The translations under genes were made by a program, and so were the position numbers. This document shows, in pieces, positions 1 to 64,000 of a DNA stretch of 64,000 bases. The stretch is from Cyanophora paradoxa CCMP329 (lineage: Eukaryota > Plantae > Glaucophyta): assembly GCA_004431415.1 (NCBI GenBank), contig QPMI01000477.1:434001-498000 (forward strand), written 5' to 3'. The notes under the pieces are model-generated. The model was not told where the DNA came from and ran no database searches. It saw nothing but the letters and a program-made list of their open reading frames with translations. Within the stretch, counting starts at the first letter, position 1. Each line of letters begins with the position of its first letter.

Positions 1-2614
1 ATCTGAGATTCATGACGACGTGGAATCTGCTTGCATTCACAGTGACAGAGCCAAGGACAGCAGCTGCTTCGTACACGGTCCGCGCGACCGAAATCGGGAC
101 CGGGTGGCTTAACCTTGTGTGGGGTGCGCCATCGTATCGGCTCGCAAACAAGGAACAGTTTTGCTCAATTCCGTGCAGAGTCCTTTGCTTTCAGTGAGGG
201 TGCGTTCGGCGGCGCGCGGCCCGCGTCGGGATCTGGATCTGAGGCCGGCGCACTCGTCTTTGGGGCGGGTTGGGCCGAACCGCGCTTCACGGTCACCCTC
301 TCCTCATCGGACGGCGCGCCACGATCGTGGGAGGGCCTCGCGGGCGCCGCGCACAACGCGACGGGTCTGCAACCCGGGGCGACGTACGGCGTGGCGGTGC
401 GGCAGGGCTGGGTCGGCCTCTCGGAGTCGTTCCTCCTCGACAGCATACTTGCCCGCACCGCGTCGCAGACGGGTGAACTTTGATATTAATCTCGCTTGAA
501 ATATCTGGGAGTTCTGCTTACTTGGACGACAGGCAACGCGACGGCGTCGGCCGTCGAGATCAGCTTGACGCTGCTCTTCTCCGACGCGGAGCTGGCGGAC
601 CTCGTCGAAGTCGATCCGGACGCGAATTCCAACGCGAATTCCAACTCCAACGCCAACTCCAACGCGAATTCGAACGGAAATTCGAAAGGCAACGCCGGCG
701 CTGGATCCAACTCGAACGCGGGCGCGAATTCGAAGGCGGAAACCGCACCAAGCGCTGTTGCCTTCACAATTACGTTCGACCTGCCCTGCTCCAGCCTTTC
801 CGTGTGCCTTTCTTATCCATGTCGGGTATTTTATATATTTATTTATATCTCCGCGCAGGGCTCCCTGGCGAAACGAATGGTGCAATCGCTGACAGAGACG
901 CTGGAGCTGGAGGCGGGGCAGCTCCGCTTCACCGGCATCCGCTGCGTCGCCGCCGCCTCACGCGCCCGCCGCCTTGCCGCCGGCGCCGCTGCGGGCGGCG
1001 ACCGCGTGCTGGCGGACTTCGTCGCGCGCGCCTCGGCGGAGGTGCAGTCGGCCGGCGCCGCGTCGACGGCGGCGGAGCTGCAGCGCATCGAAACGGCTCT
1101 GGCGGCGCCCGAAGTCGCCAAGAGCCTCGCCGAGGGCGGCGCCCCCGTCGTCCAGCTCGCCGTCAAGCCGGCGGCGACAGCGGCGCCCGCCTCCGCCCCT
1201 GCGGACTCGGCTTCTTCTTCTTCTGCGCCGACGTCGAAGCCCTCACAGACATCGTTATCGGATTCGGGCTCCGGCGGGCTGCCCCTCGCGGTCGTCGCTG
1301 GCGCGGCGGGCGGTGGAGCGGCTCTAGTGGCGGCCGTCATCGCAGCCGTCGTCCTCCGTCGCCGGCGGGCCGCCCGTCGTCGGCGTGGCTCCATTTCAGA
1401 GCTCGAGCCCCAGCCACTTTCCACAGCCGTTGCGGACGGGGCGCACAGGATGGAAGATGAAACGCCAGAGCCGGCAGGGGTTCGCTGGGCCCAGCCGTCG
1501 CCGCGCTTGAGTTTGGAGGTGAAGATCGGGGCCGGCATCGGCCGCGATCGCGAAGACGCGCCGGGTTCCGTCGAGAAAAACAGATTCGAAGCGAAGAAAA
1601 CCACAAGCGCGACGACGACGACGCCTACCGCGAAACCGACGGCGGGTCGGGGCAGGGCCCCGAATTCGCGAACGAAGCTCACGGTCCAGCTGACGCCGCC
1701 CACGGCCGCCCACGCCTTCAGCTTCGTCGCGCCCCCGCAGCAGCGAGAGTCCCCGCGAAGGCCCGGGACGCTCGATCGCGAGCTCGAAAGCGAGCCGGAC
1801 GTCGACGTCGACGTCGATCTCAAGGATCCGGAGCCCGCGACATCGCCGTCGACGGGGATCCGGATCCGGAGCTCGAGCTCGAGGAATGCACAGCCGGCTG
1901 GCCATGGCACCGCGCCCGCCGACACGGGTCCGGGCTGCATCCAATCTCTCGAAAAGTTTGACGAGCCTCCATACGCCTCCGGATCCGCCCCCGCCGCCAA
2001 TACCTCTCCAAATTCTTCGGCGTCGGTCTCGAACTCGGAACGCGCACGGAGGCTCGCGGGCAGGCTGCCGCCCCTCGCGATCGCGGTCCAGGGCCAGCTG
2101 CAGGCCAGAGTCCGGGTAGAAGCGCGAGCCCCGCTTCGGGCCCCGCGCTGCCTCCGAAGCCCACCTACGTCTCCGGCGCAGCCAACGTAAACTTAAGCTT
2201 TAACCAGGGCGCATCAGACGTCCCTGTTCTCCAGGTCGCCTCGCCCAAGTGCGCCGCCTGCATCGATTAGCACTACTCCCCGACTCGGATTCAAAATGAT
2301 CGTTATCTTTCCGCGGCAGGTACGGGGCCAACCCTCGATCGAGCGCGAGGCAGAGTCGCAGTCCGCGAGCGCAGACAAGTCGAAGCAGGGCGCTCAGCCG
2401 CGGACAGGCCGGGGAGCCGTGGCTCAACCCCGCGGCCGGGGCCTCGTTCCCCCTCCACCCAAGGGGGCGCCCCGGATCCAGCAGCAGAGTCGGTTCCAGA
2501 GCCCGCACGATCCGTCAGCCCCGGGGGCGCTCGCGCGGCCTGCAGGTTGGGGCCGAAATCGAGGCCTTGCCTGGCGCAATCGAAGTCGACGTCGCCCCTC
2601 GGATTTATATCTAA
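1..2614 (+). CDS. 3' part of the duplicated type-I surface glycoprotein (FN3-like, SEA-like, TM, cytoplasmic tail); apparent homopolymer frameshifts
   Basis: Same sequence as 15326-17943. TM segment LPLAVVAGAAGGGAALVAAVIAAVVL followed by RRRRAARRRR near 1280-1386. Single-base losses at about 2103, 2222, 2463 and 2521 relative to the other copy. Confidence 0.8.
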
Positions 2615-3429
2615 TTTGAGGCCCAAAAATTGAATCCGCAGCTCGCCGCGCCTCGTTTACTCTTGCGCCTGCAGCTGATCGTTGCAGCTGCAGCTGCTGA
2701 TCACAAATCATTGAATATGTATTAATCCTCGGATTCGAATGTAGTGCCCCCGATTGCGAATTCATCCTCGAATGATCGCAATCATGGGTTCGACGTCTGC
2801 GATCATGATCATGACGTGAAGAGAGAGGCCGCCAGCCGCGATGAAGCCTAGCTATAGGCCTAGGCCTGCCGCTGCCCGCGGCCGGCCACAGCTGCAGCGC
2901 GCGCTCTGGTCGAAGATCCAGGCCCGGGGACCCGCCCTGTTTTAGCTTTACTAAGTTAGCTAGCTTCTAACTTTAGATTTAGATTTAGATCTAACTTTTG
3001 GAACCTACTAGTACGGCCCAGCTGCAGCCCATAGCTGGGCCTGCTGCGGTGCAGCTGGCTGCACTGGCCATGGCCATATATGCATGCCATGATGGGCTGC
3101 AGCTGAGCAATATTAATGGTCTCAGGCCCCTAAATTAAAGACCGTCGGACTTCAAGGCTTGAACGGAGGACGGCGCCCGGCGGGCCGGCGGCGGCCGGCC
3201 CCCTGGACGGGTCAGCGTGCGAAATTCATGATCAGTCAGCGCTAGAGCTGGCGCGAAATTCGAGCTCCAAGCCGCGGGCCGGGGCGGCTTGATCAAGCCA
3301 TCGAGCCGCCAGGAAAAGCTCAATTGCAAGCTCAAGCCCGCCGCGCCCGATCGATATCCGAGCGCGAACGCGGCCCTAGGCCTGGGATCGCCAGAGAGCA
3401 TGCATTCGCGCCGTGGTGGCAGCGCGCCG

Positions 3430-4950
3430 ATGCTCGACTGCACGCTTGCGACTGGGGCCGCGCACGCGCTCGCCGCGCTCGTGCAGCTCGTCAGCGCCGA
3501 GTTCAGCAGCAGCGCCGTCACGATGCGCTTCTTCAGCGACTCGAGCTCCAGCCACGGACTCGAGCTGCGGGTCATCAACGACGCTGCCACGTCCTTCTTC
3601 AAGGTACCGCGCGCGGCCCGAGCTTCCATGTCAGCTCTTCCGCGCACCCCTCACGCCGCACAAGCTCAGGATGCACGACACGGCGTTCCGGCAATTCAGC
3701 ATCGACAGCCCCACAGGCCTCGTCGGTACGCGCGGCGCAAGCGCGCGCGCGCCTGTCACGTAGCCGCTCATTCGCCGTGCAGACGTCAGTGCGCTGCTCC
3801 GCACGCCTTGGGGCCTTCTTCAGCTCTTTAGTCTCTCCGCGCTCGCGCCCCCGCAGCCGTGAGCGCCGCGGACCTGGCCCGCGTCTGCGCCACGGTGCGG
3901 CGGGAGGACGACGTGCGGCTCCAGGCGGGCCCGGAGTCGCTCAGCGTCTCCGTTCGGAAAGCGGGGAAGGGATCCGCGCGGGGCCGAACCTCCGTCTACA
4001 AGCTCTCCCAGCTCGAGATCCTTGGCACCGGCCCGCGCCGCGCCGCCGCCCTGCTCCGATCCCCGCCGCGCACCCGCGCGTCTCCACTAAGACCGCCCGC
4101 TGCCCGCGCCGCGTGCAGAGCCGATGTCCATCGACGTCCCGAGCGAGTTCTTCGAGGCCGAGGCCCTCATGCGTGCGCCGCCGTACCCCGGCTCCTCCTT
4201 CGCGTACCCCCCCCGAGACCCGTCCCCCCCCCTCCAGCGGCCGACCTGCTGGGGAGGTCTTCGCGGAGCTTCGGCCCCTCTCCGATGACGTCGTGATCCG
4301 CGTCGGGCCCGCGACCGTCGAGTTCGAGGGCGCGCCGTACCCCCCACCCAATCCACCCCCATCCTCGGCCCCTTCGCCTCGCTAGCCGCCCCGGTCTGGC
4401 CCGCAGCCCTTGGAACGAACCTCTCCGGGCGCGTTTCCATCGACGTGCCTACCCCCCCCCCCCTCTCCGTATCGTACTTGATTCTCGTACCCCGCTTTGC
4501 CCGCAGGTTGGGACTGAGGTCCACGTCGCTATGTCGGGGAATCCCCCGCCCCCTGTGCACGTCAAGGCGCCCAGCCCGTACCCCCGCGCGATCGCCCATG
4601 TACCCCGCTGAGCTCTTCCCCGCCTCCCCCGTGCAGTCCCGGCTGCTGAGGGGACCCGAGCGGATGGCGAAGCTGGCTACCAACGCCCTCCTGCAGGCTC
4701 GACAGCTCTTTACATTTCTTAGCCCTCCGCCCGCCCTATTTCTGATAGCGAGCGCGCCCGTGGGCAGGTCGGGCCGGAGCGGCCGCTGGGCATCCTGTTC
4801 GAGGTACCCCCCGGGGCGGACGCGCACCTGTTCCTGGCCCCCTCTCGAGGGAGGCCGAGGGCCCCGCGGGCCCCCGTCCCCTTCCCAGGGGCCGCGCGCC
4901 ACTGGCCCGGGCCCGGGCCCGCAGGCGCAGGCGATGCCGACGGGGCGTAG
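3430..4950 (+). CDS. Divergent PCNA-fold sliding clamp, upstream copy (about 10 exons; homopolymer frameshifts, either pseudogene or consensus error)
   Basis: Duplicate of 18759-20290. Loses one G at about 4250 (ctgctggggag vs ctgctgggggag) and C/G bases in the last exon. Confidence 0.65.
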
Positions 4951-5346
4951 GACTAAGCTTGAGCGCCCGCATCGCCGCGTCGGCCAAAGGATTTTGTCAT
5001 TCAGTCAACAGACTCCAAAGCAATCCAAAGCAAGGGGGTTATGAGGCGTATGATACAGGGGCGGTCTCACTAGGTACAAAAGCTTTGCATGCGCTATTAA
5101 AAAGCAGAGGCGGGAGGAGAGGGGGTGTACATTGGACGGGCTGGTGCCGCCCAATCACGCTGCGGAGGTCTGAACTGCCGTATTTACGAAGCGGGAGGGA
5201 GGGTAACGAAGGTAAAGCAGGAAGGAAGGAAGAAGGGGGAAAGGCCGCTGCTGCTGCTGGTGGTGGTAAGGGCTAAGCCGGAGTTGGAATTCGATCCGGG
5301 GCGCGCATACGTATACGGGCCCGCCCCGGCCCGCGCGCTACAAGCA

Positions 5347-6978
5347 CTACTTGAAGCGGCGGAACTCCTGGCCGATGTAATCGCAGAGGATCGCCTTGCG
5401 GTACGGCGCCTTGAGCTTGCGCATGGCGCTCTGCTCGATCTGGCGGATGCGCTCGCGCGTGAGGCCCACTATCTCGCCGATCTCGTTCAGCGTCTTCGGC
5501 GAGCCGTCCACGAGCCCTGTACGCGCGCGTACGCCGCGGGTTAGCGGCGGGCCGCGCGAGCGGGCGGGCGGGCGGCGGGCGGCGGACCGTAGCGCATGCG
5601 GATGATGTCGCGTTCCCGCGCCTTGAGGGTCGCGAGCACGTTCTCCAGGTCTTCCCTGAGCATCGTCCGCTCCAGCTGCGCGCCGCGCGTCAGCAGCGGG
5701 AGCGCTGCCGGCGCGGCGCGGCGCGGGGCCGCTGGCGCTCGCTCGCTCGCTCGCTCGCCTGCTCGTCCGGCTGCAGGCACTCGCTCTCGATGAAGTCTCC
5801 CAGGTTGTTCCTCGCTTCGTCGAACTTGTTCGCTGAGATGGGACTCTCGAGCGCTGCGGGCCGAGACGGGCGCGCGTCAGCAGAGCTCGCGCGGCGGCGG
5901 CGCGGCCGGGCGCACAGATGGGGAGCGAGGCGGCCTGCGTGATGAACGCTAGCCGGGATACGGGGATGTTAAGCTCGTCCGCCAGTTCCTCCGGCGTTGG
6001 GATGCGCCCCAGTCTGCTCGCCAGCTGCTGCCGCCTGAGATGCGGGTGCCGAATCAGCGGGTGCGGGGCGGCGGGGCGGGCCGCGCGGGCGGGTCGCGCA
6101 CGTCTTCTTGATGAGATAGAGCGAATCGTGCACGTGGACCGGCAGGCGGATGGTCCGGCCCTGGTCCTGGAGCGACCGGAAGATGGCCTGTCGGATCCAC
6201 CACGTCGCGTACTGCGAGGGGCCCGGTTCGGCGTTCGGCGCGGCGGCCCGCACGGCGCAGAATCGCTCACCGTAAGGAACTTGAAGCCCTTGTCGGGGTC
6301 GAGAGGTAAGAAGGGGTATGGAGCTGCAAGATGACCAGGGACCTGCCGGGGAACAGGCAAGTGAAGAGGCCCCGTGACAGCAAGTTGTAAGGAGGGAGGA
6401 GGCAGAGGCGGGGCCAGAGGGCCAAGGAGCACAGGGATCGGGACCGCAGGGAATGGGGGGAAAGGAGCGTCGAGAGGGGCAGCGAGAGCAGGAATAGGAA
6501 TGGGCCCAAGGGTCACTACAGGGGCCAGAGCAGGAGGGGACGGCGCAGGAGGCGGGCGACCACCAGGGATCCCCAACGGGACATTCCCACGAACGGCAAA
6601 CTCCGCAGGATTCCGGAGGACAGAATCGATGTCACGCGAAGAGACGAGGTTGTCAGCACCGCCCGAAGAAGGAGCGCCGGACGAGTCAGAATCAGAGCTT
6701 GAACTAGAACGATGAGAACCGGTACCAGACTCTGAATCATGTGCGTCATCATCCGAGGCAGCCTGATCATCAGCGTCAGCAGCAGCCAAGCGAGCGCGCC
6801 GCTCCTCCAACAATTGCCGATCGAATCCGCGCCAATTGCAAAAACCGATATACCTATATATATCATAACATATAATTTTAGTTGCGCTCAGATTGATATA
6901 TATCCGACAGGGCGGCCGGCGATTCGCCGATTCTCCGATACACACGAACACACGGGACGCGTCTTGATTCTTCGACAT
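5347..6978 (-). CDS. Chimeric ORF: acidic/Ser/Pro-rich N-terminus fused in frame to sigma-70 regions 2.3-4.2
   Basis: Open frame from ATG 6978 (MSKNQDASR...) through ...[22 protein letters not shown], then the same spliced sigma exons ([38 protein letters not shown]) to TAG 5347. The intact copy reads [13 protein letters not shown]. Confidence 0.55.
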
Positions 6979-6980
6979 GA
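6303..6980 (-). other. Foreign segment at the duplication junction (5' part of another gene or of a transposon ORF)
   Basis: Unique in the window. No host-type GC-rich introns in 6303-6830, and codons on the minus strand are frequently T-ending (GCT/CCT/TCT), unlike flanking genes. Confidence 0.5.
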
Positions 6981-7389
6981 TTTCGGATTTGATTGATCGA
7001 ACACAGATCTGTCGCGGCCGCGATCGCGATCATCGAATCGACCGATCGCGGATCGCGATTCGCGATGATCCGCGCCGATGATCGCGCGAATTCGAATCGC
7101 GCGGCGCGCGATCCCATGATCGGATCATGATCAGTCACTGACTCAGTGAGTCGCCGTCGTCGGGCCGACGTCGGCCCGGCCCGTCGAGTCGGCCGCCGCT
7201 GTCGGCGTCGACTCGCCGATCCGATATCGATGATCCGATGATCATCGATATCGAACGTTAACTTCGGGGCGGCAACCCCAGCCCGTGCTAGCCGCAGTAC
7301 TACCGTGTGGCAGTGTGGCACTAAATTACCGCGGAATGCGCATAAATTACCGCGTTAGAAACTGGTCGAATTCGCCCAAAACTGGAATT

Positions 7390-7525
7390 GCCGTGGCGAT
7401 AAATTGCCGAAACTCTGGATTTCAAGTTTCTTCTATGGCGGCGGTTTAGCCCTACCCCTGAAATTGCCGAATTCGGCCCGGCCTGTCGGCAATATTAATT
7501 TTTTACGGCAATTTGAAGCCACGGC
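7390..7525. mobile_element. Possible small MITE-like element / inverted repeat
   Basis: GCCGTGGCGATAAATTGCCG (7390-7409) pairs with CGGCAATTTGAAGCCACGGC (7506-7525) at 17/20. AAATT(A/G)CCG is also repeated at 7323, 7344 and 7461. No clear TSD. Confidence 0.3.
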
Positions 7526-7805
7526 TAAATAAGCAAGCCTACAGTACAAGCCTGCCTTGAGTTGCTCCGCACTGAGTCCGCATGCGCAGCCGCTTTTCAT
7601 GAGCGTAGGCGTTCCAACTTCCAAGTTCGAATTCCAACTTCCAACTTCCGAACTTCCTTGATCATGCCATGATGAGAATCGATGATGAGCTCGAGATGCG
7701 CGTGCGCGACAACGAGCGGACGCCCCTGCATAATCATGAGCTCGAGGCGCTGATGATGACTGCAGCCTAGGCCTCCAGTATAGATAAATCACGTGCACTG
7801 CAGAA

Positions 7806-10800
7806 ATGCGGAGACGTCGATACGAAGGAAGCGCGGAGCCGCGATGCACATGTACGCCATCATACGCGGAGCTAGCTGTGTCTATAGTCAGCCTTATCGC
7901 CATCATTTCACTTTGCGGGAACTTCGCATGTGCTACGGGTGCGCCGCGCCCGCCTTGCGATCGGCCGCATTTACACGTTGCCCTATGATGCATATGCATA
8001 CGTATATGTATACGGCGTGCGCAACGAGTCTCGCAGCTGATAATGGAGGTGTCTGGAGAGCCGAGGACCACGAGGCACACGCGCGCGTGGAGCCAGCGGG
8101 CGGAGCCTCCATGCGAAAGGTCCTGCAGCTGCAGGCCGAAGAAGGAAGCGATCCCTATTCTGAAAACCTCTGGGGCTCCCTCGCGCTGGAGCTCGGCCCG
8201 TCGGCGGCGCAGGCGGACGGCTCGTCGGCCCTCGAGTGCGAGCGGGCGTGGGCCCCCGCCGACAGCGCCCTCGACTGCACCTTCAGCCCGCGGCGCGGCA
8301 ACGCTCCCATCGCCGTCGAGGCCGCCGCGTGCGCCGCCCGCCCTCGCGCAGGCCCCAATGCAATCGATCGACGGGCTCCCGCGCGCAGGTTTGCGGTGCA
8401 GCTGACGAGCGGCGAGGCGAGCCGGACGGTGTTCCTGTCGGGGGCGAGCGCGTCGTCGTTCGCGTTCTCGGTGCCGGTGGCGGGCGTGCTCGGCCGGGCG
8501 CAGCTGCGCGCGTACCTCGCGGCGACGGGGCGCGTCGTGGGCCGCCCGCTCGACGTCGAGGCCGTCGGTGCAGAGCCGCCCTGCGTCACAGGTCAAAATT
8601 CATCCAAGTCATTGACGATGCATATATGGGACCGCGCGCAGAGAGTCCAGACAGCACGTCGGAGCTCGACTGCGGGGCGCGGCTGCGAGCCCCCGGCCAG
8701 CCGGTCCAATGCAGTGCGACCGCCCATCATGGCGTCTCGAATCCGGACCATGTGTTGCCAGAGTGCCGACACCGCGCCGCGCAGCGCTGTACCCGCGGTC
8801 GATGGGGCGGGCGGTCGCGGTCGAGTCGGAGCGCGTGCTGGTGAGCGGCGTGAACGGGACCGCGCAGCTGCAGCTGGCGGCGGGAGGCGCGGGCGCCAGC
8901 CTGGCGGGCGCTGGAGGCGTCGGGATCACATTAATATTCTGGCCGTCCACGGGGCCGAACTCAAACACGAGTGGCGGGGCGGTGCGGGCGTTCGTGGGAT
9001 CGGCGGCGCTGTACAGCGAGTTCGTCTTCTTCGGTACGCCTGACAGGCCCCGCCCTCCTTGCCGGATGGGATATAAGTTTGCGGCGCCGCGCGCGCGAAT
9101 ATTAATGCGATCCCTGACCGTTCTTCGCCTGTGCAGAGCTGAACATGTACGTGGCCGCGAAACCGAGCCCCGCCGCTGCGGGCAGCAACACAACGGCACC
9201 GCCGACGTCGGCGACGCCCTCGCCAGTCGTGCGCCCCTGATCGTTGCGGTCGGCGACTGTGCTCGCGCCCCCTCACTCGATTCGCAGCCGTCGCCGTCGC
9301 CCGCGGGAGCGCCGGCGCCCAGCGCCACGCCCGCGCACGTCCCCGTCCCACCGCCGACGCCTGCACCAGCTCCGTCGCCAGCTGTGAACGCCTCTGTGTG
9401 CCGGGGAAATGCTGCGACGAGCTTGCTTCGACATTGAGGGAAGCATGATGCGATTTCGCGCAGGCGTCTGCAGGGGGAGACGATGCATACGCCTACCCGG
9501 GCGATCTGTGGAGCATCCTCGCGCTGGAGCTCGGCCCGTCGGCGGCGCAGGCGGACGGCTCGTCGGCCCTCGAGTGCGAGCGGGCGTGGGCCCCCGCCGA
9601 CGGCGCCCTCGACTGCACCTTCAGCCCGCGGCGCGGCAACGCTCCCATCGCCGTCGAGGCCGCCGCGTGAGCCGCCTCGCTTTCGCGCAGGCCGCCCTGC
9701 AGCCGATCGACGGCTCCCGCGCGCAGATTCGCGGTGCAGCTGACGAGCGGCGAGGCGAGCCGGACGGTGTTCCTGTCGGGGGCGAGCGCGTCGTCGTTCG
9801 CGTTCTCGGTGCCGGTGGCGGGCGTGCTCGGCCGGGCGCAGCTGCGCGCGTACCTCACGGCGACAGGGCGCGTCGTGGGCCGCCCGCTCGACGTCGAGGC
9901 CGTCGGTGCAAAGCCGCCATGCCTCACAGGCCGAGCGGCAGCCGAATCGTTGACGACGGGCCCGCGCGCAGAGAGTCCCGACAGCACGTCGGAGCTCGAC
10001 TGCGGGGCGCGGCTGCGAGCCCCCGGCCAGCCGGTCCAATGCAGTGCGCTCGCCCATCTCGAAACCGAACCGTGCGTGGCCAGAGTGCCGACACCGCGCC
10101 GCGCAGCGCTGTACCCGCGGTCGATGGGGCGGGCGGTCGCGGTCGAGTCGGAGCAGGTGCTGGTGAGCGGCGTGAACGGGACCGCGCAGCTGCAGCTGGC
10201 GGCGGGAGGCGCGGGCTCCAGCCTGACGGGCGCTGGAGGCGTCGGGATCACATTAATATTCTGGCCGTCCACGGGGCCGAACTCAAACACGAGTGGCGGG
10301 GCGGTGCGGGCGTTCGTGGGATCGGCGGCGCTGTACAGCGAGTTCGTCTTCTTCGGTACGTATACGCCCGTCAGGCGCCGCCCTCGTTGTTGGATGGGTG
10401 TTTTGCGGCGGGGCGCGCACGCGAATCCGTTCCCTCACCGTTTTGCCTGTGCAGAGATGAACATGTACATGACCGCGAAACCGAGCCCCGCCGCTGCGGG
10501 CAGCAACACAACGGCACCGCCGACGTCGGCGACGCCCTCGCCAGTCGTGCGCCCCTGATCGTTGCGGTCGGCGACTGTGCTCGCGCCCCCTCACTCGATT
10601 CGCAGCCGTCGCCGTCGCCCGCGGGAGCGCCGGCGCCAGCGCCACGCCCGCGCACGTCCCCGTCCCACCGCCGACGCCTGCACCAGCTCCGTCGCCAGCT
10701 GTGAACGCCTCTGTGTGCCGGGGAAATGCTGCGACGAGCTTGCTTCGACATTGAGGGAAGCATGATGCGATTTCGCGCAGGCTTCTGCAGGGGGAGACGA

Positions 10801-13800
10801 TGCATACGCCTACCCGGGCGATCTGTGGAGCATCCTCGCGCTGGCGCTCGGCCCGTCGGCGGCGCAGGCGGACGGCTCGTCGGCCCTCGAGTGCGAGCGG
10901 GCGTGGGCCCCCGCCGACGGCGCCCTCGACTGCACCTTCAGCCCGCGGCGCGGCAACGCTCCCATCGCCGTCGAGGCCGCCGCGTGAGCCGCCTCGCTTT
11001 CGCGCAGGCCGCCCTGCAGCCGATCGACGGCTCCCGCGCGCAGATTCGCGGTGCAGCTGACGAGCGGCGAGGCGAGCCGGACGGTGTTCCTGTCGGGGGC
11101 GAGCGCGTCGTCGTTCGCGTTCTCGGTGCCGGTGGCGGGCGTGCTCGGCCGGGCGCAGCTGCACGCGTACCTCACGGCGACAGGGCGCGTCGTGGGCCGC
11201 CCGCTCGACGTCGAGGCCGTCGGTGCAAAGCCGCCATGCCTCACAGGCCGAGCGGCAGCCGAATCATTGAACGATGGGCCCGCGCGCAGAGAGCCCGGAC
11301 AGCACGTCGGAGCTCGACTGCGGGGCGCGGCTGCGAGCCCCCGGCCGACCGGTCCAATGCAGTGCGCTCGCCCGTCTTGAAACCGAACCGTGCGTGGCCA
11401 GAGTGCCGACACCACGCCGCGCAGCGCTGTACCCGCGGTCGATGGGGCGGGCGGTCGCGGTCGAGTCGGAGCGCGTGCTGGTGAGTGGCGTGAACGGGAC
11501 CGCGCAGCTGCAGCTGGCGGCGGGAGGCGCGGGCGCCAGCCTGGCGGGCGCTGGAGGCGTCGGGATCACATTAATATTCTGGCCGTCCACGGGGCCGAAC
11601 TCAAACACGAGTGGCGGGGCGGTGCGGGCGTTCGTGGGATCGGCGGCGCTGTACAGCGAGTTCGTCTTCTTCGGTACGTATACGCCCGTCAGGCGCCGCC
11701 CTCGTTGTTGGATGGGTGTTTTGCGGCGGGGCGCGCACGCGAATCCGTTCCCTCACCGTTCTTTGCCTGTGCAGAGATGAACATGTACATGACCGCGAAA
11801 CCGAGCCCCGCCGCTGCGGGCAGCAACACAACGGCACCGCCGACGTCGGCATCGCCCTCGCCAGTCGTGCGCCCCTGATCGTTGCGGTCGGCGACTGTGC
11901 TCGCGCCCCCTCACTCGATTCGCAGCCGTCGCCGTCGCCCGCGGGAGCGCCGGCGCCCAGCGCCACGCCCGCGCACGTCCCCGTCCCACCGCCGACGCCT
12001 GCACCAGCTCCGTCGCCAGCTGTGAACGCCTCTGTGTGCCGGGGAAATGCTGCGACGAGCTTGCTTCGACATTGAGGGAAGCATGATGCGATTTCGCGCA
12101 GGCGTCTGCAGGGGGAGACGATGCATACGCCTACCCGGGCGATCTGTGGAGCATCCTCGCGCTGGAGCTCGGCCCGTCGGCGGCGCAGGCGGACGGCACG
12201 TCGGCCCTCGAGTGCGAGCGGGCGTGGGCCCCCGCCGACGGCGCCCTCGACTGCACCTTCAGTCCGCGGCGCGGCAACGCTCCCATCGCCGTCGAGGCCG
12301 CCGCGTGCGCCGCCCGCCCTCGCGCAGGCCGCCCTGCAGTCAATTGACGGCTTCCCGCGCCCAGGTTCGCGGTGCAGCTGACGAGCGGCGAGGCGAGCCG
12401 GACGGTGTTCCTGTCGGGGGCGAGCGCGTCGTCGTTCGCGTTCTCGGTGCCGGTGGCGGGCGTGCTCGGCCGGGCGCAGCTGCGCGCGTACCTCGCGGCG
12501 ACGGGGCGCGTCGTGGGCCGCTCGCTCGACGTCGAGACCGTCGGTGCGGAGCCGCCCTGCAGCTGCATCACAGACCAAATGACAGCCGAATCGTTGACGA
12601 CGGGCCCGCGCGCAGAGAGTCCCGACAGCACGTCGGAGCTCGACTGCGGGGCGCGGCTGCGAGCCCCCGGCCAGCCGGTCCAATGCAGTGCGCGCGCCCA
12701 TCTCGAAACCGAACCGTGCGTGGCCAGAGTGCCGACACCACGCCGCGCAGCGCTGTACCCGCGGTCGATGGGGCGGGCGGTCGCGGTCGAGTCGGAGCAG
12801 GTGCTGGTGAGCGGCGTGAACGGGACCGCGCAGCTGCAGCCGGCGGCGGGAGGCGCGGGCGCCAGCCTGACGGGCGCTGGAGGCGTCGGGATAACGTTCC
12901 GGCCAAGCAGCGCCGCGGGGGCGAACGCGAGCGGCGGGGCGGTGCGGGCATTCGTGGGATCGGCGGCGCTGTACAGCGAGTTCGTCTTCTTCGGTATGTA
13001 TACGCGCGTCAGGCCCCGCCATCCTGGCCATGGCCCATGGCCGGATGGGACTTAGTTTTGCGGCGGGGCGTGCTCGAATCCGATCTCTGACCGTTTTTCG
13101 CCTGTGCAGAGCTGAACATGTACATGGCCGCGAAACCGAGCCCCGCCGCTGCGGGCAGCAACGCAACGGCGCCGTCGACGTCGGCAACGCCCTCGCCCTC
13201 GCCAAGCCAGCACCTAGCTACAGAGCCGTCGGCAACGGCAAGCCCGACCGCGTCCCCATCAAGCACAGCGCTAGCAAGCCCGTCGCCGTCGCCGAGCCTG
13301 CAGGCAGAGCTGTCGGCGACGGCAAGCCCGACCGCGTCTCCGTCGAGCACAGCGCTAGCAAGCCCGTCGCCGTCGCCGAGCCTGCAGCCAGAGCTGTCGG
13401 CGACGGCAAGCCCGACCGCGTCTCCGTCAGGCACAGCGAGCCCGTCGCCGTCGCCGAGCCTGCAGCCAGAGCCATCGGCGACGGCAAGCCCGACCGCGTC
13501 TCCATCGATCACAGCGCTAGCAAGCCCGCGGCCGTCGCCGTCGCCGAGCCTGCAGGCAGAGCTGTCGGCAACGGCAAGCCCGACCGCGTCTCCGTCGAGC
13601 ACAGCGCTTGCAAGCCCGTCGCCGTCGCCGCGCCTGCAGCCAGAGCCATCGGCGACGGCAAGCCCGACCGCGTCTCCGTCGAGCACAGCGCTAGCAAGCC
13701 CGTCGCCGTCGCCGAGCCTGCAGCCAGAGCTGTCGGCGACGGCAAGCCCGACCGCGTCTCCGTCAGGCACAGCGAGCCCGTCGCCCTCGCCAAGCCTGCA

Positions 13801-16800
13801 GTCCGAGCCATCGGCGACGGCAAGCCCGACCGCGTCTCCGTCGGGCACAGTGAGCCCGTCGCCGTCGCCAAGCCTGCAGTCCGAGCCGTCGGCGACGGCA
13901 AGCCCGACCGCATCTCCAACCAGCGCAGCGAGCCCGTCGCCGCCGCCAAGCCTGCAGCTGCAGGCAGAGCCGTCGGCAACGGCAAGCCCGACCGCGTCTC
14001 CATCGAGCTTGAGCACAGCGAGCCCGTCGCCGTCGCCGAGCCTGCAGGCAGAGCCGTCGGCAACGGCAAGCCCGACCGCGTCTCCGTCGAGCACAGCGAG
14101 CCCGTCGCCGTCGGCAACAGCAAGCCCGTCGCCGTCGGCAACGGCAAGCCCGACCGCGTCTCCGTCGAGCACAGCGAGCCCGTCGCCGTCGGCAACAGCA
14201 AGCCCGTCGCCGTCGGCAACTGCAAGCCCGACCGTGTCTCCATCAAGCACAGCGAGCCCGTCGCCGTCGGCAACAGCAAGCCCGTCGCCGTCGGCAACGG
14301 CAAGCCCGACCGCGTCTCCGTCGAGCACAGCGAGCCCGTCGCCGTCGGCAACAGCAAGCCCGTCGCCGTCGGCAACTGCGAGCCCGACCGTGTCTCCATC
14401 AAGCACAGCAAGCCCGTCGCCGTCGGCAACAGCAAGCCCGTCGCCGTCGGCAACTGCAAGCCCGACCGCGTCTCCATCAAGCACAGCAAGCCCGTCGCCA
14501 TCGGCAACAGCAAGCCCGTCGCCGTCGGCAACTGCAAGCCCGACCGCGTCTCCGTCGAGCACAGCGAGCCCGTCGCCGTCGGCAGCAGCAAGCCCGTCGC
14601 CGTCGGCAACGGCAAGCCCGACCGTGTCTCCATCAAGCACAGCAAGCCCGTCGCCGTCTCCAAGCGCGAAACCGTCGGCGACGGCAAGCCCGACCGCGTC
14701 TCCATCGAGCACACCGAAACCGAGCCCCTCGCCCTCTCATCAGCTGAACGTGAAATTGAAGCCGACACCGTCATCGTCGCCACTTCCGCATCCACCAACT
14801 CCGTCCGCGTCCCCGTCGAGCGTGCCTCTCGCGAACGGTGCTTTGCTTGCTTCCTCTCTCCAAGCTTTTGCAAGCTTGGTTTTTAAATATGAACATTCTA
14901 ACTTGCTTTACGTGGTCATGGGTTGTAGTGTGTGGTCTGCAACTGCAGCCCGCATCTCTCCAGGCACGCCTTGTGGGGATCGATAAGGTCGAGGTTTCCT
15001 GGAGCCCTGCGGTCGCGGAGCCCCCGTCCGGCTGCTCTTCCCTTGTTGTCGGTCTGTTCGCGACGGGCGGCGCGTCCTCGCCTGCCGCCGCTGCTGCGCG
15101 GTGGCTCTCGGCGCCCCTTTGGACGTACAAGACGCCCGTGTTCCGCCTGTCCCTGTCGGATGCCGCTCGCATCGACGCCGGCGTGCTTTACATCGTCCGC
15201 GTTGTCGCCGAGTCGTTTGGTGGCGGCGACGGGCGTGATCCCAAGGCGCCGCCGCTCCCTTCCACTGTCTTGGAGTTTCCGCGTGCGTGGCATTTTAATT
15301 TCTGCGATAATTGCGCATGCGTTCAATCTGAGATTCATGACGACGTGGAATCTGCTTGCATTCACAGTGACAGAGCCAAGGACAGCAGCTGCTTCGTACA
15401 CGGTCCGCGCGACCGAAATCGGGACCGGGTGGCTTAACCTTGTGTGGGGTGCGCCATCGTATCGGCTCGCAAACAAGGAACAGTTTTGCTCAATTCCGTG
15501 CAGAGTCCTTTGCTTTCAGTGAGGGTGCGTTCGGCGGCGCGCGGCCCGCGTCGGGATCTGGATCTGAGGCCGGCGCACTCGTCTTTGGGGCGGGTTGGGC
15601 CGAACCGCGCTTCACGGTCACCCTCTCCTCATCGGACGGCGCGCCACGATCGTGGGAGGGCCTCGCGGGCGCCGCGCACAACGCGACGGGTCTGCAACCC
15701 GGGGCGACGTACGGCGTGGCGGTGCGGCAGGGCTGGGTCGGCCTCTCGGAGTCGTTCCTCCTCGACAGCATACTTGCCCGCACCGCGTCGCAGACGGGTG
15801 AACTTTGATATTAATCTCGCTTGAAATATCTGGGAGTTCTGCTTACTTGGACGACAGGCAACGCGACGGCGTCGGCCGTCGAGATCAGCTTGACGCTGCT
15901 CTTCTCCGACGCGGAGCTGGCGGACCTCGTCGAAGTCGATCCGGACGCGAATTCCAACGCGAATTCCAACTCCAACGCCAACTCCAACGCGAATTCGAAC
16001 GGAAATTCGAAAGGCAACGCCGGCGCTGGATCCAACTCGAACGCGGGCGCGAATTCGAAGGCGGAAACCGCACCAAGCGCTGTTGCCTTCACAATTACGT
16101 TCGACCTGCCCTGCTCCAGCCTTTCCGTGTGCCTTTCTTATCCATGTCGGGTATTTTATATATTTATTTATATCTCCGCGCAGGGCTCCCTGGCGAAACG
16201 AATGGTGCAATCGCTGACAGAGACGCTGGAGCTGGAGGCGGGGCAGCTCCGCTTCACCGGCATCCGCTGCGTCGCCGCCGCCTCACGCGCCCGCCGCCTT
16301 GCCGCCGGCGCCGCTGCGGGCGGCGACCGCGTGCTGGCGGACTTCGTCGCGCGCGCCTCGGCGGAGGTGCAGTCGGCCGGCGCCGCGTCGACGGCGGCGG
16401 AGCTGCAGCGCATCGAAACGGCTCTGGCGGCGCCCGAAGTCGCCAAGAGCCTCGCCGAGGGCGGCGCCCCCGTCGTCCAGCTCGCCGTCAAGCCGGCGGC
16501 GACAGCGGCGCCCGCCTCCGCCCCTGCGGACTCGGCTTCTTCTTCTTCTGCGCCGACGTCGAAGCCCTCACAGACATCGTTATCGGATTCGGGCTCCGGC
16601 GGGCTGCCCCTCGCGGTCGTCGCTGGCGCGGCGGGCGGTGGAGCGGCTCTAGTGGCGGCCGTCATCGCAGCCGTCGTCCTCCGTCGCCGGCGGGCCGCCC
16701 GTCGTCGGCGTGGCTCCATTTCAGAGCTCGAGCCCCAGCCACTTTCCACAGCCGTTGCGGACGGGGCGCACAGGATGGAAGATGAAACGCCAGAGCCGGC

Positions 16801-17943
16801 AGGGGTTCGCTGGGCCCAGCCGTCGCCGCGCTTGAGTTTGGAGGTGAAGATCGGGGCCGGCATCGGCCGCGATCGCGAAGACGCGCCGGGTTCCGTCGAG
16901 AAAAACAGATTCGAAGCGAAGAAAACCACAAGCGCGACGACGACGACGCCTACCGCGAAACCGACGGCGGGTCGGGGCAGGGCCCCGAATTCGCGAACGA
17001 AGCTCACGGTCCAGCTGACGCCGCCCACGGCCGCCCACGCCTTCAGCTTCGTCGCGCCCCCGCAGCAGCGAGAGTCCCCGCGAAGGCCCGGGACGCTCGA
17101 TCGCGAGCTCGAAAGCGAGCCGGACGTCGACGTCGACGTCGATCTCAAGGATCCGGAGCCCGCGACATCGCCGTCGACGGGGATCCGGATCCGGAGCTCG
17201 AGCTCGAGGAATGCACAGCCGGCTGGCCATGGCACCGCGCCCGCCGACACGGGTCCGGGCTGCATCCAATCTCTCGAAAAGTTTGACGAGCCTCCATACG
17301 CCTCCGGATCCGCCCCCGCCGCCAATACCTCTCCAAATTCTTCGGCGTCGGTCTCGAACTCGGAACGCGCACGGAGGCTCGCGGGCAGGCTGCCGCCCCT
17401 CGCGATCGCGGTCCAGGGCCAGCTGCAGGGCCAGAGTCCGGGTAGAAGCGCGAGCCCCGCTTCGGGCCCCGCGCTGCCTCCGAAGCCCACCTACGTCTCC
17501 GGCGCAGCCAACGTAAACTTAAGCTTTAACCAGGGCGCATCAGACGTCCCCTGTTCTCCAGGTCGCCTCGCCCAAGTGCGCCGCCTGCATCGATTAGCAC
17601 TACTCCCCGACTCGGATTCAAAATGATCGTTATCTTTCCGCGGCAGGTACGGGGCCAACCCTCGATCGAGCGCGAGGCAGAGTCGCAGTCCGCGAGCGCA
17701 GACAAGTCGAAGCAGGGCGCTCAGCCGCGGACAGGCCGGGGAGCCGTGGCTCAACCCCGCGGCCGGGGCCTCGTTCCCCCTCCACCCAAGGGGGGCGCCC
17801 CGGATCCAGCAGCAGAGTCGGTTCCAGAGCCCGCACGATCCGTCAGCCCCGGGGGGCGCTCGCGCGGCCTGCAGGTTGGGGCCGAAATCGAGGCCTTGCC
17901 TGGCGCAATCGAAGTCGACGTCGCCCCTCGGATTTATATCTAA
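7806..17943 (+). CDS. Large type-I cell-surface glycoprotein: signal anchor/peptide, 4 tandem units of paired Ig-like domains, ~570 aa Ser/Thr/Pro/Ala stalk, FN3-like domains, SEA-like region, single TM, long cytoplasmic tail
   Basis: N-terminal hydrophobic stretch AELAVSIVSLIAIISLCGNFACA. Spliced units contain ADGSSALEC...LDCTFSPR and PDSTSELDC...VQCTLYPR. SATASPTASPSS repeats. FN3 motifs VEVSWSP and ATGLQPGATYGVAVR. TM at about 16605-16681 followed by a basic stop-transfer. Stop TAA 17941-17943. One apparent 1-nt loss at about 10636. Confidence 0.8.
8168..13110 (+). repeat. Four intragenic tandem repeat units of about 1.32 kb (exons plus introns)
   Basis: The linker exon starts at 9464, 10781 and 12102 (periods 1317 and 1321); exons and introns are near-identical between units. 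Confidence 0.95.
13190..14730 (+). repeat. Coding minisatellite for the mucin/HRGP-like S/T/P/A stalk
   Basis: Units of about 26-28 aa (SATASPTASPSSTALASPSPSPSLQPEP) grade into SATASPTASPSSTASPSP + SATASPSP units; core DNA cggcaagcccgaccgcgtctcc. Confidence 0.95.
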
Positions 17944-20900
17944 TTTGAGGCCCAAAAATTGAATCCGCAGCTCGCCGCGCCTCGTTTACTCTTGCGCCTG
18001 CAGCTGATCGTTGCAGCTGCAGCTGCTGATCACAAATCATTGAATATGTATTAATCCTCGGATTCGAATGTAGTGCCCCCGATTGCGAATTCATCCTCGA
18101 ATGATCGCAATCATGGGTTCGACGTCTGCGATCATGATCATGACGTGAAGAGAGAGGCCGCCAGCCGCGATGAAGCCTAGCTATAGGCCTAGGCCTGCCG
18201 CTGCCCGCGGCCGGCCACAGCTGCAGCGCGCGCTCTGGTCGAAGATCCAGGCCCGGGGACCCGCCCTGTTTTAGCTTTACTAAGTTAGCTAGCTTCTAAC
18301 TTTAGATTTAGATTTAGATCTAACTTTTGGAACCTACTAGTACGGCCCAGCTGCAGCCCATAGCTGGGCCTGCTGCGGTGCAGCTGGCTGCACTGGCCAT
18401 GGCCATATATGCATGCCATGATGGGCTGCAGCTGAGCAATATTAATGGTCTCAGGCCCCTAAATTAAAGACCGTCGGACTTCAAGGCTTGAACGGAGGAC
18501 GGCGCCCGGCGGGCCGGCGGCGGCCGGCCCCCTGGACGGGTCAGCGTGCGAAATTCATGATCAGTCAGCGCTAGAGCTGGCGCGAAATTCGAGCTCCAAG
18601 CCGCGGGCCGGGGCGGCTTGATCAAGCCATCGAGCCGCCAGGAAAAGCTCAATTGCAAGCTCAAGCCCGCCGCGCCCGATCGATATCCGAGCGCGAACGC
18701 GGCCCTAGGCCTGGGATCGCCAGAGAGCATGCATTCGCGCCGTGGTGGCAGCGCGCCGATGCTCGACTGCACGCTTGCGACTGGGGCCGCGCACGCGCTC
18801 GCCGCGCTCGTGCAGCTCGTCAGCGCCGAGTTCAGCAGCAGCGCCGTCACGATGCGCTTCTTCAGCGACTCGAGCTCCAGCCACGGACTCGAGCTGCGGG
18901 TCATCAACGACGCTGCCACGTCCTTCTTCAAGGTACCGCGCGCGGCCCGAGCTTCCATGTCAGCTCTTCCGCGCACCCCTCACGCCGCACAAGCTCAGGA
19001 TGCACGACACGGCGTTCCGGCAATTCAGCATCGACAGCCCCACAGGCCTCGTCGGTACGCGCGGCGCAAGCGCGCGCGCGCCTGTCACGTAGCCGCTCAT
19101 TCGCCGTGCAGACGTCAGTGCGCTGCTCCGCACGCCTTGGGGCCTTCTTCAGCTCTTTAGTCTCTCCGCGCTCGCGCCCCCGCAGCCGTGAGCGCCGCGG
19201 ACCTGGCCCGCGTCTGCGCCACGGTGCGGCGGGAGGACGACGTGCGGCTCCAGGCGGGCCCGGAGTCGCTCAGCGTCTCCGTTCGGAAAGCGGGGAAGGG
19301 ATCCGCGCGGGGCCGAACCTCCGTCTACAAGCTCTCCCAGCTCGAGATCCTTGGCACCGGCCCGCGCCGCGCCGCCGCCCTGCTCCGATCCCCGCCGCGC
19401 ACCCGCGCGTCTCCACTAAGACCGCCCGCTGCCCGCGCCGCGTGCAGAGCCGATGTCCATCGACGTCCCGAGCGAGTTCTTCGAGGCCGAGGCCCTCATG
19501 CGTGCGCCGCCGTACCCCGGCTCCTCCTTCGCGTACCCCCCCCCCGAGACCCGTCCCCCCCCCCTCCAGCGGCCGACCTGCTGGGGGAGGTCTTCGCGGA
19601 GCTTCGGCCCCTCTCCGATGACGTCGTGATCCGCGTCGGGCCCGCGACCGTCGAGTTCGAGGGCGCGCCGTACCCCCCCACCCAATCCACCCCCATCCTC
19701 GGCCCCCTTCGCCTCGCTAGCCGCCCCGGTCTGGCCCGCAGCCCTTGGAACGAACCTCTCCGGGCGCGTTTCCATCGACGTGCCTACCCCCCCCCCCCCT
19801 CTCCGTATCGTACTTGATTCTCGTACCCCGCTTTGCCCGCAGGTTGGGACTGAGGTCCACGTCGCTATGTCGGGGAATCCCCCGCCCCCTGTGCACGTCA
19901 AGGCGCCCAGCCCGTACCCCCCGCGCGATCGCCCATGTACCCCGCTGAGCTCTTCCCCGCCTCCCCCGTGCAGTCCCGGCTGCTGAGGGGACCCGAGCGG
20001 ATGGCGAAGCTGGCTACCAACGCCCTCCTGCAGGCTCGACAGCTCTTTACATTTCTTAGCCCTCCGCCCGCCCTATTTCTGATAGCGAGCGCGCCCGTGG
20101 GCAGGTCGGGCCGGAGCGGCCGCTGGGCATCCTGTTCGAGGTACCCCCCGGGGCGGACGCGCACCTGTTCCTGGCCCCCCTCTCGAGGGAGGCCGAGGGC
20201 CCCGCGGGGCCCCCGTCCCCTTCCCAGGGGCCGCGCGCCACTGGCCCCGGGCCCGGGCCCGCAGGCGCAGGCGATGCCGACGGGGCGTAGGACTAAGCTT
20301 GAGCGCCCGCATCGCCGCGTCGGCCAAAGGATTTTGTCATTCAGTCAACAGACTCCAAAGCAATCCAAAGCAAGGGGGTTATGAGGCGTATGATACAGGG
20401 GCGGTCTCACTAGGTACAAAAGCTTTGCATGCGCTATTAAAAAGCAGAGGCGGGAGGAGAGGGGGTGTACATTGGACGGGCTGGTGCCGCCCAATCACGC
20501 TGCGGAGGTCTGAACTGCCGTATTTACGAAGCGGGAGGGAGGGTAACGAAGGTAAAGCAGGAAGGAAGGAAGAAGGGGGAAAGGCCGCTGCTGCTGCTGG
20601 TGGTGGTAAGGGCTAAGCCGGAGTTGGAATTCGATCCGGGGCGCGCATACGTATACGGGCCCGCCCCGGCCCCGCGCGCTACAAGCACTACTTGAAGCGG
20701 CGGAACTCCTGGCCGATGTAATCGCAGAGGATCGCCTTGCGGTACGGCGCCTTGAGCTTGCGCATGGCGCTCTGCTCGATCTGGCGGATGCGCTCGCGCG
20801 TGAGGCCCACTATCTCGCCGATCTCGTTCAGCGTCTTCGGCGAGCCGTCCACGAGCCCTGTACGCGCGCGTACGCCGCGGGTTAGCGGCGGGCCGCGCGA

Positions 20901-21643
20901 GCGGGCGGGCGGGCGGCGGGCGGCGGACCGTAGCGCATGCGGATGATGTCGCGTTCCCGCGCCTTGAGGGTCGCGAGCACGTTCTCCAGGTCTTCCCTGA
21001 GCATCGTCCGCTCCAGCTGCGCGCCGCGCGTCAGCAGCGGGAGCGCTGCCGGCGCGGCGCGGCGCGGGGCCGCTGGCGCTCGCTCGCTCGCTCGCTCGCC
21101 TGCTCGTCCGGCTGCAGGCACTCGCTCTCGATGAAGTCTCCCAGGTTGTTCCTCGCTTCGTCGAACTTGTTCGCTGAGATGGGACTCTCGAGCGCTGCGG
21201 GCCGAGACGGGCGCGCGTCAGCAGAGCTCGCGCGGCGGCGGCGCGGCCGGGCGCACAGATGGGGAGCGAGGCGGCCTGCGTGATGAACGCTAGCCGGGAT
21301 ACGGGGATGTTAAGCTCGTCCGCCAGTTCCTCCGGCGTTGGGATGCGCCCCAGTCTGCTCGCCAGCTGCTGCCGCCTGAGATGCGGGTGCCGAATCAGCG
21401 GGTGCGGGGCGGCGGGGCGGGCCGCGCGGGCGGGTCGCGCACGTCTTCTTGATGAGATAGAGCGAATCGTGCACGTGGACCGGCAGGCGGATGGTCCGGC
21501 CCTGGTCCTGGAGCGACCGGAAGATGGCCTGTCGGATCCACCACGTCGCGTACTGCGAGGGGCCCGGTTCGGCGTTCGGCGCGGCGGCCCGCACGGCGCA
21601 GAATCGCTCACCGTAAGGAACTTGAAGCCCTTGTCGGGGTCGA
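15326..21643. repeat. Tandem segmental duplication, downstream copy (intact reading frames)
   Basis: Identical ORF translations at +15325..+15341 offset (e.g. 12..197 vs 15337..15522; 5396..5605 vs 20737..20946). Confidence 0.97.
18759..20290 (+). CDS. Divergent PCNA-fold (PCNA/9-1-1 family) sliding clamp, about 299 aa, 10 exons
   Basis: Spliced product MLDCTL...LELRVINDAATSFFKLRMHDTAFRQFSID...RTSVYKLSQLEILEPMSIDVPSEFFEAEALMPADLLGEVFAELRPLSDDVVIRVGPATVEFEALGTNLSGRVSI...VGPERPLGILFEVPPGADAHLFLAP. This is colinear with the PCNA pattern (KLMDLD..LGIP..Y...VKMPS.EF.RI.RDLS..GD.V.I...V.F; C-terminal P-L....YYLAP). Length fits one clamp subunit. Confidence 0.75.
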
Positions 21644-22623
21644 ACCGCTCCGCCGCCTTCATCAGGCCAATCGAGCCCTCCTGGATGAGGTCCTGCAGCG
21701 GCATCGTGTGCTTGTTCGCGTACTTCTTTGCGATAGACACCACCCATCTAAGCGAGCGCGTGCGAGCGGCGCGGGCTCGCGGCGTCAGCCGGGGGAAGGA
21801 ACGGCAGCTACGGGGACGCATGCACCGGAGGTTGCTCTGCACGAGGCGGGCGCGTGCCCTCCTCCCCTTCAAGATCCGCGACTGGAATGCTGGACCCGGC
21901 TGCGTTCCGGCGGCCTGCGCGAGATTGGAGAGTGAGCGCATGCGCGCACGCGTGCCGCGGGGCGGGCGGACCATTGCCCACTCGTCTTCCCGCGGCTCGC
22001 GCCCAATACGAGCGGCAAGGCGCTTCTTAACAGTCTCCAGCTGAACCAAGTCGCGAATCTGACGGCTGAGCTCGATCTCCTCCTCCGCCGAAAGCAGCTC
22101 GAACGACCCGACCTCTGCGGGGCGCGGGGGCGTCAGGCAGACCACATAGGCGTTACGGCAAGGACTCTTACCCTTGATAAACTGTGCGATAGAAGGGGGC
22201 GCGCGGCAGGTTAGCGAGCGCAAGGAAAACGCACAGTCGGCACATACCGAGTTAAACGAGTCCTGCGCGACAACCAAACGTTAGAAAGGCAACGAGAGCA
22301 CCGGTGGCTGCACGCACGCTGGAGCCTCCAGCCCGTCGCCCACGTCGCTCCACCGGCATCGACACTTTCGGTTTCTCCTCCTTAGTTTCCGGCGGCGCCG
22401 CCGCCTCCATCCTTACAGAGCTCGACACCCATTGCAAACTCTTCCGACCAGAGTGCTCAAAACGTGGCCCGCTGACCTGCTCGCCGGCCCAGGTTCGCGC
22501 TATCCGCCGCCTCGGTGCCGGCGCCAGGAGGGAGCAAAAGCCGATATCCCGAGGCGCTGGAGATGGTGCTGCGTTCGACGCCTGCCGGACAGCCGCTGGT
22601 ACCGCGAAAGCCGCCTCCATCAT
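20688..22623 (-). CDS. rpoD: Nucleus-encoded, plastid-targeted RNA polymerase sigma-70 factor (cyanobacterial RpoD/SigA-like)
   Basis: Region 1.2 [28 protein letters not shown]; cyanobacterial-type insert [15 protein letters not shown]; 2.1-2.2 [43 protein letters not shown]; 2.3-2.4 [10 protein letters not shown]; region 3 [11 protein letters not shown]; 4.2 [28 protein letters not shown]-terminal presequence MMEAAFAVP...VRM-EA. Multiple GT-AG introns. Confidence 0.95.
22410..22623 (-). other. Plastid (muroplast) transit peptide of the sigma factor
   Basis: Phe near the N-terminus (AAF), Ala/Ser/Arg-rich, internal GFC motif and VRM-EA cleavage-like end, typical of glaucophyte presequences. 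Confidence 0.75.
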
Positions 22624-22856
22624 GGCGATATGAAGCTGTGGAGGGGTACGCAGACTCTTCCATGGCCACTTGAGCCCGTCGGCCCAGAGCTCGCTCCCCG
22701 CGCTCGACATCGCGTCCGTGAGCGTGCGCCACCGCTTTCAGAGCTCGCGAACGCAGCCCGCCGAGCGCGACCGGTGCTGTGCGCGTGCGGTGTGCTGCGC
22801 CCTCTAACCGGCTCGGGTATCGGACAGCAGAATTAAGACGTGCACAATCAAAGAGT

Positions 22857-24166
22857 CTAGCCGACGAGGCGGCCCCAGGAATCGACGTTGAGCGCGCGGC
22901 TGGTGATGCTCCCGAGGCGCTCGTCGACTTCCACCTTCTCGCGCGCCCGGCGCCGTCTGCGCCACGCCAGGAAGGCCGCAGCAACGATTGCGGCGGCGGC
23001 GGCCGAGCCGAGCGCCAGCCCGATAGCCAGGCCACGGTTGCCGCCGCCGCCGCCGCCGCCGCCTTCCCCCGCCGCGCCCCCGCGCGCCGGCGCCGGCGGC
23101 ACGCCGTAGTCGTCTGCCAGCGTCGATAGCGGCGGCTCTCTCGCTGCGGAGGCGTTCACGGGCGGCCGCGGGCCCGGCGGTGCGTCTGCGGCCGCCGAAA
23201 TTCAGTCGCGGTTGCGGGGGCGGGCGGCGCGTCTGGATCGGGCGGCGCGTCTGGATCGGGGATCGATATCGTACCGTCGGGGCAGGTCTCGCCGGAAAGG
23301 CAGTTCGCGAGGCCCCGCGTCCCGAAGGAGAGCTTCTCGCAGTCGAGGTGGAAGACCGTCCGCAGGGAGCACCTGCGTACGGGTCGGATCAGCGGGCGGC
23401 GGGCGGCAGGCGAGGCCAGGGCGGGAAAGTTGCAAGCGCACCACTCGATGTCGGGGTCGCACACGTCCGCGGGACACGCGCACGCCGCGTACTGGCCTGC
23501 GCGGCGCCGTTAAAAGCGGCGTCGACGTCTGGATCCGGAAGCTTAAGCCGCGAGCCAAAAGGGGAACCTTTGACGAGGAAGTGCACGGGGCTCGTCACGG
23601 CGGGCACCTCTGTGTTGCGCACGCGGAAGAGGTAGACGACGGGCGTCTCCAGGCCGCAGTTGCGGACCTCGATCGGCAGGGGCGCGGCGGCGGTGCACGC
23701 GCCCCTGCCGCAGGAGCGCACGCCCGAGCTGCAGGGGCGTCTTCTCACAAGGCAGGGGCGGGGCTTAAGCTAAGGGGCCCGAGAGAGAAGAGGCTGCACG
23801 TGCCGCCACGTCGCGTCGGGGCCGCCCTCGCGCTCGAATTCGATCTGGGCGACCGTCGAGTTCTGCGAACCGGCGCACGCGGACGGGGTCAATGGAAAGG
23901 AAACGTTGAATACTAGGAATCGGGTGCACCTTTTTCACAAACCAGACGATCCCCCGCCGCTGCGCCGGTACTGCAAGGCGGAAGGTGCGGGCGCGCAGAA
24001 CAAGCGATGGGGAGCCATCCCACGTAAAAGCGAGCCCCGGGATACGATTCAGATCGACGAGCGGCTCCGCATCATCGCTGGCGCCGCCAACGAGCGGCTC
24101 AACGACCGACGCCATCAATATCGCCAGCGCCAGCACGAGAGGCAGAGCGCGAGCGGATCGGCCCAT
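22857..24166 (-). CDS. Hypothetical type-I membrane protein (signal peptide, Cys-containing ectodomain, Pro/Gly linker, TM, short tail)
   Basis: MGRSARALPLVLALAILMASVVEPLVGG signal; Cys-rich exons (CTAAAP..RNCG, CDPDIEWCAC, LDCEKLS..NCLSGETCP); TM GLAIGLALGSAAAAAIVAAAFLAW followed by RRRRR; TAG at 22857-22859. Confidence 0.7.
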
Positions 24167-24413
24167 CTTCGGACACTCCAGAGGCGCTGCTAGGACCTGC
24201 GATCCGCGTCGGCGCGTCCTGTGTGCAGCTGGGGCTGGGCGAGCGAAGGCTCGCGCGCTCGACGGCTCACCCGTTTCCCGACGAGCTCCTCCGTGTGACT
24301 TTCGTGCAGCCCTGCGCGAGTTGTCGCGCCTTTGCGAGCGCGATCCGCGCAACGGAGCACCGGGAGCACAGCCAGCCGGGTACGCGGTCTCGGCGCGTGG
24401 TAAAACTGCGGCC
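24167..24413. promoter_or_regulatory. Short divergent (bidirectional) promoter region
   Basis: Head-to-head ATGs at 24166 (-) and 24414 (+), only 247 bp apart. Confidence 0.45.
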
Positions 24414-25492
24414 ATGACGGGCGATGGCACCCCGGGCGGCATCAGCGAGCGCCTGCGCACGCGGATCTTGGTCGACTGGTCCGCTAGCGCCAAGGTACCG
24501 CCGAGCCGACCACAGCCACGCGCATCGTGGCTGAGCCGCTGAGCCCGGTTCCCGCCGCAGATGAGCTCCGCTGCATTTGAGGCACACTGCAAAGATCTCA
24601 AGTTGAGTGGAGTCGTTCGAATTGAGCCGGCCGACAGGTGCCCGCCGCCGAGCGCTCCAACAATTCTCCGCGGCTCGCCAAACGTAGGACGCGCGAGCAG
24701 CGACGCGACAGAAAAGTGCTGCATCGTCTTTGCCGACTTCGAGAGCGCTTCGGCCGCACGGTGCGCCCTTCAGTTGCACACGTGGAGCTCGCGCGCGCTC
24801 GCTGCGAATGCTGATTGAATCGCCCGCGCGCGGCCGCCGCAGACTCGCCCTAGACGACAGGCCCGTTCCGGTGTGTACCTCTGCCTCGAGCGAGCGCGAC
24901 GCGCTCTTAGATCGGCCGCGTCGCAGGGTGCCGGCCCGGCCGCGACCAAAAGGATGCGGGCGCGGTTCAACCCCGAAGCCTGGCTCGAGGAGTTCGAATC
25001 AGACGCCAAAGCCCTCTCCAAGGCGAAAGCAAGGCTGCGCGTGTCCCTGGAAAGTGCGCTGCGGCCGGCGCGGTCCCGGCCCCCGCGCGCGCGGCGGCGC
25101 GCTCGATCGCGCCCACGGCCGATCCCGCCCCGCCGGCGCGCGCGCGCAGATTGCGTCGAGGGCGGCGCGGGCGGCTCGGGCGTGAAATCGGACCTGAGGA
25201 GAGCTTTCTCGAAGTACGGCGCGGTGGACTCCGTCGAGTACAGGGACCGCTCGAGCTCGGCGGTGGTCGAGGTGCGAGCTCGAGCCCGCCCGGCGAGGTT
25301 TCTCGAGTTCGAACCGCGGGCCGCCCTCGCAGTTCCGAAGCACGCCGGAGGCGCTGGCCGCGATGCACCTGTGCCGGGGCGCGCCGTTCCTGAAGGGCAA
25401 GCTGGCCGCCCAGCCCCTCGAGGTGCGCGCCGGCCCCGCCAGGCCAGGCGAGGTCGAGCGGCGCGGACGCGGGCGGGGCGGGACGCAGGATC

Positions 25493-25524
<32 letters not shown>

Positions 25525-27865
25525 CCCCGCAGGGGCGGCGAAGAAGCCCCGTCCAAGAAGGGCGGGGAGCCCGGCGCGGCGCCGCACTGGCCCAGGCCCG
25601 GGGACATCAGGAGGCGAACGGTCTTCGTGGGCCGCTGGGGCCTCGGCGTACCCCGCTCCGTCGAGGAGGTCACCGAGTCCCTCCAGGCCTCCGGCATCCT
25701 GTGCGCCCGCCCGAATCGTGTACCCCCCGCGCCGCCCGTGCGCGGGGCTTGACGCGTACCCCCCCCTCCCTCCCCGCAGCAAGGGCCGCGTGGAGCTCGT
25801 CGTACTGGTACGGCAGAACTATTACGGGTCCGCGCTTCCCCCTTACCCCCCCCCCCTCCCCCTCCCCCCCCGCCGGGCTCTCACCCACCACCCGGGTGCA
25901 GCTTCGTGCTCCTGGAGAAGGAGGAGGACGCGAGGACGCTCATCGCGAAGGGATCGCTGCGCTTCGTCAGAGAGCCCAACAAGCAGCCCATGCTCATAGG
26001 ACCCGACCTCGGCCCGGTGCGCTATATATAGCCGGCGCTGGCGTACGAGGGAGTCTGACCCGTGAACTCCGGTTCGGTACCCCGGCAGGGCGCCACCCTG
26101 CTCATTGAGAAGCTGGAGGCGCAGGCGAAGAAGCCGTTAGGGTCCCCCCGCCCCCGATCCCGCTCCCGCTCCCGCTCCCGCGGCCGGTCCGCGCGGGCGC
26201 GCGCGCGTACCCCCCGCCCCGCCCCCCGCCCCCGACGCCCGCGTTCGCACAGGGCGGCGAGCCCGCCGAAGAAGCGCGCCAGGAGCAGGAGCCGAAGCCG
26301 CAGCCGGAGTCGAAGAGAGGGCGAGGAGAAGAAGAAGAAGGAGGCGGAGGATGGGCGGCGCCGGCGGCGCAGCGCGAGCCCGCCGCGGAGCAGCGGCCGC
26401 GGGGACAAGCGGCGGCCGCGGCGCCGCAGCCGGAGCCCAGCCAAGGGCCCTCCGGAGCGGCCCCAGGCCGGCGCCGCTCCGCCGCCGGCGCCGGCGGCGC
26501 TGGCTGGCGTCGCCAAGCGGCCGGCGGCCGTCGCCGCGGCGGCGGCCGCCCCCGCTCCCGCCCCAGAGCCGCCCCGGCGGGCCGCCGCCCCTCCGGAGCC
26601 GGAGCCCTCGGCGCCCCCGCTCGCGCCTTCGGCCCCGGCCCGCCCCCTCCCGCGCCCGGGCCGGCGCCGGCGCCGGCCCCTCAGCAGCCGCCGCCGCCGG
26701 TCCCGGCCGCGCCCTCCTTCCCTGCCTTCCTTCAGGACCGGGACGGCTCCCCCGCCACCTCCCCCGCCGCCTCGCACCACCTCTCCCTGGGCGCCGTCAG
26801 CCCCCCGCGCCCCTTCCCGGGCGCCCCGCCCGCCAGCCCGCCCCGCTCCTCGCCCGCCCCCCGAGACCCTGGCGCCCCGCCGCTCGCCTCCGCCGCCCCC
26901 GGCTCTCCTCCCCGCTTCGGTGACGCCAGCACCGCCCAGCTCTTCCGGATGTGCGTACCCTTTCTCTTCCCCCCTTCCCCTCCATCTCGAAACTCCCCAC
27001 CCGCCGCCGACGTGGACGGGGGTACAGGTGCGCGGCCGAGGCGGAGATGCGCGAGCATGCGGAGAGGCGGGCGCAGGCGGCCGCGGCGGAGGCCGAAGCG
27101 CTGCGCACGAAGGCGCGCTCGCGCGCGCCTGCGCACCCTCGAAAGTTTCCCGCCCGAATTCGAACCCGCGAAACGCAGGTAGGCGACCTGGAGCGCGAGC
27201 GGGAGGAGCTCATGTCGCTCGTAGCATGGCAGAACGAAGAGCTTGACCGATTCCGAAAGGCGCAGGTACCCCCATCACTATCCTCCCCCCTCCCCTCCCT
27301 GAGCGACAGGAGCTCATGTTGCTCGTGACGTGGCAGAACGAACAGAGCGAAGAGCTCGACAGGCTTCGCAAGGCGAAGGTACCCCCATCACTATCCTCCC
27401 CCGTCCTCCGCTCCTCCCCCTCCCCTCCCCTCCCCGAGCGACAGGAGCTCATGTTGCTCGTGGCGTGGCAGAACGAACAGAGCGAAGAGCTCGACAGGCT
27501 TCGCAACGCGCGGGTACCCCCATTACTATCCCCCTCCCTCCCTCCCTCCCCCGGCCCCCCCCTCCCCCCCCGGACCCCGCGCCCCGCTCCCCGCTCCTGA
27601 CCGGCAGCAGGCCCAAGCGGACGCCGGCGCTGTACCCGCCTCCAAGTACGAGGCCGTGAAGGTACCCCCCCTGCATGGCGTCCCAGTGCCCCCCGGCGGG
27701 GCCGACTCCGAGCGTTGACGTCGAGGGGGTACGCAGAAAGCGTACTTCGCGGAGAACGCGTGGGTGCGGCAGCTGGAGGCGCTGCTGCAAGGCCACAGCA
27801 TCGGCCTCCCCGCCAGCTCCGAGCCCCGCCCCCGTGGGAGCGGCGGCTCCGCGCCGGCGTCGTAG
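24414..27865 (+). CDS. Multi-RRM RNA-binding protein with RS-rich and Pro-rich regions and a C-terminal coiled coil
   Basis: RRM-like segments: CCIVFADFESASAA; DLRRAFSKYGAVDSVEY...AVVEFRSTPEALAAM; RTVFVGRW...NYYGFVLLEKEEDA. RSRSRSRS tracts at 26150-26320. Terminal exon KAYFAENAWVRQLEALL...APAS, TAG 27863-27865. Confidence 0.75.
27179..27560 (+). repeat. Triplicated exon-intron module (ELMLLVAWQNEQSEELDRLRKA)
   Basis: Exons 27179-27265, 27310-27378 and 27445-27513, each followed by the intron start gtacccccat(c/t)actatcc. Confidence 0.9.
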
Positions 27866-28429
27866 TTACGAAAGCATGCGCAATGTCGAAATTCTAAAAA
27901 AGCAAGAATTCGAAAGCTTACAGTACTGTGATAGTTGATAAAAGAGTGCTTAAGCTAAAACAATCGCACTGTGCACTACGCTCCCACTACACGAATCGAA
28001 CCAATGAATTCTGATTTAATCTATATAGCTAGCTATAGATCTGGTGACTGAACGCGCATGCACATGCACGGACACTTAAGTTTACTACTACTCTAAATTC
28101 ACGCTGATGAGAGGTCCATATGCGCTGGAATACGAACGCCACACTAAAGCTACATGCAAAAGAATATTGTGAATGCGAACGCTACATTACAGCGAAGTCG
28201 ACGTGTGTCTCTAAAAAAATCATTAATATTATCAGTGCACACGCTGTGTGCCACCTCCTTAGCTTAAGAATGAACGTAGACTGGCCTCTTGCACTAGATG
28301 ATTAGTCGTGACAGCTCTAGACTTTAGACGATGTATGAAGAGCTTTAGACGATTAGACTGAATCTAAATCTGAACGGAATGTGCTAACTTGCAGTTGCTG
28401 CACTGCATCGAATCCGCCTCCTTGAAGCT

Positions 28430-31400
28430 TTAGTGAGCGGACGGGCGCCGCGACATGAATCGGAGTCCGAGCTTCGGCGTTCGCTCCGGGCGCCGAACGT
28501 CCGCGGACCCGCCGTCCGCCTCCTCCCCCACGTCCTCGAGATCGTGGCCGACGAACGCGGCGGCGCGGAGGGGCGACGTCTCCAGCTCGCGATCGCGGGC
28601 GGCGGCGGCGGTGGTGTGGGCGCGCCGCAGCTGGAGAAACAGGCTGTGGACCGACCCAGGGCCCGCCCCCGTCGGGACCGCCGCTCGCGCCGGCGCCGAG
28701 GTGGCCTTCCCAAGGCCATGGCCAGACGGAGGGGACCCTGGCTCGGCGGCCTGGAGCTGCAGCACGAAAACAAAGCCGTGAGAAAGCGGGAGGGGATTCG
28801 AAGGAGGTGCGGGCGGCAGCTGCGTGCATGTGCGCACCCGAGCGAAGCTGAGAGTGTTGGAGCGCTCCAGAGCCTTGCGGCGCCAGCCGCTGGCGGCGCT
28901 CGCGAGGCGCGCGTGGGTGCGGGCGGCGGAGCGCGCCGCCTCCAGTGCGAGCGGGTCCTGCTCCCGAACCGTCACCATCGGGGAGTCGTCGACGTCCGCG
29001 TCCCACGAAGCCCCATGCCCAGCGTCCGCCGCCGCCGCGCCGTCGGGCTTTGGTACCGCCCGCGGCGGCTCGAAGGAGAAGGTGCCCCGCAGGGTCGACC
29101 CCACCCGTAGAAGGCGCGACTTCCGCGGCACGCCCAGGCCTGCACACGCCCGGCCCGGCACGGAACCGAATTCAGCGCTCGCGAACAGGCAACGCGACGT
29201 CGACGGGTCGCGATCGCCAGGCTAGGCGTGCCCGCGTGCGCACCAGGGCTGCGGGGCGAGGCGCCCGCACCGTTATCGGATTCGGCATTGAGATTGTGCA
29301 CCACCGGCCGTGACGCCGCCTCAAGATCGGGATCGGTTTCGGTGACCGCGACGGCATCCGTCGGCGCCTCTTCGGAGATGGCGACTCTCCTTCGCGTGAA
29401 GGTGCGCCGCAGGCGGCTGAAACCTCCCCTGGGCGAATGTGGCCCGCCAGCCTTCGGCGTCGCCCCTCCAGCCAGCACCTAGAAGCCGCACCCCCGGCCC
29501 GAGGCAGCGATCAGAAACCATGTCGCGATCGTTAATCGATCCGTCATTGAAGTGACGCGCGCCGCGCGCCCCACGCACCTTCTCCATCTGCTTGCGGTTC
29601 CAGTGCATGTCCTCGTCGTCCTCCTGCTGCTGCCCGCTGAAGAGCAGCGGCACCTGAATGTCGAACGCCCGGTAGCTCTGCCGGTCACCGGGTGGCGGCG
29701 TAATTATAAACTGAAGGCCGGCAATGTTCACGCGGTCGGATCGGACCTCGCAGTTGCGCAGCTGCTCGTGCTCAATGCGGAAGAGGTTCCAGAGGCAGCG
29801 CCGCGCCGCTTCCAATATCGCGAATGCGGCCTTCAGCAGCTGCGCCCCCATGCCCCCGCCCTGCACCCGGGGCGTCAGCAGGCGGGAAAGGGGCGCACGT
29901 TCGATTTTAAAGATTATCGAGTCGCGCACGAGGAGGCCCGTGTTGGTCTGGAAGACCCAGGTTAGACGGATGGCCACGTTCGCCCAGAGCGCGAAGTGGT
30001 ACACCTGCCGCGCAAAGCGTCGGCGAGGAAGCTACTCGTAAAGCAGAAGTAACGCGCGAGAGCCGAGGCGCACGCACCCACGTCTGCTCAAAGAGGCGGG
30101 AGGAGCGCAGGCGGCAGCGCGAGACGATGCCGAGTTTCTTGACCAGGAAACGTAGGTCGAAGCGCCGCGGCGGCCGCTGCGCATGCGGCGCGTGCGCGGG
30201 CGAGTGCGCGCGGTCCTTGGGCTCGGGGTCGACGTGGATGAGGCCCCAGTCGTGGTGGATGTCCCAGTACAGCTTGTGGATGGTGCTCCAGATGGACACG
30301 AGGATGAAGACTGCGAAGAAAGCACTGCCCACTGCGATCCGCGAACGGAACGGAGCGCGCCGCGGCCGGTCAGCGTCGACGTCGTGATCGAATTCGAAAA
30401 GCGAAACGTGAATTTGAACAGGTGCACCGCCGGCGACGTCGTGAAAGGCGCTGTAGATGGCGTACGTCACGACGGAGAGGATCGAGCTGAAATACCTGCA
30501 CACGGCCCCGGCGTGCAACGTTAACGTCAGGGACGCTTACCGAACCCGCGGGAACGCGCAGCAACGATAATGCGCACTTGAGGGCGTTCCACAGCTGAGC
30601 GTTGCGCCCCTTCGGCTGTCCCCACAGGTCCCGCACCCGCCGCAAGCACTGTGCCATTCTGCGCTCGCGCGCGATTGTTTAGAGCTCCGCGAATTTAAAT
30701 CAATATTCGGCGTGCGCGCGGACCGGATCCAGAAAGGGATGCAGGCGATGACGGGCGTCCACCAGGAGGAGGCGCCGCAGAGCTCGGCGGCATCGGCGGG
30801 GCTGCTGCTCTTGTACGCGCCGTAGAAGCAGACGCTGTAAACGAGGTCCGTCGCCACGATGACCGTGCTCGTCAGCTCTGCGCATGCATGCAGGCCGCGG
30901 CCGGGTCGTCACTCCTATCGTCGCCCAGCGCTGCGTGCACGTGCGCGGAGAGGAAAGGCGCACGGTCGCCCATCCAGAAGTCGCGGAACTTGACGAAGAC
31001 GAACGGCGCCGCGGCGCAACGCAGCACGGTCGACATCGTCCACCGCAGGAGCCCGCAATACCTGCACGCCATTCGAATTCGGGATCGAAGGCGGTATACG
31101 TAGCTGTGGGAACATTCGAATTCGGGCGCGGCGCACTGGTGCTTGGAGCGGCGCTCGGTAAAGTGGACCGGCTGGGGCTTGAGCGCGAATACGGCAAGCA
31201 GGATGAAGGTGTAGAGGGGGATGTACTGCGGCGACACCGCCGACTGCGAGCGGGTCGACGTCGACATTAGCGACCGCGCACGGATGTCGTGCGTAATCGA
31301 TTGTGCATGCGGACCGCGATGGAGAGGCGGAGGTCGGAGCCGGAGGAGATGGAGGAGTGGAAGAGCCAGTACGCGAGCAGCAGCACCGCCGTCATGACCG

Positions 31401-33961
31401 CGGCCGTCTGCACGCGCGGCTCGGCGTTACAGCCCGTGACCCGCGAAGAAGCCCAATGGGCTCGAGAGGCGCCGTGGGCCGCGAGAAGCAGCCACACCTC
31501 GAAGACGACGTGATGGTCGAGGGCGACCTGGGGCTTGATGTCCAGGATGAAGCGGAAGTTGATCCGGTACCGCAGCATACTGCGCCGCCGACATCATGAT
31601 CGATATCAGATTCGGTCGATGGTTTCGATAACGACTCGCAATTGCAATCGGGTCGGCTGGAGCTCACGCGAGGATGATGAAGCCCCAGCACCAAAGGTAT
31701 GCGACGAGGACGCTGATTGGCAGAGGCAAAAAATACCGTCGGGATCGATCGCGAGATCAGCCATCGAACTACGTTAGACCTCTGCCAGACGATAGAAGGG
31801 CGCACGCGATGCCGCGAAATATTGGGAACACAGCGTGCAGCAGCTCCTGGTCGACGTCTTTTGCGAGCGCAACGCTGCGCGCGGTCGAATTAGACACCGA
31901 AACGGCCGCGGCCCAGCGCGAACACGTGCACGCGCGCGCAGGTGGCGCAGCGCGCCTGATTCCGATCGCGATAAGAAGCAGGATGGTCATGCCGATGAAG
32001 AGCCCCTCGAGGAACACGTGCTGCAGCTCGTCGTGAGACCGGGGCGCCGGCGCGCGTTGAGATCGAAGGGGCTGGATGGGAATGTGTGGCGAATTCGAAC
32101 CACTTCGGTGGAGGCGGCCGGCGGCTGCACGCGGAGGCGGTCGCGGGCGTCGCGCATGCGCGAGCCGAAGAACGTGTTGGCGACGAGGGCCGTGATGTCC
32201 CCGCGGAGCCGCTCCAGGATGGACGAGGAGAGGCCGGGCGTGTTCTCGACCGTCTGCCTGAACCCCGGCAGCGTCGTCCGCCGCGTCGTCTTGTCGAACT
32301 TCTGCCCGCGGACCCCGCGATCGGCGCTCGCGCGGATATTTTGCTGTAAAGAAGAATCCACAATCAGTTATGTATATCGAACCTTGACAGCTTTTATCGA
32401 AGCCATGACGTTCAGCAGCCGGAAGCGGTTCTGGCGGCGCTCATCGCAATCAGTAGTGCGCGCGCCGCATGGAGAATGCCGGCGCGGCCACGCTCGAGCT
32501 CGCGGACCTCGAGCATGTCGAGCACGCGCACGAACTCGGCGCACGCCTCGAGGATGCGCTGCCGCGTCCCGCCCGTCGCCTGCACCCCCGCCTTCTGCTT
32601 GCCGCCGCGAGAGCACGGCCGTCAGATTGAGAAGCGGGTGGGCGTGGGCGGGGGAGCTCGAGGGGGCGGGGGCGGGGGCGGGCCTGGAAGGCGGCGATCT
32701 GGTGGCGGATCTCGGCGTACTGCCCCCGCACCTCCTCCACTTTCGCCGTGTAGAAGCCGGCCGCCTTGCGCGTCTCGCTCTCGAGGACGTCGAGGAACGC
32801 CTCCTCGGCCTCCGAGCAGTTCGACTTGTTCGTCTCCGACCAGCGCCGCCAGAGAATGACCGCCCGCACGGCGTCCTTGAACCGCAGCCGCCTCCGCACC
32901 GCGTCCATGCTCAGAGCCGCCGGAGCCTCCGGGCCCGCCGCCGGCGCCGCCGACTGCGCTTCCGGTAGCGCAGGGACGACATCCGCACCTCCGATCGCCG
33001 TCACAGCGTCTGGTGCGGGAGGCGTGCGTGATCATGAGGGGAGGCGGCCGGGCGGTCTATCTATAGGTCTCGCGGAAATTGAATTCGAACGAACCGGCTG
33101 CGGTCGCGGCCGCGGGGGCAGGGGCCGCCGATATCGATTCGGCGGCGGGGACGATTTGGGACAAGGAGGCCGCCCGGGGCCGCGCGGGGTCCGGTCCGGA
33201 CTGCGGGGCGGGGTCCGCCGCTGGGGGACTGAAGCCCGAAAGGCTCTTGGGGAGAGCCCGCGGGGCCGCCGCCGCCGCCGCTGCCGCTGCCGGTGCGGGA
33301 GCCGTGGCTTCGGCCGCGCGCTCCGATCGCAGCCCGAATGAAGGGAGGGAGAAGCGCCGTAGGAGGCTCCTGCCCTGCGCCACCGCCGCCGGCGCCGGCC
33401 GCGGGCCGCCGGGACCTTTGGCTGCAGCAGGGGCCGCGCTGATCGTGACCTCGCATTCGCACGTTGACGACGGCGCGGGCGACACCATTGCCGCCGCCGA
33501 CGCCGGCGCCGGCGCCGACGTGGCTCCTCGGCTTTCTTCTGAACGTCCGAACGATGTGAAGGGCATAGAGCGCATTCGCGGCACACGCCTCTGTTGCCCA
33601 TGGCCGCTTTCGCCGCCGGGCGCGAGGGAGTTCGCTCGCGAGGCCACAGCCTCGCGCTGCTTAAGGAGCTCCCTCGTGCGCTCGACCTGCCTCCGCCGCT
33701 CCGCCCTGATCTCCTTCAGCAGCTTTTTCAGTCTTCGCGGCGCAGGGAGTTGTCAGCGCGGGCGGCCGCAGCCGGTGCAGCGGGGGCGGGGGGCAGGGGC
33801 GGGATCTGCATACAGTTTGTAGTCGATGTACGCGGCCGCCCACTCGGGCACCGCATTCTCCCGAATCTGCGACGAGTAAACGTGGAATTGGTGCGCATGT
33901 ATGCACATGTCATGTGCGAAGTGATTACAAACGCGGCCGTTACCTGTTTCCCAAACTTCAT
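28430..33961 (-). CDS. XPR1: SPX-EXS domain phosphate exporter (PHO1/XPR1/SYG1 family)
   Basis: SPX start MKFGKQ|IRENAVPEWAAAYIDYKL|LKKLLK; EEAFLDVLESETRKAAGFY; RFRLLNVMASIKAVKKFDK. EXS motifs RINFRFIL, VKFRDFWMGDQLTS, IPFWIR..QCLRR, LWNALKY, LYWDIHHDWGL, RRCLWNLFRIEHEQLRNC..YRA. The C-terminal end is less certain. Confidence 0.93.
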
Positions 33962-34019
33962 GGCTGGAACGCTTAAGCTTGAAGGCCTGGGCCGTCGTAT
34001 GTTGCCGATGCGTGTTGAT

Positions 34020-34760
34020 TGCTATCACTGAGTCATAACCATCAGACGCTGATCATGATCATGATCATGATCAACGGATGATCATGATCAACGGATCACA
34101 AGCTTTAAGCGGGGACGCGGGGAGACTGTTAGCCGCGGCCGCGGCCGGCGCCGCAGCTGGCTGCAGTTCAAGAGTTGGCACCGCTGCACCTACTAGTAGG
34201 CCTGCACCGCGCGCTCGGCGAGTCGGTCCCGCCGCGGCCACGCGGTCACGGGTCTCTGCCGGCGCCAGAATATTAATCGATATCCGTCGCTGCGCTGCAG
34301 CTGGCACTGCCAGGCTGACTCGAGCTCGCTGCTGACCGTCGGACGGCCGCCGGGCAGGCGTGCATGCGCACAGCTCGCGATGATCTTCGCGGGAGAAGGG
34401 GGGTACATATACATACTCCAGCTACTCCTTTTTTTTGGCTTGCTCCGAAGGTTTTTAATTGGCCACACGTCTTTTTTTCTATCCGGCTAGGGCCGGGCGG
34501 CCCTAGCCGTCACCGGCTAGGGCCGAGATGCGGCCCCGGCTAGCTATAGCCGCCTGCTACTAGGCAGCTATAGCTATAGCCTATAGGCTATAGGGTTAGG
34601 GAACTTGGGGCCCGGGCCCCGGGGCCGCTGGCCCGGCGGGCCCGCTGCCTGCTGGGCTGAGTTCATGATCATGTGCAGATCAGGATCGATATCATGTGCA
34701 CGTGCATGAACCGTTGAACTCCGAACTCATGAATCATGATCACTGAGTCACATGTACAGC
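34020..34760. promoter_or_regulatory. Palindrome-rich promoter region with duplicated ATCACTGAGTCA and GATCAT repeats
   Basis: ATCACTGAGTCA at 34024 and 34739; (GATCAT)n at 34050-34090 and 34662-34742; central CTAG/TATAG block at 34485-34595. Lies directly upstream of the SPX-EXS ATG. Confidence 0.5.
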
Positions 34761-35764
34761 CGCTGACAGACAGTGAGCTACCGGTAACTTGTAAGCTTTT
34801 TCGTGAGCTCAAGATCTAGATGGCCTTGGGTCCAGGGACTCCAGGCTTGGGAAGCAATGGGAACCTTCAAGCGGCGAAGGCTTCGTTTGCGTGAAGTCAA
34901 CTTGGCAACCGACGCCGACGCGGACGCCGAGCTCGAGATTCTCCATAACCTGCGGCCGAGTTTGCCATGAATTAAAAGAAACCCGAAGGTTGCCGTGTGC
35001 ATATGGGAAGCCGCTGAGCACGCCTGGCCCCCCTCTGTGAACCGCCCGCGGGACCGGACCCGTCTGACCTTAAGCTTGTCGCGGCGAGCGTAGGACGCGG
35101 TAGAGACGAGAGGATCCGGACGCGGTTGGGAAAAGTAGGCGAGCGTCCGGCTAAAGGCTTCGATTCCCGTGTGCAGTTGCAATATTCGTGTGCAGTTGCA
35201 AGGGCCCGGAGCCCTCCCACCAACTCTGCGAACCTTTAATAGAGGTTTTACCATGGCCAGCTCTGCTACCGCTATCGAGCACGGATTCGAGGAATCGTCG
35301 ACGTCGGGAGTTCAGTTTGATTGCAAGTAATACAAAAAAAGACGTTAACTTGCATTATAATCTATCTTTAGTGCAATAAATGCTCTGTAAGACTACGTAT
35401 AAGGTACATGTGCAGTCACCTCCAGCTGGTACTTTGCCATGCATCTACGCATTCATACTTCTAGCCATGGCTAAACTTGAACCCTGCAGATCTAGAATTC
35501 AGACAGCTGTTCTGAAACGAATTCGGAATTCTGCAGTCTCACAACGTATACGGTTGCAGCTGTTCGAATATAGCGGACGCATGCTGCCGCAGTGCGCGAA
35601 AAAGGTGTCGAGCTGTCTCATCAAAAAGGCGATGGATGCGTTTTAAATTTGCTCTATCCTTGAAAACACAGATCCAAAAAAGCTGAAGGTAGATCGATTG
35701 AATAATTACACGGTTGAAAATTGGACGATAAATAGCGAGCTTTCTCATCGAGCTCGAGCCATAA

Positions 35765-38700
35765 TCACATGATTACAATGTTATGGGACATCGACGCACG
35801 CCTGGTCCCTCCCTGAGCACCCCCCGCAGGACCCGTCCGGCCTTGCAGCGGCTGCGAAATGTCGACGAGCCGGGGCAGGGCTTCGTAGGACGCCGTCGAG
35901 ACGCCGGGAGATGGGGTACGGCGCCCGCCCTCCCCGCCCGAGCTTGTCTCGTCGTCGCGATCGGCAGTGGCGGACGCGGAAGTGGGAGTCTGCGAGGCGC
36001 TCGTGCTCGTCCGCGTCTCCGTCGATGTCTGCTGGTCATGGGATGCCGACGTCGTCCTTTTCCATCGGGCACGGCCGCGGCCGTCATCGAGGATGGGTCG
36101 GTGGTGGGTCACGGGGGCCCGCCAGTCGGGCGCCGGCGCCGCAAGCGTGTACCGCCGGGCGACGACGGTCGAGGAAGAAGAACCGGTCAAAGTCGACCCC
36201 GTGGGCGTGTCGGACGTCAACGTCGCGGTGGCAGTGGCCGTCGTGTCGTCCTCGCTCCTGCTGTCGCTGGCGCTTCTGGTGGATTCGGATCCCCGCCGGC
36301 GCGATCGCGAATCCGACGATTCCAGCGTCGCCGGCTCCCGGTCGCTCGCCGACCGCGTTCCCGACCACGACCGCCGCCGCCGGCCGCGGCTCGGGGCCCC
36401 GCGGGAGGAGTCGGAATCCGCCGTCGACGTCGCATTCGAGGGGGACCGCGAGGCGCTCGAGCTCCGCCGCCGCCGCCGGTGGCGGCGGCCGCGGGAGACT
36501 TCGCTCTCCGACAGCGTCGACGTCGGCGTCGGGGTGGACGGAGGAGGCGAGGCGGAGACGGACGCCGACTCGCTGTCCGACGCGCTCCGCGCCCGGCGCC
36601 GGCGCCGACGAACGCCGTTGACGTCGTACAGATTTGTTTCGTCGTAGCCCGCGCGCAGCCGCGGCGGCTGCCGCGACCGAGACCGCTGCGGGGCGCTGCG
36701 CGAGCGGCGAGGGGGGACGGGTGGCGCGGCGAAGAGCCGCTCGTGCTCCCGCAGCCGCCGGCGGGCGCCCTCCCGCGTCTGCTGTGCGTGCCGCTGCTCG
36801 CGCCACCGCCTGAACGCTTCCATTTCGTCTTCGGACACGGCCTCGCGGTCGCGCTGCTCGTGATCGCGGTCCGGGTTGGCGGCCGAAGGGTACGGATAGG
36901 CATTGGGCGCGACCATCCGGTTCCGCAGCATGACGGCCCAATGTGCCCCCTTGCTGGAAGCCGAGCCGAGGACGTTGGGCGCCGCGCGCACCGCCGCCAC
37001 GTTCGCGCCCTTGCGCTGCTCGAAGCGCGCGTTCCCGCGGATGACGCCGGACCCGCTCGACATGAGCGAGTGCCCCGACGCGAGGACAACAGAGTTGGCA
37101 CGGGTTCCCGTAACGACGCTCCCGGCGCGGCCCGAGGTCCGAAGTGACGAGCTCGACCCGCGCGAGCGGCCCGTGATGCCGGTGTTCGTGGAGACCGAGT
37201 CGCCGCGGCGGATTCCGCCCTGGCCGCCGAGCTTCCCGCGGGCTCTGTGGCGCTCCAGCTGCGTGCGCGACAGCGTGAAGCGCTTCCGGCAATCTGGCCA
37301 CAGATGAGCAGCGGCGGGCAGGAGAGCGGAAGGGATATTCAAAGAACATTGAAGCGCACTCCAGAGGTTGACGGCGAACGCCGCGCCCTCGCAGACGATC
37401 TTGATGGCCTTGCATCCGAGCAGGGAGCCGCCGACGATGAGCGCCAGCATGGGGTCCTCCAGCGGGTCGAAGGACTGGCGGAGCCAGCACTCGACGGAGA
37501 AGACGAGGCCGATGAGGGCGGAGGCGGCGAGGGCGACGATCGCGTAGTACTGCGACGAGAATGCCCAGTGGTGCATCGACCGGTACGTCATCTGATCGAT
37601 ATCGCGCCCCCGCGGCATCGTTTCGTCAGGATCATATCCGACTCCAAAGCGCAGAGAAAATCGGGGGCGGGAGGCCCGGCGGCGGCGGCGGAGCGCACCG
37701 TGACCGTCGTGTCTTCCTGCTCGCGATCGTGGGCCTTCCACCAGTGCCGCCGCCGCCGGTACTCTCGCTCCTGCAGCACGAAGTACTCGTAGATCTTCAC
37801 CTTCAGGTGCAGCTGCGCGGGCCCCAGGACGATCGAATCTCGCGTTTCACGCGTCTGGCAAGGACGGCGGATCGGACCTCGACGACCTGGAGCAGGATTG
37901 CGTCGACGAGCGGCTGCATCCCCATCACCACCAGCACGAAGACGAGGTAGTAGAGCGGCGCAACTGCGAACGAAGGGCGCCGGGTCAGCGCACGCACGCG
38001 CCGGCGAGCGATGAAGGGCTTGAATGCAATCGCGGACGCACGCTTCGAGAAATTGTACACGTCCTGGAACTTGAATTCGCTGGCGTCGTCGAACGGAAAT
38101 CAGGGGCGGACCCGATCCCAATACTAATTGCGCGATTCGAAGCTCCAGAAAAGCAGAGCGCACTTGTCAAACACGAAAAAGATGACGAGGAGGAAAGGCG
38201 AGAGGACGGAAGAGGTGGCGTCAACCGAATAATTGCCGGCCGTGTCGATGACCTGCATCATTTAGAAAGCGAACAGAGCTCCGAGGATTAAAATATTACA
38301 AATTGCTGGAGGAGCGAGTCGAAAAGAATATTTAATACCGCTTCGAGGGCGTCGTTCTCGTCGTTCTGGTGCTTTTCCTCCTCCTCCTCCTGTTTCGCGG
38401 ACTCGCCCTTCTCCACGCGCGGCAGCGCCAAGTGCTTCGCGAAGACGGTGAAGCGCCACAGCGGCGACTTGACTGCGCCCTCGGCGTCAGACGCGACAAC
38501 ACTGCGCGACGAGCGGGCCGGGGGCACCTAGGTTCCTGGCCAGGAGCAGGCGCGTGACCTTTTCGCGCGCGATGCGGGGCCCGTTGTTCATGAGCCACAC
38601 GGCGCGCGATCCGAGGTACACGATGTCCAGGATCTGCGTCGAAGTAAGACATCAAATCGAATCTACGAACTAAAGCTGAAGCTTTTTGCGGGCCTTGAGG

Positions 38701-41700
38701 GCGAGGTCGAAGTAAAAAGAGGCGAGGAAGGCGACGAAGTTCTCCGCCGCGATCGTGCACATGAAGTTCACCATCTGCGAGCCGGCGAAGGGCGTCGTGA
38801 CCAGCGTGGCGCGCGCTGCAGCGGCGCGGCGCGCACGTCGTACGCGACGAGGAGCGGCGAGGCGAGGAGCGACTGGCGGAGGGACTGCGCGGCGGCGGCG
38901 GCGGCGCAAATGCGCCCGCGCCACGTCACCAAACGAATCGCAAGTTTGAGAAGAATCGAATTCGGGTGTGGCGCACCGTCTCGAGGGTGGCCTCGAGGGC
39001 GATGGCGCCGACGCGGAGCAGGACGACGGAGACCCAGATGTTCTCCGAGAACCAGGTGCTGTACGACCTGCGCGACCCGCGGTTGACTACGGACTCCGGA
39101 TTCACAACCCTTTCCAAGACCGACGCGTCTCTAAGCAGAATTCACCCAGCCAAAGGCTGGCGGCTGCAGCGCCTAGGCCTCTAGATCTAGATCTGCAGCA
39201 ACAAAAGCTTGGCGGCGTGTACGTGCACGCGCCATTCCATGAGGCAGGTCATCAGCGCGACGAGGGCGAAGCAGGCGGCCATGAAGATGCCGCGGTTGAG
39301 GGCGTGGACCCCGAGCCGGTCGTGCTGCTTGACGTGGTACGGGTCGTCCCGCAGGTGCCGGTTCGGGTCCGGCTGCAGGATGCACGCGCTCTTCCAGAGG
39401 ACGTACAACGAGCACGCGAAGAGCGCGGTCCCGAAGCGGGCCTGCTCGCTCCGATGTCAGCACGAGCGGAGCACGGCGAGTCTCGATCTCGAAATGCCAA
39501 GACGCGCAGACCGCCTGGTTGATTTCGCGCTGTTCCTCGGATACGGACGTGTCCAATCCCCAGTCCTGCCAGCGGCCCACGTACAGCTCAAAGGGCTTGA
39601 GGACCTGACGAGCCGTCAGCTCGCGATTGCCATCGCCTTAAAGCTTCGTGCGATTAATTAGTTAGCTTCTGGAGCCTCAATGCAGTTCTAATTAGTTAGC
39701 TTCAAATTAGTTATTGGAACCTTGATGTAGAGCGTGACGAGGACGAAGACGAGGCCCATCGGAATGGCGCCCAGAACCGTGCCCCCAAGCACGGGGACGT
39801 GCAGCACTTTTAGGTACGACAGCGCCCGGAACGATGGCTGAGTTCGAGGAGCGGTACCCGTGAGCTGCAGCTGTCGCAGAGAAACCGGAACGCGCCGAGA
39901 GCATTAACGCACCCGCTTTGACTTCATGCGTTCGAAGTGGTTCCAGTAAAAACGGTGGAAATAGAAGAAGGCCAGCTACGAAGCGCGGTTGATTCATATT
40001 CCGCATGGCAGAGAGACGATATGCGGAGCGCGAACCACGATGATGATGCACGTAATAGTGACGATCGCTCCGATTGCCGCGTAGACCTCGAAGCCGAGCG
40101 CGAACGAGTTGAGCAGCTCGAACCACGTCATCGGCTTCATCGTCACCTGCGCCGCGCCTCGCGATCATCGGCCTGGCGGCCATGGCCACTTATAGAGAGC
40201 TTCTTATATGAGCTTTTTCTATAATAGCTTCTTGTATAGCTTCTTATAAAAAATAAGAGCTTCGTATATAGCGCGCACGGTGAGCGTGTAGGTCCCGTCG
40301 TGCGTCGTGACCGGCTCGAAGTCGCCGAGAGTCACAAAGGCTTGAACGACGCGCTTGCTTGTTTCCGACGTCTGGAAGTACTGGAGCTGCATATTTACAC
40401 TCCAATCAGAGGCCGATCATGAGAGGCGATTGCAAGAGTTCCTAGTAGATGCGCCAGCTTGCCTCAAAGGAAACACGGCGGGCAGCGAGTTTCGAGCCCG
40501 TGCCTGCCCAAAGCGAAGCCGTTCCATCGCCGTCTGTCTTCGTTTCAACCGTGGCGAATTGACCGGAGCTTTGCAATCCACCTGCCAATAATGTTAACAT
40601 CGCATATAGGTAACGCTGCCTTATACGAGAAGAAACGCACTCCAGAATTTGTCGGGCTCGTCAACCTCCTTGGGCAGCACAGGTTGCCACGGTATCTGGA
40701 AGAGGACTTCGCCTTCCGTTGGCTCGAACCTGCCCTCTGTTCAGCGGAACCAAAGGCATGTTCAGGTACCAGGAGGTCTAAGGCCGCGAACCAGTACGTT
40801 GCGGACTGCCCTTCGGTCGAGGCGAGTTCCTCCTCGTATACGCATTTCAATTCGTAGTCGCAGGCGTCTCCTTTTGGCGGCCTGCGCGTGCGCGCGCGTA
40901 AAGCAAGCGCAACATCGATCACGAATGCTGGGATTTACGCACGGGCCGAACGGATTGTACTGCGGGCGTGCGATGCGTTAATGGAAATGGAATAAAATTC
41001 AGAACGATTTTACTTGAACGCTAATCAATATCGCGCACCTGTTGCGTCGGCACGGTCTCCTCTTGCTTTGTAAGATTGCAGCCCGCCGAGTCCTCGAAAA
41101 TAGCGAAAATGGGCACGTACTGCGAGATCGCAAGTGCGAGCGACGATCAGGGTGGAAAGCAGAAAATAACAAAGAAAGCGGTCAAATATAAAGAAAGACG
41201 CACGCGACCAAAGCCAGCGCAGTTGGATATGTAAGGAAGATAAGGAACGACGAAGGTGTACTGCTCCCAGCCCGGGACTGATGAGCTCGGAATCGAGAAA
41301 CAAAGAAAGCCCCCACGGTACGCACCGGCTTCCCTTCGGCGTTCAACGGAGGTTCCACGTTCCGCCTGCGGCAGCACCGTACCTGAGCAACGAATTGCGC
41401 CGAGGCATCTCTTCAAAGCGCACCCAGAAGGATCAACGTTGTCGTACGAAACAGCTTCCAAATTCGTACTTGCAACTCTGCACACGTGCACGCAAAAAGA
41501 AAGACAGAAAATAGAATTGAGGTTAGTGCAACGCTAACATATCAGACCAATGTGCCAGACGCACGTGAGAAGGAAGGGGTACTTCGCGTTCGTTTGATTC
41601 CAAGGGATCGGCACAAACCACGTCGACGGCTCGTTTCGGTTCGGCTCAAAGGCGAGTGACTGTAGGTTTGTCGGGCTGACGAAGTCCATGGTCTGCGTCT

Positions 41701-44700
41701 TTGCCGTGACAATGGCGACGAAGGCTTTGTTGGTTCCGAGGATGGCCCGTTCGGCGCGCTTCAAAAGAAGGGAAGCGATGGGTTGCGTCGCCAGCGTGTC
41801 GAAGCCGACGAGATTAGAGGGGTTATAGAGATCCATATCGATGAAGAAGGCGGGTGTCAGGTCGGACATCGGAAGCAGATTGATCTGCAGGAGCGACGAG
41901 GAGTCCACGGCCTTCCCATCGGTTCGGGCCAGCATGAAGGGCAGCGGCTCGCTCGCGGATCCGTTCTTGCCGGAGGAACCGGCGGCTTGTTTGAAGAGGG
42001 GAACCGTCCCGTCTGCCGGAGGCGGCGAGCTGCTCGGGACGCGCGAGACGAATTTGAAGCCGAAATCACCCTTCGTGTAGTTCAAAAAGGGAGCCCCCGG
42101 GGCCGCCCGGAACGCGTTGGCGGCGAGCTGCGCGGAGCGTGAGCGGCGAGGCGCGCGGGCGCGCATACGTGATCGGGGACGCGGCGCACCTCGGGGAGGT
42201 TGAGGAAGACGGAGACGAGGCTGTAGCCCCCGTCCGTCTGCGGCGCGTAGTACGTCGCGTTGCCCTTGCGCGCCTGGCCGCCCGCGCCCGTCGCGGGGTC
42301 CGTCGGCCGCGAAGCACCGCCGCCGGAAGGCGTGAGGACGAAGCGTCGCCACTGCTCGCCGACGCCCGACGGCAGCGGCGCGCCGGAGGGGTCGATAATG
42401 CGCTGCAGGTCGCCGGTCGAGAAGCACTGGTCGATAGAGGTCGAGCCATCCGGACACTTGAGACCCGCCGGCACCTGAAGCGCCTCGAAATCGACCGAGA
42501 GGGCGCTGGCTGCGGGGCCGCCCGCGGCCGCGCCGGACGTGCCGTTGGACTGCAGAGGCCGCCGCTGCGATGGTGACGCCCAGCGTACTGGTACCGGCTC
42601 TGCCCACGCACGCGGCTCTGACTCGTTGCCCGAGCGAGGCCGCGTGAGCGGAGACGTCCATAGCGCCGGCGCCGGCAGAGTGGGGAACTCGCGCGGAGCT
42701 GCTACGATGGCGAGGGCAGCCGGCTGGCTTTGGGCGCCACCGAAAATGGCGGCGGCGGAGAGATGGCGACGGGCGGAGCCGGCGCGGGAGAGCGCCACGT
42801 TGATTGTGGTGGCGATGTTCGCTGAAAGCGCATCGCTTCCCGAACGAGAGCGGCTCGCTGCGATTTGTCCCAGCATGTACTGTACGGATTCGTCAGAGAG
42901 CAGCTCCAGCGGGGCGCGCGCCAGCGCCCAGTAGAATTCGACCTGCCATGCACTGCTAAGATTCTGAAATAGAAAGACAAAACTGCACGCTCACCTCTCC
43001 CGTAGTAGCGTTGTTCACGGCAGCGGTGCCGCGGAGACAGAAACGGTTCTGCGGGCAGCGCAGCTGCTTCGCTGTCGACGGAGTCGACTGCAGACATAAT
43101 AATCAGCCGAATTCGAAGTGGCGGTGGGCTTAAAAGAAGAATTCAGGAGCGGGCTAATTGTGATACGCGCCTGCTCGAAGCAGTAGTAGCCGGCCTCGCA
43201 GGGGAGCGCGTACTTCGAGGCGGGCGTCGTGCCGGCGGGGCAGTAGAAGCCGGCGGGGCACTTCTCGGCGAACTGCGACGAGCCGCTCGTGCCGGTGCTG
43301 CAGACGTAGCCTGGCGCGCGCGAGCGTCGACGTCGGAATTTCGAACGATTTCAGGCGCGGATCAAACGTTAACGGCGGTGCCGCAGCGCACCGTCGGCAC
43401 ACTTGGAGGCGCGCGAGATGTCTCGGGTCCCCGTGACGGCGCAGACGAGGCCCGCGGGGCAGGGGATGCACGCGGAGATGTCGGTCGCTCCGGCCACCTC
43501 CGAGTAGGTCCCCTCCGGGCACGGAATGCACGAGATGGCGTTGTTGACGCCGTCGTCCAGCGGGCGGTACGTCCCCGCCTGGCACGGCTGCGGCTCGAAC
43601 GTCCCCTCTTGCACTGCGCATGGCCCCGCGGCCATCAGATTGACGACGACCTGTGCCAGACAGTGGCAGCGATTTCGACGCACGGCACTGGAAGCCTGCA
43701 GGGCAGCGCAGGCAGATTGAATAGCCTTCGGTCGATGTGTAGTTTCCGGGGGCGCATTTCGCGGCAAACGTGTTGCCTTCCCCCGATGAGAAGGTTCCCT
43801 TCGGAGCGGGGATAGGCGACGTCATCTGGTCCCCTAAAAATGCCCCCACGTCAGCTTGCATCTAATTATATAAGATGGAGATAGAGCCAAAACAACGGAC
43901 GCGGGCAGATAGAGCCTGACGGACAAGCCTGGCACTCGGGCTGCCCGGATTCCGGCTGGAAACTTCCCTTGCGGCACGGCAGCTGCGCGATGGAGGACGG
44001 CGAAGCTACGAAGAAGCCCGGGTCCGCCTTTACGGGGGCCGTAAGGCCCCTCGTCGGGCAGTACGACCCCGACTCGCACGGAATGCACGCGGATGCGTTC
44101 GCAAACGCTGCGGGGTGGGCGTCCAATCAGGGGCTCTACAGGTCAGCAGCTTAAAGCTTGCAGACGCGGGACGCACGCATGTAGGAGCCGGCTGGGCACT
44201 CCTGTTGGGCGGTAGAACCGGAGGAGGGGACGACGAATCCTGGTTCTGCTGGCTGACACTCTCTCTGTCCGAACTTGGCCGTGAAGAAGCCTGGGGAAAT
44301 TTAAAAAGACAGCAACTTCATCGCGAATCATAGCTTTTTGTTTACCTGGCAGGCACAGGTCGCACTGCCTGGAGCCGACTTTCGCGGTGTATGTGCCCGG
44401 GTTGCAGTCCGCGGGGAGGGCGGCCCCATCGAAGTTCACGAACTTGCCTGGCGGCGCCGCGGTGCAGTTCGTGTTGTTGTACCCCGTTGCGTACGTCCCT
44501 GCCAGGCCTGCATCGCAGTCAAAAAGCAGAGAGTTAAATTCAAAGTTTAAAAGCGTGATCATACACGAGGAACAAGCGGCGGTCCCGAATTTGTCTGCGA
44601 CACGCGTACGCTCGATTACAAGACGAACGCTATTTACAAATCTGCGAATCGAACTGCAACTGAGCACGCAAACCCGAGTACGATCCGGCAGTGCACGGGC

Positions 44701-47700
44701 GTTGGTCCACTGTGCCGACGCCGGGAGAGTAGTAGCCCGGCTCCGTCAGCAGAGGCTCGACCAACTTCGTCGTAGGGCAATAGTACTGTAGCGGGCAAGA
44801 TTTGCAGGCCGTAGATCCCAGTTGATCTGTGAACGCCAGGGATCGAGGGCGACGAAATGTTTTAACGCAAGGCCTAGATGGGTTGCGGCATCGCAAATGC
44901 CGCACCCTGGTAGCTTCCCTCGCCGCAGGGCGTAGGCTTTGTGAGGCCCTGGGACGGGCAGAAGTGCCCGCGATCGCAGAGGACCTGCGCATGTGCCGCC
45001 TCGCTCAGCGCCTACAAATCGCTTCCCTGACGATTCCGTCTTCGCGGACTGCGCAGGTGCACCTGCGCAAGTGCGCCGTCTTCGGCGTCCGTAGCAACAC
45101 AGTAGAAGCCCGCCTCGCAGAGCCCGCGGCCCTGAGTTCCGCCGAGTGCGATCAGAACCAAGGGCCGCGATCAACTATAGACAGAGGCGCCAGCACCGCA
45201 CCTGGGGGTTGTCCTGGCCCGCGGGGCACGACGCGCCACCGAAGCACGGCTGCGGCGAAAAGAAGTCCCCGAGGATCGTTTCGGCAAGGCCTGCGAAACC
45301 CGCTCAGGCATTCGGGCTAGGCCATGGCCATTCCAATTTCACGACGAACCGGTCCCAGCCTCGCAGTAGAATCCCGGCGGGCACAGCTTCGGGTAGCCGA
45401 ACGGCGGGGCTTTTACGAGATCGTAGGTGTCGATGGAGACGTTGAGAGCGTTGCACTGGAGTGGCTCCGGGCCTGCGTAGGGCCACTGCGAGGGCGGCGT
45501 GCCGCTCTGAACCTCACGGCGCGTTTGTTCGCAGGCGTCCGGAGGCAGTTCCACGATCCCGAGCGCGCTGTTGAGGGGGCCGAGCGCCGGCGCGCTCGAA
45601 TTGAACGCTATGCCGGTCTTTGTCCCTTGGTTGCAGATGAAGCCGGGCGGGCTGCAAAACGCTCAGCGGTCAAGGATCGCGAGCATCCAAGCGCCATGGC
45701 CGCGCACCAGATCTTCCCGAAGACGAGAGACTCTTGGTCGCAGAGCTCGCCGGCCGGGCAGATATCGGGCCAGACCATGCCCAACCGGGGACAAACGCCG
45801 CCCACGCGGCAAGGCCTGCGATTGTTGACTCGGGCGTCAGCAATGGGACTGCTTATGTTTAAGGTGAAGGCCCGCGGGATTGATATCGCACTTGCAGAAG
45901 GGTTGGCCGACTTCGTCCTGGTATGTCCCGGGAGGGCACTGCAAGAGCGCGAAAACGGTTTCTGGGAATGGATCCACGTTTGCGCTGCAAGTGTGCGTCA
46001 TGATCATGTGACAGACAGCGAAGTATAGCGGCGGCGTCCTGAAGCTAGGGCTACGCATGCATATGCACCCGGCATCTTGCAGATCGGACCACGTGCGGTT
46101 GCCCTCGACGCGAGTCGGGCAGAAGTGGCCCCGGGGACACGGCAGAATTGCGCCGGAGCGGCAGAACGAACCGGCGGGGCAGGCTTCGTACGTGAAGAAG
46201 ACCGCGCCGAGCAGGCCGGAGGCGAATTGGCGGCCGTTGTTCCTAGAAATTGAATGCGATATAAGGGCTTATCTTGAAGACATATCTTCGATTGAACATA
46301 GGCAACTTACGAGACAGAGAGGGGCACGGGCCCGTGCTCCTGCTGCGGCGGGGCGTGGCAGACGACAGCGCTGGAGTTCCGGTAGACGCCGGGCACGAGA
46401 GTCGTCCCAAACTGGCAAACCAGCTCCGAGGTGCGCACAAAGTTCCCACCTCGAACCAAGATGGGCGTGTACCCCGTGGTGAAGCTCGATTTGGGCTCCA
46501 GGGACACAACATACGGAACGGCTGCGCGGGGGTGAGTGCGATGTTCATTGTAACGCAGATCTAGAGATGGTATTTCAGCGTGCTCACGTTGCACGTCGAT
46601 GTCGAGAGCATATCGCAACGGGAATGCCGGCTCGGGGAACTCGTACCACGTGTAGATCGCTGAGGAGTTGGAATTCGTTGTTCTACTTGCGTTCGAGTAT
46701 CCGACGCTTTCGATATCGAGCTCTGATGTGGCGTTCGCCACGCAGTTTGTCGCCGGGCAATCCGTAGCGTTCTTCAGCTCGCGGCGACGATGGATTGAGG
46801 CGCCAGAAATAGTCCGCACGCTCCGCAGGTACGCCAACAACCCGTCCGCAAGATTGTTGTGGTTGAAGAACGAGGTAGTGCGGCGCGCGGTTGGCGATAA
46901 CAGCGTCGTCGTATTTGCAGCACGAAGACTTGCTGTCATATTCGCGTAGAAAGCAGCGGCCGCGGAGAGCAGACGTCCCCATGCGGCATTGGCGACGTCA
47001 TGCGCGGCAACGAGTTCGCCTCCGCCGATGGCGATGCGCATGTCGATCGTGCGCGCCTTGACGCGCGGGCCAGTCGCATCACCCAGGTCCACAGCGCGGA
47101 GCAGCGTCAGCGTCCGCGACACGTACTGCGGGCCGCAGCCCGCGGCCGACGCGTTCAGCGGTATCGATGGTGCGCCTTCGTAGGCCAAGGGTGCAGTCGC
47201 GTTGCAGGGCGTGCCGTCCCACAGTGCAAGAGCAGAGATGTCGAGTTCGGGTACTGTCATCCGAACGATGCTCGACTGTGCCGACTGCGCGAGGAAATTG
47301 AACATAAAAGAAGTTCAGCCGTACTGAATAAGGCGCACCAAAGCAGGGCTCAGGCATTCCGAGGTGCTGCCATCGAGAGGTGACATGCGGACAAAAACGC
47401 GCCCAAAATTGCAGCCGATGCCCGAATCCCCGTCATCGAAGCCAGATCCGCCAACGAGAACGGGCGTCCCGCCCGTCTCGGCCGACGCATTTACGTTCAC
47501 GCTCCAGGCGCTAATAGGGTTCAGCAGTCGCACGCGCGCGGAGCCCGCAGCTGCCGTCGACGTCGCTGTCGGGCCAGCGCCAGCCACGCGTACAGTCGCG
47601 GCCGTGTGCAGCGAGAGAAGGTCTCCATCGTTCAAGAGGGGAGTCTCGCACGCAGCAGCAGAGGTAGAGATCCATCTCGAGAATCCGGTTCGTCGTCCAT

Positions 47701-50700
47701 CGAAAACGCAGTCGACCGGGCCGCCTGTCGGCAGCATAGAGTCTCCCTTCACGATCAGCAACACTCCGCCGTTCTTCGGTACCCGTGGGGGCACGACGGA
47801 AAACGATTCCGAAATGCCTGCGGACGAAAGCTCGCGACGCGCAAATTAAACAGCGTCATTGATTCACAAAAGGAGTACCCCTGAATTCGAGCTGCGCCGC
47901 GCCCTGATAGACGACGCCATCGGCGACAAAGCCAATCGAAACGAAGCCGACGTGAGATGACGTGAGCAGCTGGCACTCCACAAGCGACCACGTCGGCGTA
48001 GCGAAACGCGTTAGAACCGACGGGGAGCGTCGGCTGTCGTCAAAGAGGCAATCCACAGATCGCGCCGCGAATATGTTGCGAGCGACAACGAGAACACTTG
48101 GAAGATCGGCGGTGAACTGAATTCCAGCGTCTCTCTGTGTACTTCCTGCACCGCGCGGCGCCCAGAACGAAGCCTCGTCTGCGAAGAGTCTCAGAGCGAA
48201 CTCCATTTGAAGCAAATTTAAATTTACGCAAAAGCACCGAAATAGGAGATTGGCAGGGGAGCCAGCGATGGGTCGGAGTACCCGAAAACAGAGGGGAAAA
48301 GGGAAGAGGGAGTACCCGGAGCGGCTGCCGGCATTAGACAGAAGCCCATGCGCCCGGACACAAAGATGCGACGCTCGACGTCGACACAAACGGAGAGCTC
48401 GGCATCGCCCGTTGACGACGAGATCGCGACCGCTGTACCGCCGGACGCGTCGACAGCAACGGATTCGGCAGGTGGGAGGCGCCGGGCCGCGCGGTCCCCT
48501 TCCAGAGAGGGGTTGGCGATGAGCGCAATTCTCACGCCCGTCTCGAGGGCGCGCGACTTGGCACTCTCCGACACAAAGACGGAGACGTCGGAGCTCGGCT
48601 CGCCTGCAGATATAGACTCTGCGTCTGTAGCGAACGTGTCCAGCACGCACAGAACAGCGGCGGTGGACACGACGCGCCCGAAGCCGGCGGTAGAGCTCGA
48701 GGCGCCGGCCCCGACCCAGCACGCCGCAGTCGGAACGGTCCAGTCCGCCACCGAAACCAGGACTGGAAGGCCGGCAAGGCGCGGCGCGGGGAAGAATCGC
48801 GCGCCGAGGAACTGAGGTGCGAAAACAGTCGAAGGCGGGTTCTCGAGAGCGCGCTCCGTTGCGGTTTTCTTCGGCCCTGCACGCAAGCTCAGCATATAAA
48901 ATTGAAAGACGCGCGGCTTTCATTTTGTGATAATATTGAGTACTGAATGGCGGCTATGGCTACAGCTATGAATGGCGAAGTCGGAATCATCTAGTGAACC
49001 AAAACCAGGAGCACCCTGAACAGTGAAGTTGAAAAGCACGCCGGCCGTGCCCAGCTGTGAAGCATCGTGCACGGCGATGGCGCCCGCAGCTGGCGGGAGG
49101 AACGGCGAGACACAGTCGAGCGTCGCAAAGCGGGTGGAGGCCGAGCTGACGCCGATCACCACGACCCCGCCACGCTCGGAGCCGCCGCCGGGCTTCCGAA
49201 ACGTCGGATACAGATCGGAAAGGCGGGGCGTCAACGACAACGGGGCACCTTGAATATGCACACGATGCGCGACCCCGGTGCGGTCGGCCTGGACGATGCA
49301 GCGACGAGGCGCGCGCCGCCTTCTTTTTGGAGCACGAGCTCTGTTTCGTTCAGATCGATGGGGTACGACGCGTTGCCGAGAGTGACATTTCCGGGAAGTC
49401 GCGCGACGCTCGGCTGCGGGACAGCCTGACCCGCGATGCGGAGGCCAGTTGCCTCCCAGGCCGTCTCTGCGGGCCGGGGGCCCAGAAAAACAATTCAACA
49501 TACGAAATGCGCATCACAAGTTCGAGCGAGGTTGCTTGATAAATTAGATGACGAAAGCACTGCGAACCGTAGAAGGACATCCGTCCCAGAGCGCTCAGAT
49601 GCAGGCCGTCAAACAAGTCCTCCACGCGAGGCGAGAGCTCGATAATGCCGAATCCGGATGAAATGGGAATGATTTCGGGGGTGCCAAGCTGCCGCGCGCC
49701 ATGAAGAGTAATGCGCCCGCCAGCCACTGGATCTCGAGTCAATTGCAACGGATCCGAACGTGGACACAATTATATAACGAAGCGGCGAGCGCACAGAGAT
49801 TATCTCCAAACACGAACGTCGCCGAGAAAGGAACGCCAACTGGCGGTACGATGGCGTGCAGACCTGGTGGAGCTGCAATCGCGCAGTAAGAAAGCATATA
49901 GAGAGACTATAAATATTTGAGCTTGCCGTTCACGCTGAGAGTGACAGAGTTGGGCACGCCGGCGAGAGAAACGTCCATCAGACGCGGAACGGCCGCGTTG
50001 CCTAGCGAGAAGGCGGAGCAGCGGAAGAGCTGCGCCAGGGGCCGCAGAGCCGGCGCCACGGTCTGGTTGAGGGCCCACGTTGCGTTAGTGGCTGCATTAC
50101 GGTCGGATGATGGGAGCTGTTCGACAACGGTGGAGGGCTGCCCGTCGATGAGGCAGCTGGGCGAACGAAACGCCGGCAAGTCCGTCGAAATTCCGGAGGC
50201 GACGACGACAAAGTCCTCCGAGTACCCCACAAACACTTCGCTCGGCACGAGGTTTGCGATTGCCCTGGCTCCCGAAACGACCGCGAGCTTGGCGGCCTCG
50301 CTGCAGGAGAGAATACTTTCTGTTAGACAACAACTTGCAAGCCGATGCTGGCGCCGAGATTTCAAAGACAAGTTGAGCGCACCATGAAGCTTCGATATTC
50401 TGAAGTTTGCAGACGGGATCGAGATCTGTGAGAGCCGGCGCGGGGCGATCGATGGCGTCTGCACAAATATTTAATGATGTTCGCGGGATTAATGTGAGCG
50501 GCCAGCAATGGAAATCATTTCGGAATCCAAAGTTGACTGCACCGTTGCGGGTAATGGTTGCCGCAGTAGGCTTCCAGTCGAGCCAGTTCGGCGTCAGCTC
50601 GTACCGCGAAACTCCTGGGAGCGAGGGGAAGCTAGCCGGCGCCGCGCTCGTTTCCCAGATTGCGAGGGCGCTGCTGAAGGTGTGCACGCGAACGGGGTCC

Positions 50701-53700
50701 GCGTCCTTCTCCAAGGCTGCGCGCATGATGCGAAGGGCGAGGACGCTGCCGGGTAGGAGGTCTCGGCCGACGCCGACGACCAGCGTCGAGCGCCGGAGAG
50801 GCCCGCTGCGAGGGAGGGACTCCACGATTCTCGCACCGTCTGCTGGCAGATTCAGCGAAATACAAATTACGTATACAGGTGAAAAAACGTTCAAGGTCCC
50901 ACCAGCGACAGAAAAACGTCGAAGGTGGAGCAAGCCTCGCACGGAATCCTCGACCGACACCCACACGAAGCCAGGGAGAAGGGAATCGGGCAAAGGACAG
51001 CTGGCCGCGTTCTGTACAATGCGGGCCGTCCCGTTGACGTTGTGGTTGATGTAGATGAGCTCGGCCTTCACGCGATTCTCTCTGTCGAAGCTGCACGAGA
51101 TCCGATCTATGACGCTGCCAATGTTAGGTGAACCGATGAGGAGTCTTCCCGTGGCCGGCTGCAGCGTCGAACTCCCATCCACATGGAAGACGGCGAGGCC
51201 TCGGTCAATCATGTCTAACAAGCCCTCAGTGCTGCGCAAGAGGGGTTCGCACGTGTGAATATGTACAATTAATAAGGGGTTCGCCGAGCTAAAACAAAAA
51301 TCTTTCGAAAAATGCGCACTCTGAGCCTCTTTCAGCATTGGCATTGAGAGTGTCAGAAGGCGAAGGCAGCAGCGTGATTGCCTGACGAAGAAATGAACAG
51401 GTATGAAAGGACTGAAAGGCGCACTGCGGCAGCTTACGGACCGCAGAGCCGGAGGCAAAAGCTGTGATAATTGAGCCGGGGGGGGCCAAGCGAACCGCGA
51501 CCGCCTCCGGGATGCCATTCGTGCTGACTGTACGAGCCGCGTACTTTATGCATGCACGTCAGGAAAATTATTCAAAAAACATTCGCATAGGTGAACTAGT
51601 AATATGACGCGCACAATGTCGCAGACGACGAAGGCGGAAGATAAAAGACGGCCGCGGTTTGCGGGTGAGCGCCCGATCGAGCAGCCGGCGCCTGAAACGC
51701 CTTCCACGAAGCCGAACCCTCGTACAAGTACCACAGACGGTTCCAACTCCATGATTGTTGTAGGGAATGCAGACTCTAAAGCCCCGGGTTCTGCACGATT
51801 GAAATTGGCGATTGACCAGATCCAAAGATTGACCAAGGATGCGTATTCGCATGTCCAAAGATAGCTATTTACATGATTATATGCAAACCAAACGGACCCA
51901 CGAACTCGACCATGCCAGTGTTGATCGATGCGACGCCCGCGATGGCTGTGCGGACCCACGCGAACCCTGCCGGCGGACCTGCGACTGTGCATCGCAGCAC
52001 TCGAAGCGCCCGGCTGCCGCCCACGATCACAGCAGGCACGCTCCGGCCGTTGTGAAGCAGACACGTCGCTTCCTCCGATAGGACCACTGACGAGTGGATC
52101 GAGCCGCGTGTGCCTGGCGCATCGAAGCCGTCAACAGCAAAGTGCACTGCGACAGCGCCGCGAGCGCCATCGTCTTGCATGACGGAATCGGCATCCGGCG
52201 CCGCCCATGGAACCACCTCCGTCAGGCTGGAGACAACTTGCGAAGCACCTGCAGGGCCCGCGGCAGCGGACCCGAGAGTGTGAATGATCGATGGCGCACA
52301 GGCGCTGCAGTTTGCCAGATCCAAATAACGACATCTGGTGAAAGGGGACGCACCTCGATACCACAACAGCGCAGACGAGGCGTCAGCAGCAAGTGCGGTT
52401 CCAGCAGCGCCCACCTCGATCGGCTCCACGCCCGGCGGGCGTGCGGGCAGCGTGCAGACCCCAATGGCTCCGGAGACCCACACTTTTGCTCGCACGAAAC
52501 ACACGACGGTTGTTGCACCAGGCCGCTGCGGCATCTGAATAGCCACGTGCTCCCCACCATGTGTTGAAGCGGCAAACGGTGAGGCTGGCACCAGTGGCGA
52601 CCCAACATCTGAGAGACGAAGGCGTTGTCAGAAGAACGATCATAATCTGGCCAAACGTGCACGTACCTGCAGCAGCGAAAACGCCAGCATCAAGATACGT
52701 CACGCCGTCCGCAGACACCGCGAGCGTGAAACTTGTCGTGGCGTTCAGCCGCGGAACGCTCGTCACCTCGCACAGCAGCAGCGCCGAGCTCAGCGCCCGC
52801 CCTGGCGCAGCCGGTACGAAGGGCGACCCTCGGCACCAAACACCACCACTCGCCGCCGTCCAGTCTCGAACCGGAATGACAAGCCATGAGCCGGACTCCA
52901 ACGGTCCCTCTGCAGGCGAGGGGCCGCCCACGGCAGGCTCGAAAACCCACACGAGCGCTGCCGTGCCCTCAACTGATGCCAGAGCTGCCGGTCCGCTTGG
53001 CCGCGCAAATGCTGCATCCAATCGCAAACCGTGCATCAGACCACCCGAAAAGGCAAGGCCACGACGGCGGTCTTCTGCACCTTGCGTGAGCAGCGGAAAG
53101 ACATCGCTCGGATGACCCGGATGCCACGCCTCGCCCGCCGAAATCAGCTGCCGTGCCGCCGCGTGGGCCGGGAGCACGCATGAAAGCGATGTGCCCAGCG
53201 TGCTATCGGAGCTTGACCGCAGCGCATGCACAACCACCACAGAAGCCGATGATGAGCGCAGTGCGCACACCAGCTGCACTGACGCCACAGAGCCTGGCCC
53301 TGAAGCTGTCACGAGGGCGCCCCCCGTCTCCGCTAGAGATGTTGTCAGCGCGCCGGCCCCAGGCAGAGCGCTCGAGTTGTCCAAGGCGCTCCTATCGCCG
53401 TTGCGAATGGCGATCCCGGCTCCGGAGAGCGCGTTGGCTTTCTCAGCGCCAAGCTCCACGCCTCCTGCAATAACCAGCTCCGTCGCCTTCCAACCCGCCG
53501 CTGAGAAGAGGTCAGTCAGAGACCATTCACCAAGCGCCAATATAACCGTAACCAAGATCAGCATGCGCACTGCGCGGCTCAAGCAGACCCGTTGCGTCCA
53601 GTGCAAGCCAGTCCTCGCCAAACGCTGCAGCTGCACCTGCTGTCGGCGGTGCAAGCTCCACAAACGCCAGCGCTGACGATGCGACCGCAGCCATTGACGG

Positions 53701-56700
53701 CCCCAGCACCATGCTGTCCTGATGCGTGTACGCGACAGCCCGCTCCCCAATCGTGCCCAGATTGCGGCCCCGAAACACGACAAGCGCGAAAGGCCCCGCC
53801 GCCATGGGAGCGACGCCGGACACGAAAGCAGGCTCTGCTCGCGTCTCAGACGACGGCCACAGAGATCGCTCACAGAGGGCACGTGGAAAACACGAGATCG
53901 CACCGGTAACCGCGACCGTTGCAGATGGCCCTGCCGCGCCCCCGAGCGCCAACGCCACAAAGCCTGCAACAGACCGCACCGGCTGCACAGATGCCCGAAA
54001 CGAGCCCGCGACCGTCCCAATACTGCAGCGCACGACGTGCAAGTCCAGCGATCCTGAACCCGATGGCGCCTGCACCGTGGCCAATTCCACTGCGTTGCCA
54101 TCTACAACGCAGTGTGTCGCTGCTGAAAGGCTCGCGACTGCCACGGATGTCCCTGTCGCAAGCATCGAGACGCGAGTTGCCATAGGCAGAGGCAGCGGGC
54201 CCGCTGGTGCGGACGCAAAGGTGAACGGAAGCGAGCCGCCGACAGCTGCAGCTGGCTCCGCCTCCCAAGCGACCTCAACGGCTGCTGTCCCCAGCGCCAC
54301 CTGCCCGAGCGGGACAACCTCGTCTACGCTGACAAGAAGTCGCATTGCCTGGCTGGTCGCGCGCCAGTCCGCGGTGGTCGTCCATGCTGGCGGCGGGACC
54401 TCGCACAGCAATGCCGCGGACGACAAGCCGCGCGACCTGAGCCCCTGAAGACCGCCGACGTTGCATTGCAGGTGCGCTTCTCCGGTGGGAAGGCCAGCGG
54501 ATTCCAGGACGACGAGTGTGCTCTCGCTCAGAGGCACCAACGAGGGCACTGCTCTTGAGATGGCGCCTGGTTCTGCGGACTGCATGAGCATCGCCACCAT
54601 CGTCCAGGCACGAGCAGACAGCATGTGAGGCCCATTGACACTCACCGCGCAAGGCCACCTGCAGCAATGCCGGCAGCTGCACGCCATCCACATTGACAAA
54701 CACGGCGACAAAGCCGGCGGGCTGGCCCATGATCGAGCACGAGAACAACGCCCGCGTCATTGCACCACTGCCTCCCAAGTCCGAGCGTGTTGCTGGCACG
54801 CTTCGCCCACCTGCTCCAAACCGACACACTGCCCGCGACCCGCTCGTTGAGAGCACGAACGTGACGGCGCTCCTGCCGGCATCCCTATCCATCTCTGCTG
54901 GCAGGACGAGCGATGATGATACCGCGACAGGAGTTGCAGTCGTGCGGCCGGCTAGCGCTGCGAGGGCGGAATGAAGTCAGCCCCCCATTACAAGAACTTC
55001 ACGCTAGACTTGAATGGGCCCGTGCGCACCAGGTTGCAGGTACGAGATGCGTGTTGGCACCAGCGACGGGTTTGTGGCACCCCCCACAATCACGGAAACG
55101 TCGTCGTGCAGCGCCGCCCGAGCCGGCAGCACACACCCGTCACTCCAGCCCGCCACGACCACTTTCGAGCCGACGATGCAGCCGATGGAGCCCGCGAGTG
55201 GTCGCGGCCGCCCAGTCAGAGACAGTATTGAGCCCCCGAGACCGCTCGCTGCGCTGCCGGCGGGGCTAAGATCCGGAGCCTGCACCCACGTGAACAGGAG
55301 CGACGACGACGATGATGCGGTCACATCTCCAGAGGAAGTCGTCATGCTCGCCGCAAGGCGCACTGATACAACGCCTGCCTCGTAATCACCCGCCAGCACC
55401 TCACAGAACACCGCCGCCGTTGAAAGAACGCGACCACGGGAAGAGAGCCGCCCGCCACCATTCGCGCCGGGGATGGAGCAGTGCACTGTCGGCGCCGTCC
55501 AATGCCTCGCATCTAGCATAACCCAACTGTCAAGCCCGAGATGGCCCTCCACTGGCGTGGCGGCGAGCACTGCGGCGTCAGCTGCAGCTGTTGAAATGGA
55601 CGTAGTTGTCGAGATGGCTGTCGTTTGCGGAATCGAGTCCTTGACGATCGCATCCGTTACGAACTCTGCACTGGATCCGAAAATCCCTGCCAGCAGCAGC
55701 ACCGTCCCTGGCCGGCGCGCCGGCTGCAGGCAGGTCACGGTCGGCGTCGACCGGGGATCCTCCGGCTGCGCCATCACCACGATGGCCGACCGTGACGACG
55801 ACACGAAGATGCAATGCACTGCGGCCAGGGGCGGGGCCGCCCCGCCGGCGACGCCCGAAACCTCCAGCAACATCCCCCCAGCGAAGTTGAGCTCCAGCGG
55901 CCCACCCGCAACTGCCGTCGTAGAGCTGTTCTCAACGGATCCGCCCGTGCTCGCTCGTAGCACAGAGATCGATGCGACCGTCCACGGGGCATCGCTGAAG
56001 TACTGCAGCCGACCTGCGCCATCCAGCAGCCCTCCGCCAGAGATCTCGCTTGCCAGCCGATCGCGAAGCGAAAGCAGCTCGCCCACTGCGAACGACGTCG
56101 ACAGCACCCGCAGCGGCGACGGCGCTAGCACAGCACTTGTCGACACCGACAGCCACACCTCCCCAGCGAAGCTTGCCCCGTGCACTCCCACCAAGCTGAA
56201 CGGGAGCCCGACCGCGGGCTCCACCGAGTGCAGGCGCGGGGGCTCTGCTTCGGCTGTCAGAACAGCGAACGCGAGCTGCTGGATCAAAGGATAAGAAGCG
56301 AACGCAGACCTAGCAGCTCCACAACGACTGAGCCAACGAATGCAGAGACCGAGACCGAAGCGAAGCCGATCACAGCTCGCGGCTCGCCCAGCGACAACAG
56401 GCACGAAATCGCCACGCCAATCACGCCCGGGTTGCTACTGACGTCGACGGTCGTTCCGGCTGACGTCGTCGGTATACCGTCCACGATGCAGGCTGGAAGC
56501 AAGCCGGACTGGTTTCCGAAAGGGAACGACAATTCACTATAGCCAGGCGACGACACAACGGTAATCCGCGGCGCGTTCAGATAGATGGTCGAGCGGGATG
56601 GAGCAACCAGCGCCGGCAGAAAAGCCTCGGGGCCGGCCTCCACGATGCATTTGACGAGGCGCACGTCGTCGCTTGGAGCCCCGAGCGCGAAGCTCGTGCT

Positions 56701-59700
56701 CCAGACGCACACGCCGTCGTCGCTCTCCTCGCATCCGCTGCCATCAGTGGGCCTCCAGCACAACGAAGACTCGACCGGGGGAACGCCTGCATGCGCGTGC
56801 TTGGCAGAGTAAAGATCACAGGCAAATACGCAAGCTCACGCACCAGCAATGTCGACGAGGGCGTCCTGTGAGGTGAAGCTCGCTCCGTCGGCGCTCAACT
56901 GCACAGCGTATGCACCAGCGCTGCTCGCGACTTCCACTACAGCAGCGCCACTGCTCAGAAGCCGCGCGTGATATCCGGCGCCCAGGGCCGCCGTTGCACC
57001 AAACCGCGGAACGAGCCGGATCAGCGAGACCGTGCCCGGGAGCATGTCTCGTCCGGCGAGCAACAGCAGCGAGCCCGTTGCCTCGCCGCCGCCAGCAGAC
57101 AGAGTGCGTGGCAGCGCGGCCAAGACAGCTGCCGGGCTGTGGAGCGGCACGTCCACGGCTCCGAGCTGCCCAGAGAGGCTCTCGACAAGACGGACGTGTG
57201 CGACGCCAGCCTCAGCTCCCGCCGGAAGACTGCATCGCACAGCGGATTTCGACGCGAAATCGACGGCGTTGACTGCCGCCGGAGACACAGGGACGGCAGC
57301 AGCGCGGGCTCCGCCGAACTGGCACCACAGCTGGCCCTGCTCCTGCCGCGCCGCCAGGCCCGCGCCCGCTGCCACCACGAACGGACTGCTGCTCAGTGCG
57401 AGACCATTTGAAATCGGTCTGTTCGCGTGCCAAACCAGGCCGGCGCCGAGCGCTGTCGAGGCCGGTCCTGCGTGCAGAAAACATCAAGTATGTAATTGCA
57501 ACAAAAAGCTCGAATTGCATTAATATTCTGCCCACCTGGCGAGGCGAGAGAGAGGGGCGAAGAAACGAACTCCTCGCCAGCCAGGCCGATCTCCAGGAGC
57601 GCCGGTGCGGCAGACCCAACAGGCAACGTGGGAAGTAGTGCCGAAAGAGTAACTCCGGACGAGGACGGAATTCGAAGAGCGGTTTCACTCAATGCCAGAA
57701 CTAAATCACGGTTGATGCGCCCCACGAGGGATGACGCCATCCTCCCGAATTGATCGGCGGGGAAAGTGACGACAATGGAAGCACCCGCTGGATCATCGGA
57801 CGCCATGACCATGGCCGATGCGGACGACAGTCGCAGCTGCAACGGCGACATAACGCTGCCCGGAGTCGCCATGCGTGCTTGATCCATCGTTCCAGCTGCT
57901 TGTCCTTTGGCGGGTTCTATTATACGGATGATGGGATCAGACAATCAATGAATGAAAGGGAAGGTGCAGCGAAAAAGCGATCGCGATTTTGTGAATGAAA
58001 CGTTGACGGACCAACAAATTGAACCATGCCAGTGTTGATCGATGCGACGCCCGCGATGGCTGTGCGGACCCACGCGAACCCTGCCGGCGGACCTGCGACT
58101 GTGCATCGCAGCACTCGAAGCGCCCGGCTGCCGCCCACGATCACAGCAGGCACGCTCCGGTCGTTGTGAAGCAGACACGTCGCTTCCTCCGATAGGACCA
58201 CTGACGAGTGGATCGAGCCGCGTGTGCCTGGCGCATCGAAGCCGTCAACAGCAAAGTGCACTGCGACAGCGCCGCGAGCGCCATCGTCTTGCATGACGGA
58301 ATCGGCATCCGGCGCCGCCCATGGAACCACCTCCGTCAGGCTGGAGACAACTTGCGAAGCACCTGCAGGGCCCGCGGCAGCGGACCCGAGAGTGTGAATG
58401 ATCGATGGTGCACAGGCGCTGCAGTTTGCCAGATCCAAATAGCGACATCTGGTGAAAGGGGACGCACCTCGATACCACAACAGCGCAGACGAGGCGTCAG
58501 CAGCAAGTGCGGTTCCAGCAGCGCCCACCTCGATCGGCTCCACGCCCGGCGGGCGTGCGGGCAGCGTGCAGACCCCGCTGGCTCCGGAGACCCACACTTT
58601 TGCTCGCACGAAACACACGACGGTTGTTGCACCAGGCCGCTGCGGCATCTGAATAGCCACGTGCTCCCCACCATGTGTTGAAGCGGCAAACGGTGAGGCT
58701 GGCACCAGTGGCGACCCAACATCTGAGAGACGAAGGCGTTGTCAGAAGAACGATCATAATCTGGCCAAACGTGCACGTACCTGCAGCAGCGAAAACGCCA
58801 GCATCAAGATACGTCACGCCGTCCGCAGACACCGCGAGCGTGAAGCTTGTCGTGGCGTTCAGCCGCGGAACGCTCGTCACCTCGCACAGCAGCAGCGCCG
58901 AGCTCAGCGCCCGCCCTGGCGCAGCCGGTACGAAGGGCGACCCTCGGCACCAAACACCACCACTCGCCGCCGTCCAGTCTCGAACCGGAATGACAAGCCA
59001 TGAGCCGGACTCCAACGGTCCCTCTGCAGGCGAGGGGCCGCCACGGCAGGCTCGAAAACCCACACGAGCGCTGCCGTGCCCTCAACTGATGCCAGAGCTG
59101 CCGGTCCGCTTGGCCGCGCAAATGCTGCATCCAATCGCAAACCGTGCATCAGACCACCCGAAAAGGCAAGGCCACGACGGCGGTCTTCTGCACCTTGCGT
59201 GAGCAGCGGAAAGACATCGCTCGGATGACCCGGATGCCACGCCTCGCCCGCCGAAATCAGCTGCCGTGCCGCCGCGCGGGCCGGGAGCACGCATGAAAGC
59301 GATGTGCCCAGCGTGCTGTCGGAGCTTGACCGCAGCGCATGCACAACCACCACAGAAGCCGATGATGAGCGCAGTGCGCACACCAGCTGCACTGACGCCA
59401 CAGAGCCTGGCCCTGAAGCGGTCACGAGGGCGCCCCCCGTCTCCGCTAGAGATGTTGTCAGCGCGCCGGCCCCAGGCAGAGCGCTCGAGTTGTCCAAGGC
59501 GCTGCTATCGCCGTTGCGAATGACGATCCCGGCTCCGGAGAGCGCGTTGGCTTTCTCAACGCCAAGCTCCACGCCTCCTGCAATAACCAGCTCCGTCGCC
59601 TTCCAACCCGCCGCTGAGGAGAGGTCAGTCAGAGACCATTCACCAAGCGCCAATATAACCGTAACCAAGATCAGCGTGCGCACTGCGCGGCTCAAGCAGA

Positions 59701-62700
59701 CCCGTTGCGTCCAGTGCAAGCCAGTCCTCGCCAAACGCTGCAGCTGCACCTGCTGTCGGCGGTGCAAGCTCCACAAACGCCAGCGCTGACGATGCGACCG
59801 CAGCCATTGACGGCCCCAGCACCATGCTGTCCTGATGCGTGTACGCGACAGCCCGCTCCCCAATCGTGCCCAGATTGCGGCCCCGAAACACGACAAGCGA
59901 GAAAGGCCCCGCCGCCATGGGAGCGACGCCGGACACGAAAGCAGGCTCTGCTCGCGTCTCAGACGACGGCCACAGAGATCGCTCACAGAGGGCACGTGGA
60001 AAACACGAGATCGCACCGGTAACCGCGACCGTTGCAGATGGCCCTGCCGCACCCCCGAGCGCCAACGCCACAAAGCCTGCAACAGACCGCACAGGCTGCA
60101 CAGATGCCCGAAACGAGCCCGCGACCGTCCCAATACTGCAGCGCACGACGTGCAAGTCCAGCGATCCTGAACCCGATGGCGCCTGCACCGTGGCCAATTC
60201 CACTGCGTTGCCATCTACAACGCAGTGTGTCGCTGCTGAAAGGCTCGCGACTGCCACGGATGTCCCTGTCGCAAGCATCGAGACGCGAGTTGCCATAGGC
60301 AGAGGCAGCGGGCCCGCTGGAGCGGACGCAAAGGTGAACCGAAGCGAGCCGCCGACAGCTGCAGCTGGCTCCGCCTCCCAAGCGACCTCAACGGCTGCCG
60401 TTCCCAGCGCCACCTGCCCGAGCGGGACAACCTCGTCTACGCTGACAAGAAGTCGCATTGCCTGGCTGGTCGCGCGCCAGTCCGCGGTGGTCGTCCATGC
60501 TGGCGGCGGGACCTCGCACAGCAATGCCGCGGACGACAAGCCGCGCGACCTGAGCCCCTGAAGACCGCCGACGTTGCATTGCAGGTGCGCTTCTCCGGTG
60601 GGAAGGCCAGCGGATTCCAGGACGACGAGTGTGCTCTCGCTCAGAGGCACCAACGAGGGCACTGCTCTTGAGATGGCGCCTGGTTCTGCGGACTGCATGA
60701 GCATCGCCACCATCGTCCAGGCACGAGCAGACAGCATGTGAGGCCCATTGACACTCACCGCGCAAGGCCACCTGCAGCAATGCCGGCAGCTGCACGCCAT
60801 CCACATTGACAAACACGGCGACAAAGCCGGCGGGCTGGCCCATGATCGAGCACGAGAACAATGCCCGCGTCATTGCACCACTGCCTCCCAAGTCCGAGCG
60901 TGTTGCTGGCACGCTTCGCCCACCTGCTCCAAACCGACACACTGCCCGCGACCCGCTTGTTGAGAGCACGAACGTGACGGCGCTCCTGCCGGCATCCCTA
61001 TCCATCTCTGCTGGCAGGACGAGCGATGATGATACCGCGACAGGAGTTGCAGTCGTGCGGCCGGCTAGCGCTGCGAGGGCGGAATGAAGTCAGCCCCCCA
61101 TTACAAGAACTTCACGCTAGACTTGAATGGGCCCGTGCGCACCAGGTTGCAGGTACGAGATGCGTGTTGGCACCAGCGACGGGTTTGTGGCACCCCCCAC
61201 AATCACGGAAACGTCGTCGTGCAGCGCCGCCCGAGCCGGCAGCACACACCCGTCACTCCAGCCCGCCACGACCACTGTCGAGCCAACGATGCAGCCGATG
61301 GAGCCCGCGAGTGGTCGCGCCCGCCCAGTCAGAGACAGTATTGAGCCCCCGAGACCGCTTGCTGCGCTGCCGGCGGGGCTAAGATCCGGAGCCTGCACCC
61401 ACGTGAACAGGAGCGACGACGACGATGATGCGGTCACATCTCCAGAGGAAGTCGTCATGCTCGCCGCAAGGCGCACTGATACAACGCCTGCCTCGTAATC
61501 ACCCGCCAGCACCTCACAGAACACCGCCGCCGTTGAAAGAACGCGACCACGGGAAGAGAGCCGCCCGCCACCATTCGCGTTGGGGATGGAGCAGTGCACT
61601 GTCGGCGCCGTCCAATGCCTCGCATCTAGCATAACCCAACTGTCGAGCCCGACATGGCCCTCCACTGGCGTGGCGGCGAGCACTGCGGCGTCAGCTGCAG
61701 CTGTTGAAATGGACGTAGTTGTCGAGATGGCTGTCGTTTGCGGAATCGAGTCCTTGACGATCGCATCCGTTACGAACTCTGCACTGGATCCGCCAATCCC
61801 TGCCAGCAGCAGCACCGTCCCTGGCCGGCGCGCCGGCTGCAGGCAGGTCACGGTCGGCGTCGACCGGGGATCCTCCGGCTGCGCCATCACCACGATGGCC
61901 GACCGTGACGACGACACGAAGATGCAATGCACTGCGGCCAGGGCGGGGCCGCCCGCCGGCGACGCCCGAAACCTCCAGCAACATCCCCCAGCGACGTTGA
62001 GCTCCAGCGGCCCACCCGCAACTGCCATCGTGGAGCTGTTCTCAACGGATCCGCCCGTGCTCGCTCGTAGCACAGAGATCGATGCGACCGTCCACGGGGC
62101 ATCGCTGAAGTACTGCAGCCGACCTGCACCATCCAGCAGCCCTCCGCCAGAGATCTCGCTTGCCAGCCGATCGCGAAGCGAAAGCAGCTCGCCCAATGCG
62201 AACGACGTCGACAGCACCCGCAGCGGTGACGGCGCTAGCACAGCACTTGTCGACACCGACAGCCACACCTCCCCAGCGAAGCTTGCCCCGTGCACTCCCA
62301 CCAAGCTGAACGGGAGCCCGACCGCGGGCTCCACCGAGTGCAGGCGCGGGGGCTCTGCTTCGGCTGTCAGAACAGCGAACGCGAGCTGCTGGATTCAAAG
62401 GATTAGAAGCGAACACAGACCTAGCAGCTCCACAACGACTGAGCCAACGAATGCAGAGACCGAGACCGAAGCGAAGCCGATCACAGCTCGCGGCTCGCCC
62501 AGCGACAACAGGCACGAAATCGCCACGCCGACCACGCCCGGGTTGCTACTGACGTCGACGGTCGTTCCGGCTGACGTCGTCGGTATACCGTCCACGATGC
62601 AGGCTGGAAGCATGCCGGACTGGTTTCCGAAAGGGAACGACGATCCACTATAGCCAGGCGACGACACAACGGTAATCCACGGCGCGTTCAGATAGATGGT

Positions 62701-64000
62701 CGAGCGGGATGGAGCAACCAGCGCCGGCAGCGCAGCCTCGGGGCCGGCCTCCACGATGCATTTGACGAGGCGCACGTCGTCGCTTGGGGCCCCGAGCGCG
62801 AAGCTCGTGCTCCAGACGCACACGCCGTCGTCGCTCTCCTCGCATCCGCTGCCATCAGTGGGCCTCCAGCACAACGAAGACTCGACCGGGGGAACGCCTG
62901 CATGCGCGTTCTCGGCAGAGTACGGATCACAGGCAAATACGCAAGCTCACGCACCAGCAATGTCGACGAGGGCGTCCTGTAAGGTGAAGCTCGCTCCGTC
63001 GGCGCTCAACTGCACAGCGTATGCACCAGCGCTGCTCGCGACCTCCACTACAGCAGCGCCACTGCTCAGAAGCCGCACGTGATATCCGGCGCCCAGGGCC
63101 ACCGTTGCACCAAACCGCGGAACGAGCCGGATCAGCGAGACCGTGCCCGGGAGCATGTCTCGTCCGGAGAGCAACAGCAGCGAGCCCGTTGCCTTGCCGC
63201 CGCCAGCAGACAGAGTGCGTGGCAGCGCGGCCAAGACAGCTGCCGGGCTGTGGAGCGGCACGTCCACGGCTCCGAGCTCCCCAGAGAGGCTCTCGACAAG
63301 ACGGACGTGTGCGACGCCAGCCTCAGCTCCCGCCGGAAGACTGCATCGCACGGCGGAGTTCGACACGAAATCAACGGCGTTGACTGCCGCCGGAGACACA
63401 GGGGCGGCAGCAGCGCGGGCTCCGCCGAACTGGCACCACAGCTGGCCCTGCTCCTGCCGCGCCGCCAGGCCCGCGCCCGCTGCCACCACGAACGGACTGC
63501 TGCTCAGTGCGAGATCATTCGAAATCGGTCTGCTCGCGTGCCAAACCAGGCCGGCGCCGAGCGCTGTCGAGGCCGGTCCTGCGTGCAGAAAACATCAAGT
63601 ATGTAATTGCAACAAAAAGCTCGAATTGCATTGATATTCTGCCCACCTGGCGAGGCGAGAGAGAGGGGCGAAGAAACGAACTCCTCGCCAGCCAGGCCGA
63701 TCTCCAGGAGCGCCGGTGCGGCAGACCCAACAGGCAACGTGGGAAGTAGTGCCGAAAGAGTAACTCCGGACGAGGACGGAATTCGAAGAGCGGTTTCACT
63801 CAATGCCAGAACTAAATCACGGTTGATGCGCCCCACGAGGGATGACGCCATCCTCCCGAATTGATCGGCGGGGAAAGTGACGACAATGGAAGCACCCGCT
63901 GGATCATCGGACGCCATGACCATGGCCGATGCGGACGACAGTCGCAGCTGCAACGGCGACATAACGCTGCCCGGAGTCGCCATGCGTGCTTGATCCATCG
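35765..64000 (-). CDS. Giant receptor-like membrane protein (5' end outside window): IPT/TIG repeat array, Cys-rich CPxG[YF]xC (GCC2/GCC3 / ephrin-receptor-like) repeats, linker ectodomain, multi-pass TM domain, Ser/Arg-rich cytoplasmic tail
   Basis: IPT/TIG units such as VVSLEPKSSFTTGYTPILVRGGNF...LVCQFG...NSSAVVCHAP. The splice at 46310/46242 gives VPLSVS-NNGRQF...FFTYEACPAGSFC, joining the IPT and Cys regions. More than 20 Cys repeats lie at 43170-46200. Hydrophobic helices at 37370-40200 include the WAFSSQYYAIVAL motif. Stop TGA at 35765. Continuity of every upstream splice was not verified. Confidence 0.75.
43170..46200 (-). repeat. Array of Cys-rich repeats within the giant gene
   Basis: CPAGSFC, CPRGHFC, CPPGTYQ, CPAGELC, CPPGFYC, CEAGFYC, CPLQYYC, CNPGTYT, CESGSYC, CPSGSIC, CPAGFQC, CPEGTYS, CPAGLVC, CPAGFYC, CEAGYYC and others. 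Confidence 0.9.
51892..58005. repeat. Intragenic 6.11 kb tandem repeat, copy A
   Basis: accatgccagtg at 51909 = 58023; 57880-57889 = 63991-64000; offset 6114 to 6111; scattered substitutions in both exons and introns. Confidence 0.97.
58006..64000. repeat. Intragenic 6.11 kb tandem repeat, copy B (runs off the window)
   Basis: Near-identical ORF translations (e.g. 53527..54711 vs 59640..60824) with a few amino-acid changes and short indels at about 59040, 61950 and 62395. Confidence 0.97.

What the first reader, a model, noticed from the sequence alone, without database searches (positions are those of the whole stretch)
5347..7260. Newborn chimeric sigma factor: promoter-recognition domains fused in frame to a foreign N-terminus, transit peptide lost
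Seen: the duplication breakpoint at 6302/6303 falls just before DPDKGFKF. The foreign ORF from ATG 6978 runs in frame into it (...[17 protein letters not shown]), and all downstream sigma exons and introns are retained. A GATC-rich, promoter-like block with TGACTCAGTG (7139) sits just upstream. Known: sigma regions 2.3/2.4 and 4.2 melt/recognise -10 and -35 elements; regions 2.1-2.2 provide the main core-RNAP contact; plastid import needs the presequence. Inference: if expressed, the product would be a non-plastid protein with an acidic/Pro-rich (activation-domain-like) N-terminus on bacterial HTH DNA-binding domains, i.e. an endosymbiont-derived sigma being repurposed. In-frame fusion alone has a 1-in-3 chance probability.
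Basis: partly seen in the sequence, partly recalled or inferred. Interest (0 to 1): 0.8.

Follow-up and report, generated by a model that had tools for sequence, protein, structure and literature searches.

The report
Truncated duplicate of algal sigma gene
In the alga Cyanophora paradoxa, a very recent (or possibly mis-assembled) duplication of about 15 kb left a second, beheaded copy of a plastid sigma-factor gene joined in frame to unrelated neighbouring DNA; nothing shows it is expressed and it could not work as a sigma factor, so it is most likely an ordinary by-product of duplication.

Summary
Window 1-6302 is repeated at 15326-21643, and the match ends at 6302/6303 inside a sigma-factor exon. 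A frame from ATG 6978 runs into ...[10 protein letters not shown], and all downstream sigma exons and introns are identical to the parent.

- **Organism and gene:** Cyanophora paradoxa, contig tig00020816. The parent is the nuclear cyanelle sigma factor (g14180.t1 = GenBank BAB87264).
- **Age of the duplication:** the copies differ by 0 substitutions and 15 G/C homopolymer indels. It is either extremely young or an assembly artefact, so no selection or "repurposing" can be read from it. It runs off the window's left edge; the simplest model is a 15.3 kb tandem duplication with 6302/6303 as its junction.
- **What the product would be:** the copy keeps only the equivalent of E. coli sigma70 ~420-613. 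Regions 1.2, 2.1, the core-binding helix and the presequence are gone.
- **The upstream part:** a 528-nt block with strong codon periodicity but atypical codon usage (GC3 0.49 against 0.91) and no relatives anywhere.
- **Existing annotation:** the public annotation already has a 245-aa model here (g14175.t1) with a different, weak 5' exon.
- **Expression:** no evidence could be obtained.

The scan holds no earlier independent note on this. Verdict: ordinary truncated duplicate, low interest.

The parts
1..6302 (.). Copy 1 of the duplicated block, cut by the left edge of the window. It carries the 3' part of a large membrane-protein gene, intervening genes and the 3' two-thirds of the sigma gene.
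   Evidence: Self-BLAST gives 1-6302 = 15326-21643 with 0 mismatches and 15 gaps. All differences are G/C homopolymer lengths and copy 1 is always shorter.
15326..21643 (.). Copy 2 of the duplicated block. It continues without a break into the 5' part of the intact sigma gene.
6301..6304 (.). Duplication junction (6302/6303), inside the exon that encodes sigma region 2.1/2.2.
   Evidence: The alignment of the two copies ends at 6302.
5347..6303 (-). 5'-truncated sigma gene. Exon pieces are 6303-6271, 6211-6102, 6034-5916, 5853-5759, 5675-5588 and 5516-5347 (stop TAG 5349-5347). Introns are 59, 67, 62, 83 and 71 nt, and one is GC-AG.
   Evidence: Boundaries. Pfam exon by exon: Sigma70_r2 tail, r3 (E 6.7e-8), r4 (E 2.2e-11). 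The translation is identical to the C-terminal part of the public models P0121 and P0001.
6304..6831 (-). Coding-like orphan block in phase with the sigma exon. It has an acidic/Ser-rich half and then a 35% Pro half.
   Evidence: Period-3 p~4e-11, with T at codon position 3 at ~0.44. GC3 is 0.49 against 0.91 in the sigma exons. It is the largest such block in the window. No Pfam family; no relatives in the word search, the exhaustive search of 1.84e9 representatives, or viral, GTDB and metagenome contigs. Composition.
6832..6978 (-). It holds the only in-frame ATG (6978) and an AT-rich, TATA-like patch (6905-6835). It is probably non-coding.
   Evidence: No periodicity (p 0.58). GC 0.37-0.49. 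Sequence and ATG list.
7143..7245 (-). First exon of the public gene model g14175.t1 (MIIGSS...DSL), inside the GATC-rich block.
   Evidence: tblastn of P0121 residues 1-35 maps to 7245-7141. Translation. No coding periodicity. No other protein shares it.
6324..7142 (-). 5' intron of model g14175.t1 (GT...AG, 819 nt).
   Evidence: It is about 10 times longer than the five sigma introns (59-83 nt).
6981..7260 (.). GATC-rich, palindrome-rich block with TGACTCA at 7139.
   Evidence: 14-15 GATC against 0.9 expected; the next densest 260-nt window has 7. Short inverted repeats at 7025-7086, 7161-7178 and 7222-7253.
20688..22623 (-). Intact parental sigma gene (g14180.t1 / GenBank BAB87264), with presequence, regions 1.2, 2, 3 and 4.
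   Evidence: P0122 residues 1-102 map at 100% to 22623-22318. Pfam r1.2, r2, r3, r4. Best solved relatives are cyanobacterial SigA 8h3v, 9dvs and 8gzg.
8100..17626 (+). Large type-I membrane-protein gene (approximate start). It has 4 x ~1.32 kb units, an S/P/A/T-rich stalk, FN3-like ORFs, and a TM segment plus tail. It crosses 15325/15326, which shows the duplication continues left of the window.
   Evidence: The window starts inside the other copy (ORF 115-483 = 15440-15808).

Best explanation
The feature is the junction of a very young direct duplication in the Cyanophora paradoxa nuclear genome. The duplicated segment ends inside the exon for sigma region 2.1/2.2 of the nuclear gene for a cyanelle SigA-type sigma factor. 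So one copy (20688-22623) is intact, and the other (5347-6303) is a 5'-truncated fragment that abuts whatever DNA lies at the other end of the duplicated unit.

The simplest model is a tandem duplication of a 15,341-bp unit (6303-21643), whose first copy starts about 9 kb left of the window.

The abutting DNA is the upstream neighbourhood of a large membrane-protein gene. It contains a 528-nt coding-like block of atypical codon usage that happens to be in phase with the sigma exon (a 1-in-3 chance).

The fragment has lost the parental promoter, the presequence, regions 1.2 and 2.1, and the core-binding helix. Any product could therefore neither enter the cyanelle by the usual route nor bind RNA polymerase core as a sigma factor. 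At most it would carry sigma domains 3 and 4 behind a disordered leader.

It is most likely a functionless by-product, a gene relic too young to have decayed.

Shown: the anatomy, identity of the copies, domain content, and absence of relatives for the upstream block. Inferred: the tandem model, the lack of function, and the lack of import.
For: - **Duplication:** 0 substitutions over 6.3 kb, with the match ending at 6302.
- **Extent:** the alignment starts at window base 1, and a plus-strand membrane-protein gene runs unbroken across 15325/15326. So the duplication extends left of the window.
- **Locus is duplication-prone:** an older 6.1 kb tandem duplication (98.65% identity, 76 mismatches) and intragenic tandem arrays lie in the same window.
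- **Parent identity:** EukProt C. paradoxa g14180.t1 and GenBank BAB87264.
- **Breakpoint position:** about 41 of 71 in Sigma70_r2.
- **What is kept:** the truncated product aligns only from 8h3v_G residue 198, which is E. coli sigma70 ~420.
- **What is lost:** 93 columns conserved at >=90% among 26 full-length sigmas lie left of the breakpoint, including the [10 protein letters not shown] stretch.
- **Fold prediction (AlphaFold2):** leader residues 1-45 have pLDDT below 50, the sigma-2 remnant 50-63, and domains 3 and 4 mostly 74-91.
- **Presequence:** the parental N-terminus [10 protein letters not shown] fits the cyanelle rule of Phe within the first 10 residues; the candidate N-termini of the fragment do not (PMC4510345).
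- **Upstream block:** no relatives in any search.
- **Public model:** its 5' exon lacks coding periodicity and needs an 819-nt intron, where the gene's own introns are 59-83 nt.
Against: - The upstream block has strong coding periodicity in exactly the open frame (p~4e-11), and the frame is longer than chance. A functional 5' gene part, with a promoter, may therefore have been captured, which would favour expression of a chimera.
- All sigma splice sites and the 3' end are intact, and there are no disabling mutations.
- A BRAKER model trained on RNA-seq exists at the locus.
- The left end of the duplication and the original context of the upstream block could not be seen.
- Read support for the junction could not be checked, so an artefact is not excluded.
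Confidence: 0.6

Rival explanations
1. Assembly artefact. The genome has one copy of this segment, and the Canu v1.0 contig contains a false duplication, so the junction at 6302/6303 does not exist in the cells or exists only in a minor subpopulation.
For: - Zero substitutions between the copies. The only differences are 15 homopolymer undercalls, all in copy 1, one of which truncates an ORF that is intact in copy 2. That points to a poorer consensus in copy 1.
- The assembly was made from RSII reads with Canu v1.0 and two Quiver rounds.
- 34.7 Mb of the assembly is flagged as duplicate relative to the earlier 70 Mb assembly, and 18.5% of short reads have several best placements (PMC6704402).
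- No independent contig of this locus exists in any collection searched.
Against: - The junction is inside a contig with no Ns.
- By my understanding of Canu (inference, not tested), contig paths normally need several overlapping reads.
- The 15:0 asymmetry can also arise for a real exact duplicate (inference). Reads align best to whichever copy is already more accurate, so that copy is polished and the other is starved of coverage; the paper fills zero-coverage areas from the PacBio reference.
- The same window holds an older, clearly real tandem duplication and tandem arrays.
Confidence: 0.22
2. One reading: a truly expressed newborn chimeric protein. Transcription starts upstream of 6978, translation runs from ATG 6978 through the acidic and Pro-rich block into the sigma exons, and the result is a non-plastid protein with sigma domains 3 and 4 (HTH) behind a disordered, activation-domain-like N-terminus.
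For: - The fusion is in frame and the frame is open for 242 codons.
- The 6304-6831 block has coding periodicity in that frame.
- All sigma splice sites and the 3' end are intact.
- Sigma domains 3 and 4 are predicted to fold.
- From established knowledge, N-terminally truncated sigma70 fragments can bind promoter DNA without core (Dombroski et al. 1992, cited from memory).
Against: - No transcript or peptide evidence was obtainable.
- The head with the only in-frame ATG is AT-rich, TATA-like and not periodic.
- The annotation pipeline, which had RNA-seq, did not call this ORF here or anywhere else: the exhaustive search found no protein containing it.
- Codon usage is far from that of the sigma exons.
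- The sigma-2 domain is broken.
- Zero divergence means no evidence of selection.
Confidence: 0.12
3. The public model g14175.t1 is the true transcript. A short exon at 7245-7143 is spliced over an 819-nt intron to 6323, giving a 245-aa protein with a 42-residue leader on the truncated sigma.
For: - The model exists in the published BRAKER1/Augustus annotation, which used RNA-seq.
- The intron has a GT...AG and the phase fits.
Against: - Exon 1 has no coding periodicity and lies in a palindromic GATC block.
- The intron is about 10 times longer than the gene's other introns.
- No other protein shares the exon.
- The leader is predicted disordered.
- In my experience (inference), gene predictors often add such an exon to give a truncated gene a start codon.
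Confidence: 0.05

Closest known systems
Cyanophora paradoxa nuclear-encoded RNA polymerase sigma factor (GenBank BAB87264 / UniProt Q8S9C8; gene model tig00020816_g14180.t1)
   Same: This is the parental gene, present intact in the same window. The truncated copy is identical to it, base for base, from the codon for D of DPDKGFKF to the stop, introns included.
   Different: The copy lacks the ~70-residue presequence, region 1.2, the non-conserved spacer, region 2.1 and the [16 protein letters not shown] helix. About 222 of 427 residues are missing. It also has unrelated DNA upstream.
Cyanobacterial group-1 sigma factor SigA (solved in holoenzymes 8h3v, 9dvs, 8gzg)
   Same: The parent matches it over regions 1.2 to 4.2. 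The fragment matches 8h3v_G 198-389 at E 2.4e-64.
   Different: The fragment starts at the equivalent of residue 198 of 390, so the N-terminal half of the sigma-2 domain is absent. By established knowledge of sigma70 region 2.2, that half includes the main contact with the beta-prime clamp helices.
Young chimeric genes and gene relics made at the junctions of tandem segmental duplications (general phenomenon, known from flies, plants and mammals; cited from general knowledge)
   Same: A duplication breakpoint inside a gene leaves a truncated copy fused to the DNA at the other end of the unit. In-frame fusion occurs by chance in one third of cases.
   Different: Here neither transcription nor the identity of the 5' partner is established, and the copies are so similar that even the reality of the duplication needs read-level confirmation.
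Public gene model tig00020816_g14175.t1 (EukProt EP00741_P014697, 245 aa)
   Same: It covers the same truncated sigma copy and crosses the same junction (…TPYPFLPL|DPDKGFKF…).
   Different: I found no mention of the model or its chimeric nature in the assembly paper's text or stored supplements.

Membership tests
Sigma-70 family (group 1/2) sigma factor | Region 1.2 present | tested here: not met
   The parent has PF00140 (E 3.7e-6). The truncated copy has no sequence for it.
Sigma-70 family (group 1/2) sigma factor | Complete region 2 (sigma-2 domain), including the 2.1/2.2 core-binding helix | tested here: not met
   The breakpoint is at about profile position 41 of 71 of PF04542, and only the tail (positions 52-71 plus 10 residues) remains. 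The alignment to sigma70 starts at ~420. 93 conserved columns lie left of the breakpoint. The remnant has pLDDT 50-63.
Sigma-70 family (group 1/2) sigma factor | Region 3 present | tested here: met
   PF04539 E 6.7e-8 on the exon 6033-5917. pLDDT 79-91.
Sigma-70 family (group 1/2) sigma factor | Region 4 (HTH for the -35 element) present | tested here: met
   PF04545 E 2.2e-11 on exon 5514-5350, and E 9e-4 on the preceding exon. pLDDT 62-90.
Nuclear-encoded cyanelle (plastid) protein of Cyanophora | N-terminal presequence with Phe within the first ~10 residues | tested here: not met
The parent starts [10 protein letters not shown] and meets the rule. The rule is from PMC4510345, where it is frequent but not absolute. 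No localisation predictor was available.
Expressed chimeric gene born by duplication | In-frame junction between parts of two genes | tested here: inconclusive
   The fusion is in frame and the 3' partner is certain. The 5' partner is a coding-like but orphan, unannotated block.
Expressed chimeric gene born by duplication | Transcript and protein spanning the junction | not testable with these tools
   No C. paradoxa reads, transcripts or contigs are in the searchable collections. The stored supplements hold no rows for g14175 or g14180.
Real segmental (tandem) duplication | Independent read or assembly support for the junction; a second copy of 6303-15325 left of the window | not testable with these tools
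   The window ends inside copy 1 and the contig is not retrievable. Indirect support: a gene continues across 15325/15326.
Decayed pseudogene | Disabling substitutions, frameshifts or stops in the retained coding part | tested here: not met
   5330-6302 is identical to the parent. This is expected if the copy is very young.

The most novel reading that the evidence does not exclude
The duplication is real and has captured the promoter and first coding exon of a neighbouring, unannotated gene with atypical codon usage. Cyanophora would then express an in-frame chimera: a disordered acidic and Pro-rich N-terminus on bacterial-type sigma domains 3 and 4, retained outside the cyanelle. That would be a snapshot of an endosymbiont-derived DNA-binding module at the very moment it becomes available to the host nucleus or cytosol.
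Probability: 0.08. Interest if true: 0.55.

Novelty: new member of a known kind. Interest (0 to 1): 0.2.

Why it matters
If real and expressed, it would be a rare zero-age example of gene birth by duplication-fusion involving an endosymbiont-derived transcription factor. It would be testable by simple RT-PCR.

As it stands it matters mainly as a caution. The C. paradoxa proteome used in comparative studies (EukProt EP00741) contains a 245-aa "sigma factor" (g14175.t1) that is a truncated duplicate with a doubtful 5' exon. It also contains a parental model (g14180.t1) that lacks its presequence. Exact duplicates in this assembly carry uncorrected homopolymer errors in one copy.

Tried and rejected
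- **Relatives of the upstream ORF.** All searches came back empty, so no parent gene, transposon or viral origin could be named:
  - Pfam.
  - Word search over 299-950 aa with the junction region.
  - Exhaustive phmmer against 1.84 billion representatives.
  - ESM Atlas features, recognition value 1227, no usable hit.
  - Viral, GTDB and metagenome contig scans.
- **A second protein sharing the public model's 5' exon** (P0121 residues 1-45, 135-429 aa range): none. This test of the tandem model was uninformative.
- **Fetching the contig left of the window or independent assemblies.** P0121 is not on record. A 37-nt exact pattern from the shared exon/intron is absent from metagenomes.
- **Expression tables.** The stored supplements of PMC6704402 do not contain g14175 or g14180.
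- **Literature on Cyanophora sigma factors and on BAB87264.** Nothing relevant in the library.
- **Triplet-repeat origin of the periodicity.** Rejected: no tandem arrays in 6303-6831.
- **Antisense-of-a-plus-strand-gene explanation.** Rejected: all plus-strand frames there carry 4-6 stops.
- **Earlier scan notes by words.** Nothing.
- **A slip of my own.** In one search the first slices were one base out of codon phase. The periodicity statistic is unaffected, but the "position" labels shift by one; the in-phase slice (6567-6304) and one search give T3 of about 0.43-0.44.
- **Spliced protein.** I did not build one from the exons. Exons were searched one by one by reference, and full-length comparisons used the public models P0121, P0001 and P0122. 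Pooling exon codons in scripts served for base-composition counts only.
Full report
**What is there**

The window is GC-rich nuclear DNA of the glaucophyte Cyanophora paradoxa, contig tig00020816. A search with the parental reading frame returned the EukProt protein EP00741_Cyanophora_paradoxa tig00020816_g14180.t1. Its 90% cluster also holds GenBank BAB87264 / UniProt Q8S9C8, "RNA polymerase sigma factor [Cyanophora paradoxa]".

Self-comparison shows that window 1-6302 is repeated at 15326-21643: 6318 aligned columns, 0 mismatches, 15 gap openings. The match ends exactly at 6302. There are no Ns in the window.

On the minus strand the repeat carries the 3' part of the sigma gene. The parental copy reads ...[19 protein letters not shown]|[10 protein letters not shown]. 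The truncated copy reads ...[11 protein letters not shown]|[10 protein letters not shown].

From the junction downstream, six exon pieces are present: 6303-6271, 6211-6102, 6034-5916, 5853-5759, 5675-5588 and 5516-5347. The five introns are 59-83 nt, and one is GC-AG. All are identical to the parent.

A mechanical ORF runs from ATG 6978 to the sigma stop (543 codons).

**The parental gene**

Pfam finds regions 1.2, 2, 3 and 4 in the parental frame. The closest solved relatives are cyanobacterial SigA chains in holoenzyme structures (8h3v, 9dvs, 8gzg).

The GenBank protein's residues 1-102 map at 100% identity to 22623-22318. The true start is therefore [12 protein letters not shown]..., which matches the cyanelle transit-peptide pattern of a Phe within the first ten residues. 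Examples in PMC4510345 include MEVAFAVPLA and METAFATAAL. The public model g14180.t1 starts at an internal Met and lacks this presequence.

**What the truncated copy retains**

The breakpoint lies at about position 41 of 71 of Pfam Sigma70_r2. The public model of the truncated copy aligns to 8h3v_G only from residue 198, and to E. coli sigma70 from residue 422. It therefore keeps the equivalent of sigma70 ~420-613.

It has lost the presequence, region 1.2, region 2.1 and the helix [16 protein letters not shown]. By established knowledge of sigma70 region 2.2, that helix carries the main contact with the beta-prime clamp helices. I found no citable passage on this in the library, so it rests on my own knowledge.

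In an alignment with 26 full-length sigmas, 93 columns conserved at 90% or more lie left of the breakpoint. AlphaFold2 on that alignment gives these confidence values:

| Part of the 245-aa model | pLDDT |
|---|---|
| Leader (residues 1-45) | below 50 |
| Sigma-2 remnant | 50-63 |
| Domain 3 | 79-91 |
| Domain 4 | 62-90 |

Any product would therefore not be a sigma factor. At most it would display sigma domains 3 and 4.

**How old is the duplication, and is it real?**

All 15 differences between the copies are 1-2 nt length differences in G/C homopolymers, and copy 1 is the shorter one in all 15. One of them shortens an ORF in copy 1 (496-2190, 564 codons) that is 601 codons long in copy 2. 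By contrast, another duplication in the same window (51892-57889 and 58006-64000) has 76 substitutions and 5 gaps.

The assembly was made from RSII reads with Canu v1.0, two rounds of Quiver, and a majority-rule Illumina correction in which zero-coverage areas were filled from the PacBio sequence (PMC6704402). The differences therefore look like uncorrected consensus errors, and the two copies are effectively identical.

That leaves two readings: a very recent duplication, or a false duplication. The 15:0 asymmetry hints at weaker support for copy 1. It can also arise for a real exact duplicate, because reads align best to whichever copy is already more accurate (inference).

For reality speak:
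- The junction is inside a contig.
- The locus shows an evident tendency to tandem duplication.

For caution speak:
- 34.7 Mb of the assembly is flagged as duplicate features.
- 18.5% of short reads have several best placements.

I put the artefact at about 0.2. It cannot be settled here, because no independent C. paradoxa contigs or reads are in any searchable collection.

**Extent of the duplication and origin of the "foreign" DNA**

The alignment begins at window base 1, so it is cut by the window edge. A large plus-strand gene for a type-I membrane protein runs from about 8.1 kb to 17626 and crosses 15325/15326 without a break. It has four 1.32 kb units, an S/P/A/T-rich stalk, FN3-like ORFs, and a TM segment with a tail. 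The window starts inside the other copy of that gene.

The simplest model is a tandem duplication of the 15,341-bp unit 6303-21643, with 6302/6303 as the novel junction. The gene-model numbers fit this: g14175 for the truncated sigma and g14180 for the parent, five models per unit.

Under this model the "foreign" DNA is simply the left end of the unit. It is native Cyanophora DNA upstream of the membrane-protein gene, whose original copy should lie about 9 kb left of the window. This is inferred, not shown.

**The upstream reading frame**

It is not uniform.

*The core (6304-6831).*
- It has strong three-base periodicity in exactly the open frame (p about 4e-11), with T at about 0.44 of third positions.
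- The frame is longer than dinucleotide shuffles predict (P about 0.02 for the core and 0.001 for all 225 codons).
- It contains no tandem repeats, and the plus-strand frames carry stops.
- It is the largest T3-rich periodic open block in the window.
- So it looks like a present or former coding exon. However, its codon usage (GC3 0.49) is far from the sigma exons (GC3 0.91).
- It encodes low-complexity sequence: an acidic/Ser-rich half and then a half with 35% Pro.
- It has no relatives anywhere, not even in the Cyanophora proteome.

*The head (6832-6978).* It holds the only in-frame ATG. It is AT-rich with TATA-like runs and shows no periodicity.

It starts at 7245 in the GATC block, splices from 7143 over an 819-nt intron to 6323, and enters the sigma frame eight codons before the junction. 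Its first exon has no coding periodicity and no other protein shares it. The intron is ten times the size of the gene's other introns. I regard that exon as a likely predictor artefact (inference). The models come from BRAKER1/Augustus with RNA-seq, so the model is a prediction, not a cloned transcript.

**Most likely explanation**

The feature is a real, zero-age segmental duplication, probably tandem. Its junction leaves a 5'-truncated sigma gene fragment next to unrelated local DNA that is in frame by chance. The fragment is most likely functionless (confidence 0.6).

Rivals:
- False duplication in the assembly (0.22).
- The public model as the true transcript (0.05).

The in-frame fusion, the loss of the presequence and the retention of the HTH domains are right. 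But the sigma-2 domain is broken, "repurposing" has no support at zero divergence, and expression is untested.

**Comparison with what is known, and novelty**

The parent is a known gene, and the truncated copy is already in the public proteome as an undiscussed model. Truncated and chimeric copies at duplication junctions are a well-known class. This is a new member of a known kind and of low interest, unless transcription across the junction is shown.

The most novel reading not excluded is a newly born, expressed non-plastid protein with sigma domains 3 and 4. I give it about 0.08.

**Method note**

They were searched one by one by reference, and full-length comparisons used the public models.

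Noticed in passing
window 51892-57889 and 58006-64000: A second tandem duplication with a unit of about 6.1 kb, 98.65% identical (76 mismatches, 5 gaps). It is clearly older than the sigma duplication and runs to the right edge of the window.
   Followed up: no
window 8179-13197 and 13184-14820 (+ strand): Four tandem units of about 1.32 kb (88-94% identical) are followed by 24/30/78-nt repeats that encode an S/P/A/T-rich stalk. They lie inside one large membrane-protein gene with no Pfam match.
   Followed up: partly
window 6981-7260: Palindrome-rich block with 14-15 GATC sites (0.9 expected), the densest in the window. It contains CGATCG, GCGATCGC-like and GTCGAC motifs. Its function is unknown; a promoter, a transposon end or a methylation target are all possible.
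   Followed up: partly
window 7300-7660 (minus strand reading): Repeated CGGCAATTT / CGGTAATTTA motifs and a TTCCAAC x 6.6 microsatellite lie in the lower-GC stretch between the coding-like block and the membrane-protein gene.
   Followed up: no
window 5347-6978 and 20688-22277 (minus strand): One reading frame stays open through all five sigma introns (543 and 529 codons). This is a reminder that long ORFs in this 65-70% GC genome are weak evidence of coding.
   Followed up: no
P0122 (GenBank BAB87264) against window 20688-22623: The GenBank protein differs from the genome-encoded one by a short frameshift-like stretch (SSETSSTKA against SANKFDEA), P>L in DPDKGF and N>D in TLNEIG. The cause is either a strain difference or old sequencing errors.
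   Followed up: no
window 22410-22623 (minus strand): The public model g14180.t1 starts at an internal Met ([10 protein letters not shown]) and omits the 72 N-terminal residues present in BAB87264, including the transit-peptide start.
   Followed up: partly
window 5676-5758 (minus strand): One sigma intron is GC-AG (GCGAGC...CAG).
   Followed up: partly
window 2559-2858 = 17861-18190, 37239-39490 and 62141-62530 (minus strand): Further stop-free, periodic blocks with T-rich third positions and GC3 of 0.38-0.50. They could be antisense frames of plus-strand genes or a class of low-GC3 genes.
   Followed up: no
window 2102 (copy 1) against 17428 (copy 2): A 1-nt homopolymer shortfall in copy 1 cuts the membrane-protein tail ORF from 601 to 564 codons. 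Exact duplicates in this assembly appear to keep uncorrected indels in one copy, which can create false frameshifts in gene models.
   Followed up: partly
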